DNA of 64,000 nt, taken from the NCBI RefSeq assembly GCF_963921235.1, contig NC_086106.1, positions 22,010,001 through 22,074,000 of the forward strand. Reading direction: 5' to 3'. Made by a program: the position numbers and the translations under genes. The first letter of the stretch is position 1; every line of letters starts with the position of its first letter. Of this stretch, positions 1 through 64,000 are shown one piece after another. The DNA is from Mobula hypostoma. Taxonomy: Eukaryota. The notes beneath the pieces are model-generated. The model saw nothing but the letters and a program-made list of their open reading frames with translations, was not told the DNA's origin and made no database searches.

Positions 1-499
1 TTTGTACCTGGATTGTTTTTTTTTTTGTATCTGGAGGAAGGCTTGCGAGTTATTTAGAAGTCATAAGGACGTGGATAAATTTGGTGGGCGGGGGGGGGGG
101 GTGAGTGTAAGTGTTTCTTCTTTTATGTTACTGCTAAACTGAATAAAATGGCTTCACTGTACTGTTAACTGCTGAGACAATGGTTCTTTATGGCAGTATG
201 TTTGGATTATAATTAGTGATAACGGGACATGTATTCATTTGTTAACCGATTAGGATAGATTTTTGTTTTCTTTCTGTCTGTGTAAAAACTATTAGTTGCG
301 CGGTCTTTGGGGAGACGGCGCGAAGAGGATGAACAGAGAAGAGGTGGCTTGAGAAGACGGCTGCGGGACCCGCAGGTCCTGGGCTCTGGGCGGGAGCTCA
401 GGGATCGACTACGAGTGAAGGAGGATCAGCGACAGGGAATCCGTGAGCTCCAACGTTTGTGCACTGGACATGCTTATGAGATTATTGGCGCCTGTTATT

Positions 500-960
500 T
501 GTTTTTTTTTATTTTGTTGTTCTCTGCTAACCCGATACTTAAATTGGGACTACTCCCTGCAGCTCTCATCCATCACTGCCTCATTCTCCCTTATGAGTCG
601 AAGGTCATCCAGTTGCTGCTCTAGATTCCTCACACGGTCTTGCAGATCGCCCAGCCGCGTGCACTTCTGGCAGATGTGACTCTGCGGCACAGAGTAGTTC
701 CCCCAAGACTGCCACATCTCACATGGCAGGAACTTCTCCGTCTCAGGAGGCATTGATAAGACTGTCTGGAAACAAGCTTGTCTTCCTCCTCTTCTCGTCG
801 AAGCCTCTCGGCTCAAAGCCCCCAAAGTTCCACTCCTTCACTGACCCACTCACTCTATGGCCACTTTCCACATGCCGCTTAGCTTGCGCTACGCCTCTAT
901 TTATTTGCCTGAGCTTTTCAAACTGCTTGGTCACCTGACCTCTATTGCGGTACATGCGTT
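500..960 (-). mobile_element. CR1 LINE 5' fragment (ORF1 N-terminal CxxC zinc finger plus coiled coil)
   Basis: Minus ORF 550-825: CEMWQSW...HICQKCTRLGDLQDRVRNLEQQLDDLRLIRENE. The same motif recurs near 1450, 14080, 41370 and 62930. Boundaries approximate. Confidence 0.75.
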
Positions 961-1099
961 ATGCATTACCTTATTATACGTCTCTTGTTCGAGCACAACA
1001 CTTTAATAGTGAAGAAAAGAGATTGTCCTGATCATGTTATTTTATTTATTTATTTATTTATTTATTTTTTAATGTCCTTTTCTTTGTGCTAATAAGTCC

Positions 1100-2080
1100 G
1101 GCGTCCGAATAAGCAGCGGGAGCAACGCACGGAGGAGTAAATGAATGTACAGAAGGGACAAACGGAGCGTCCATTATTGGGAGTGGAACAGAGGTAAGAA
1201 TAAAAGTGTTAGGCTTTGGTTCACATGAGGCTTTGGTTCAGAAGAGTAAGTGGCTTTGCGTAAGGGGTCCGGGAAATTTCTGTTAAGTTTCCCAGTGTTC
1301 TCACTGTGTAAGGGGAATTTAGTATAGTTTAATTGGCGGTTGTGTTCTTCATGTCGGATGACGTAGACATGGGAATACAGAGGCTCCCTGGAATCTGACA
1401 CAAAGTGAATCGCGTCGATATGCATTTCGTTGAAGACCACGTCAGAGATCTGAAACAGCAGCTGGATGATCTTAGCTTGAATGGGAGAATGTGGAGATTA
1501 TCGATCGGTCTGACAGAGAAGTGGTATCTCCTAAGATGTAGCACACGTGTGGCTGTGTCACTGTCAAGTGAAGGAATGGGACGGTGAATAGACAGTTTGC
1601 GCAGAACAGCCCTTCGGATATTCTCCTCAGTAATAAATATACAATTTGGATACTGTCGCGATGGGTTACCTCCCAAGCGACTGCCGCGGAGTACAGATTA
1701 CTGGCACTGAACATGAAACATGCCGCAGAATGGAAGGAGGGACGAGAGGGGATTTGTAGAGATTGAACAGTAGCCAGTAAAACACACAGGAGATTCCATG
1801 AACGTGAACGGCACATCGGATGGTAAGCTACCTTCCAGATGCCAGGGGCAGGGAAGTTGCCGATCGTGTCCACAGCATTTTGGAGGACGAATAATAGCAA
1901 CCACATGTGTTGGTACATATTGGTACTAATGACAAAGAAGGGAAAGCATGACGTTCCTGAGGAGGGAATATATAGAGATAGGCTAAGAACCAAAACATCC
2001 AAGGTTGTCATTTTAGGATTGCGGTATGAGCAACGAACCAGTGAGTGCAGAAATAGGATAATTTGACCGGTCAATGAGGT
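1100..2080 (+). mobile_element. CR1 LINE 5' fragment (degenerate ORF1: zinc finger, coiled coil, start of SGNH-esterase-like domain)
   Basis: Plus strand DHVRDLKQQLDDL (1405-1587), followed by 'gtacatattggtactaatgac' (VHIGTND-like esterase motif) near 1912. Many frameshifts. Confidence 0.65.
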
Positions 2081-2084
2081 CATC

Positions 2085-4330
2085 CAGCTATAACAAATAC
2101 CTCATGCAAGTTCCTACCCCCAGGTCTTTTCCATGACCCGCAAGAATGTTGCAGGAGCTTCCAAGATTCCTCTGGGCATCCTTTCGGAAAGGGAAAATCC
2201 CAGGGGCATATAAATGCCTTTTTCACTTTGTCGGACTCACTCATTGGTATCTGGTGATATCCACTCCTCAAGTGCAGCGCACTGAACAATTTCGAACCAC
2301 TCAGTCAGACCAACGCACCTTCAATCCTTGAGGCAGGATTCTCGGGACAGTCCTATAGCCGAGAGCCATCCGTACCTCCCCCTTCTTCTTTAGGGCTGCT
2401 TATTTTCGGGACGCATAGGGGCTACGGGAATCGGTGATGATTCCACCTGCCTTCAACTTACACAAATGCTGTCAAAAGTCCTCCACCTCTGAAGGGGCCT
2501 GTCTCCGCGACCATTATCTGAATTGTGTATCTTCATTCACCGGGATAGTGTGATGCGTGCTCTTGGAGCAACCCACATCAAACTCGTCAGTGGACAAGGC
2601 AACTTCCAGCTTCAACTTCTTCTCTCCAAGCCTCCCCTTCCAAACTGGAATAACCGAGGAATCCCGGAAGTAGAACGACTCAGCAGTCAACTTTCCCCCT
2701 TTTCCAATAGTTTTCCACCGGGTGTCTCACAGATTCACTAGACATTACTGACACCGGGAACAAATGCGCCAGGGGCATCCCCCACTTAAAGGTGACCTCC
2801 TGCTTCGTAGTGGCTGGAAGGAAACCTCTCCTCTTTGTAGTAGCCTCACCAGTACCACAACAAGAAATCCCGACTCCCCCTCGTGGTCTTCCGGAGCGTC
2901 TTCTAAGAGGGCTTCGCATCACTCTCACCACTTCCCCGTGCGTACCACCATTGGCTTCGACCTGGTGAACAACACAGCCCCCGGTTTAAATTCAGTATAT
3001 GGCCCAATGCTGCAACGCGCTTTCTCAAAAGCAACTCGAAAGTCCGGGTGCACGGACCTAGTGCCCAGAAAGCTCTCACCAGTCGTCTCCTCGCCGGGCC
3101 CCATCAGCCTCTTCAGAGCAGGGGCGTTGGTCTCCACCAGAATTGAAACGCCGCCCTTCTTAATAGGGTCCGGAAAAAGCAGCAACAATGTTTCAGGGAC
3201 CTCAAACACTCCCACATCGGTCTACGGAAACTCCAACTTCACAAAAAATAAATAAGTACATAAATAAAAAGAATAAATATAACAGTCGCATGGATAATCA
3301 CTGGCACTAAACCCCACATCTCCAGTGTCCTGAATGGTTGCAATGGTAAGTGTTTCAGATACCGGTTATAAATCGAATGATACAACAACGTTATCTGCGA
3401 CCCGCTGTCGAGTTTGGATTTAGCATAAGTACCCTCGATTCGGAGCCGCATACTGGAGTATGGACCCGCTAAGCCTTCAGAAATTGGGTATTTCGCTTTC
3501 GGGGATTCCTTGGTACATTGCTGGGAACGGGCTTCCCCAAAGACACCAGCCCGTTCCCTCACTGCGTCTCCTCTAGTTTTTCTCAACGCCTCTCCCTGCT
3601 GAGGTACCAGGGTGCTCACTCTCCTTCTGGCGTGACACCTGCTGCCAGCAGGCTATGCATTGTTCGTCCCTTGGGGAGTCCGCCCCCCACCCCCATCTGC
3701 TTCATCATATGGGGGGTGTGGGGTTACACCCGCTGATCACAGCCGACATATCTCCGTTCTGAGCTCTGCCAAAATCTCCTCTACTGCTTTCCGGATAGGC
3801 TATATGTGGTCACTTCACCGGAGTGGACTACCAACGCGACTCTACCCCAAGCAATCTGGTTATTAGACTGGGTGCCCCTGTCTATCTGGTCCATTCTGAA
3901 CTGATCCACCTCCGCCACCTGAATCACCCACTGCGCTGCAAGCAATTTAGCTGCCTCTGTAGCCGAAAAATTAAAGCAGGAAGCTTCACCACTTCTCCTG
4001 ACGCATGTTATGAAACCCCTTCATGAGCTCCATTGGGATTGTAAGTAGGTCAAAAACACTGCCCGGTGTTTGCTGATAATCGACAGCTGTCGTAACGAGA
4101 GATTTCAACCTGGTAACTCTCACAACGTCATTCAAACGTTCAATCAATCTCTGCCGCTTTTCATCATCAGAGCACTTCCACTCATGTAACGACTGAGTGA
4201 TCCTCCACGCCCAAGTCTGATACTCCTCCTCCCTTTTAGAAGTGGGCGTTATTCCAGAGCTGCCAAAGCTGGGACTTTGAATCTTATTTTTCCATTTATG
4301 CGCCAGAGAGGTAAGGGCCGATACTAACAG
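2085..4330 (-). mobile_element. Gypsy (Ty3) LTR retrotransposon internal remnant: PNMA-like gag, aspartic protease, N-terminal RT
   Basis: Gag EEEYQTWAWRITQSLHEWKCSDDEKRQRLIERL (3986-4402). Protease LRIEGTYAKSKLDSGSQITLLY (3239-3619). RT FSALHLRSGYHQIPMSESDKVKKAFICP (2080-2289). No LTR identified. Confidence 0.85.
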
Positions 4331-4740
4331 AGAACATAGAATAGTAGAGCACAGTATAGGCCCTTCAGCCCATAATGTTGTGCCGACCCTCAAACCCTGC
4401 ATCCCATATAAGCCCCCACCTTAAATTCCTCCATATACCTGTCTAGTAGTCTCTTATACTGCACTAGTGTATGTGCCTCCACCACTGACTCGGGCAGTGC
4501 ATTCCACGCACCAACCACTCTCTGAGTAAAATAATCTTCCTCTAATATCCCCCTTGAACTTCCCACCCCTTACCTTAAAGCCGTGTCCTCTTGTATTCAG
4601 CAGTGGTGCCCTGGGGAATAGGTGCTGGCTATCCACACTATCTATTCCTCTTAGTATCTTGTACACCTCTATCATGTCTCCTCTCATCCTGCTTCTCCAA
4701 AGAGTAAAGTCCTAGCTCCCTTAATCTCTGATCATAATGC
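4331..4740 (-). mobile_element. CR1 LINE 3' end fragment
   Basis: MRGDMIEVYKILRGIDSVDSQHLFPRAPLLNTRGHGFKVRGGKFKGDIRG (ORF2 C-terminus), ending in the tail 'agaacatagaatagtagagcacag' as read on the plus strand. Confidence 0.85.
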
Positions 4741-5639
4741 ATACTCAGAATTTTCACTCTGCTCTGGGGGACGTGGACTATTGAGAAATTCTAAATCTGA
4801 CCACTCTTTCCCATCAGTCTTCAGAAACAAGAGAACTCTGTCTTTGAAATCTCCTACCACAGCAATTGCTACCTCAGCGCTTGTCTGCATTAAAACGATA
4901 GCTGCGCCAGCCATATTTATCAAACCTCCCCCTACAACCGCAACTTCAACAGTAATTAACAATCGAATTAACATTTCATTCGAAGTACAAATATCTGCCC
5001 CACAGCTTCATTGCTTATGGTAATCACGCAGCATCAAAAAGAGTCAGTCCCCGAACGTAGCCCCACAATTGTAAGTCCCGCTTCGGCTAGCGGCGTAATA
5101 TAGAGGGTGATAGACCCGGCCAGACAAGTGTAACAAAGGTTGTTTGGTTGGATGCAGCTCGATATGTTCTATGTTACAGGTCAGAACCCCGAAATAACTA
5201 ACAGAACATAATATGCGCTTAAACGATTAAGCTCTATAAATCTTCCTTTGATGATATGGTTAGTCAAGAAAAAAAGAAGGAAAACAAATGGCCCAAAATT
5301 ATCAAACAGTTGTTGCGCCTTGTTGGAGTTCACTGATAAGCCGATCATTCGCCATTGAACTCTTCCGATCATTGCTGCTTTTCGAACCCTCGCTTCCAGT
5401 CCACCCCGTCCGGCGGTCTACGAACTCCGCCTTCGCGACTTCCTCATCTCTCCCCGGCGAAAGACCGCGAAAATCTGTCTTGCAGCTCACAGAAATGAAC
5501 AACAGCATTCCAAACCCCGTTATCTCTCGTCATAACCCAGGGATTGCTGCTACAGAGAAATCATTACATTATTAGTGAAAACGTACAGCACGTTACTCAA
5601 CAGTGAAACTCTACAGCATGTTACATACAGATTATTAGG

Positions 5640-6530
5640 TATGATTTTGCAGTTAGCACTGAATCGTAATTGAGGTATGGTTGTTATTGAGAGCTGAATG
5701 CGCTAAGTTACACATTATATATGAAAGTTACGAAGGTAGACACACGAAGTGGCGGAGCTCTGCTGCTAAAGAATGGCATCAAATCACAAGTAAGATGTTG
5801 CATTGGACTGGAATTGTGGAATCCTTATGGGTTGAGTTAAGAAACTGCAAGTGTAAAAGGACCGTGATGTCAATTATATACAGCCCTACAAAGTGCAGCT
5901 GAGCTACGGTGCACAGATTAAAACGGAACTAGAAAATGTGTGTCTAAACGGTAATGGTAAGATTATCATGGGACATATTGATATGCATATAAATTAAAAA
6001 AAAACAGATTGGTATTGGATGTCAAGGGAATGATTGTTTTTCAATGCCTACGAGATGTCGTTTTAGAACAGCTTGCGTTTCAGGCTATGGGGCATCGACT
6101 ATACTAGTTTGTTCGTTACCTAATAAACGGAGTTTCAGGTAAATGAACCCTTTCGAGTCGTAGTAATGATTGTGATTGTATTCAACTTGAAATTTGATAT
6201 GGAGAAAGGAAAGTCTGATGTGTCAGTATTTCAGTGGAGTAAAGGAATTTGCTATGGTATGACAGAGGATTTAGCCAAAGTAACCTGGAAGTAACTTGCA
6301 GACAGCGATAACAGCAAAACAGCAATCGCTCGAGTTTCTGGGCAAAATGACGAATATGCAGATTCAAGTTATTCGAAAAACAAATAAATTCTCAAATAAC
6401 AGAATCGTTTATCCCTGGTTAACAAGAGTAGTAACAGCTGACGAAAAACAAAAAGCAAAAGAGAGTGCATACAACGAAGCAAAAATAATAGGCCATTCGA
6501 CGATGTGGCAACATTGCAATAGAAACGTTT
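5640..6530 (+). mobile_element. Degenerate CR1 endonuclease-region remnant
   Basis: VESLWVELRNCK...IIYSP (5681-5902) matches the CR1 APE motif (VESIWVELHN..G...VVYRPP) seen intact at 54782-55264. Confidence 0.65.
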
Positions 6531-7329
6531 CATGACAGAGCACCATATACAATATACATCCTGAATTTATTTCTTTTTCGCAAACATCCACGAGAACAGA
6601 TCAGTGCCCCCAAATAATGAATGACAGATACATATTAGAAACCCATCCACCGCCGCTGTCACCTGCCACACTCATAAGCAGCAGTAAAGGAAAGCAATGA
6701 CCCCCACACCTCCCCCAACAGAATAGAAGCATCTGCACCCTTCACCAACACTCAGCGTGCAGCAAAGCATCAATAAAGACACAGACTTGCAGTACCTCAA
6801 AGAATACTCATTCACCCGTTTCACTCTTTTTTTCCTTCCGATCTCTGTGCCCAAAGAACTCGGGTCTCTGGCCACATAACCGCAATTAGTTCGTGCTTTC
6901 AATCTTCCATGTACTTCCACGACAGATCAGGCGGCGGCACCGGCCTCTAATCTGTTCGCCTCCAGAGCCACGAAAAATCGGCACCTTGAAGGCGCGCTAA
7001 TCTTCAAGGCCGCGTCCTCAGCATATCAAACAGCGGTTGTCGTGAGGCCCTGATAACATGTCCTATTTCCTCAAAGAAAAGAATTCAGCGTGTATCTTCA
7101 GGTCAGGGTCTTCTGAAGAACCCTGAGAAAAGGGACAGGGAGCAACTGAAAGAATCATTAGAGGGGAAAATATGAAATATGAAAGGAAGCTAGAAAGCAA
7201 TATCAAGGTCTATAGAAAAAAAAAACATCTTCAAGTCTGAAATATGAAAGATAAATGACAGTGGATCTAGCACAGGTTGTATACGGGCCACATAATCGAT
7301 AACGGTAGAATTCGAGGCAATATGAACTA

Positions 7330-8120
7330 TGTAAGTTGGTATGCACCAATCTTCAGTGTGAAACAAGCTCGCTGGGCGTAGTTTTTGAAGGGTGTGAGGG
7401 AAGAGAATTAAGAACAGTTACTGTGCCAAGGGAGAATGTGCTCAAACTGCCGAAATACCTCAACCTGCATACCTCAAGTGGACCAGATGAAATGGACTGT
7501 GGAATTGTTCCAGCGGACTCGGAACTTTCAGATGTCACTCGACTCTTTTATGAAATAGAGAGGCAACAGTCAAGATATTTTACCCAGATGTCCTGACCAT
7601 ACTTGTTGGGAAGATGTTTTAATCAATTGTTAAAGATGAGCTTCTGGAGTACTTGGTAACACAGTACGTGACAAAGTCCGCATGGTTTCCTTTTTGGAGG
7701 AGTTTATAAGTGCGATGGATAAAGGGGATAATAAGGTGCCACAAAGGAAGCTGCTTCCTAAATTAAGAGGCCATGGTATTACTGACCATTTACTAGCATT
7801 GTTTAGGCATTGGCTGAATTGTAGATGGCATTAAGTGGGAATAAAATGATAATTTTCTCTTTGGATGCCTGCGGCTAGTGATGTTAAGCAGTGGTTGGTG
7901 TTTGTGCCCTGCTTTTACTATTGTATAGTAATGCTTTTGAGGGTGCCATAGATGGCTGTGTTGCTAGCTTTGCAGACGATACTAATACTGGTGGAGGGGC
8001 AGATACAGTTGGGGAAATAGGAAGAATGCAGAAGTACGCAGAGATTAGGACAATGGACAAGCAAGTCCCAAATGAAATATGATGCTGGAATATGTGTGGC
8101 CATGCACTTTCGTAGAATAA
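7330..8120 (+). mobile_element. Degenerate CR1 RT remnant
   Basis: VLKLPKYLNLHTSSGPDEM (compare KVDKSPGPD) and VASFADDTNTGG (FADDTK motif). Confidence 0.65.
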
Positions 8121-11100
8121 TTAAAAGTGCAGAGGGACAGCTGGAAGACCCGGAGTCCTGAGTCCACGGACCGGACCGCGAAACTGAACATGGAGTTCAC
8201 AGACCGTACCATGACAAAACCAATAAATAATCATTCGGGTCATGTCTCTTTTTTTTTGCTATTGCACATTACAGAACTTTTCAGGAGAGGCATGTTACAA
8301 TGTAAGCATCCTTAGTTTGTTTATCAGAAAGCTTGTGCGGTATCATTTCGAAAAACAGCGACCACAGTGTTACAAACCACAGCAAGGTTCGGGACGGCGG
8401 TCAAAGCGCTCGGTAGAGGGCTGATTTAGGAAGGTCCTGGTGTTCCTGACTCCTGTGTGTTTGTAATCTGTACGATGGCAGAGAGATCAGTAGCCATTTT
8501 CCATTGCTTCACTTCTCGCCTACAGACCCTATCTCTCTGCTGTCCCAGATCAGATCAAACGTCGTGTACAGTGTGTTCATCAATCCAATATGAGCACACC
8601 ATAAGGGCTACGAGCGAACTTCGTTGCAGGAAGACCAGAGACCTTGTCAACGCAAACATACTAAAAAATCAGTACAGATATTGCGCAGAGCAATTGCCAT
8701 GATCCTGTAGAAGTTGGATCTATCATAATACACAGAAGAGCTCGGTGTCAGTTTTACCGGACAAGTAATGACAACGACGAGCAAGCAGCGGAAGTACACC
8801 TAGATGTACGGAGTAATGCAGAACATTGAAAATCCGCTGCGAATGAAATTATTCCAAATCGAATAAAAGTCATGATTTGAAAGAATGCTTAAAATCCCAG
8901 TGATACCAAAGGAGAAACCTACAAAGCAAGTTGAAAAACAGAGCTCGCCCAAATGCAAACAGTGACATGAAATGCAAACAATCTCAAGAGCACTTCATAG
9001 CACTAAGTGAATTTTAGAAGGAGTCCACATAGTAGGAGGCAAAAAAAAAACGGTTTTATTTCATACTTGATCTCGTTGTGACGATTTTCCAAATCTCTAC
9101 AACGCCACATCACAGAATACCTCTGAGTTGCCCGAAGATGCTTGCCATTGGAAAAAAAAAATAGTGCGCTTGGATTTATCTATTGATCGTGTTTTATCAG
9201 GTTGAGTTGCGATAAAATATAGACAGTAATTTAGTGATACTCTCCAATAAATAGGAAGATTCAAACTACCGTAATCGACAAAGGTGAGGTTCACCACTGA
9301 AGTCGCCACTGCATTTCCAGCCTCTTAAATCGCTGTACTTGCCCAGAATGAGTGTCAATTCTCCGATCTCCAACTCCCATCAGCATTGCTTTCTCCTTCA
9401 TGAACGCCAAGCCACCTCCCCCCTCCCCAACACCTCCCCCTCCCACATTTGTGTAGAACGGAATCCGTGACGACACAATGGACAGACATTGATTTCCAAC
9501 TTATAATTGTAAACTGAGATTTTTTTTTTTTTTTTTGTTCATGATGGACCTCTTGAATCTGTACACAAATATATTTCAGAGCACTGGCCCTCTCAGGAAT
9601 ATGTGGAAACAATAAATTAAATGTGACTGCATGCCGTACTTTTAACTCGATATTGGCGCTGATGCTTTACAATAGCTCAGAAAAACTGAAGGTTTTGTTG
9701 CTATTATCGTTTTTTTTTTTTTTCGTTCTCAGTGTCTGAGGCATCTGACTTAATTGTCAACAGTAATCATCCAGTACTGATGGATAGTGGACAGCTTGAT
9801 ACAACTTCTTAATGACCAAAAATGTCATCATGCTTGGAACTGAAGGACCAAGATTTGCAGACACGAAATCTAAAAGGCAATGTTCAACATTATATTTACT
9901 CTTTTTTACTATCATTTTTCGCTTCGGTTCTGATTGTTCGAATGATGTTGTCAATGAGCTGCACGTACTATGGTTATCTGTAGTTTCCAAGAAAATAATC
10001 AATGACACGCTTGCATGTCTTCCATGCAACCATCTGCGACACGACTAGGAATTCGTCGAATTGCCTGCCATTGTCAAATTGCTTGATTTCTGGTCCACAG
10101 AACAAGCCTTATCTATTCGTGGCATCTGTTATTCTGACAGAAAACATGAACTGAAATAACAAATATACAGAGGCAAATTTAACGACGTGAACATTCCAGG
10201 GATAAACAACCAACCAAATTCTATAAGGGATGGAGGGGAGTGGAACGTCGAATCAGACCATGAGAGGCCTGCGTCAGGCATTTTCATGCCTTACAAGGCA
10301 CACATTGGAAGTCGGTGTGGGGCGCCACTCCTCGCATAGACGGTAGAGCAATGTGTGGTTAACTGCCCTGCTCAAGAATACAAACACACTGCCACAGCTG
10401 AGGCTCGAGCAAGAGAGTTTCAGATCACTAGTCGAACGCCTTGCCCACTTGGACACATGTCAAAAACAATTCTATGATATGTACACAAAATCGTTCAGAA
10501 AGCAAAGTCTTTGCTCAGCCGTGTTTTCTGTCTTTGCGAAAGAGACGGAAGCACTCTAAATCTATAACTCTGCACGTATGTTCATGGGGATTTTAAATGT
10601 TTCGTTTATAGTCACTGATGTGAGGGAAAACCTTTGTTCCTTCATGTTACATGTTCATTGTTTTGATCCATGCTACTCCAGTCTGAAGACAAGTTGTAAT
10701 CCCAAGAATGACTTACAAATGATGTTTTGTCTCAGTGAAGTTCACTTCCATCTTCGATACTTTAATCGCTATTTACCTTCGGTGTTTCACAATATCACCC
10801 GAGGCTACTCTTAATCTCTTCATATACAGTCCTCGCATTGGCCGATATATTCCATTTCAAATGAATAAACGGATACAGTCAGAAACTGACGCGACATGAT
10901 ATCATAACTTACTGTGGTTTGCTGTCGATTGAGTCGGGTGATAGCAGAAGCAGTGCACTATGTACTGTATATTATTCATTATATGTACTGTACTGAGCAG
11001 TAATTAAACACATACCTTTCAACATATGGAAACGTGTACGTCTCTATTTCTGCTTAATTTTATTATTAGACCATTTCTGAGCACTATTAAAAAAGGAATC

Positions 11101-11589
11101 ACATAGAATAACGATGATAAGGGGAGAAATTGTCTTCCATTATTTTATCCTTGTCAGTTTCCTCCTGGTGCTGTCGCGAAATGTTGTAAATTTTCTACCT
11201 GTGCAAATTGCAGCAATAAATTTGACAACATATCTGTCACAGGAATAAATCCAATTGCAATAACGGAAAAGTAGCTACAAAGAAAGCAGATAGTCGTTGA
11301 TGCCTTTCGTTTCCCGAAAATATCCATGATGTTATGCTACCCCTGAATGTGGAACAGAATGAAATGTTGTTGGTAATTAATGTAACAATATGACATGTTT
11401 CTTCTGTTGTACCGCGCTTGGAGCAGAAGAACCAGAATTATTATCAGTTATTCCTTACATCCTTACAACCCCTTTTCACAGAGGTATAGGAACAGAGAAG
11501 AAATACAGCAAAATACAGAGCCTTCAGCTAACAATGCCTTTCCGAACATGTACCTATTTTCGAAATTTCCAAGTTTACACATAGCCTTC

Positions 11590-14400
11590 TACTTTTCCAA
11601 GCGCTATGTACCTATTCAGGCACTCTTATAAATACCCCATCATATCCTGCTCAACCACAACGCCGTCAGCCCATACCACGCAATCGCCACCCTCTGCGTA
11701 AAAAAAAACTTACCCCTGCTATCCTTCCAAGTACTTCAAAACTGTGCCTTTCTCGTGATAGCCATTTCAGCCCGAGGGAAAAGCCCCTGACATCAAAACA
11801 ATCAAAGCCTTTCATCATTTTATACACGTATAATCAAGTCACCTCTCATCCCCCGTCGTTCCAAGGAGAAAAGGTCAAGTTCACTCAACCTATTCTCGTA
11901 ATCCATGCCCCACAATACAGGCAATAACCTTGTAAATCTCCTCCGCACCCTTGCTATAGATTCCACATCCATCCTGGAGTGAGGTGACCAGAACTGAGCA
12001 GAATACTCCAAATAGGGTCCGACCTGTGTGCCATATCGCTGTAACATTACCTCTCGGCTATTAAACTCAATCCCATGTTTGATGAATTGGAATGCGTATG
12101 TGTTCTTAACCACAGTGTCCACCTGCGCAGCAGCTTTGAGAATCCTGTGGAATCGTACCGAAAGAACCCTCTGATCCCACACACAGCGAAGAGTCCAACT
12201 ATTAATACTATATTCTGCCTCCATATTTAGCCTACCAAAATGAACCACTTCACACTTATCTGGGTTGAACTCCATCCACCACTTCTCAGCTCAGTTTTGC
12301 ATCCTATCCATGTTCCGCTGTAACTTCTGACAGTTCTCCAAGCAATCCACAATACCCCCAACCTTTATGCCATCAGGAAATTTACTGAACCATCACTCCA
12401 CTTCGTCATTCAGGCCATTCACTGTGAGACCTGACACCTAATCACGGTCATTTCCCAATACCATACCAAACATAGCCTCTCCTGTCGTCGGCTTATCAAC
12501 ATATTTTGTCGGGATCACCTTGCTGACACACCAAACAAACCCACCCTATCTAAACCCCTTGCTCTAGGGAAATGCAAATCAATATTTGGGAGCTTAAGAT
12601 CTGCCACCACGACAACCCTGTTATTATTATAGCTGTCCAGAATCGGTCTCCCTACTCTCTTCCTCAAATGTCCTTATTACCATTTGGTCGACTACAAAAA
12701 TCACCCAGTAGAGATATTGACCACTTCCTGTTTCTATCATACAACCACATAAACTCAGTAGACAAATCTTCCATGATTTCCACATTTTCTGCAGGGGACA
12801 TTATCTCTGATTATCAGTGCGACTCCCACACTTATTTTGCCTTCCTCCCTGTACCTTATGAAACATTTAAATCCTGGCACTTTTAGTAATCATTCCATAG
12901 GCAATCGTGTTTCTTTCGTGTGTCCACAGTTTCGCTGCCTGACCTCTTAACTATAGAGTTCCTTGTCAATGACGCCTTCTTCATTTCCCAACCCCTCTCA
13001 GCCCCAGGGCCAGGATCAGTGCCTGAAGCGCAGCCACATTTGCTTCCCCCTGAGCCATCCAAGTCTCTGTAATGGGCCCAACATCATAGCTGTAAGTTAA
13101 TGCGCTTAATTCATGATGCTTCTTGCATTAAAACAGACACATATCAAATAATCATTCGGACCGTATCCCTTCTTGATCATCTCCCCATTTTCCCTCTCGC
13201 ACCTTCTCCACTATTTTTCTATATGTGAGCCCAACGCCGCTAGCCCCGTCTCTTCAGTTCGGTTCCCACCCCTCAGCAATTCTAGTTTAAACTCTCCCCA
13301 CGGAGCAAACCTCCCTGCCGTGATCGTGGTCCTCGCGGATTCAAGTGCAAACCTTCATTTTTGCAAAAGACATACCTGATCTCAAAGACTCCCAATAATC
13401 ATAAATCTGAATGCCTGCCCCTGTTTCAATCACTCAACCGCGCGCTTATCCCCTACCTCGCTCAATTCTCATACTCACGGTCGCGTGGCACAGGCAGTAA
13501 TCCCGAGGTTACTACATATGAGGGACTGCTTCTCTACTTACTTCCTAACTCTCTATCGTGGTGTTCGGGACATTCTCTTATGTCCTACCTATGTCGTTGG
13601 TACCAAATACCGCTGGTTGTTCACCTGCCCACTTCAGGATAGCGTGGACGCGATCACAAACATCCCGGTCCCTGGCTACTGGAAGACAAACTGCTATTCG
13701 TGTTTGTTTATTATTTATTTGTTTTTTTGTGTATTTGTGTGTGTCCAGAGATTCGCTGCCTGATCTCTTAACTATAGAGTCCCTTATTAATGTTGCATTC
13801 TTCCTTTCCCTACCCCATGAGTCACAGGTCCAGACTTAGTGCCTGAGGCGCGGCCACTTTCGCTTCCACAAGGTATGCTTTCCACCCCTCCACCGTTACT
13901 CAAACAGGGGCATATATTTTTAAAGGGGGCATCAACAGGGGTACTTTCTACTAACTGACTGCTGCTGTTCCCTCTCCTGACTTGCACACTTATCTGTATT
14001 CCGATGCCCCGGTGTAACTACTTGACTATAGTTCCTTTCTATCATCTCACTTTCCCTGAATAAACGAAGGTCATCGAGCTGCATCTCCAGTTCCCTCAAC
14101 CGGTCCCTAAGGATCTGCGGCTTGACGGAACTGCGGCAGATGTGACCGTTGGGGAAGCTGGGTGTGTCCCGGATATCCCACATTTGACACTCAGCACTGA
14201 ATATCGGTCTCACAGTCATACTGATTGTTTCTATTCCGAACAGGTAACTTACCTCTCCTCGACCCGTTATTGCCGAGGCCAAATGAGCCAAAGCCATGCC
14301 ACTCTGCCTCAGATCACTCCATCAAAGACCGATCATTTGACAACCGCTCCGCTAGGTAGAGTCTCCCTTTTATGCCTGAAACTTCTCTGCTGTTTACCTT
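11590..14400 (-). mobile_element. CR1 LINE, internally deleted and decayed (ORF1 fragment, endonuclease fragment, RT C-terminus)
   Basis: MEFNPDKCEVVHFGRLN...YSAQFWSPHSRMDVESIARVRRRFTRLLP (11820-12275). ORF1 CQMWDIRDTPSFPNGHICR...LEMQLDDLRL (13932-14297). Confidence 0.85.
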
Positions 14401-14425
14401 ACGATTTTTGTTCCGGTTAGAGCTG

Positions 14426-14650
14426 CTGATAGGCCAGATACAATAATCTAACGATCTCGAAGCTCTTTTTTTTCTTTTCAATAACCGCCGTCGAACCGCG
14501 AGAAATTGCTCTTGGAAAAGCTTTCTTGACGCACTGCTAGGCCACGTACAATGCACTAACATACTCGAAGCTCCCTTTGTTTCAAATAACTGCAGCCGAC
14601 CTGAGAAAAATCCCTCTTGATAAAGCTGCCTTGACGCCACTGATAGGCCA
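14426..14650. repeat. Diverged tandem repeat, about 107-bp period (two units plus start of a third)
   Basis: Units begin ctgataggcca (14426), ctgctaggcca (14534) and ctgataggcca (14640). Shared internal blocks: tacaat..ctaac..ctcgaagctc, and ctcttg..aaagct..cttgacgc. Confidence 0.7.
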
Positions 14651-14699
14651 CTTCCCTTTCGGCGTCCTTTCTGCACTTATGGGTGCGCATTTTGTTCAT

Positions 14700-17400
14700 C
14701 AACGTGAGTACTGATTAGTGCGAGTTTAATAATGTGATAATATGATATGTGTTTTTAAACAAACATTCGGATGATCTTTTTCGCTCCTTTCCTGATTTTT
14801 CTTTGCCGTTTTGCAACAGTTTTGCTTTATTTTTAGGAATTTTACGAAAACTGTTGTAAGGTAGTAATACTTACAGAAGGCGTTAAGTATTTTTTTAAAT
14901 ATGTGTTTGTCAATATTATCGGTGCCAGGACGATTACAGGTGTGAGTATTTTTTATTTTTATATAAGCGTTTTTTTTTACATCAGATATTTGCATATCTT
15001 CAATTTTATGTGTGTTGAGTACCTGCCTAATCAAGCATGTCTCTTGATCATGAGGCCTGTTACCGGTCCAGATTTTAAACATGGAGTACACAATCTCTGT
15101 GTTGGTGAGTAATGCATTGCTCCGGTTGCTAGCGTGTTGATGATTAGAATTTTGTACCAACGTCCAGTATAAATACGTTGATGGAGATTGTCAGTAACCT
15201 TACTCATTTTATTTCAAGCAGGAGAAAAGAATGGCAACTGGACTTGCTGCATTGTCCAGAAATGTTTTCGCCACTTATTAGAGAGGCTTCTTCAGTTCAT
15301 CCCATGGCCTGTAGATTTCAACGTTATGTGTGTTCGTCCACTGTCGACGTCGATGAGGACCTCAACACCATTATGATGGCGTCGAGCCTAGCGCGTCATT
15401 TGGATTTCAGTGAGGGAGAGTTGTGTAGCGTCAGCCTTGCTCTATCTTCCCAATTCCCATCTGGATCCAGTGGCGAGACAGAGTCGCGGAGGCTGGAGAT
15501 GGGATTAGGCGCAGTGGATCACCAGGACCTGATCTGTGTCTTCTCCTGCTCTACACGTACACGACTCTTGCAGAGACCGCCTTTTTTACCGTTGGGCCTT
15601 CCATTAGTCTCGTTCGCTCAGTCCGCCAGAGTCTGCCTTCGCATGCTAGAAAAGACAGCTCCCAATCTCACCGAGGGTTTGAGAGCCGTCGGCTACCCTC
15701 ACTTGGTTTAGCCGACATGGCGAAGCCGTTGGCCGTGGTGTGGCCGCTGTCGCATGCAAACAACTACGGGGAGCCACAGGTCAGAAATGAGTGCCAGTTG
15801 GGGACCAAATGTGGACGAACCGCCTTGAAAAGGACGTGACCTGTTTCCGCACCAGAGGTGTTATCCCTCCCTGTCACCCCATTACCTCAGATTTCAACGA
15901 TATAAAGCTATAACAATCACATGAGCATTGCTAAGAATCTCGAACGTGATGAGAGGGTCATTAATCTCATTAATCTTTCGATGAATAGGCATGTTTCCAT
16001 GCTGTGCAGATTTCGGGGAGAAGATTTAGGACGGCATTGTAAATAGCTGAAAGGTGATATCGAACCTTAGTTTGACGAATATGACTGATTTAACCCCTCT
16101 TTCAAACCACCTGCCGTCCCTGTCCCAATTATGGACATTGCTATCATTAAAGATTGTGTTCAGGCAGGACAACTGGTTACAAAGCCATTTTGCCATCTTT
16201 GTCAAATTGGAAAACCCATCCTTGAACAAAGGTCGGTGTGAGGTGTAATTGTTGATCTTTCATCAACTCACAGAGTTCATAAGCGGAAGAAATACCCACC
16301 ATGGATTTAATTCCTATTCTCTTCCCTCTTAACTTTTCTCCTGTCATTATCCCTTTTATAAACCATTTGGTTTCCTACGCATGCTCTTAAAGTGTTGTTA
16401 TTGTTTTTTTTTTCTGAATCTATCTGCTCTTTACTGCTCTCCTTTCTTAATTCAGTGCCTCTGTCGCCACTGCATCACACTGCTGAAAAGGCTGTGCAGT
16501 AAGTTATTGTGTGATTTTGCCTAGGGCTGCAAATGTGTAATTATTCCCCTACATATTGTCATAATGTACTATTCTTCAGACGATTGACAATTTCCGCCAA
16601 TGTTGATGACGTGGTGGTGTCTTTTTCAATGATCATTGTCATTTCAATCAACAATTTAGTTGATGGCATCTTGAATATTTTAATTGTTATCACTCTATGT
16701 TGTTCGGAGCTTCGTTGTGCAGTTCATTGCATGAAAGGGTATTGTTCTCTGAACTGTTAATGACTTTTTTTTTACTGTATGTTGTCATATTAACCTCGCG
16801 TTGCTTTACTCGAACAAAATAGAGGCAGAATAAACGTGCTAAGTTCTAATGAGTATTTCGTGCTTGTTTTCTTCGCTCTTAAACGCTTCAATGCTTTCAA
16901 TTGCATGCGGACTTCTGCCCTGAGAAAACTTGCAATTGTCGCAGCTTGAGGTGTTGGTGAGCCACGTTGAATGCCGGCTGCATCTTTCTCCAATTTCCCG
17001 GTGACTGTTGGTCTACTCAACAGTTATCCGCGAGCAGCTTGATTACAGCTAAGCCCAGTGTTAGCCCTAGTTCTATAATAATGAGAGCATCCCGAATCAC
17101 GTTTAAATACCGTTTCTGTCTCAGCGTTAATGTTTTGGTGTGCCACACTTGTTCCACGATCAGCAATACCCTGAGGTATAAGAATAACGAATATAATGTA
17201 TATATTTTGAAATATATTAAATATCCTCTCATTTACTTAAACTATTTTTTTCTCATAGACACCAATTACTTCCTTCTTTGTCAGAGCCATTTCCATCCTC
17301 ATTTGTCTGCATTGCCTGGAGCCTCTCTTAAATCATGTAACCAACTAATTTGCATTCCTGTGTATCGTCGCTGATGTAATTTACGTTGAGTTGTCATTTG
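14700..17400 (-). mobile_element. Highly decayed L1-like LINE remnants
   Basis: AEVRMQLKALKRLR..KYSL (16790-17020) resembles an L1 ORF1 C-terminus. NWDRDGRWFERGVKS (16026-16229) resembles an L1 ORF2 C-terminal region. No long ORF survives. Confidence 0.4.
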
Positions 17401-18046
17401 GGTGCAGGCGAGATCACACCCCGTACATTCCTCACAGCTCAGTAGTGGATAGCAGAATCGGAGGGAGTTGATAAGCTTTTCTACGAGACGAAAATACCAG
17501 GGAAAAAGAGAGATTATTCGTTGATAAAACTTGTTTGATTTTTTTTTGTTTGTTTTTTTTTAACATTTGCAATTGGCCTCGTCTAATCGAGAAACAATTA
17601 TGGAAATGTAAGAATTCCACAAAGTTACTGCCTTTTATGTTTAACTGCAGAATAAGTGGAGATTAGTAATCTGTTTGGGCTTCGTATCCAATTTTGTTCA
17701 TATTATCTTGTTCGCAAGACGTATTTCTAGCTGTCTGAAAATTGGATTTATAGTCTTCTCTGTTCCCCTGTTTATTCACTAGGGTGAAATATTACCAAAT
17801 GAAAGGGTTTGAAGTAAGCGAACACCTCCACGTTGAAGACAGAGAACAATCTACACAACCCTAACAAAACAGTCCACATGAATGTTTTACGTGATTATTT
17901 CACCAGACAAAATGTTGTTACGTTCTCTGTTTTATCGGAGACCAAGTTAAGATCAGGTTCATTATCACTGGCAAATGTGGTCGACATTGCGGCAGCATTG
18001 AATTTAAATATAGAGTAATAATCTTGTGAATAATTCTGTGAAATGC

Positions 18047-18049
<3 letters not shown>

Positions 18050-18122
<73 letters not shown>
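18050..18122. repeat. Compound microsatellite (GT)n(GA)n
   Basis: Directly visible. Confidence 0.95.
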
Positions 18123-18126
<4 letters not shown>

Positions 18127-19159
18127 ATTACTTAGTTTTCATAGATTCATTGTCCATTCATAAATCTGATAGCGGTGTCAGGAACGTGTTCCTGACTCGG
18201 GGAATGTTTGCATTCAAGCACCTGAACTCCTTCTTGATGGCAAAACTGACAAGTATGCAAGTTCTTTCAGGGCGATGCACACCCTTAATGTTGGAAGCTG
18301 CCTTTCTGATGCATCAGTCCTGAAGATGTCCAGGGCGATGTCTGGGCCAGTGCCCGCGATGGAACTGAGTGGCTTTACAACTTTCTGCAGCTTAGATCGA
18401 GCACTTGCATTTGCTCTTCCATCGTAACAGACGCTGATGCATTTCGCTATAATGCTTCCCCGGATATCTGTAGCAATTAGAAAGTATCTTTCACAACCAC
18501 GATTTCAGCAGAGCAGCAGATACGGCAATTGCGCTCGTGAATATGCAAGTGTCAGCTGATGGTTACTTCTTTGTGATAGTATTTAACTCCATTCATTATA
18601 TCGTTCTATTTGCCGAGGCTTGGACACGGACACAGCAACGTTTGCAGCCTGCATTCTGCCTCGCCTGAAAAATTGTACAGTCATGTCAGCTGACTCTGAA
18701 GACTAAGGGTATTCGATTTATTCTTAGTAGTTCTTCTCTACCGCAGTGTAGCTAGTTCACCGTTTGAGACTTTTAGCTAACGGTACCGCATTGGCATGGA
18801 GTTCATTGTTTTCTTTTCCCTTTAACTCTGTTCGCATTAAAGTCTGTGAAATATCGACGTACTTCAGTGTCTTTCCCTCCGCACGTGGACCATATCCGAA
18901 CTGCTTACAGTATCTTTGGAAACATACAAAATCTCCTCGACCTGTCGTCCTTTCTAAATAACTGCTTCAATATGCTGAGGCAGATTAGATCCCCAGAGAT
19001 AATGACACAATGGGGCTTGCATTTAAGTCAATTTTCCAGTTGTGATTCGAAAATAACAAACTGTCTATGTTTATTCGTCTTACCCTTTCCGAAGCCCACG
19101 TTCCATTCATTCATCTTACAGACGATGAGAGCAGTTTTGTTGCTGCGACGCAACCCAAC

Positions 19160-20190
19160 TAGCTTCTTTCATTTCAAATCTTTTTATTGTATATAGGAAA
19201 AATAACGAGTAAATCGAAGTAACAACACATAAAATGCCTCATAAAAACATAATCTTAAAGACGGAAAACAATGTTTTGTGATAAGAAAAAAAAACGTACA
19301 CTGCAGAAAAGTGAGAGAAAAAAAAAAGTGAGAATCCATTAGGAGTACATTCCGGAGCTATGCGTCATACAAAAAGCTTCTAACAAAAAAAAAACAAAAA
19401 CAAAAAAAAAAAAACGCCATCAAGAAAAGAAAATATACTAAAAAGGATTATAATTAGATCTTGGAAAAACTGTACCAACTCAAATGATAATAACGAGCAA
19501 ATGAGTCCCATCTTTTCTCAAAAAATCAAATAAAGATTCAAAGATTCGACTTCTCATTTTCTCCTAACTAAGGCATAGCATCACTTGAGAGAACCATTGT
19601 GACAAAGTGGATGCAGAAATACCAAGAATATTTTGATGAACTGTTCCGAAAAGGACAGTTAATCTATTAGGTTGTAAATTATTTTTAAGCGTTTTAGAAA
19701 TTGTTGAGAAAACCAACTTCCAGAACTGTTCCAATATGGAGCAAGACCAAAACATATGTGTCAGTGTAGCTATCTCAGTTTTACATCTATCACAATGACT
19801 ATCAGCATACGGAAATGTTTTAGAAAGTCTGTCCTTTGTCAAAAGATAACGATGTACAATTTTAAATTGAATCAATGACTGGGTAGCACAAATTGAAGAA
19901 GAACTAACCAACTTCAATATCCGCATCCAATCCTCCGTCATAAAAGTCAAATTAAGTTAACTTTTCCCAATCCGGTTTAATCTTAGATAAAGGACGCTTA
20001 TCCCATTGTAATAATAAATTATGAATTCTTCCAATAGAACCCTTAATCAAAGGATTCATACTCATAACAGTATCCAACCCAGCTAGCTGATATAGTGGTT
20101 GAGCCCAGGGGCTTTTCAGCAATGAGCCAGATTTCCTGAGACAGATACGGTAGAAGATCCTTTTCTGAAAAATCATCATAATATGGCCTA
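19160..20190 (-). mobile_element. L1-clade LINE 3' fragment (ORF2 C-terminal cysteine-rich domain and 3'UTR)
   Basis: ICATQSLIQFKIVHRYLLTKDRLSKTFPYADSHCDRCKTEIATLTHMFWSCSILEQFWK (19564-19950). AATAAA near the 3' end at about 19183-19188 on the minus strand. Confidence 0.85.
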
Positions 20191-20309
20191 ATTCACCCTA
20201 ATCCTTGAGACTGAGAAGCACAATTCATAAGTATCAGTATTAGGTTTGAATAACAAAAAAAAATATGGAGCTATGAGAGACGGTAAAGATGTAATACAAA
20301 AGTAAGCTA

Positions 20310-20940
20310 AGAAATAAAATTGAATAATTAAAGCACATTTCTTCAGGTATAATAATTTTAAACGAGAGACAAGAGTGGAAAACGATGCCAGAGAGGTTGC
20401 AATGTACAACAGTGAAATGACGAACGACCTGCATAAGTATTTTGCAACAGTATTCACTATGGAAAATACTAGCAGTATGTTGGAATTTCCAGGAGTCCGT
20501 AGTCATGAAGTCTGTGAAGTTACCATTACCTCAGAGAAGCTACTTGGAAACTGAAAGATCTGAAGGTAGATGCTACTTGGAACAGAGTCTGTACACACAA
20601 GCTTTCTGAGAATGGTCGCCTCAGAGATTGTGGAGGCATTAGTAATAATATTATAAGAGTCGCTTGGCTCTGAAAAAGTTCTGCAAGACTGTAATGCAGC
20701 AAAAATCGCTGTACTCTTCTGTAACGGAGAGAGCAGCGGAAAGGATATGATAGGACATTTTGTTTGAGTTCAGGTCTGAGCCTTTCGGCGAAGATGTTGC
20801 AGAAGATTATTAAGGATTAGCTCTCAGGTTTATGGCAGTAATCTTTGCTCCTTAAGGCAAAATCTGGCAAATCTGTAGCAATTAGTTGAAGAAATAACAG
20901 GCAACATATACACAGTAGAATTGATCAGAATCGTGCGAAT
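20310..20940 (+). mobile_element. Degenerate CR1 ORF2 fragment
   Basis: Nucleotide similarity to the CR1 at 55900-56400: 'ttgcaacagtattcactatggaaaatac' and 'gagattgtggaggcattagtaataata'. Confidence 0.55.
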
Positions 20941-22358
20941 CAAAATGAGGTTTATTATCAGGGGCATGTGTCGTGTAAAGTGTTAACTTAGCAGCAGCAG
21001 TTCATTGGAATTCATTAGCGAAAGAATGAAAACATAATAATATAGCATTAATAATAAAAATGAAATAAGTACATTAATTTCAGTATACGTGTATTCAATA
21101 GATTAAAGTTTTTGCAAAAACAGAAAATAAACATATATATATAATGTGAGGTGATTTTCACTGTTTCAATTAGAAATAGGATGACAAAGCTGATTTTGAA
21201 TCCCTGCTTTGTACCTCTGACCCAACGGAAACAGCGAGAAAACGGCATGTCCCGTGTGCTTGAGGTACTAAATAATGGACACTGCCTTTTTGAGACACCT
21301 GTTTGTGAAGGTGTCCAAGGTACATTGTAGGCACCTACCAGGGATGGAGCCGATTCAATTTACAACATTCTGCAGCATCTTTCGCTCCTGTGCAGTAGCC
21401 CCTCCATACCAGACAGGGATGAACCGGTCGGAATGCGCACCACGGTTCATTTATTTAAGTTGTTGAGTGTATGTATTGATATATCAAATCTCTTCAAACT
21501 CCTAATGTGTGGTAGTCGCTGTCTTGTCTTCTTTATAACTGCGTCGATATGTTGCGACCAGTCCACAGAGATCTTGACTGCCAGGAATTTGAAACTTATC
21601 AGTCTCTCCACTGTGATCCTTCAATGAGGATAAAAAATACAGTAGACTTTACGAGCAGTGCCCTTTCGGCAGGAAGAAGGGTCTCAGCCCGGAAAGTCGA
21701 ATTATTATTTTTTTTTTTTTAGATGCTGCCTTGCCTGCTGAGTTTCTTCAGCATTGTATGTCGGTGTGTGTGTGTGAGGGGATGAAAATTTCTAAAACAC
21801 TGGTGAACCTCAACTGGAATACCGCGAACAGCTGTGGACCTCTCATCTTGATGGCTCTGGCCTAATTTCAACACCTTTCAAAAACGGCGAGGGAGTGAAT
21901 ATGCAGAGGACGTATACTTTGTTGGCAAAGTTTAAAATCGGAGTCCGCAGCCTAATAATATATTGCCGTCCTTGAGAACGGAAATGAAGAAGTATCTCTT
22001 GATCCAGAGATTGCCTTGTCTGTGGAATTCTTTTCACAGTCTGTTGTGGAGGTCAGCTCTTCATGTGTATTTAAGTCTGGGGTTGATAGATCATTGTTTG
22101 GTTAGGGCATGAAGGGATACAGCAACAGGCAAGATATTAGAGATGAGTGGAAAAAAAAAACAGATTAACCATAATGAAATGGAAAAGCATACTCGATGAG
22201 CCAAATGGCTAAGTTGTGCTCCTAATCTTATTGTCATATGGTCGAAATCTTTCTCCTGTACGCCATACTGTCGTTTTGTGAAAATTTCCAAAAAACAGCT
22301 GTATCGTTAGCAAACTTTTAAGGACATTTAAGGTACTCCCAGTCATACAGGTATTGGG

Positions 22359-23078
22359 CAGAGTGCTAGAGCAGAGTATTAAGTACACATCGTTTGCATG
22401 CGGCTGCGTTTATTGTGAGCGAGGTAAATAACTTATTTCGGATTGGTACAGACTGCGTTGTTCCGGGGTGATTTTCTCTGATCCTATTGCAGGGTGAGAC
22501 GCAGAAGCATAAGCTTTGGAGCTTTTTGATTAGATCTGTAGTCATGATCACGCTTAAGGTTGAGCTGTTCTGAATAATCTGCATAAATATTGGTATTATC
22601 CGGGTGATTCAAGTCCGCAAATATAACAATTAGATTGCCTCCATTCCAGGCAAATTGTATCGATAGGCAAATTACAGTTGTTCCTGGGTCTCAGAAATCG
22701 AAGACGAAAAGCCTCTGGAGGTCCGAAGCGGCGACATGCAAATTATTCGACTAATATGGCGTTGTATTTTACATTTAGCACGCACACTATATTCATCTAA
22801 TGCTCATTAAGAGAAGCTGCATCAGTGCGAATTGATTTGCTATTGATGGAGGAGGGACATCGACTTGCTCTTCGGAGCTCAGATTGGTTCACGATGGACA
22901 TATGTAGTAGTGACTCCTTAAAATAAACTCAGTCTGGCATTGTGTCATAGGATCGAAAAGGATGTAGACAGGGGCAATTTAGAACCCAAGTAAATAGAAT
23001 AATGTTTATGTATTCCGTGGGGATTTCACCTGAGACGGAGTGCAATATCAGTAAAGACAAATTTAAAATTTTGCCTAT
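22359..23078 (-). pseudogene. Candidate heavily decayed TCR V pseudogene (leader-like exon plus V remnant)
   Basis: Leader-like 49-nt block 23078-23030, (ATA)GKILNLSLLILHSVSG, followed by donor gtgaaa. FR2-like HDYRSNQKAPKLML at about 22550-22505. FR3-like KLFTSLTINAAAC-ND-V-T*YSAL keeps the register of LTIPAMRLYDMATYYCAV after two small indels. Then heptamer-like CACTCTG (22365-22359). No nonamer, both Cys lost or doubtful, FR1 spacing irregular. Confidence 0.35.
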
Positions 23079-24069
23079 CTCCTTCTTTGTTTCTGGTTGG
23101 CGATATTTAAGTAGCACATCATATCAGCACAGGTTCACTATTATAAAACAGAATTCGAAAAAAAAATGTCATGCCACATATTAACATAGGCTGGCGTATT
23201 TGATACCATCAGTATCGATCGAAGTGCTGTGTGATATAGGATTTGCCTTTCTAGACTAATTTTTACAGAAACACATCAAATATCTACACGGCCGACACGC
23301 CATAGCAACCGCTTCTCCCGTCGTGCTATAAATGGCAATCTGTTCTTTCTGTTTCTTGGTTACAACTGTGTTGCAGAAGAAGCCTTCCATTCCGAAGGTA
23401 TCTAAAATGATTTTCTTTTCAGGAAAACATTGCTCCTCTACCAACCTTACACTGGTTGATGAAACACTCATTCGCATCTTGTCCATACATCGCAAGCAAA
23501 CGACAAAACTAAGCAATTACCTTCTATTTGGGTTTCTATCTCACAGTCCCCACATCGAGAAAATCGTGTTTCTGTTATCTGCAGCTCTTTTCGCCATTTA
23601 ATGTACATGCATGCATGCATCAGATTTTTTTTTAATAAACTGTGACCACTTATACTAATTTCCAAGGGGTTCCCAATAACCACAGTAATTGCAACAGCTA
23701 TCCTTCATATACAAATTAGCAAATTACCTGGGACTTCCACAACCCAATATCAAGAAAATTCAATTCACCAACATCATTTAATTTGTAGCCGTGTTTTGTT
23801 CTTCTTCATTTTTTCTGCGCACAAGTGTTTCTGCACACTTGAAGGTCACTCGACACTTTTTTCCCCTTTTTTCCCCTTTCTATTACTAAATTTATTTGCC
23901 TTTCGCTGATACCAGAAAGCAATTTGTCTCTTTTCCAAATGTTCCATCTGCTCAGCCTCCATTTCTTTTCCAGAAGCCCACTCAACCTTTAAAAAAAAAC
24001 GATTTACTGAACCTGCAGTTAATCATAATAATCACCTTCATGTTCCCGCGTTGTCACCAGGCTTCCTTT

Positions 24070-27000
24070 TGTAACGCACATCTATATTGGCTCGTGTATG
24101 TCTAGGGGAAATCCCGCCCAACACCTGCCTGAACGCTTCCCACGGAGTTGGTTGCTGTACCGCTGCCGACCGAATCAATCCCAAACATCAATCATGAGCC
24201 AGCACACACAGTACGTTTTAACAAATACACTTTATAGATATTACTAAGTCTGTGAAAATAATGAAATTCGATACAGAAAAGGAAGTAATGGGGAAAATAA
24301 AAAACGCCAGACTTATCAAAGTCCAAGTTCTTCGTGCACCAGTTCGAGCTCAGAAATTCCTGACGACCACCCAGATCCTGTCGACTGACTGCTCAGGAAC
24401 ACCCGGAGTGATCGACCGGAGCTTTTTCGCCCGTCCGTGGTCCTCTCCGACTCTCCGCCAAAAAACCCCGTTCCCAATCATATGAGACAGCATTATCAGC
24501 CGAAAAAAGAACATGACAGAATGATCACCCATTGGCTAATAGCACCCTGCTCTCTGTATTAACCCAAGCAAATGTCTAGCTAGAGACTTTCTCAGCATTT
24601 AGCATAACATAGAAGCCATTTTAATCCACATACGCAGAAATTTAAAAGATTAACATAACAAAGAAGTCATTTTAAATTTAATATACAAAAAGAAAGAGAC
24701 CCCATACACTCTCCGCCCCACCAAATAAAAGTGATGCCCTCATGACGTTAACAGGGTTCACCAGTGCTCCCTGCAAAACACAAAACACAACCCAGATGCA
24801 TAAAGCAGTGACATAACTTCCCAGGACTGTAGCGATCACACCTTGTTTTGCCGGCGCTGTACAAGTCAACCTCTCCGAGGCGGGGGACTACTCCTCTGAG
24901 ACCTCTGTACTTCCTCTGCTGCCTCTTCCGGTTCAGACACCCCAGGGGACACCCCGGGCCTACCTGTCGGACCCTGACCCTCACGGCGAACCCTCAGCAC
25001 CTGTGAGCCCTCTGTCTCAGGTTCTGGCTCCACCCTCTCCTCTCCCAATCCCTGGTGTATTACATGCGGCTCTGCAACACCCTCCCTCCTCTCCTAACGC
25101 AGTGAAGGAAGGGCCAGGAGCCTCTTCTCCCGGCACCGGGGAATCATCGAACGGAAACAGGTAGCACACGTCCGAATCATCGTCTTCCCATGACGTATCT
25201 ATTTTCGGGGTGGGGACCGGCCCCGTCTCTTTCGCACTGGGCTCCTTCCGCTTCCCGCGCCCTCGCAGAGTCCTCGTAATAGGAGTAAACTCCCATTCCG
25301 GCTCTGGGTCCACCTTTACCTTTCGACCCAGAGGCAACAGGTGGTTCAGATGGAGTACCTTGACAGGCCCCATCCCGCCCTCTGGTCTCACCCGGTAACC
25401 AGGGAGATTTGGCAGCTGACTCTCCACCACATAGTGGGTGGCTGCCCAACGGTCCGCCTACTTGTGCTTACCCGGTAGTCCTAAATTCCGGATAAGGACT
25501 CCGTCTCCCGGCAATAGCTGGACGAACTTTACTTTCTGATAATACCTCTTCTTATTCCGCTGTTTCTGCTTGGTGGCCGCCGCCTCAGCCAACTCGTACG
25601 CCCTTTTCAACTGTCTCCTCATATTGGACACTTACTTCAGACATGGCTTCGAAGGTATTTAACCAGCTTCAGTCCCAAAATTCAGATCAATGGGCAACCT
25701 CGCTTCCCGTCCGAGCATTAGATAATAGGGCGAGTACCCCGTAGCGTCATTGCCAGTGCAATCGGAAGAGTGAACCAAATGGCCAATGTGCCGACTGTAC
25801 TTACTCTTCTCTGCGATCTCCAAAGTGCCGAGCAGGTCCAGCAGCGTCCGGCTAAACCTCTCGGGCTGAGGATCACCCTGCGGGTGAAAGGGGCTGTTTC
25901 TGGATTTCTCAACCCCAAGCATACCGAGTAATTCATGGATAAGCCTGGTCTCGAAGCCCCGTCCCTGATCACTATGGATCCGCCGGAGAAGGCCATAATG
26001 CGCAACGTACAAAGTACTCTCCCACAACACCTTAGCCGCTGTAGTCGCCTTCTGGTCCTTAGTAGGAAAGGGATGCGCATATCTAGCGTAGTGCTCCGTG
26101 ATGACAAAGACATTGGTGGTGTTGTTGGTGTCTGGCTCAATAGACAGGAAATCCAGACACACCATGTCCATGGGTCCCGCACTCTGCAAGTGGGACAAAT
26201 GGCCCGCCTGCGCAGGCAACGTCTTCCTCCTGAGGCAACGACTACAGGTCATGCAGTATTCTTCAACCCGCCCCCCCCCCCCCACCCCATCCGTGGCCAG
26301 TAAAACTGGCCCTTGAGTAATCCATAAGTCTTTTCTACCGCTACGTGCCCGGAATCATCATGTAGTGCCTGGAGCTGAGTCGTCCGATACTTCTCAGACA
26401 TGGCCAGTTTCCAGCGCCGTGGGTCGTCAAGCGGCAACGTGGTTCTTCAGCTTCAACCGAGACCACTCGTTCAGTAGTAGGGGAACGGAGGCATATTTCG
26501 CCTCTCCACCTGGGCCATATCCCCCTGTCTAACCGCGTACCAGATAGTAGCAATGCTCCGGTCATCACGCTGAGCAGTCCCCACTTCCTGGGGGCTCAAC
26601 TCCGGCAGCTGCCTGTTCCTCACTGCAGTTAAATTACAGTAAACAGTGGGTATCGCGTCATCGTCTACCCCAATTGATCCACTACCCGATCCGTCCCCAT
26701 CGGGGCTTCTGCTTCTCCGTCGCTCTCAACTTGACACCTGGCCTTTACTCCCGGGGCAGGGTCACTCTTCCACTCCTCAGCCGTGCCCGACTCGTCATGC
26801 ACCCGACGAGATCGAGAATCTGCATCGATGTTCCGACTCTCCGGCCGGTACTCAGGCTGAACTCACAGGCAGACAAGGCCGCTAATCACCGGTGCCCTGT
26901 AGCGTCCAGCTTTGCCGCGGTCACGATATAAGTGAGGGGGTTGTTGTCAGTTCTCACCTCAAACTGGGCCCCGTATAGATAGTCACTCAACTTGTCCACC

Positions 27001-27320
27001 ACCACCCATTTGAACGCCAAGAACTCCAGCTTGTGAGTGGGATAGATAGCGACAAGCTCCGGCTGACAAACACAACCGGCCTCAATCCGTTGCCCTGTGC
27101 CTGGTACAGCCCCCAGACCCTCGTGACTGCCATCAGTGTGCAGAACATATGGCTTCTGGGGATCAGCAAAAGCCAACACAGTGGCCTGTGTCAGCGCCCT
27201 TTTTAGAGATTGGAACGCCTCTTCACATTGAGCATCCCACCTCGTTTCAAAGGCTCCCACGGGTTCAAATATCATCCTGCCTCCGGCCTTCTGTCGCACT
27301 TCCTTTTCTTCCCCACAGGC
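24070..27320 (-). mobile_element. Gypsy LTR retrotransposon 3' half: RT end, RNase H, integrase and 3' LTR
   Basis: WDAQCEEAFQSLKRALTQATVLAFADPQKPYVLHTDGSHEGLGAV (26886-27299). Integrase GPMDMVCLDFLSIEPD...RRIHSDQGRGFE (25659-26285). Putative LTR 24863-24070 (minus-strand TGTACA...TTACA) preceded by a purine-rich tract. Confidence 0.85.
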
Positions 27321-28871
27321 GAATAATCACACAACAGCTGGTTCAATGGGCGACTGATTTTCGCATATCTTTTCATGAATCGCCGGTAATACCCACAAAA
27401 CTCAAAAAAAACGAGCATAAGGCGCTCACCTTCTGGGGTAAATATGTATTTATCAATAAACGGGGAATATTGTATTCCTAAACTGTGCGGAGAAGTGAAT
27501 ATGCTACTTTGCTATGTAAGTCTAGAGCAGAGAAGGTATTTTCAATCCGTGTTTTTGTGAATCTATAACTAAGATATATAAATTAAGGCAAATGGACCAA
27601 TAGTTGACGAAAAAATGTCAAGGGTTCCTTTCTGGGAGGAAACTCAAGTTTGTGCATTTAATTTTCTGCTCAGTAAATATAGTCGTCCGTATCATATTAT
27701 TAGTGGACCTGTGGAGGCAAAAGATATGAAACTTAAGGAAGGATATATGGTAAGATTCAGGTCTCAACTCAGTCAATATAAGATCAGTTTTCTGATTAGA
27801 CTAGTCTGACTGAACACTGTTCTTTTAACATGACTTTCGCGCAAGTGCAAGAGAAAGAATATATCTAGAAACGTTTATATCATTCATTATTTCGTTAATC
27901 TCTTTAAGTACACGTCAGTGCATGAAACCTCAGTAAAATGCAAGTACATAAACATTAGTTGAGACATATACATAAGTATGTTTAAGCGTACATCAGCATT
28001 AGGGTTACAGAAATGCAAACATTCTCACTTTAAACTTTCATTAATACAACAGACCATCATGTCCCTTTACTCTTATTATAGCATACACACAACCAAAATT
28101 ACCACACCTGTTGAATATTAACAGACAAATTTCAGAGCGGACATGTTTGGAAGTATGTGCACAAGGACACCAGTCTGTTGCACAAGTCCACGTACAGATA
28201 CACGTCGGTGAATAAATATAGAAACATGCATCCCTATGAAAAAAATATCAATATTCACATTAGCCTACACTGAAAGAAAATGCTTCATCGCAATTCCCGA
28301 CGGATGGATTTCGGACTGAGTCTTACAGCAGATACACACACATTTGATAATATACACAACATTTCACTAACTTATATTCAGCAAAAGCATTATCCAAATA
28401 GCACTATTTTACAAATTCCCCCTAATATCTACTTTAAATCGTAATGTTTTTTTTTCAAACTTAATTCGCTCTCTATTTCTGTACATCATATTGCGTCAAC
28501 GACTTCTCAGGTGTGAATTTTGAAAATTAATATTATCAAACGTAATAAACCAATGATCTATTGCGCACAACAACTTTCATATAACTCTCAGAAATAAAAC
28601 GTGTTAAGTCTTACACACAATGTTATACAAATAGGACTGTTCAAGAATAAGAACTTTATAAATTTAACAACTCATTCATTTTCTGTGCAATTCAGACATC
28701 AACTTCGAATTGTTTCAGCAACTAGTGTAAATGATTACATTGATACTGACATTTCATGGGAAATTAATTATGTAAATACAACTATATCGTGTATAAAATG
28801 AGCAAAATAAGAAATAAATAACATCCTGCAGTGACAACAACGTGAATATATGTCATTTCTGCTCTCGGTAG

Positions 28872-28999
28872 ATTTTGCTGAAGACATGCGGATTGAAGAC
28901 GATGGGGAAGACATAGACAACTTATGGACAATTGCCTCCACATTCATCATCCTGTTCTTCCTGAGTATTTCCTACAGCGCTGTCCTAACGTTAGTGAAG
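28872..28999 (+). CDS. IGH: Immunoglobulin heavy-chain transmembrane exon TM1 (isotype IgM/IgW/IgNAR unresolved)
   Basis: Acceptor tttctgctctcggtag then a phase-1 exon: (D)FAEDMRIEDDGEDIDNLWTIASTFIILFFLSISYSAVLTLVK, then donor gtgaga. It has an acidic spacer and the CART-type motif W..ASTFI.LF.LS..YS...TL.K of membrane Ig. 128 nt, no stops. Confidence 0.95.
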
Positions 29000-29138
29000 G
29001 TGAGAACATTTAGTTCACTTATCTTTCACGGCATTTGGAGATGATGACTAAATGTTCATGACGTTAACTTCTTGCGGGGGCTGAAATCTCACAACCATTA
29101 CTTCATTTGTATTTTCTCTATTTCTCTTGTTTTCACAG

Positions 29139-29147
29139 GTGAAGTGA
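29139..29147 (+). CDS. IGH: Immunoglobulin heavy-chain TM2 exon (VK*), giving the cytoplasmic tail KVK
   Basis: Strong acceptor tttctctatttctcttgttttcacag then GTG AAG TGA, after a 139-nt intron from TM1. This is the canonical M1/M2 organisation. Confidence 0.93.
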   Translation: MK

Positions 29148-29426
29148 TAGTATGAACATAGGAAACAGTGGATTTTTCTTACTGAAGTAATCACACCTGA
29201 GTTAACATGCAAGAATGTGCCACCTTTTGAAGCTAGAAAAGCCATGGACTGATTTTCTGTTTTAAAGCTGGAACGTTCATCACTGCACATTTACAGTTAT
29301 TCCTTAAAGCTTTTTAACATGCACACATACGTCGAATCTTTCCATGATTGATGTCACATGATCGTTTTCTTTTAACTTTTTTAATCACGAGTCTCTTCCT
29401 GTTTTCTGGCATCCAGTGCACTTGTG

Positions 29427-29466
29427 CAACAACAACAACAACAACAAATAATAATAATAATAATAA
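29427..29466. repeat. Compound microsatellite (AAC)n(AAT)n downstream of IgH TM2
   Basis: Directly visible. Confidence 0.9.
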
Positions 29467-30776
29467 TTTTCCGAAGCAGCATCTTGGATTGGTCCATTCC
29501 TTTCGCCTTCGAGGAATAACACTCAATAATCACAATTCGTTCTCAACATATTGTTTTAATTTTCGCCAAAATATAGAGAAGTATCATAGTAGTCAGTTCG
29601 TTGGCACTAACTCCGGCTGTATAGCAAAGTGGAGATGCGAGAGGAAGCAAGACTAACGGCATTAGACGATTCATTGGTTCTTAGATTAGATTCCATGAAC
29701 GGTCGCGAAACTCCAGAATGATATGTTGCTCTCAGGGCTAAAGGTCGGGGATATATTGGATCGATGACACTGCATTCTTGAGGCGTGTGGGATGAGACGG
29801 ACAGCATGGTATGCATCAGTAGAAACGGCATTACTTGGATAACGAATGCTGTTTTGAATTGAGAATGCAGTTAACGAGAAAGGAAGTAAGCACAGGATCT
29901 CGTGGGTAGTAATCTCCTCATTGAAATTTGTGGCATGCCCCGGTAATGGTAAGGATATAATTATAATGCAGGTAAATGTATTGCTGACCCTTTGGTTCAG
30001 GGCCCAGTGTATCAGATTTGTGGATCAGAATGTATGGCCAGAAATGTTGATGCTGTCGAAAGTAGTGAAGGGACATGAGATTTACCGTTGTGCGAAAAAG
30101 TCGGGTACTTGAAGATAACAACCTATACACTCAAGCTAGTCTCATACGGCATGCTCCCTAATCTGGGCAACATCTTTGTAAATCTCCTCTGCACCATTTC
30201 TATCGTTTCCATATCCTTCCTGTAATGAGACAACCAGAACTGCCAAAAACCTCCTTGTGGCCTCCGGGATAAGGAGGAGCAGATAAGCAGCCAAATTTTG
30301 GGAATTTGCGAAAATAGCATGGTTGATGACATTGGGACTGCAATTTCTCTACTAATTATGTTGGGTCCTCAATATCCCTAATAATTATTGACAGTTCCTT
30401 AGCACAAAAGCTGCAGATGTGGCTGATACAATGAGGGATACCCATGCTGTCGGTGACGTAGAAGATATTAATGTTATTTCCGGTTTGCTAAGCTTGCTTT
30501 CTCAATAGCAGCTGTCATTGGAAAGGGCACCAGCAGTTGTAAGTGATTTCGAGCAATATTGCTTTATTTAACATAGGGGTTTAAACAGAAGTCCGTCTTC
30601 AGTTTTTTTTTAATGTAGATAGACACATTGGCATGCAAAAGTGCGTATATATATATATAAAACAAAGACACAGACAATCAAGTTTGGAAACATCTTTTGG
30701 AAATATAGATCTTTGCGATATAATAATATTGCTGTCAAGCTAACTTTGTTGAGTACAGACACTATTCCACTGCATA

Positions 30777-33700
30777 CAATGGCATGCAAAGGTTTGGGCA
30801 CCACTGGTCAAAATTTCTGCTCCTGTGAATAGACAAGCAAGTGAAAGATGAAAACAACAGGAATTCTGCAGATGCTGGAAATTCAAGCAACATACATCAA
30901 AGTTGCTGGTGAACGCAGCAGGACAAGCAACATCTATAGGAAGAGGCGCAGTCGACGTTTCAGGCCGAGACCCTTCGTCAGGACTAACTGAAGGAAGAGT
31001 GAGTAAGGGATTTGAAAGCTGGAGGGGGATGGGGAGATGCAAAATGATAGGAGAAGACAGGAGGGGGAGGGATGGAGCCGAGAGCTGTACAGGTGATAGG
31101 CAAAAAGGGATACGAGAGGATCATGGGACAGGAGGTCCGGGAAGAAAGACGGGGTGGGGGGTGACCCAGAGGATGGGCAAGAGGTATATTCAGAGGGACA
31201 GAGGGAGAAAAAGGAGAGTGAGAGAAAGAATGTGTGCATAAAAATGAGTAACAGCTGGGGTACGAGGGGGAGGTGGGGCCTAGCGGAAGTTAGAGAAGTC
31301 AATGTTCATGCCATCAGGTTGGAGGCTACCCAGACGGAATATAAGGTGTTGTTCCTCCAACCTGAGTGTGGCTTCATCTTTACAGTAGAGGAGGCCGTGG
31401 TTAGACATGTCAGAATGGGAATGGGATGTGGAATTAAAATGTGTGGCCACTGGGAGATCCTGCTTTCTCTGGCGGACAGAGCGTAGATGTTCAGCAAAGC
31501 GGTCTCCCAGTCTGCGTCGGGTCTCACCAATATATAAAAGGCCACATCGGGAGCACCGGACGCAGTATATCACCCCAGTCGACTCACAGGTGAAGTGATG
31601 CCTCACCTGGAAGGACTGTTTGGGGCCCTGAATGGTGGTAAGGGAGGAAGTGTAAGGGCATGTGTAGCACTTGTTCCGCTTACACGGATAAGTGCCAGGA
31701 GGGAGATCAGTGGGGAGGGATGGGGGGGGGGGACGAATGGACAAGGGAGTTGTGTAGGGAGCGATCCCTGCGGAATGCAGAGAGAGGGGGGAGGGAAAGA
31801 TGTGCTTAGTGGTGAGATCCCGTTGGAGGTGGCGGAAGTTACGGAGAATAATATGTTGGACCCGGAGGCTGGTGGGGTGGTAGGTGAGGACTAGGGGAAC
31901 CCTATTCCTAATGGGGTGGTGGGAGGATGGAGTGAGAGCAGATGTACGTGAAATGGAGGAGATGCGTTTAAGAGCAGAGTTGATAGTGGAGGAAGGGAAG
32001 CCCCTTTCTTTAAAAAATGAAGACATCTCCCTCGTCCTAGAATGAAAAGCCTCATCCTGAGAGCAGATGCGGCGGAGACGGAGGAATTGCGAGAAGGGGA
32101 TGGCGTTTTTGCAAGAGACAGGGTGAGAAGAGGAATAGTCCAGATAGCTGTGAGAGTCAGTAGGCTTATAGTAGATATCAGTGGATAAGCTGTCTCCAGA
32201 GACAGAGACAGAAAGATCTAGAAAGGGGAGGGAGGTGTCGGAAATAGACCAGGTAAACTTGAGGGCAGGGTGAAAGTTGGAGGCAAAGTTAATAAAGTGA
32301 ACGAGTTCTGCATGCGTGCAGGAAACAGCGCCAATGCAGTCGTCGATATAGCGAAGGAAAAGTGGGGGACAGATACCAGAATAGGCACGGAACATAGATT
32401 GTTCCACAAACCCAACAAAAAGTCAGGCATAGCTAGGACCCACCCGTATGCCCCAAACAGTCCTTCCAGGTGAGACATCACTTCACCTGTGAGTCGACTG
32501 GGGTGATATACTGCGTCCGGTGCTCCCGATGTGGCCTTTTATATATTGGTGAGACCCGACGCAGACTGGGAGACCGCTTTGCTGAACATCTACGCTCTGT
32601 CCGCCAGAGAAAGCAGGATCTCCCAGTGGCCACACATTTTAATTCCACATCCCATTCCAATTCTGACATGTCTATCCACGGCCTCCTCTACTGTAAAGAT
32701 GAAGCCACACTCAGGTTGGAGGAACAACACCTTATATTCCGTCTGAGTAGCCTCCAACCTGATGGCATGAACATTGACTTCTGTAACTTCCGCTAGGCCC
32801 CACCTCCCCCTCGTACCCCAGCTGTTACTCATTTTTATGCACACACTCCTTCTCTCACTCTCCTTTTTCTCCCTCTGTCCCTCTGAATATACCTCTTGCC
32901 CATCCTCTGGGTCACCCCGCCCCCCGTCTTTCTCCCTAGGCCTCCTGTCCCATGATCCTCTCGTATCCCCTTTTGCCTATCACCTGTCCAGCTCTCGGCT
33001 CTATCCCTCCCCCTCCTGTCTTCTCCTATCATTTTGCATCTCCCCCTCTCCCTCCAGCTTTCAAATCCCTTACTCACTCTTCCTTCAGTTAGTCCTGACG
33101 AAGGGTCTCGGCCTGAAACGTCGACTGCGCCTCTTCCTATAGATGTTACTTGTCCTGCTGCGTTCACCAGCAACTTTGATGCATGTTGCTTGAATTTCCA
33201 GCATCTGCAGAATTCCCGTTGTTAGCGTTTAAATTCACTACTGCGAAGCCTCTTCCGGTGATGCCTACACCGAAGAAGTTTAGATCCTCTCTTCGACGGG
33301 AGTTCACTGAAACCATCTCTCACTGCTCCCCATCTGTAATTTCTTCGGCTCTTCAATTTTCGACCACATTTTGACTCAGACTCGCTATCACAGCCATGTA
33401 TCCTTTCTTGGAACGTGCCTCCGTCGCCAACTTACTCCAGTTGGCTTTAGGATTCGTTTCCAAGCCTCTCAATTTGGACCTTCTGAGGATCCCAGGTACT
33501 CACATTTTATTGACTCTGCCTCTCGCCGCTTCTCCCGTCAAGCTCTGAAGGCGACGCTGTCCGCCATGAGGAGGTACTTGGTGTCCCTATCCCAGACCCT
33601 TCCACACCTTCGGGGCACTTTCTTCGCCGTCTGTAATGGTCCTACCCGCTATTTCATCCTCCGTCGGATCCACGCCTGCAATCGCCGTTTTTTTGACTTT

Positions 33701-36700
33701 GTCATGTTAGGCAAAGATCGTAAGATCTTACATCTACGGACTCCAGAGCCTGCCGGCCCCGACGCTCGCAGGCATGAACTTTCAATTGCGGCGCCTGCCA
33801 TTGATCTCGGCGGCTCCAACACCTCAGGACATATTCAAAACTCGGACTCCAGCAACGACCATGGACACATTCACAGCGATTACGCAACCACCAACTGCGA
33901 CTCCAGCCTTGAACTCCAGGCCGGGTCTTTATGTGCTGCTGTTGTGACTCCCGTCTCCCCTTCCCCCACCACTACTCCGCAGCCCCGTCTTCCTCAGATC
34001 CCACCGTCAACTCCTGGGCCCTCAGAGGCTCCATCTTCCTCTCACCCCAACCCTCCCCTCTCCATTGACACACCCAGTCTCCCCCCTCACCCCTCTGATC
34101 CCAGCTCTCATCCGTGCCGGGTCTTTACCATCCCCTCCGACCTTCAACTGTAGGAGGCAGAACGCTCTGTTCCCAGTAAGGGCCTCACGTTTGTCCCCCT
34201 TCGCCCACACCTCAGCGAGTTCCGTGTTCGCCACGATGCGGAACTTTTCTTCCGCCGTCTCCGTCTCCGAGCCTACTTCTTCGGCAAGGACTCTTCCACC
34301 CCCACCGATGACCCCTTCTCCCGTCTTCAACCCTCCTCTTCTTCATGGACACCCCGCTCTGGTCTTCTGCCTGCTCTGGATCTCTTTATTGCCAACTGCC
34401 GACGGGACATCAACCGTCTCGACTTCACCGCACCTTGTTCCCATTCCAACCTCACTCCTTCGGAACGCTCTGCTCTCCACTCCCTCCGCACTAATCCTAA
34501 CCTTATTATTAAACCCGCTGATAAAGGGGGTGCTGTTGTAGTCTGGCGTACTGACCTCTACCTTGCCGAGGCACAGCGACAACTCGCGGATACCTCCTCT
34601 TATTTACCCCTCGATCGTGACCCCACTAAGGAGCACCAGGCCATTGTCTCCCACACTATCAACGACTTTATCCGCTCAGGGGATCTCCCATCCACTGCTA
34701 CCAACCTTATAGTTCCCACACCCCGCACTTCCCGTTTCTACCTCCTACCCAAGATCCACAAACCTGCCTGTCCTGGCCGACCTATTGTCTCAGCTTGCTC
34801 CTGCCCCACCGAACTCGTTTCTGCATACCTCGACACGGTTTTATCACCCCTTGTTCAATCCCTTCCGACCAATGTTCGTGACACTTCTCACGCTCTTAAA
34901 CTTTTCGATGATTTTAAGTTCCCTGTCCCCACCGCTTTATTTTCACCATGGATGTCCAGTCCTTATATACTTCCATCCCCCATCAGGAAGGTCTCAAAGC
35001 TCTACGCTTCTTTTTGGATTCCAGACCTAATCAGTTCCCCTCTACCACCACTCTGCTCCGTCTAGCGGAATTAGTCCTTACTCTTAATAATTTCTCCTTT
35101 TGCTCCTCCCATTTCCTCCAAACTAAAGGTGTAGTTATGGGCACCCGTATGGGTCCTAGCTATGCCTGCCTTTTTGTTGGGTTTGTGGAACAATCTATGT
35201 TCCGTGCCTATTCTGGTATCTGTCCCCCACTTTTCCTTCGCTATATGGACGACTGCATTGGCGCTGCTTCCTGCACGCATGCAGAACTCGATGACTTTAT
35301 TAACTTTGCCTCCAACTTTCACCCTGACCTCAAGTTTACCTGGTCTATTTCCGACACCTCCCTCCCCTTTCTAGATCTTTCTGTCTCTGTCTCTGGAGAC
35401 AGCTTATCCACTGATATCTACTATAAGCCTACTGACTCTCACAGCTATCTGGACTATTCCTCTTCTCACCCTGTCTCTTGCAAAAACGCCATCCCCTTCT
35501 CGCAATTCCTCCGTCTCCGCCGCATCTGCTCTCAGGATGAGGCTTTTCATTCTAGGACGAGGGAGATGTCTTCATTTTTTAAAGAAAGGGGCTTCCCTTC
35601 CTCCACTATCAACTCTGCTCTTAAACGCATCTCCTCCATTTCACGTACATCTGCTCTCACTCCATCCTCCCACCACCCCACTAGGAATAGGGTTCACCTG
35701 GTCCTCACCTACCACCCCACCAGCCTCCGGGTCCAACATATTATTCTCCGTAACTTCCGCCACCTCCAAAGGGATCCCACCACTAAGCACATCTTTCCCT
35801 CCCCCCCCCCCTCTCTCTGCATTCCGCAGGGATCGCTCCCTACACAACTCCCTTGTCCATTCGTCCCCCCCCCATCCCTCCCCACTGATCTCCCTCCTGG
35901 CACTTATCCGTGTAAGCGGAACAAGTGCTACACATGCCCTTACACTTCCTCCCTTACCACCATTCAGGGCCCCAAACAGTCCTTCCAGGTGAGGCATCAC
36001 TTCACCTGTGAGTCGACTGGGGTGATATACTGCGTCCGGTGCTCCCGATGTGGCCTTTTATATATTGGTGAGACCCGACGCAGACTGGGAGACCGCTTTG
36101 CTGAACATCTACGCTCTGTCCGCCAGAGAAAGCAGGATCTCCCAGTGGCCACACATTTTAATTCCACATCCCATTCCCATTCTGACATGTCTATCCACGG
36201 CCTCCGCTACTGTAAAGATGAAGCCACACTCAGGTTGGAGGAACAACACCTTATATTCCGTCTGGGTAGCCTCCAACCTGATGGCATGAACATTGACTTC
36301 TCTAACTGCCGCTAGGCCCCACCTCCCCCTCGTACCCCAGCTGTTACTCATTTTTATGCACACATTCTTTCTCTCACTCTCCTTTTTCTCCCTCTGTCCC
36401 TCTGAATATACCACTTGCCCATCCTCTGGGTCACCCCCCCCCCGTCTTTCTTCCCGGACCTCCTGTCCCATGATCCTCTCGTATCCCCTTTTGCCTATCA
36501 CCTGTCCAGCTCTCGGCTCTATCCCTCCCCCTCCTGTCTTCTCCTATCATTTTGCATCTTCCCATCCCCCTCCAGCTTTCAAATCCCTTACTCACTCTTC
36601 CTTCAGTTAGTCCTGACGAAGGGTCTCGGCCTGAAACGTCGACTGCGCCTCTTCCTATAGATGCTGCTTGGCCTGCTGCGTTCACCAGCAACTTTGATGT

Positions 36701-37550
36701 ATGTCAAGTGAAAGATGAACTGATTCCCAAAAGGCATGAAGCTGAAGATGACAACTTTCTTTAATATTTTAAGCAGGAAGCTGTTTTTATTTATTTATTT
36801 ATTTATTTATGTATTTCTAAATAATGTGAAAAATAACAAAAAAGTAAAAGGGCCCCGAGGAAAAAGTTGGGCAACCTGCATGACAGTACTTAGTAACACC
36901 TCCTTTGGCAAGTATCACAGCTTGTGAACGCTTTTTGTAGCCAGATAAGAGTGTATCAATTCCTGTTTGGGGGTTTCTGCCCATTCTTCCTTGCAAAAGG
37001 CTTCCAGTTCTGTGAGATTTTTGGGCTGTCTTGCATGCACTGCTCTTTTGAGATCTATCCACGGATTTCCGATCATGTTCAGGTCAGGGGAATGTGAGGG
37101 CCATTGCAAAACCTTCAACTTACGCCTCTTGAGATAGTCCATTGTGGATTTTCAGGTGTGGTTAGGTTTACTATCCTCTTGTAGAAGCCATCCTATTTTT
37201 ATCTTCGGCTTTTGTTTTATACTCAGTGTGATGTTTGCTTACAGAATTTGTTGGTATTTAATTGAATTCATTCTTCCCTCTACCAGTAATTGTTCGCCGT
37301 GCCACTGGTTGCAACGCAAGCCCAAAGAATGATCGATCCATCCCCATGCATAACAGCTGAAGAGGGGTTATTTTCATGAAATTCTGCACCTTTTTTCGCC
37401 AAACATATCTTTGCTCATTGCGGCCAAAAAGCTATATTTTAACTTCATATGTCCACAGAATGTGTTTCCAACATACATCAAGATTGTTTAGATTTCCCTT
37501 TGAACCTTTTGAATCAAACTTCTTGGCAGCAATTTTGAAAATTGTGTTTG
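30777..37550 (-). mobile_element. Tc1-like DNA transposon remnant, split by a Penelope insertion (30853-36704)
   Basis: TA then the ITR-like caatggcatgcaaaggtttgggcacc at 30777. Transposase C-terminus GWLLQEDSKPNHT*KSTMDYLKRRKLKVLQWPSHSPDLN at about 37200-37060. The Tc1 sequence is continuous across the insertion through duplicated caagtgaaagatgaa. Confidence 0.85.
30853..36704 (+). mobile_element. Penelope-like element (Neptune-type; RT plus GIY-YIG) with inverted 5' arm and tandem pseudo-LTR
   Basis: Main plus copy 33181-36704. ORF pieces: 33371-34153, then EAERSVPSKGLTFVP, then 34948-36315 (MDVQSLYTSIP...RYMDD...TYPCKRNKCYTCPY...GVIYCVRCSRCGLLYIGET). Direct repeat 32451-33185 resembles 35970-36704. 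Inverted copy 30853-32442. 15-bp direct repeats at 30838-30852 and 36705-36719. Confidence 0.95.
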
Positions 37551-37599
37551 TTTTTTTTTCAATCTACTTTATCCTTTGTGTACTAGAATCATGAAAACA

Positions 37600-40500
37600 C
37601 AGACAGTTAGGAAACCTACAGCACAATACAAGCCCTTCATCCCACAAAGCCTTGCGGAACATGTCCTTACCTTAGAACTACCTAGACTTACACATAGCCC
37701 TGTATTTTTCTCGGCTCCATGGATCTATCCAGGAGTCTCTTGAAAGACGTTATTGTTTGCGCCTCGGCCAACGCCGCCGGCAACCCATTCCACGGAATCA
37801 CCACTCTCTGCGGAAAAAAAAAAAAATCGTATCCGTGATATCTGCTCCGTTCCTACTTCCAAGCTCCGTAATCGTTTGCTCTCTAATTTTACCGATTTTA
37901 GCCCTGGGTAAAAGCTTCTGACGATCCATGCGATTAATGCATCTCGTCCTCCACACCCCTATCGGGTTACCTGTCATTCTCCGTCGCTCCGAGGAGAAAA
38001 AGAGCGTATTTTCTCAACGTATTCTCACAAGGTATGCACCCCAAACCAGGTAACATACTTGTAACTCTCCACTGCACCTTTTCTGTAGTTTTCACATCCT
38101 TCCTGGGCTGAGAAGTAACTGATCTGAGCCCAGTACGCGCAGTGGAGTCTGACCGATGCCCTATAGAGCTGAAACATTACCTCTCGGCTGTTAAATTCAA
38201 TCCTATCGTTGTTGAAGGCCAATGCATCGTATGCCTTCTTAACCACAGAGTCAACATAAGCAGCAGCTTTGAGTGTCCAATGTACTGTTGCCCCAAGATT
38301 CCACTGATCTTCCACACTGCCAAGAGCCTTACCATTAATGCTGTACTCTGCCATCAGGTTTGACCAACCAAAATTAACCAGCTCAAACTTCTCCTGGTTA
38401 AGCTCTATCTGCCACTTCTCAGCCTAGTTTTGCATCCTATCAAGGTCCCGCAGTAAATTCTGACAGCCCTCCGCATTCTCCACAACACCCCCAACATTTC
38501 TGTCATTAACAAATTTACTAATCCATCCCTCCACTTTCTTATTCAGGTCACTTACAAAAATCACGAGAAGCAGTGGTTCCAGAATAGATACTTGAGGCAC
38601 ATCACTGGTCACCGAGCTCTATGCAGAATATGACCTACCTGCAACCACTCATAGCCTTCTGTGGCTAGCCAGTTCTGTATCGACAAAGCAATGTTCCCTT
38701 GGATCCCATGCCTCCTTATTTTCTCACTAAGCTTTGCATAGGCTACCTTATCAAATGGCTTTCTGAAATCCATATACACTACATCTACGGCTCTACCTTC
38801 ATCAATTCTTTTAGTCACATCCACACAAATGTCAATATAGCTCGTAAGGCACGACCTCCCTTTGATAAAGTCATGTTGTCTATTTCTAATCATATTATGC
38901 CTCTCTAAATGTTAATTAATCTTGCACCTCACGATATTATCCATCAACTTAACAGCACTGAAGTAAAACTCACTAGCTCTATAATTTCCTGGGCTATCTC
39001 GACTCTCTTTCTTGAATAAGGAAACAACATGCTGAACCCCCCAATGCTCCGGAACCTCTTCCGTCCTTATTGATGATGCAAAGATCATCGCCAGAGTCTC
39101 AGCAATCCCCTACCTCGTTTCTCATAGTACGCTTGGTTACATCCTGTCTGGTCGCAGTGAAATCCAACCTGATGCGTTCCAAAAGCTCTAGCTCATGCTC
39201 TTCCTTAATATCTACATGCTCAAGCTATTCGGTCTGCTGCAAGTCATCCCTACAATCGCCAAGATCTTTTTTTTTTTCCATATTGAAAATTGAAAGAAAT
39301 TATCCATTCAGTACCTCTGCTATCTCCTCCCGTTCAATACGCACTTTTCCATTGTCACTCTAATTGTTCCTATTCTCTCAAATTTTATCCTCTTGCTCTT
39401 GAGACCCTTGTGGAATGCATTGGGGTTTTCTTTAATCCAGTCCACAAATAGCTGCTCATGACACCTTCTGGTTCTCCTAATTGCATTCCAAAGCTCCTTC
39501 CTGCTCGCCCTCTAATCTTTTAGATCTCTATTATTACCCATTTTTAACCTTTCCTCGCCTCTTCTTTTCTTCTGGACTAGATTTACAACAGCCTCTTTGC
39601 ACCACAATTCCTGTATCCTACCATCCTATTCCTACTTTCTTGGACGTACCTATGCCGAAGCCCATGTAAATATCCCCAGAATATCTGACATATTGTTTCC
39701 TGACGTTTCGCTGAGAACATCTGTTTCCAATTTAGGCTTCTAAGTCCCTGCCCGATAACCTCATATTTCCCCTTACTGCGTATAAACATGTCCGTAACTT
39801 CTCTGTTCCTATCGCTCTCCAATGTTATGTTAAAGGACATAGAATTGTGATCACAATCTCCAAAATGCTCTCCCACTAAGTGACTTGACACATAGAAGGT
39901 TTAACTTCCCAAAACCAGGTCAAGTACAGCCTTTCCTCTTGTAGGCTATAAATGTATTGTGTAAACAAAAAAAAACTTCCTGATTACAGCTAGCAAACTC
40001 CACCCCATCTAAACACCTCACTCGATGATGATGCCAATTATTATTTGGGAAATTCATGTCTCCAACCAGAACAATCCTGTTAACATTGCACCTTTGCAGA
40101 ATCTGTCTCCCTTTCTGCTCCTCGATGTCACTGTTACTATTGGATGGTCTATAAAAAATACACTCAGTACAGTTATTGATCCCTTCCTGTTCCTAACTGT
40201 CTCCCACAGAGACTCCCTACACAGCCCTTCCATGATTTCCTCCCTTTCTGAAGCCATGATACTATCCCTGATCAACAGTGCTACGCCCCCAACTGTTTTG
40301 CCTCCTTCCCTGTCCTTTCTAAAACATCTAAAGCCTGGTAGTTGAATTAGTCATTCCTGTCCTTGAACCATCCAAGTCTCTGTAATGGCCACAGCATCAT
40401 AGCTCCAAGTGCGGACTCACGCGCTGAGCTCATCTGCTTTGTTCATAATTGTCCTTGAATTAAAACAGACACATTTCAAACTATCGGTCTCGGCGTGTCC

Positions 40501-41900
40501 CTTCCAAATCACCCGCCTTTTCGCAATGTCTTCAAGCTTTTTCTATTTGTGAGCCAAAGCACCTTTCTTCCGTCACTTCAGTTTCGTTCTCACCCCTCCT
40601 CCCCCAGTAATTGTAGTTTGAACTCTCTCCAATAGCCTTAGCAAACCTCCCCGCCAGGGTATTGGTCCCCTGGGATTCAGTGGCGACCCGTCCTTTTTTG
40701 TACAGGTCACATCTGCACCAAAATAAATCCCAATGATCCAGAAATCTGATCCCTGCCGCCGCTCCAATCACTCAGCCACGCATTTATCCTCCACCTCCCT
40801 CTATTACTAGACTCATTGTCACATGATACAAGCAGTAATCCCGAGGTTACTACTAACTTTGAGGTCCTTCCTTCCTGTAGTCTGTTTTCAGGAGCTCCTT
40901 GCTTTTCCTACCTATGTCGTTGGTACCACAATGTACTACTACCTCTGCATGTTCTCCTTTCCACTTCAAGATATCATGGACATGATCAGATCAGCCCGGA
41001 CCCTGGCAACTTTTTTCTTTTCTTTCCTGCGTCCACGGAATTGCCTGTCTCACTATAGGGTCCCATGTCATTGCTGGCATCCTCTTCCTTTCCCGACCAT
41101 TCTGTTCTGCAGGGCCAACTCTGTGCCTCAGGCCGGACCACTGTTTCTTCCTCTAGGTAGGCCGTCCCGCCTCCCAACAGTATTCAAGCAGGAAACTTAT
41201 TGACAGGGTGTGTTCATGGTGTGCACAGTGGTGCTCTCTACCCTCTGACTTCTGTTCTTCCCTCTCCTGACTGTTAGCCACTTATTTGTCTGCTTAGGCC
41301 CCGGAGTGACTCCGTGCCTATAGCTCCGCTCTATCAAATCCTCACTTTGATTGACCGGACAAAATTCATCGAGCTGCATCTCTAGTTCCCTAGCGCGGTC
41401 ACTAAGGAAATGCAGCTGACGCCACTGGTGCCGATCAGTACGCTTGGAAGGCTGGGTGTCTCCAAGACCTCCCACGTCTGACACCGAGCGCAGAAAACCG
41501 GCCACACACATACGTCCTGTCTGAATTCTACACAGATCAGCTACATCGCGTCGACCCTTTATTGTCGAAGCCCCGTTGAGCCAAAGCCTTCCTACTCTGT
41601 CTCCCTCTACTCAGTCGTCCGCTGTTCCGACGCCCGCTGTTTAAATATGTCTCCTTTTTCAACTCTTCTTGTTGTTCTCACTGGATTACTTGAGAAACGT
41701 GAGAACCCCCAAAGTCCCCCAGCTGCCCCCTCCAGCGCGTAAGCGGCAGCAACCAACAATCTCCCTCACCCCAGAAGCGAAAACAAAAAAAAACACACGC
41801 ATCTGCACTACAACCAAGCCAAGCGTGTGCTAAGCAATACCAAAGACACTGACCAAAGTTATCACAAAGTCTTTGCATTTAATCCCAAATTCGACAACCA
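37600..41900 (-). mobile_element. Long decayed CR1 LINE (ORF1, endonuclease, RT, 3' end)
   Basis: ORF1 RARELEMQLDEF (41197-41511); esterase IRFLDHWDLFW (40532-40771); EN TVLSVF..PI (40054-40275); RT RAVDVVYMDFRKPFDKV (38609-38893) and DVPQVSILEPLLLVIFVSDL (38424-38612). Confidence 0.85.
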
Positions 41901-44900
41901 ACAGGCTGTGTCTCTCCCTGGCAAGGGAAAGAGAGGTTTCCTCCATGTTCACAGCGATGGGGAGACATAACAACTCGTTTTGAAAAGGACGCATAGTCGG
42001 TTTTCCCTAGCTCTATGTCGAAAGATCGCAAAGACTTAGGGCCTTCGGGACCACAGCGAAAATATTTTCGGCATCCACGATGGCACAGGTGTCTCCTGCC
42101 ATGAGACCGACCCTAGATCCACCCGTCTCCAGAGCCCCAAGATCTTATACCATAACACCATAAAGTTTATCTGTAAAATTAGTGCATTCGGCCCATCGAG
42201 ACTGTTCCTCAATTCAATCATGGACTGATCCACTTCACCAGTGATCCCCAGACCCCTGCTTTCACCTTACACCTTTTTATGTTCTGGTAATCAAGAGACT
42301 ATCTATCGCTGCCTCAAATACGCACGGTGTCTTGTCATCTATAGCCGCTCGTGGCAACAAATTCCACAGATTTACCACCCTCTGACTAAAGTAATTTTAG
42401 GCTTTTGAACACGATCCAGATTCTCAGGCCAAAGCCTTAGCATGTCCAATAGTGAGCAGTTCTGGAACTCAGACAGCGAGTCCCATTCCCACAAAAGAAC
42501 CGAAGCCTTCGTGTAACTCCACGTCAGGGTCTTCACAGAACCCTGAAAGGGAACAATAGAGATATTGAAGATAGAAATAGAGTTGTGATATTATATAAAT
42601 TCCCTATCAGTTTTAAATGTAGTTCCATATGCTCTTTGGATTGACGCGTCTATCACTGAAGAAAAAAAAAGAACACTGTGTTTTTACCTACCTTGTTAGA
42701 CTGAAGTATCTTCTGCATGGTGAAGAGAGACGCATTGATCCAATAGTGTTCAGTAGCAGCAAAACTTATTGTGGCGAAAAATAAAATGAGGAAAGTAAGC
42801 AAGCCGTTGTCTTTGGGGGTTGCGTAGATATGTTATTATCTCCTTTCAGCTAGTATACCAGTGGTTACTTTAATTCGATCTAGGTTAAAATCCTCGATTG
42901 TCTTTAGCACTTTGAGATCAGCATTCCCAATACCACCAATTAGCAGTAGTCCAAAACAGAGAGATTTCAACATCTACGACGACTCAACAACCAGAAATAT
43001 AAATTGTTTCACTTCGGGGTTTCCAACAGTTCGGCAAGGACATGCTCATGAAGTAGCAGGAATGTGGGGCATTATCCAAATGTCACGCATCTAATCTAGA
43101 TTAAGAGTTTATCAATCAGGTCAAATATTGTAATAAAGAGATGGAACATAGTGTAAAATGCATGCATTTTGATATGCCAAACTTCGTATTGTTGTCAAAA
43201 TATTGCACTGACTTGTTGTTACAGTAACCGTCATTACAACAAATGCTGTGGGGATTGACTCTTTCAAATGGATAGATGATGCATTGAGCTGACCAATGGA
43301 CTTTGGTCACACTTACTTTCTAACTCACTTTCTAAAGGTGAAATAAAGTGTTTCGGAAATTATCATTAAAAAAATGTTCTCGTAGGAAAGAAAGTAATCC
43401 TGGCTTAGCAGTGATCATCAATTCTGCAAGGCTTACAAAACACTTTGGGCCTTTTGAATTGTGAGTTATCTTTCAGACCTGTCTGTAGACAGTTGGTAAA
43501 ATTAGAAAACGACAGATGTAGATCAGCAATAAAATCCTTTTTTCGCCAAAAATAACATGAGAGCACAACGTGATTTGATTAATACCTTTTAACAAGTGGA
43601 TACTGCAGTGATCGCATTGATTTATTTTCACACGTGGGCAGCTCCTGTAATGAAATTACTGGAAAAAATAACGTGGCTTGGAATGGAAATCAGAGCACAC
43701 CCACGCTATTACAGCCCCGAAGCAAGCATTAAGCACTGCACCTGCTCTGAAACCCCCAACTCTGAATGAATCATTCGCATTGGATTTGGCCACAACTTAT
43801 ACCACACTGGTCAGGAGATAGATACAAAATTAAGAGCTCAGCATATGTTTCATACTTGCTCCCGCCAGTAGACCTGAGGTACACTGTATGTTAAAAAACA
43901 AACAAAAAAATAAAATCAAACTCCTTGATTGAGTCGTAGAACGTGGTTTGCCACCGACAATATTTTCCACCTGGATAAGCCAAGCTCACTGACCGTATGC
44001 ATGTTTGTCATAGCCTTACAGAACACTTACTACTGAGGAAAGCACTAAGGTTTGTTTTATCAGATGGACACTTTTCTAATAATCCAGAGTGTTGCGGTAT
44101 ATATTTGAAGAAGCAAAGGGGAAAAATATGGAGTCATAATGGTAAAACCCCACTCAAAATTGCACTGTGAAAGGAATAAGAAGGTAGTTGATTTTGCGAA
44201 ACAAGGTGCTTTTAGCGGGTGTACACGGCAGCCGCAAATTGGGAAGATAGGAAGACAGAAGAAACAATAGTTTAAGATTATGCATTTAAGAAAGGAGAAG
44301 AAGAACTGTAACGAATCCAAACAATTAGTTAACGGAGGCAGGGTAACTTTTGTTTAAAGAACACACGGCTACACAATATAAGGGTGGAGTAGTCCTGTAT
44401 GAAGTGAAGATTTTGATCCCAGGCAAACGATTAAATCAGTCGACCCACTGGTACGTGATCTTTTCGGAAACCAATAAACCAAGGCACCTGGGGAGATATA
44501 AAGGCCGTAAGTTGCTGTCTTAAGAGCAAGGGCAAAAAAAGAAGAACACCCTGTCAAGAAATGGTTGATCTGTAGATAAAATAATCCTGAGATAAATGCA
44601 TAAAAAACGATCCCTTGGAAATACCAGACTTTTGGAAGGCCTCTGAAATAATTCGCAGATACATTATGATGCACTGTTGCCACCTAGTCAAGTACGGCAA
44701 AAGCTTTTCAGCCTGAGACTAACACGGCCAAAGCAACGGGAGAATTTGATACTGTGGAGCAATGATGCCAGCATCATCAGGTAATTTTTAATTGAACTGA
44801 AGTAATGGTGCTTGAAAGTTGCTCAACTACTACATTATTAACTTACCTTCTTGGGAGACAGCTAAGCGGGAGTGACTTTAAGCCTGTCATAAATTAAAGG

Positions 44901-45477
44901 ACGTGAGAAATACCAAAATACGTGGGAACAGATTACGTATCAGTATTACCAACGGGCAATACCTTCGATGTCGTAACATTAGAAAATCAGATTCATTGTC
45001 TTCAGCTGAAAACGTTAGATAATACTCTCGGGATCAGATACAGACAAGTAAAATTGGTAAGTGTGGATCACAGCTAACGCTGGATTCACATCAATTGCTG
45101 AAGCCACTTCAGGTTACAACAAATTCGATAACTGACAGCCTTGACCTCATATCTAAAGGAACAGATAGAGCTGTGAAACAGAAACGATTTGGTTCGTTTA
45201 ACATGGTTGTTGCGACTGCTTACAATAAGATACACACCCAGTACCGAATCTAGTACCAAATGAACAAATAGGAGAATGGGTTAGATAAAGGATTATCTTG
45301 TGTCATTTCAGAAGCCCTACGCAAGCCAATAGAGTGCTGATGACTTGTCAAGTCAAGTCAATTCATGTTTATGGTCATTTCCGCCATAACTGGTGGTATA
45401 GTGCACAGTAAAAACGAGAAAACATTTTTTTTTTCCCGAGCATGGTGCTGCATGAAACAATACAAAAACTACACACA

Positions 45478-45808
45478 GCAACACACATCAAAGTTGCTGG
45501 TGAACGCAGCAGGCCAGGCAGCATCTCTAGGAAGAGTTACAATCGACGCTTCGGGCCGAGACTCTTCGTTAGGACTAACTGAAGGAAGAGCTAGTAAGAG
45601 ATTTGAACGTGGGAGGTGGAGGGAGAGATCCAAAATAATAGGAGAAGACCGGAGGGAGAGGGATGGAGCCAAGAGCTGGACAGGTGATTGGCAAAAGGGA
45701 TATGAGAGGATCATGGGACAGGAGGCCCAGGGAGAAGGAAAAGGGGGAGGGGGGAGAAACTCAGAGGATGGGCAACGGATATAGTCAGAGGGACAGAGGG
45801 AGAAAAAT

Positions 45809-45857
<49 letters not shown>

Positions 45858-45990
45858 TGTGTGTATATAAATAAATAACGGATGGGTACGAGGGGGAGGT
45901 GGGCATTAGCGGAAGTTAAAGAAGTCAGTGTTCATGCCATCAGGTTGGAGGCTACCCAGACGGAATATAAGGTGTTGTTCCTTCAACCTG
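45478..45990 (-). mobile_element. Penelope 3' fragment (same family as 30853-36704) containing a (GA)n expansion at 45812-45853
   Basis: catcaaagttgctggtgaacgcagcaggcc...gttcatgccatcaggttggaggctacccagacggaatataaggtgttgttcc matches 30895-31360. Confidence 0.85.
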
Positions 45991-46009
45991 AGTTAAGAAA
46001 GCTTTTAAT

Positions 46010-46543
46010 TGGTGTAAGAGGAAATATGAGGTCATCGGGCAGGAACTTGGAAATATAAAGTGGGAAATGATGTTCGGAGGGAAATGTGCGGCTGAAATGT
46101 GGGAAATGTTCAGGTGATATTTGTGTGTCTTTCTGCATAGGAATGTTCCAATGAGAGAGGAAAGGAAGGTCGCGCACTGGAACCGTCGAGTGCAAAGACT
46201 GTTTGAAATCTCGTCAAGAAGAAAAGAAGAGATCAGGACATGTTAAAAAAGCTAGATAATGAGAGAGATCGAGAGGATTATAAAGCTGGTAGGAAAGAGG
46301 TTAAAAATGAAATTGGGAGAGCAGAAGGGGCCATGAGAAATCTATGGCGGCAGGATGAATGAAAATCGCAAGACGTTCTACAAGTATGTGATGAACAGGA
46401 GGATAAGACCTGAGAGAATAGGGCCAATCGAGTGTCACAATGGAAAAGTGTGTATGGAACCGGTGGAGATAGCAGAGATACTTAATGCTTACTTTGTTTC
46501 AGTATTCACTACCGAAAATGATTTTGACGATTTCAGGCATGAC
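46010..46543 (+). mobile_element. CR1 ORF2 fragment
   Basis: MNENRKTFYKYVMNRRIRPERIGPIECHNGKVCMEPVEIAEILNAYFVSVFT. Confidence 0.75.
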
Positions 46544-49290
46544 CATAGAAACTACAGCACAGAAACAGGCCTTTTGGCCCTTCTTGGCTGTACCGAACCA
46601 TTTTCTGCCTAGTTCTACTGACCTACACACGGACCATATCTCTCCATACATCTCTCATCCAGGTATCTGTCCAATTTATTCTTAAATTTTAAAAAAGAAA
46701 CCGCATTTAACACCTCGTCTGGCAGCTCATTCCATAATCCCACCGCTCTTTGTGTGAGGAAGCCCCCCCGCCCCGCCTAATGTTCCCTTTAACTTTTCCC
46801 CCCTCAACCTAAACCCATGTCCTCTGTTTTTTTTTCTCCCCTTGCCTCAGTGAAAAAAGCCTGCTTGCATTCATTCTATCTATACCCATCATAATTTTAT
46901 ATACCTCTATCAAATCTCCTCTCATTCTTCCACGCTCCAGGGAATAAAGTCCTAACCTATTCAACCTTTCTCTGTAACTGAGTTTCTCAAGTCCCGGCAA
47001 CATCCTTGTAAACCTTCTCTGCACTCTTTCAACCTTATTTATATCCTTCCTGTAATTTGGTGACCAAAACTGAACACAATACTCCATATTCGGCCTGAAC
47101 AATGCCTTATACAAACACATCAAATCATTCCAGCTCCGATACTCAATACTTTGATTAATAAAGGCCAATGTTCCAAAAGCTCCCTTTACGACCCTATCCA
47201 CCTGTGACGCCACTTTTAGGGAATTTCGTATCTGTATTCCCAGATCCCTCTGTTCCACTGCGCTCCTCAGCGCCTTAACATTAACCCTGTATGATCTACG
47301 GTGGTTTGTCCTTCCAACGTACAATACCTCGCTCTTGTCAGTATTAAAATCCATCTGACATTTTCAGCCCATTTTTACAGATGGTCCAAGTCCCTCTGCA
47401 GGCTCTGAAAACATTCCTCACTGTCTACTACACCTGCAACCTTTGTATCATCAGCAAACTTCCTGATCCAATTTACCACATTATCATCCAGATCATTGAC
47501 ATAGATGACAAATAACAATGGACCCAGCACTGATCCCTGTGGCACAGCACTAGTCACAGGCCTCCACTCAGAGAAGCAATTCTCTACCACCACTCTCTGG
47601 CTTCTTCCATCGAGCCAACGTCTAATCCAATTTTCCACCTCTGCATATATGCCTAGCGACTGAATTTTCCTAACTAATCTCCCATGCGGACCTTGTCAAA
47701 GGCTTTACTGAAGTCCATGTAGATAATATCCACTGCCTTCCCTTCATCCACTTTCCTGGTAACCTCCTCGAAAAACTGCAATAGATTGGGGAAACATGAC
47801 CTACCATGCACAAAGCCATGTTGACTCTCCCTAATAAGCCCCTGTCTATCCAAATGCTTGTAGATTCTGTGTCTCAGTACTCCCTCCAATAATTTACCTA
47901 GTCCCGCCGTTAAACTTACTGGCCTATAATTTCCCGGATTACTTTTCGATCCGGTTTTAAACAACCGAGCAACATGAGTCATTCTCCAATCCTCCGGCAC
48001 CTCACCTGTAGACAGCGACATTTTAAATATATCAGCCAGGGCCCCTGCAATTTCAGCACTGGTCTCCTTCAACGTCCCAGGGAACATCCTCTCAGGTCCC
48101 GGGGATTTATCCACTTTAATTTTCCTCAAGATAGCAAGTACCTCCTCCTCTTCGATCTGTACAGTTTACATGATGTCACTACTTGTTTCCCTTAAATACA
48201 TAGACTTCATGCCAATTTCCTTAGTAAATACAGACGCAAAAAAAAAAGAAGAAAAAAAAAACTATTTAAGATCTCCCCCATTTCCTTGGGTTCCGCACAT
48301 TGCCGAAAATTATGATCTTCAAGAGGACCAATTGTATCCCTTAAATTCCTTTTGCTCGTAATATACCTGTAAATGCTCTTTGGATTATCCTTCTCTTTTA
48401 CTGCCAAGGCAACCTCATGTCTTCTTTTAGCACTCCTGTTTTCTTCCTTAAGTGTTTTCTTGCACTTCTTATACTCCTCAAGCACCTTATTTACTTCCTG
48501 CTTCCTATACACGTCATACAACTCCCTCTTCTTCTTTATCAGAGTTGCAATATCCCTTGAGAACCAAGGTTCCTTATTGCTATTCACCTTGCCTTTAATC
48601 CTGACAGGAACATACAAATTCTGCACGCTCAAAAATTCTGCTTTGAAGGCTTCCCACCAACCGATCACATCCATGCCAGAGAACAACCTGTCCCAATCCA
48701 CACTTTTTGGATCCTTTCTCATTTCTTCAAATTTGATCTTCTTCCAGTTAAGAACCTCAACCCTAGGACCAGAGCTATCCTTGTCCATGATCAAGTTGAA
48801 ACTAATGGTGTTATCATCACTGGAACCAAAGTGCTCCCCTAGACAGACTTCTGTCACTTGTCCTAATTCGTTTTCGAACAGTAAATACAATATTGCATCC
48901 CCTCTAGGTGGTCCCTCCAGATATTGATTTAGAAAACTTTCCTGAACACATTTTACAAACTCTAAACCACCTAAACCCCTAACCGTATGGGAGACCCAAT
49001 CAATATAAGGAAAATTAAAATGCCCTACCACCATAACGTTATGTTTCCTGCAGTTGCCTGCTGTCTCTCTGCAGATTTGCACTTACAATTCTCGTTGACT
49101 ATTGGGTGGTCTGTAATACAATCCCACTAAACCTTTCCTGTTTCTCAGCTTCACCTACAAGGACTCCGTAGACAAGCCCTCTAATGTGTCCTGTCTGAGC
49201 ACTGCTGTAATATTTTCCCTAACAAGCAATGCCACTCCCCCACCTTTCATTCCTCTGCCTCGATCACATTTGAAACATCGGAACCCACGA
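46544..49290 (-). mobile_element. Relatively young CR1 LINE, 5'-truncated (endonuclease to 3' end)
   Basis: ORFs 48207-49082 (VVGHFNFPYIDW...), 47674-48129 (KVDKSPGP...YMDFSKAFDKV), 47375-47638 ([19 protein letters not shown]...FADDTK) and 46809-47354. Closely related to 59231-61790. Confidence 0.92.
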
Positions 49291-49312
49291 CAATCTTGCG
49301 TTCAATATCATT

Positions 49313-49370
49313 AAGACCTAATGGCCTACTCCTGCACCTATTTTCTATGTTTCTATGTTTCTATGTTTCT
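49313..49370 (+). repeat. HE1 SINE / HER1 (CR1) type 3' tail with (ctatgttt)n
   Basis: atggcctactcctgcacctattttctatgtttctatgtttctatgtttct. The same tail ends the CR1 at 57635-57668. Confidence 0.7.
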
Positions 49371-51020
49371 AAGACCAATGGACCATTTCAGGACGAAAAT
49401 AGACGTAACAAACCTGTCATTACCAAGGGGTCAACTTTTGTACTGGTGAGCAGTTCCAAGTCGCAGAGTGTCAAAATATCTAAAGATCTATCTACAAACC
49501 AACATATTGATGCAATTACATGAACGGTCTGACAACTCGCTATATATAATTAAAAGCTTAGAGAAGAATTGAAGTGCTACCAAAGACACACGGCAATTTC
49601 AACAGAGTCATATGAACAGCGTTCTAATAGGTAGCATGGCAGTCTCGACTCCGGAGGCCGTTGCATAGTTTATGGAAAAGCTGCAGAAATACTGCAACAC
49701 AGTCAGTTCCATCATGTGCTTTAAAATCCAGGACATCGAGGAAAAGTAACCTTTCAAAAGTGATACTTCAAAAAAGAAGGCATAGATTATTAAAGACCCT
49801 CGTCACCCAGGACATGCACTCTTCTGAACGTTAACATTACGGAAGACGGACAGGAGGTTTAATACACGAACTCAACGTTTCAAGGACAACTCCTTTCCCT
49901 CGGTAATCTAATTTACGATGGTCAATGAAAACGTTCATGCTATTTGACAATATGTTCTCTATTTTGCATTACGTTATTTAAGACTCATTTAAATATACTT
50001 GCAAATAGTATTTTTTCAGATTTTTAATTATTATCTATTTCAAAATACTGTTGGCACACAAACAAACAAAAAAAAACTATATATGCCAGTGATATTAAAC
50101 TTCTTGCTCGGTGTAATTTGTACAAAATGTAGACTCTGTGACGTATAATGAGCGCCTAAGCAGAAACTATACCGACCTGGGTAGAAAGCTGTAGTGCTTG
50201 ACTTTTACATTTTGCTATCTCTAGACCACTCTGCCCGTGCTAGGCACCATTGAAGATAATAGCGGTATAACTTGGCAATTGAATGATAGCCGAACATTCG
50301 TCGGAGTGGATGTATTTTGTGATTTCTGATTAGTACGATCTTTTCAGGATAAGCAATGTCGTTTCTGATAGGAACGGGTAGCAATTGAAGTGGTGGGATC
50401 AATCGTTTTCTTGAGAATAGTAGACTTTGTCAATAACTTAACCTTCTGCGTAATAATGGGGCAGGGAACCTCCATAACCCACATTTCCAATACCATCTTA
50501 TTGATTACAACACCTGACCTCGAAAGGATTTGTACAGGCATTGCCGCTGGGGTTCAACTACTTTTCAAATTACATGTACGTAATATTGGATAATTTTCGC
50601 AATGAATAAATGAACAAGTATGTTGTGTTTTGTGTTTGGGACTTACATGAAGATCTGATCACATTTATGTCTAATGACGCAGAAATAGTGAAATTCTGCA
50701 GAGTTCACAAGCTCACTCGCACCACTCTATCTATAATGATATCAGACCTTAATCAGGCTCATTCTTTGTTTACTATAAACGAGACGTTAATTAGCTATCA
50801 GGTGAGGCTGAAGTAAATTCCTACGATAGTTGACCTAAACTTGCTTCAAATTGCTTTCGGGCGTGTTACAATAGACCAATACTCTTAACATCCGAAAAGT
50901 CTATATATACATTTAACAGAGGAAAATAGGAATTAGCCACTGCAATTCCACGTTAATGGCTGGAAGCTTGTGGTAAAGACACCGAAACAAACAGCAGCTG
51001 TGCCTCAAACACCGTTCTGC

Positions 51021-51059
51021 AGTTTTTGTACGAGGATAGAATCTGTTTCCACCACTGTG
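51021..51059 (-). other. 23-bp-spacer recombination signal sequence (V-RSS)
   Basis: Minus strand: CACAGTG (51059-51053), spacer gtggaaacagattctatcctcgt (23 nt), ACAAAAACT (51029-51021). It abuts the V coding end. Confidence 0.97.
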
Positions 51060-51361
51060 AGTAACAGCACAATAATAAGTTGCCATATCATACAACCGCA
51101 TCGCCGGAATTGTCAAACGATACTCCATTTGGCTCTCCTGGACAACATCAGCGAACCGGCCTTTGGCAAAATCCGCCTGAATGTCGTTGTCACCACGTGT
51201 GTTTCGCCGAGCCACAAACTCGATCTGTTCACCAAGGTTTTGGCGATACCAAAATAAGTAATTAGCATCACTGGTGTAGGTGCACGTGAAGGTAATGCGT
51301 TCGCCCTCAGTCCCGGTGAGTGAGGATTCCCGCTGAGTCACTGAAACGCCATCACTCAGAT
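51060..51361 (-). CDS. TRDV: TCR alpha/delta-type V exon (open, apparently functional)
   Basis: Acceptor ttctctctgtttctag, then (D)LSDGVSVTQRESSLTGTEGERITFTCTYTSDANYLFWYRQNLGEQIEFVARRNTRGDNDIQADFAKGRFADVVQESQMEYRLTIPAMRLYDMATYYCAVT. Both Cys, WYRQ and D.ATYYC are present. The ADFAxGRF motif resembles chondrichthyan TRD/TRA V. TRAV versus TRDV cannot be settled from sequence alone. Confidence 0.93.
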
Positions 51362-51925
51362 CTAGAAACAGAGAGAATTAGTATTTCATATTCAAAACCA
51401 ATTAGCTACACACAGCGTGGTTGTTAACATAAAATAATATCAACATAGTAGAGAATTGTACGGTGTGTTGTCTGCCTACTGAAACTTTCACGACACTTCT
51501 TCTCTTCAAATTTAGATCCCTCAAGTTCTTGTTTTCATTTATTCTTGTAATTCTCATCCAGTACTTCCGATGATGCAGCATATGCATCTGTATCATTATT
51601 AGATGACGAAATGTCAACTGTCAACTTTGAATCAGCAATGAACATAAATCTAATGTTTTAGTTTATCTGGAGTCAGCCATACAAATATAGATGCAGTCTT
51701 TCGAACTCTATTCTTTTTTGAATAGAAAACGAATATAGACTCTACTTTCTACTTTCTTATGAAGAAATATGCAAACCGAAGTCCCCGTGCTGACCGTTAA
51801 AATCTCAAGCATTCAGTTTATACATGCATTATCTTAATTTCATGTATGACTCTAAAAGTCTAAAACCGTTCGATTCGATGCATCCGAATAATTTAGTTAC
51901 CATTAAACACGGTTTTTCTGCTTAC

Positions 51926-51971
51926 CAATGATCAATGAAACCCACAACGCAACGAGTGAATGGTGTCGCAT
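51926..51971 (-). CDS. TRDV: Leader exon of the TCR V gene
   Basis: ATG CGA CAC CAT TCA CTC GTT GCG TTG TGG GTT TCA TTG ATC ATT G then gtaagc. 46 nt, phase 1, joins in frame to the V exon over a 564-nt intron (MRHHSLVALWVSLIIDLSDG-VSVTQ). Confidence 0.85.
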
Positions 51972-52057
51972 TTTCTACGACAAAAATGGCGACACTTCTG
52001 AGCTTTAGGGGCCAGTGTGACATGGATGAAATAGAGAGGGAAGCGCCGACTGGGTAC

Positions 52058-52072
52058 TAATGCGTCATTTCC
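52058..52072 (-). promoter_or_regulatory. CRE-like motif (ggaaaTGACGcatt) about 95 nt upstream of the V leader ATG
   Basis: TGACG half-site at the position where TCR V promoters commonly carry a CRE/ATF element. Function is inferred only. Confidence 0.5.
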
Positions 52073-52984
52073 TGAAGAGCTGAGAGCTGTACTTATTTTT
52101 ATAACTTGGTTTGTTGCGGCATGTGTGCCGACGCGATAGCGAAACTTATTCTGATTTCATCGACTTCAAACAGTAGGTTGGTGTTTTAAAATGCAAAATG
52201 TCAAAAGAAAGCACGAAATGTTTGTGTTAGATATCTGAGAATACCAGAAATCCAGAAATGGCTTCGATTTTTCTGCTTTTTTAATTGACACTTAGATATA
52301 TATTATTTTATTTTAAATTAATACCATTCTTATGAAAAAAATAGAATAATTATTGTAATGATTATACATAAATATGGCTGATCTGGGATCCCACTCAATC
52401 CCACACACCAGACTTGTCTCCGTATTAGGTTATACCCTGGCCAATCAGGAAACTGCCAATTTCCGATTTAAATATGTCCACAGTCTTCACCACCACAGTC
52501 TGTAGCAGAGATTTCCGAAGATTCAGTACCGTGTGGGCAAAAAAAAAAATCTTCCTTTCTTGTACCCCAAAAGGCCACCCTTAATTCTGAGGCAAGTTAG
52601 TAAACATGCACTCCACAGCCATCTTATTAGTCTATTCAATATACCATATCGGTTTAAATTATAATTTGTGGCAATCTGACTCTAACACTGGATGAGGCTT
52701 GAACTTATAGAGAGGTATAACTTATTTCATGGGTTTTTATTTTAGAGCATGATTTTGGTAAAGTATATTTGAGATTTGATTGTGTCGATGCACGCCGTCA
52801 GTTTTGATTTATATTGCAGCAGATTTCTGTAATGTATTGGTTTGTTCTTTCCCTAAGCATTTTCTACATGTTTATATATGTATATATATTCCGAGATAAT
52901 CAATATATGTCAATTTCACCATACAGGAAGGCACACCAGGAGAACCGGATAGAGTGACCCCAATATGCTCACTGTTCAAGTGTC

Positions 52985-53265
52985 GCCTAACCTGGAAGGA
53001 TTGTTTGGGGCACTGAATAATTGAAAGGGAGGAAGCATAAAGGCAAATGTAACACTTGCTCCACCTCTGCCAATAAATGCCAGAAGCTAGGCCAGTTGGG
53101 GGCGGGTGGGTTGTTACTAATGCGCAAGTGAATTACTTTGGGAGTGATCCATACGGAAAGCAGTAAGCGAGGAGGGGTGGGAGATGTGATGTGTTTGATG
53201 GTGGGGTCCCGTTGAAGATGGCATAAGTTCCGGATAATTCCGGAGAACAGAAAAAGAGCTATTAT
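52985..53265 (-). mobile_element. Decayed Penelope fragment
   Basis: IIRNLCHLQRDPTIKHI (52987-53352) matches ILRNFRHLQRDPTTKHIF of the main element. Confidence 0.75.
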
Positions 53266-53749
53266 AATATGAAGCAGAACAGCACGATGTGTAGAAGTGA
53301 TGGGTGAATATGATACATAAACGTATCTGAAATACCTGCAAGTAAGGATCACAGAATATAGTCCGACAAAGGAAAAGCTATTGGCAGAATTTACTTCAAG
53401 GCATAAGAAAAAAAAAACTATTATACAGGGCTCAATAGTACAGCATTATTTCAAACGAAGTAAATACTCAAGCTATCCGTATTGACGTATTATTTTGGCA
53501 TCATATCTTTATCAAAAAGCAAATTATAAAACTAACAAAAGAAAAGAGAACTGAAGTTGCATATGTCAGAAAACAATATGTGCGCTGCAACGCACTAAGA
53601 TTAACACGACAAAAAGAAAAAAAAAACAGAAGGCGGAAGTGGAATAACAGATGTTCTAATTCTATGCCAGAGTCACATAAAACAGTATATATTTTCATTA
53701 AAGAAAACAGGATTTAGCATACCGTTCGAGTGCATGCAATTCTGAATAT

Positions 53750-53990
53750 AGGCCACAGCACTAAATTCAACTGAGAGATTAAAAATTCAAAGATGAAAGA
53801 ATACCATCCAGCTGATAAGAATTATCTTCCAAGAAAGACATCGCCATAGCCCGAACACACTAGATGTCAATGAGAAAGCGTCAAACACCAGGTGCAAACT
53901 TGAAGATCTCTTCTCCAAAAAAGAAGGCTTCCTTATGGCAATAGAGGACCAGCTGTTGACCACACACAGTCATATATAAGTAGAATGTAG
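53750..53990 (+). mobile_element. R4/Dong-like (RLE-type) non-LTR retrotransposon remnant
   Basis: DVNEKASNTRCKLEDLFSKKEGFLMAIEDQLLTT resembles the VD..ASN.WL..G.L..ETEGFI.AIQDQVI.T motif as I recall it for this group. Confidence 0.5.
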
Positions 53991-54119
53991 AAACTGCTAA
54001 ATGAAAGAACAACGCAACACATTAGGAGCATAGAAATATAGAAAACCTACTGCGCAATACAGGCACATCTGCCCTTAAAGCTGTACCGAACATGTCCTTA
54101 CCTGAGAAATTGCCTCGGT

Positions 54120-57100
54120 TTACCCTGGTGCCAGGGTCCGGGATAGTTTTGATCGCGTCCAATATATCCTGAAGTGGGAGGGTGTAGAGCCAGAGGTCGT
54201 GGTACCTATAGGTACCAATAACATAGGTAGAAAAAGGGAAGATGTCCTGAAAGGAGAATATAGAGTGTTAAGAAGAGAGTTGCGAAAAAAGACCGCAAAG
54301 GTAGTATTCTCGGGATTACTGCCTGTGCCACGCGACAGTGAGAGTAGGAATGCAATGAGGTGGAGGATAAATGCGCGGCTGAGGGATTGGAGCAGGGGGC
54401 AGGGATTCAAGTTTTTTTGGATCATTGGGACCTCTTTTGGCGCAGGTACGACCAGTTCAAAAAGGACCGGTTACAATTAATTCCGAGGGGGGGCAATACA
54501 CTGGCGGGGAGATTTGCGATTGCTACTGAGGTGACTTTAAACTAGAATGGTTCTGGGGGGGATCAAATTAAAGAGACTAGGAGAGAGCAGGTTAGTTCAC
54601 AGCAGGGGGATGGGAACAAGTACAGAGAGACAGAGGGATGTAAAATGAGGGTAGAAACAAAAAGTAGTGAGATGAAAAGTAAAAGTGGCAGGCCGGCAAA
54701 TCCAGGGTAAAAATCAAAAAGGGCCACTTTTCAACATAATTGTATAAGGGCTAAGAGTGTTGTAAAAGCGAGCTGAATGCTTTGTGTGTCAATGCAAGGA
54801 ATGTTCGTAACAAGGTGGATGAATTAAAAGTGCAGATTGTTATTAATGAATATGATATAGTTGGGATCACAGAGACATGGCTCCAGGGGGACCAGGGATG
54901 GGAGCTCAACATTCAGGGATATTCAATATTCGGGACGGATGGACATGAAAGAAACGGAGGTGGGGTAGCATTGCTGGTTAGAGAGGAGATTAATGCAATA
55001 GAAAGGAAGGACATTAGCCGGGACGATGTGGAGTCGATATGGGTAGAACTGCATAACACTAAGGGGCAGAAAACGCTGGTTAAAGTTGTGTACAGGCCAC
55101 CTAACAGTAGTAGTGAGGTTGGGGATGGTATTAAACAGGAAATTAGAAATGTTTTCAATAAAGGAACAGCAGTTATAATGGGTGACTTCAATCTGCATAT
55201 AGATTGGGTGAACAACATTGGTAAGGGTGCTGAGGAAGAGGATTTCTTGGAACTGTATACGTGATATTTTTTTTTAAACAACTTGTCGAGGAACCAACTA
55301 GAGAGCAGGCTATTCTAGACTGGGTATTGAGCAATGAGGAAGAGTTAATTAGCAATCTTGTTGTGAGAGGCCCCTTGGGTAAGAGTGACCATAATATGGT
55401 GGAATTATTTATTAATAAGGAGAGTGACATAGGTAATTCAGAAACAAAGGTTCTGAACTTAAAGAAGGGTAACTTTGAAGGCATGAGACGTGAATTAGCT
55501 AAGATAGACTGACAAATGACACTTAAAGGCTTGACGGTGGATATGCAATGGCAAGCATTTAAAGATCGCATGGATGGACTACAACAATTATTCATGCCAG
55601 TTTGGCAAACGAATAAATCACGGAAGGTAGTGCACCCGTGGCTGACAAGGAAAATTAGGGATAGTATCAATTCCAAAGAAACAGCATGCAAATTAGCCAT
55701 AAAAAAAGTGGCTCACCTGAGGACTGGGAGAAAATCAGAGTCCAGCAGAGGAGGAGAAAGGGCTTAATTAGGAAGGGGAAAAATATGAGACAAAACTGGC
55801 AGGGAACAAAAAAAAAAAGACTATAAAAGCTTTTATAGATATGTGAAAAGAAAAAGATTGGTTAAGACAAATGTAGGTCCCCTACAGACAGAAACAGGTG
55901 AATTGATTATGGGGCGCAAGGACATGGAAGACCAATTGAATAACTACTTTGGTTCTATTTTCACTAAGTAGGACATAAATAATCTTCCGGAAATAGTAGG
56001 AGACAGAGGGTCCAGTGAGGTGGAGGAACTGTGGGAAATACTTGTGAGCAGGGAAGTGGTGTTAGGTAAATTAAACGGATTAAAGGCAGATAAATCCCCA
56101 GGGCCAGATGGTCTGCATCCCAGAGTGCTTAAGGAAGTAGCCCAAGAAATAATGGATGCATTAGTGATATTCATTCAAAACTCTTTAGATTCTGGAGTAG
56201 TTTCTGAGGATTGGAGGGTGGCTAATGTAACCCCACTTTTTAAAACTGAGGGAGAGAAAAACCGGGGAATTATAGACCGGTTAGCCCGACAGCAGTGGTA
56301 GGGAAATGCTAAAGTCAGTTATCAAAGATGTGAAAACAGCACAATTGGAAAGCGGTGAAATCATCAAACAAGCCAGCATGGATTTGTGAAAGGAATATCA
56401 CGTCTGAGGAATCCCATATAATTTTTTGAGGATGTAACTAGTAGACTGGATAGATGGAGAACCAGTGGATGTGGTATATATTTGGATTTTCAAAAGGGTT
56501 TTGACAAGGTCCCACTCAGGAGATTAGTGTGTAAACTTAAAGCACACGGTATTGGGGCTACGGTATTGATGTGGATAGAGAATTGGTTGGCAGACAGGAA
56601 GCAAAGAGTGGGAATAAACGGGACCTTTCCAGAATGGCAGGCAGTGACTAGTGGGGTACCTCAAGGCTCAGTGCTGGGACCCCAGTTGTTTACAATATAT
56701 ATTTATTACCTAGATGAGGGATTTAAATGCAGCATCTCCATGTTTACGAATGACACAAAGCAGGGCAGCAGTGTTAGCTGTGAAGAGGATGCTAAGAGTA
56801 TGCAGGGTGACTTGTATAGGTTAGGTGAGTGGGCAAATTCATGACAGATGAAATTTAATGTGGATAAGTGTGAAGTTATCCACTTTGGTGGCAAACATAG
56901 GAAAACAGATTATTATCTGAATGGTGGCCGATTAGGAAAAGAGGAGGTGCAACGAGACCTGGGTGTCATTATACACCAGTCATTGAAAGTGGGTATGCAG
57001 GTACAGCAGGCGGTGAAAAAGGCGAATGGTATGCTGGCATTCATAGCAAGAGGATTCGAGTACAGGAGCAGGGAGGTACTACTGCAGTTATGAAAGGCCT

Positions 57101-57668
57101 TGGTGAGACCACACCTGGAGATTGTGCGCAGTTTTGGTCCCCTAATATGAGGAGAAACATCCTTGCCATAGAGAGAGTACAAAGAAGGTTCACCATATTG
57201 ATTTCTGGGATGTCAGGACTTTCATATGATGAAAGACTGGATCGACTAGGCTTATACACGTTAGAATTTAGAAGATTGCGGGGAATCTTATTGAAACATA
57301 CAAAATCCTAAAAGGATTGAACAGGCTAGATGCACGAAGATTGTTCCTGATGTTGGGGAAGTCCAGCACGAGGAGTCACAGTTTGAGAATAAAGGGGAAG
57401 CCTTTTAGGACCAAGATTAGGAAAAATTTCTTCACACATGGAGTGGTCAATCTGTGGAATTCTTTGCCACAGGAAACAGTTGAGACTAGTTCATCGGCTA
57501 TATTTAAGAGGGAGTTAGATATGGCCCTTGTGGCTAAAAGGATCGGGGGTTATGGGTGTAAGGCTGGTTCAGGGTTCTGAGTTGGATGATCAGCCATGAT
57601 CGTACTGAATGGTGGTGCAGGCTCGAAGGGCCGAATGGCCTACTCCTGCACCTATTTTCTATGTTTCT
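54120..57668 (+). mobile_element. CR1 LINE: ORF1 esterase C-terminus plus essentially complete but disrupted ORF2 and 3' tail
   Basis: VPIGTNNIGRKR (54199); EN CVNARNVRNKVDEL...GITETWL...IMGDFNLHIDW (54782-55264); RT MDFQKGFDKV...VPQGSVLGPQLF (56482-56844); tail ctattttctatgtttctac at 57652-57670. Confidence 0.92.
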
Positions 57669-57669
57669 A

Positions 57670-59225
57670 CGTTTACCCATAGCCCTCTATTTTTCTCAGC
57701 TCAAAATACCGGTCCAGGAGTATCTTAAATGACCCAATCGTATCTGCCTCCACCACCAGCGCCACCAGCCCATTCCACGTACTCACCACTCTTTGGGTAT
57801 TAAACGTACCACTGATATCTCCTCTGTACTTACATCCAAGTACCTTAAAATTTTGCACTTTCGTGCTAGCCATTTCAGCTCTGGGCAAAAGCCATTGTCT
57901 ATCCACCGATAATTACCTTTCATCATCTTATACACATCTATCAGGTCAGTTCTCATGCTCCGTTGCTCCTAGGGGAAAAAAAAAAGGCCGACCTCACTCA
58001 AATTATTCTCATAAACCATGCACCCTAATCAGGCCACATCCCTGCAAATCTCCTCTGCACATTTTTTCCGGCTTCCACGTCCTTCCTATGCAGAGGTCAA
58101 CAGAACTGAGCGTAGTACCGTTAGTGAGCTCTGCAGAGGGTTCTATACAGCTCCAACATTGCCTCTTGGCTACTAAACTTGACCCCACGATTGATGAAGG
58201 CCAATGCACCGCATGCTTTCTTAACCACATCGTTAACTGCGCAACAGCCTTGAATGTCCTATGGACCAGCACCAAGAGATACCTCTGATCTTCCACACAG
58301 CTAAGACTGATATTATTGATACTGTATTCTGTCATCGTATTTCAGCTATCAAAATGAATCATTTCACACTTCTCTGGGTTGAACTCCAGCTGCCTCTTTC
58401 AGCACATTTATGCATCCTATCAATGTCCTACTGTAACAACTGACAACCCTCCACACTATCTACAGCACTTCCATCCTTTGTGTCACCAGCGCATTTACTA
58501 GCCCATCCCTACACTTCTTCATCCAGATCATTTGTAAAAATCACGAAGAGTAGCGGTCCCAGAAAAGAGCCTTGAGGCACACCGCTGGTGACCGAATTAC
58601 GTACCAAATATACCCTGTTTACAACTATACTTTGCCTTCTGTGGGCAAGCCAGTTCTGGATGCACTAAGCATTTCCCCTTGGATATCATGCCTCCTTAGA
58701 TCTTCATTAAGCCTTGCATGGGGTACCTTCTGAAATGCCTCGCTGAAATCCATATACACTACATTTACCGGTCTTATCCTCAACTAATTCAATCAGAACG
58801 AAAGGCATAAGCTGCATTTCACACAGCCATGCTGACTAATCCAAATGCTATTATGCCTCTCCAAATGTACATCAATTCTGACTTTCAGGATCTTCTCCAT
58901 CAACTTAACAACTACAGAATTAAGACTCACTGTTCTATAATTTCCACGGCTATTCTACTCCCGTTCCCGAGTAACTGAACGACATTCGCTGGCGTCCAAT
59001 TCTACGGAACCTCTCCCGTCCCCACTAATGATGCAAAGATCATCGTCAGATGCTCAGCAATCTCCTCTATCGCCTCCCACATTAGCCTGTGGTACACTTC
59101 ATCCGGTCCCCTGACTTATCACACTTGATTCTTTCCAAAAGCTCCAGTACATTGTCCTTCCTAATATCTACATGCTCAAGCTTTTTAGTCCGCTCCAAGT
59201 TATCCCAACAATCGTGAATAGAAAA
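57670..59225 (-). mobile_element. Decayed CR1 RT and 3' fragment
   Basis: YSINNISLSCVEDQRYLLVLVHRTFKAVAQ (58009-58335) and STKVQNFKVLGCKYRGDISGTFNTQRVVSTWNGL (57673-57906). Confidence 0.8.
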
Positions 59226-59230
59226 AAAAA

Positions 59231-61790
59231 CATAGAAAACCATAGAAACTACAGCACAGAAACAGGCCTTTTGGCCCTTCTTGGCTGTGCCGAACCATTT
59301 TCTGCCTAGTCCCAATGACCTGTGCACGGACCATATCCCTCCATACACCTCCCATCCATGTATCTGTCCAATCTACCTGTGACGCCACTTTAAGGGAATT
59401 TCGTATCTATATTCCCAGATCCCTCTGTTCTACTGCACTCCTCAGTGCCTTACCATTAACCCTGTATGTTCTACTTTGGTTTGTCCTTCCAACGTGCAAT
59501 ACCTCACACTTGTGAGTATTAAACTCCATCTGCCATTTTTCAGCCCATTTTTCCAGCTGGTCCATGCCCCTCTGCAGGCTCTGAAAACGTTCCTCACTGT
59601 CTACTACACCTCCAATCTTTGTATCATCAGCAACCTTGCTGATCCAATTTACCATATTATCATCCAGATCATTGATATAGATGACAAACAACAGTGGACC
59701 CAGCACTGATCCCTGTGGCACACCACTAGTCACAGGCCTCCACTCAGAGAAGCAATTCTGTACCACCACGTTCTGGCTTTTCCCATCGAGCCAATGTCTA
59801 ATCCAATTTATCACCTCTCCAGGTATACCTAGCGACTGAATTTTCCTAACTAACCTCTCATGCAGGACCTTGTCAAAGGCCTTACTGAAGTCCATGTAGA
59901 CAATATCCACTGCCCTCCCTTCATCCACTTTTTGGTAACCTCCTCGAAAACTCCAATAGATTGGTCAAACATGACCTACCACGCACAAAGCCATGTTGAC
60001 TATCCCTAATAAGTTCCTGTCTATCCAAATGCTTGTAGATTCTGTCTCTTAGTACTCCCTCCAACAACTTCCCTACTACCGACGTTAAACTTACTGGCCT
60101 ATAATTTCCCGGATTACTTTTCGATCCTTTTTTAAACAATGGAACAACATGAGCCACTCTCCAATCCTCCGGCACCTCACCTGTAGACAGCGAAATTTTA
60201 AATATTTCAGCCAGGGCCCCTGCAATTTCAACACTGGTCTCCTTCAAGGTCCGAGGGAACACCCTGTCGGGTCCCGGGGATGTATCCACTTTAATGTTCC
60301 TCAAGACAGCAAGGACATCCTCCTTTTCTATCTGTACAGTTCCCATGATTTTACTACTTGTTTCCCTTAATTCCATAGACTTCATTCCAGTTTCCTTAGT
60401 AAAAACAGACGCAAAAAAAATATAATAGAAAAAAAAACTATTTATGATCTCACCCATTTCCTTTGGTTCCGCTCATAGCCGACCACTCTGATCTTCAAGA
60501 GGACCAATTTTATCCCTTACAATCCTTTTGCTCTTAATATACCTGTAAAAGCTCTTTAGATTATTCTTCACTTTGACTGCCAAGGCAACCTCACGTCTTC
60601 TTTTAGCCCTCCTGATTTCTTTCTTAAGTATTTTCTTGCACTTCTTATACCTCTCAAGCACCTTATTTACTCCCTGCTTCTTATACACGTAATACAATTC
60701 CCTTTCCTTCTTTATCAGAGTTGCAATATCCCTTTAGAACCTCGGTTCCTTATTCCTATTCACCTTGCCTTTAATCCTGACAGGAACATACAAATTCTGC
60801 ACTCTCAAAATTTCTGCTTTGAAGTCTTTCCACCTACCGATCACATCCATGCCAGAGAACAGCCTGTCCCAATCCACGCTTTTTAGATTATTTCTCATTT
60901 CTTCAAATCTGGCCTTCTTCCACTTAAGAACCTCAACCCTAGGACCAGATCTATATTTGTCCATGATCAAGTTGAAACTAATGGTGTTATGATCACTGGA
61001 ACCAACGTGCTCCCCTACACAGACTTCTGTCACTTGTCCTAACTCGTTTCCTAACAGGATATCCAATATTGCATCTCCTCTGGTTGGTCCCTCTATATAT
61101 TGATTTAGAAAACGTTCCTGAAATCATTTTACAAACTCTAAACCATCTAGACCCCTAACAGTATGGAGACCCAATCAATATATGGGTAATTAACATCCCC
61201 TACCACCACAACTTTATGTTTCCTGCAGTTGCTGCTATCTCTCTGAGATTTGCATTTCCAATTCTCTTTCACTGTTGGCTGGTCTGTAACATAATCCCAC
61301 TAATGTGGCCATACCTTTCCTGTTTCTCAGCTCCACCCACAAGGACTCATTAGACAAGCCCTCTAATGTGTCCTGTCTGAGCACTGCTGTAATATTTTCC
61401 CTAACAAGCAATGCCACTCCCCCAGCTTTCATTCCTCTGCCTCGATCGCATCTGAAACATCGGAACCCTGGAATATTAAGCTGCCGGTCCTGCCCCTCCT
61501 GTAGCCAAGTTTCACTAATTGCTACAACGTCATAATTGCACGTGTTAATCCACGCACTGAACTCATCCGCCTTCCCCGCAATACTCCTAGCATTGAAATA
61601 TATACACTTCAGAAGATTTTTACCACCACTCACAACTTTTCTATTAGCGTATTTGCTTGAACTTTTAACATCATTTATTTTCACCCCAGCCACACGGTCA
61701 GCTCTGGCACTTTGGTTCCCATCCCCCTGCAAATCTAGTTTAAAGCTCCCTCCCCCCAACAGCGTTAACAAACCTGCACTGAAGCAAAGT
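59231..61790 (-). mobile_element. Relatively young CR1 LINE, sister copy of 46544-49290, with an internal deletion of about 520 bp
   Basis: EN LKCIYFNARSIAGKADE...VAISETWL (61235-61771). RT ORFs 59921-60457 and 59407-59928. The 3' end catagaaactacagcacagaaacaggccttttggccc is shared with 46544. Confidence 0.92.
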
Positions 61791-63130
61791 ACTCAGAAGT
61801 ACCTCTGCTCCCGTCTCTGTTTCCATACAGACGTTTTAATTGACACTCTTTATTGGCCCTATTCTCTCACGTCTTTTCATCTTACTCTTCGCATGCTTGC
61901 ATAATGCCTTGGGGTTTTCCTTAATCCTGTCCTTAATCATGGCCCCTACTGGCTCTCCTAATTTCTTTCTGGAGATCCTTCTTGCAAGCCTTATAACCTT
62001 CTGGCTCTCTATAGATACCTCCCTTTTTTGAATCTTTCATAAGCTCTTCCTTTCTTCCTGAATAGATTTACAAAAGCTTTTGTACACCACTGTTCCTGTA
62101 CCCTACCATCCTTTGCCTGTCTCATTGGAACGTACATATGCAGAATTCCACGCAAATATCCCATGAATCTTTGCCAGATTTCTTCCGTCCATTTCCCTGA
62201 GAACTTCTGTTTCCATTTTTTTCTCCAATTTTGCGCCTGATAGCCTCATATTTCCCCTTACTCCAATTAAACACTTTCCAAACTTGTCTGTTCGGATTAC
62301 CCCTCCACTGCTATGGTAAAGGAGATAGAGCTGTGATCACTATCTCCAAACTGCTCCTTCACTCAGAGATATGACACCTGACCAGGTACATTTTCCAATA
62401 CCAGATCAAGCACAGCCTTGCCTTCTGCAGGCGTATTTAAATATGGTGTCCACAAACCCCCCTGAACACACCTAACAAACTCCACCCCATCCAAACCCCG
62501 CGCTCATGCCGATCGATATATGGGAAATTAAAATCTCCCACCAATAAACCTCTGTTTTTATTACAACTTTCCAGAATCTGTCTCCCTATCTGCTCCTGGA
62601 TGCCCATGCTGCTGCTGGGTGGTCTATAAAAACACCGAGCCAGGCTTTCGAAGTTTCCATGCCTCCCCCTGCGTCATCGAACTCTCCGTTATGGCCACAA
62701 CACCTTTGCTCCAAGTGCTGATCGACGCCCTAAGCTCATGCGCATTGTTTCTAATACTCCTTGCATTAAAATGGACACACCTCAAACCATCCGTCTGAGC
62801 GCAACCCTTCTCTATCACCTGCCTATCCTCCTCTCGCATTGTCTACAAATTATCTCTATTTGTAAGCGAACCGGCTCTTCCTCCGTCTCTGCAGTTTGGC
62901 TCTCAACCCCTATTTGAAGGTCATCGAGCTGCATCTCCAGTTCCCTAACACAGTCCTTAAGGAGCTGCAGCTCGACGCACCTGCCGCAAGGGTGGCCGTC
63001 CGGGAGACGGAGAGTCTCCCGGGCCTTCCACATCTGACACAAAGCACAGAAATCAAACACATTATAGGATCCTACAGCAATATAACTCAATGTGGCTACT
63101 TGCATAGACACCATCAAATGCCAGACATCA
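61790..63130 (-). mobile_element. Decayed CR1 5' part (ORF1 zinc finger and endonuclease fragments)
   Basis: CALCQMWKARETLRLPDGHPCGRCVELQLLKDCVRELEMQLDDL (62815-63138) and LRCVHFNARSIRN (62624-62839). Confidence 0.75.
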
Positions 63131-63760
63131 TTCATCAAAGACTAGCTTTAAAATAATAACTCATAAAAAATCATACCTTACTATAAATGCAAGTCTCATC
63201 CAGTTTTACAGTCGTAATTCCACAAGTTTTTTTTGATCAATCGGTTATGTTGAATAGGCCAGATAGTTTATATATATACATATATCCTGTCCAGTGACTT
63301 ACCAAACTTCGCTGAACAGCTTACTACAGCCCCACTTACTGATCAATTTATGATCGGCACTATAAGCGACTGGTAGATGCTGATTTAATTCCTACGGGAA
63401 TGGGACCATCCTTGCCATGGGACCGGTTGCTTTGGAAGCAGTTACTGTTCAGACATATTCTATTCCACAAAGCCGGAATGAGAATTTATATATTGCCTCC
63501 GTGAGCAATAGAAAACTTAAAGGCACAAGGAAACCTAACAAAAAAATGACATTCCATAATTAGTTAATTTATTATTAAATACTATGAATTATACGCAGAT
63601 ATAAGCACTCTTGACAGGACTAGAATCCTGTTCTTTTAAACACATTCACAGTCTTAAGAAATCTGTTCCTTTCAAGATAAGAGTTTGTGTATCATGCCGG
63701 TGTCTGAACTATTGTCAAATATAGATTGGAAACGGCAACAGCTGCTCCCCAGACACTGTC

Positions 63761-64000
63761 AGTTAATCCATTAAGATGTAGCCTGCTCCGATAACAGTAA
63801 AAGTGAACAAGCAAATATATTGCGGTGTAAGACAGGTGCAAACGTGAATGGTAATTCATACTCTCTTTCTGAGAACTGCACGACATCAGGATATTGGCCT
63901 TGCAGGAAATCGGCCTGAAGTTTATAGCGACCTGTTCTGACTCCTCGGATCGTAAATATCTGCTTTTCCTTTGGACTAGTGCAGTACCAGGGGAAAAGAA
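63761..64000 (-). pseudogene. TCR V pseudogene, paralogue of 51060-51361; its 5' part lies beyond the window
   Basis: Minus frame LFPWYCTSPKEKQIFTIRGVRTGRYKLQADFLQGQYPDVVQFSEREYEL aligns without gaps to YLFWYRQNLGEQIEFVARRNTRGDNDIQADFAKGRFADVVQESQMEYRL. It then frameshifts into SRLHLSYTAIY and the second Cys is lost. Decayed RSS: TACTGTT (63799-63793), 23-nt spacer (12/23 identical to the functional spacer), GGATTAACT (63769-63761). Confidence 0.88.

What the first reader, a model, noticed from the sequence alone, without database searches (positions are those of the whole stretch)
28872..29147. Intact IgH membrane exons (TM1 and TM2, KVK tail) lying antisense next to or within a TCR alpha/delta V array, with no recognisable CH exons upstream
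Seen in sequence: open TM1 and TM2 exons with canonical splice sites on the plus strand; TCR V genes on the minus strand at 51-52 kb and 63.8-64 kb, and perhaps at 22-23 kb; no CH, secretory tail, JH, DH or VH that I could identify in the 28.8 kb upstream. Established knowledge: cartilaginous-fish IgH genes occur as clusters, and shark TCR alpha/delta loci contain IgH-type V segments and NAR-TCR that join TCR delta rearrangements. Inference, three options: (a) an orphan remnant of an IgH cluster embedded in the TCR locus, directly recording Ig/TCR locus intermixing; (b) the end of a functional IgH cluster with a very long CH-TM intron, tail-to-tail with the TCR V array; (c) an anchor co-opted by another transcript. 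Intact frame and splice sites in otherwise decayed DNA suggest selection or recent origin. Deletional joining of the 51-kb V to any D/J lying to the left of it would excise these exons.
Basis: partly seen in the sequence, partly recalled or inferred. Interest (0 to 1): 0.8.

Follow-up and report, generated by a model that had tools for sequence, protein, structure and literature searches.

The report
IgM membrane exons beside TCR V genes
These are genuine membrane-anchor exons of an IgM-type antibody heavy-chain gene in a ray genome; their constant-region exons most likely lie left of the window across a long, transposon-filled intron, and finding T-cell-receptor V genes next to such a gene is already published for sharks and rays.

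Summary
Window 28872-28999 (+) is an open TM1 exon with a phase-1 acceptor and a GT donor. Window 29139-29147 is a TM2 micro-exon reading Val-Lys-stop. The peptide matches only Ig heavy-chain membrane anchors and is closest to cartilaginous-fish IgM: 27/33 core residues against 16/33 for IgD-type. An intact V with a 23-RSS lies at 51060-51361 (-), and a degenerate V at 63801-63989 (-). No V fossil was found at 22-23 kb, and no CH exon was found anywhere in the window.

The "orphan" reading is probably wrong. An unchecked note from this scan places an IgM cluster, with a frameshift in Cmu4, 17 kb left of the window. If it lies on the + strand, the Cmu4-TM1 intron would be about 46 kb, against 3-10 kb in bamboo shark. 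That stretch carries Gypsy and LINE remnants. TM1 has evolved like working IgM TM1 exons (dN/dS 0.16-0.61).

Three small RNA runs show no transcript, and no canonical poly(A) signal follows the stop. The cluster may therefore be a recent pseudogene.

IgH clusters interleaved with TCR alpha/delta-type V exons were published for elasmobranchs in 2025. The scan has also noted Ig-TCR mixing elsewhere on this chromosome. This is an ordinary new member of a known layout, and interest is low.

The parts
28872..28999 (+). TM1 exon of an IgM-type heavy chain. It encodes an acidic extracellular spacer and the membrane helix, and enters in phase 1.
   Evidence: PDB mu-chain TM hits are. The 1.84-billion-protein search gave Ig heavy-chain anchors. 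The best match is the IgM-type protein P0021: all 44 residues align without gaps, and nucleotide identity is 81%. Core identity is 27/33 to IgM-type and 16/33 to IgD-type.
29000..29138 (+). TM1-TM2 intron, 139 nt, running gtgaga...ttttcacag.
   Evidence: The length is about the same as in the bamboo shark IgM gene, roughly 140 nt.
29139..29147 (+). TM2 micro-exon: Val-Lys-stop, completing the KVK cytoplasmic tail.
   Evidence: It aligns to the bamboo shark IgM TM2, GTTAAGTGA.
1..28871 (+). Presumed 3' part of the Cmu4-TM1 intron. It holds no Ig exon and carries transposon remnants.
   Evidence: No CH, V or RSS was found here. Gypsy RNase H and integrase lie at 25662-27326 (-), a PNMA/gag-like ORF at 3989-4420 (-) and zf-RVT at 19567-19956 (-). 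Stretches at 11.5-14.3 kb are repeated inside the window. That this stretch is an intron is an inference.
51060..51361 (-). Intact V exon of TCR type (YLFWYRQ, YYCAV), entered in phase 1.
   Evidence: Pfam V-set E 5.9e-13. The named ESM Atlas neighbours include TCR beta, alpha, alpha/delta and gamma V clusters, alongside generic Ig-like and one IGH V cluster.
51021..51059 (-). 23-bp-spacer recombination signal of that V: heptamer 51053-51059 and nonamer 51021-51029.
   Evidence: It is the only RSS in the window, against 0.17 expected in shuffles.
63801..63989 (-). Degenerate V of the same family, with no RSS, cut by the window end. Probably a pseudogene.
   Evidence: tblastn with the 51-kb V gives E 1.6e-6 and 32% identity.

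Best explanation
The two exons are the membrane exons (TM1 and TM2) of an IgM-type heavy-chain minicluster. [quoted passage not shown] In a B cell the primary transcript would splice from a donor in or after Cmu4 into position 28872. TM1 would then splice to TM2, giving a membrane mu chain with the usual KVK tail that pairs with CD79. The CH exons are missing from the window because they lie to its left. The best lead puts Cmu4 about 46 kb upstream of TM1, so the Cmu4-TM1 intron would have been inflated by transposon insertions. The V genes at 51 and 64 kb are neighbouring TCR-type V segments on the other strand, not part of the Ig gene. The cluster may be a recently disabled copy. Shown here: the identity, type and intactness of the TM exons; the absence of CH exons in the window; the V and its RSS; and the transposon content. 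Inferred: the link to the upstream cluster, the intron length and the present activity.
For: TM1 matches only Ig heavy-chain anchors. It is closest to IgM-type anchors of cartilaginous fish, and it shares their ILFFLSI and TLVKVK signatures and their exact exon length. Where one protein carries both mu and delta anchors, the mu anchor always scores better: P0001, P0003 and P0012. Exon-intron geometry matches the bamboo shark IgM gene. Pairwise dN/dS of TM1 against three IgM TM1 exons is 0.16-0.61, inside the 0.27-0.51 range seen between working IgM genes. Bamboo shark Cmu4-TM1 introns are already 3.1 and 10 kb, and the longer one holds LINE-related sequence, so this intron tolerates insertions. 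The 28.8 kb upstream holds Gypsy and LINE remnants and no other recognisable exon. Lead only: scan note s1-144562 reports an 'otherwise intact IgM cluster' whose Cmu4 lies 17,061 nt before the window start. A published study reports TCR alpha/delta-type V exons between IgH clusters in sharks and a stingray (PMC12227049).
Against: I could not read the DNA left of the window. The existence, strand and own TM exons of the upstream cluster all rest on an unchecked AI note. A 46-kb Cmu4-TM1 intron would be 4.6 to 15 times those measured in bamboo shark. None of the three small RNA runs listed for this species has a contig on TM1 or TM2, even at 80% likeness; their tissues are unknown. No AATAAA or ATTAAA follows the stop for 2.28 kb, whereas both bamboo shark IgM genes have AATAAA at +428 and +534. 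In the most conserved part of the helix the window copy has Ile, Val and Leu where the shark IgM comparators read Thr, Ala and Val (WTIAST and SAVLT in the window against WTTAST and SAAVT). No elasmobranch IgW or IgNAR membrane anchors were available for comparison.
Confidence: 0.6

Rival explanations
1. Orphan remnant. The TM pair is all that survives of an IgM cluster whose V, D, J and CH exons were deleted or captured elsewhere. It would be a fossil of Ig-cluster turnover inside the Ig/TCR complex and would not be spliced to anything.
For: No CH exon lies within 28.8 kb upstream, while the bamboo shark Cmu4-TM1 spacing is 3-10 kb. No RNA was seen. No canonical poly(A) signal follows the stop. 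The conserved helix carries three unusual substitutions. A scan note reports C-less IgW-type V cassettes elsewhere on this chromosome, so partial clusters may exist here (unchecked).
Against: Frame, both acceptors and both donors are intact. dN/dS is as low as between working IgM genes, so any loss must be recent. A reported IgM cluster lies only about 46 kb upstream, which makes a separate lost cluster an extra assumption.
Confidence: 0.27
2. Co-opted anchor. The TM exons are used by a different upstream gene, for example a UrIg2-like non-rearranging receptor of the same complex or a TCR-type V transcript, giving a non-IgM protein with a BCR-type anchor.
For: UrIg2 maps to the same gene complex and has an IgM-like TM (PMC12227049). 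The exons look selected.
Against: [quoted passage not shown] This TM is 21-22/27 identical to shark IgM cores and ends in KVK-stop. No Ig-domain exon of any kind lies on the + strand upstream in the window. The TCR-type V genes are on the opposite strand.
Confidence: 0.05
3. IgW or IgNAR membrane exons rather than IgM.
For: A KVK tail is shared by IgM and IgD/IgW-type chains. IgW and IgNAR clusters are reported on the same chromosome (unchecked). No elasmobranch IgW or IgNAR anchors were available for comparison.
Against: The best matches are all IgM-type. IgD-type anchors of tetrapods and lungfish match clearly worse: 16/33 against 23-27/33. The nearest reported Ig gene is an IgM cluster.
Confidence: 0.06

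Closest known systems
Membrane exons (M1/M2) of vertebrate IgM heavy-chain genes, in particular shark IgM miniclusters. Comparators here: the Chiloscyllium punctatum genes encoding P0009 and P0017, and the Heterodontus francisci membrane-bound form P0036.
   Same: TM1 has the same length (42 full codons plus a split codon). It enters in phase 1 and has the acidic spacer, the conserved helix, a TM1-TM2 intron of about 140 nt and a two-codon TM2 giving KVK-stop.
   Different: No Cmu4 lies within 28.8 kb, against 3.1 and 10 kb in bamboo shark. There is no canonical poly(A) hexamer where the bamboo shark genes have one. The window copy has Ile, Val and Leu where the shark IgM comparators read Thr, Ala and Val in the conserved helix.
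The elasmobranch antigen-receptor complex (AgRC) described by Flajnik et al., Sci Adv 2025 (PMC12227049).
   Same: IgH miniclusters are linked to TCR alpha/delta, and TCR alpha/delta-type V exons lie between IgH clusters. That is exactly the neighbourhood seen here.
   Different: [quoted passage not shown] In the parts I read it does not discuss membrane exons or intron sizes.
UrIg2, the non-rearranging receptor gene of the same complex.
   Same: It has an IgM-like transmembrane segment and lies in the same chromosomal region.
   Different: Its TM is reported as only 50% identical to IgM and as followed by a cytoplasmic domain. Here the core is about 80% identical to shark IgM and ends at KVK.

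Membership tests
IgM-type heavy-chain membrane exons | The TM1 peptide carries the conserved antigen-receptor transmembrane motif (W-T-x-A-S-T-F-I...L-S...Y-S...T-L-x-K). | tested here: met
   phmmer against the PDB gives mu chains at E 8e-7. The 1.84-billion-protein search gave Ig heavy-chain anchors, best E 5.9e-8. One motif position differs: Ile where the comparators have the second Thr.
IgM-type heavy-chain membrane exons | Two-exon structure: TM1 with a phase-1 acceptor and a GT donor, and a TM2 micro-exon encoding Val-Lys-stop. | tested here: met
   It aligns exon for exon with the bamboo shark IgM gene.
IgM-type heavy-chain membrane exons | Closer to mu anchors than to delta/W, upsilon or other isotype anchors. 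| tested here: inconclusive
   Core identity is 27/33 to the IgM-type P0021, 23-24/33 to shark and chimaera IgM, 16/33 to IgD-type and 18/33 to IgY-type. No elasmobranch IgW or IgNAR anchors were available.
IgM-type heavy-chain membrane exons | Lies downstream of Cmu1-4 on the same strand in one transcription unit. | not testable with these tools
   No CH exon lies in the window. DNA to the left cannot be read. The lead is note s1-144562.
IgM-type heavy-chain membrane exons | Spliced to Cmu4 in B-cell RNA. | tested here: inconclusive
   No contig of three small RNA runs of unknown tissue lies on TM1 or TM2.
Decayed orphan exon (pseudogene fragment) | Neutral evolution: dN/dS near 1, and broken frame or splice sites. 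| tested here: not met
   dN/dS is 0.16-0.61 against IgM TM1 exons. Frame and all four splice sites are intact. With only 42 codons the power is low.
TCR alpha/delta V gene segment (the 51-kb V) | V-set domain with Cys23, Trp41 and YYC, followed by a 23-RSS. | tested here: met
TCR alpha/delta V gene segment (the 51-kb V) | Groups with TCR alpha/delta V genes rather than Ig or other TCR V genes. | tested here: inconclusive
   The Atlas neighbours mix TCR beta, alpha, alpha/delta and gamma V clusters with generic Ig-like and one IGH V cluster. The PDB search was swamped by multi-domain scFv chains.
UrIg2 membrane exon | TM about 50% identical to IgM TM, followed by a cytoplasmic domain. | tested here: not met
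   The core is 21-22/27 identical to shark IgM and a stop follows KVK directly. The description of UrIg2 comes from PMC12227049. I did not have the UrIg2 sequence itself.

The most novel reading that the evidence does not exclude
The TM pair is a true orphan that has been kept under selection because it is spliced to non-IgM upstream exons, for instance a TCR-type or UrIg-like V/C unit of the complex. The product would be a chimeric receptor carrying a CD79-coupling B-cell anchor.
Probability: 0.05. Interest if true: 0.75.

Novelty: new member of a known kind. Interest (0 to 1): 0.25.

Why it matters
If the main reading holds, this is one more IgM minicluster of a ray sitting among TCR-type V segments. 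It adds a devil-ray example to a layout published in 2025. It also shows that the Cmu4-TM1 intron, which membrane-versus-secreted RNA processing must cross, may reach tens of kilobases in a transposon-rich genome. That bears slightly on how poly(A)-site choice works in such genes. It does not open a new question. Only the unlikely orphan-but-used reading would be of wider interest.

Tried and rejected
1. A search for short ORF relatives of the TM1 read-through ORF found nothing.
2. A word-indexed search with the TM region of a shark IgM returned only seven shark proteins and no ray proteins.
3. A full-length shark IgM query returned 106 Ig chains, none attributable to a ray by its source name. 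I therefore could not obtain this genome's other IgM, IgW or IgNAR anchors.
4. RNA: no run holds the stretch. Laying the three available runs at 80% likeness gave zero depth on the exons and signal only on a SINE-like repeat.
5. Typing the 51-kb V by a PDB search failed, because multi-domain scFv chains dominate the hits.
6. I searched for sequence conserved between the bamboo shark Cmu4-TM region and its downstream flank and the window. Only TM1 and shared LINE families matched.
7. I looked for a V fossil at 22-23 kb and for D or J signals. None was found.
8. I rejected chance as an explanation because of the E-values.
9. I rejected UrIg2 on TM identity and the KVK stop.
10. I could not reach the DNA left of the window with any tool.
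11. A paper search for devil-ray Ig genes found nothing specific.

Full report
**What is in the sequence**

- TM1 occupies window 28872-28999 on the + strand. A polypyrimidine tract and AG precede an exon that enters in phase 1, runs for 42 full codons and ends at AAG|gtgaga.
- After a 139-nt intron with a strong acceptor (..ttttcacag), the nine bases 29139-29147 read Val-Lys-stop.
- The product is an acidic spacer, a membrane helix and a KVK tail.
- phmmer of the 42 residues against all PDB chains returns only membrane IgM and IgG heavy chains from B-cell-receptor structures, best E 8e-7.
- phmmer against 1.84 billion representative proteins returns 15 hits; the matched stretches I could place are all membrane-anchor segments of Ig heavy chains, best E 5.9e-8. 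The exons are therefore real and not a chance match.

**Which isotype**

This is a 468-residue chain with four C domains and a TM, assembled from a public RNA run. All 44 residues align without a gap, and nucleotide identity is 81%.
- Core identity is 27/33 to P0021 and 23-24/33 to bamboo shark, catshark and elephant shark IgM. It is 16/33 to an IgD-type anchor and 18/33 to an IgY-type anchor.
- The window copy shares the ILFFLSI and TLVKVK signatures of cartilaginous-fish IgM.
- Where one protein carries both a mu and a delta anchor, the mu anchor always scores better (P0001, P0003 and P0012).
- Aligned with the bamboo shark IgM gene, the splice sites, the TM1-TM2 intron length of about 140 nt and TM2 all correspond.
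- I had no elasmobranch IgW or IgNAR anchors, so the IgM typing is strong but not complete.

**What is not there**

- tblastn with 15 and then 131 Ig heavy chains finds only TM1 and the 51-kb V in the whole window.
- A C1-domain HMM built from 65 CH domains was run without filters on all 1,626 six-frame segments and found nothing.
- The only recombination signal in the window is the 23-RSS of the 51-kb V.
- The suspected V fossil at 22-23 kb does not exist.

**The neighbours**

- Window 51060-51361 (-) is an open V exon (Pfam V-set E 5.9e-13) with YLFWYRQ and YYCAV and a consensus 23-RSS.
- Its named Atlas neighbours include TCR V clusters of several chains, mixed with generic Ig-like clusters. 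It is TCR-type, but its chain is not resolved.
- Window 63801-63989 (-) is a degenerate relative without an RSS.
- The two V genes are convergent with the TM exons.

**Where the CH exons probably are**

- Notes of this scan are AI readings that I did not check and use only as leads. They call the genome Mobula hypostoma.
- They place an "otherwise intact IgM cluster" with a +1 frameshift in Cmu4 17,061 nt before the window start.
- They place a TCR-delta D-J block 1.56 Mb to the left, IgW genes 2.2-3.6 Mb to the left, another IgM cluster 4.9 Mb to the right and IgNAR clusters 11-12.5 Mb to the right.
- If the nearby cluster is on the + strand, Cmu4 to TM1 would be about 45.9 kb.
- In bamboo shark the same intron is 3.1 kb in one cluster and about 10 kb in another, and the longer one already holds LINE-related sequence.
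- The 28.8 kb upstream of TM1 carries Gypsy RNase H and integrase, a gag-like ORF, an RT zinc-binding (zf-RVT) ORF and stretches repeated within the window that also match LINE-like DNA of the bamboo shark loci.
- Another scan note reports a 25-kb transposon-filled TM1-TM2 intron in an IgW gene of this genome (unchecked).
- A greatly lengthened intron is therefore plausible. It is simpler than assuming a second, otherwise vanished IgM cluster.

**State of the exon**

- Nei-Gojobori dN/dS of TM1 against three IgM TM1 exons is 0.16-0.61. Working IgM genes compared with one another give 0.27-0.51.
- The exon has thus been constrained for most of its history, although 42 codons give little power.
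- Several points argue against present activity:
  - no RNA contig lies on the exons in the three small runs listed for the species, whose tissues are unknown;
  - no AATAAA or ATTAAA follows the stop for 2.28 kb, whereas both bamboo shark genes have AATAAA at +428 and +534;
  - the conserved helix has Ile, Val and Leu where the shark IgM comparators read Thr, Ala and Val;
  - the reported Cmu4 frameshift.
- Together these fit a cluster that was disabled recently, or one that is simply not sampled in the RNA.

**Comparison with what is known**

- Flajnik and colleagues (Sci Adv 2025, PMC12227049) showed that IgM, IgW and IgNAR clusters are linked near TCR alpha/delta in three sharks and a stingray.
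[quoted passage not shown] The Ig/TCR adjacency that made this finding look striking is therefore already described.
- The same paper describes UrIg2, a non-rearranging receptor of this complex with an IgM-like TM. That TM is only 50% identical to IgM and has a cytoplasmic domain, unlike the exon here.

**Verdict**

An orphan remnant stays possible at about 0.27. Co-option by another transcript is unlikely at about 0.05.
- DNA runs of the same organism hold the stretch, but they are probably the assembly's own sample and give no independent support.
- This is a new member of a known kind, of low interest.
- The decisive steps are reading the 60 kb to the left and looking for Cmu4-to-28872 junctions in B-cell-rich RNA.

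Noticed in passing
window 30128-30242: A repeat of about 115 nt, SINE-like by size and copy number. It matches other places inside the window. Its summed depth in all three RNA runs is enormous, up to about 55,000, from hundreds of diverged contigs. It is a very abundant transcribed repeat family.
   Followed up: no
window 25020-27326 (-): Remnant of a Gypsy-type pol gene with RNase H and integrase core domains. It lies 1.5 kb upstream of TM1. RNA contigs touch its edge at 27400-27513.
   Followed up: partly
window 29148-31433 (+): No AATAAA or ATTAAA follows the TM2 stop for 2.28 kb. The first ATTAAA, at 31433, lies in a stretch that is repeated within the window. An AATATA variant sits at +423, and a (CAA)n(TAA)n microsatellite at about 29424-29468. 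Bamboo shark IgM genes have AATAAA in similar sequence context at +428 and +534.
   Followed up: partly
L002 and L003 (Chiloscyllium punctatum IgM clusters): The Cmu4-TM1 intron is 3.1 kb in one cluster and about 10 kb in the other. The longer one holds LINE-related sequence of families also present in the window.
   Followed up: partly
window 3989-4420 (-): An ORF with a PNMA/gag-like domain. It may belong to the Gypsy element that a scan note places just left of the window.
   Followed up: no
window 51400-51450 (-): The only candidate leader exon for the 51-kb V is short and weakly hydrophobic (MLILFYV...). Whether this V is expressible is open.
   Followed up: no
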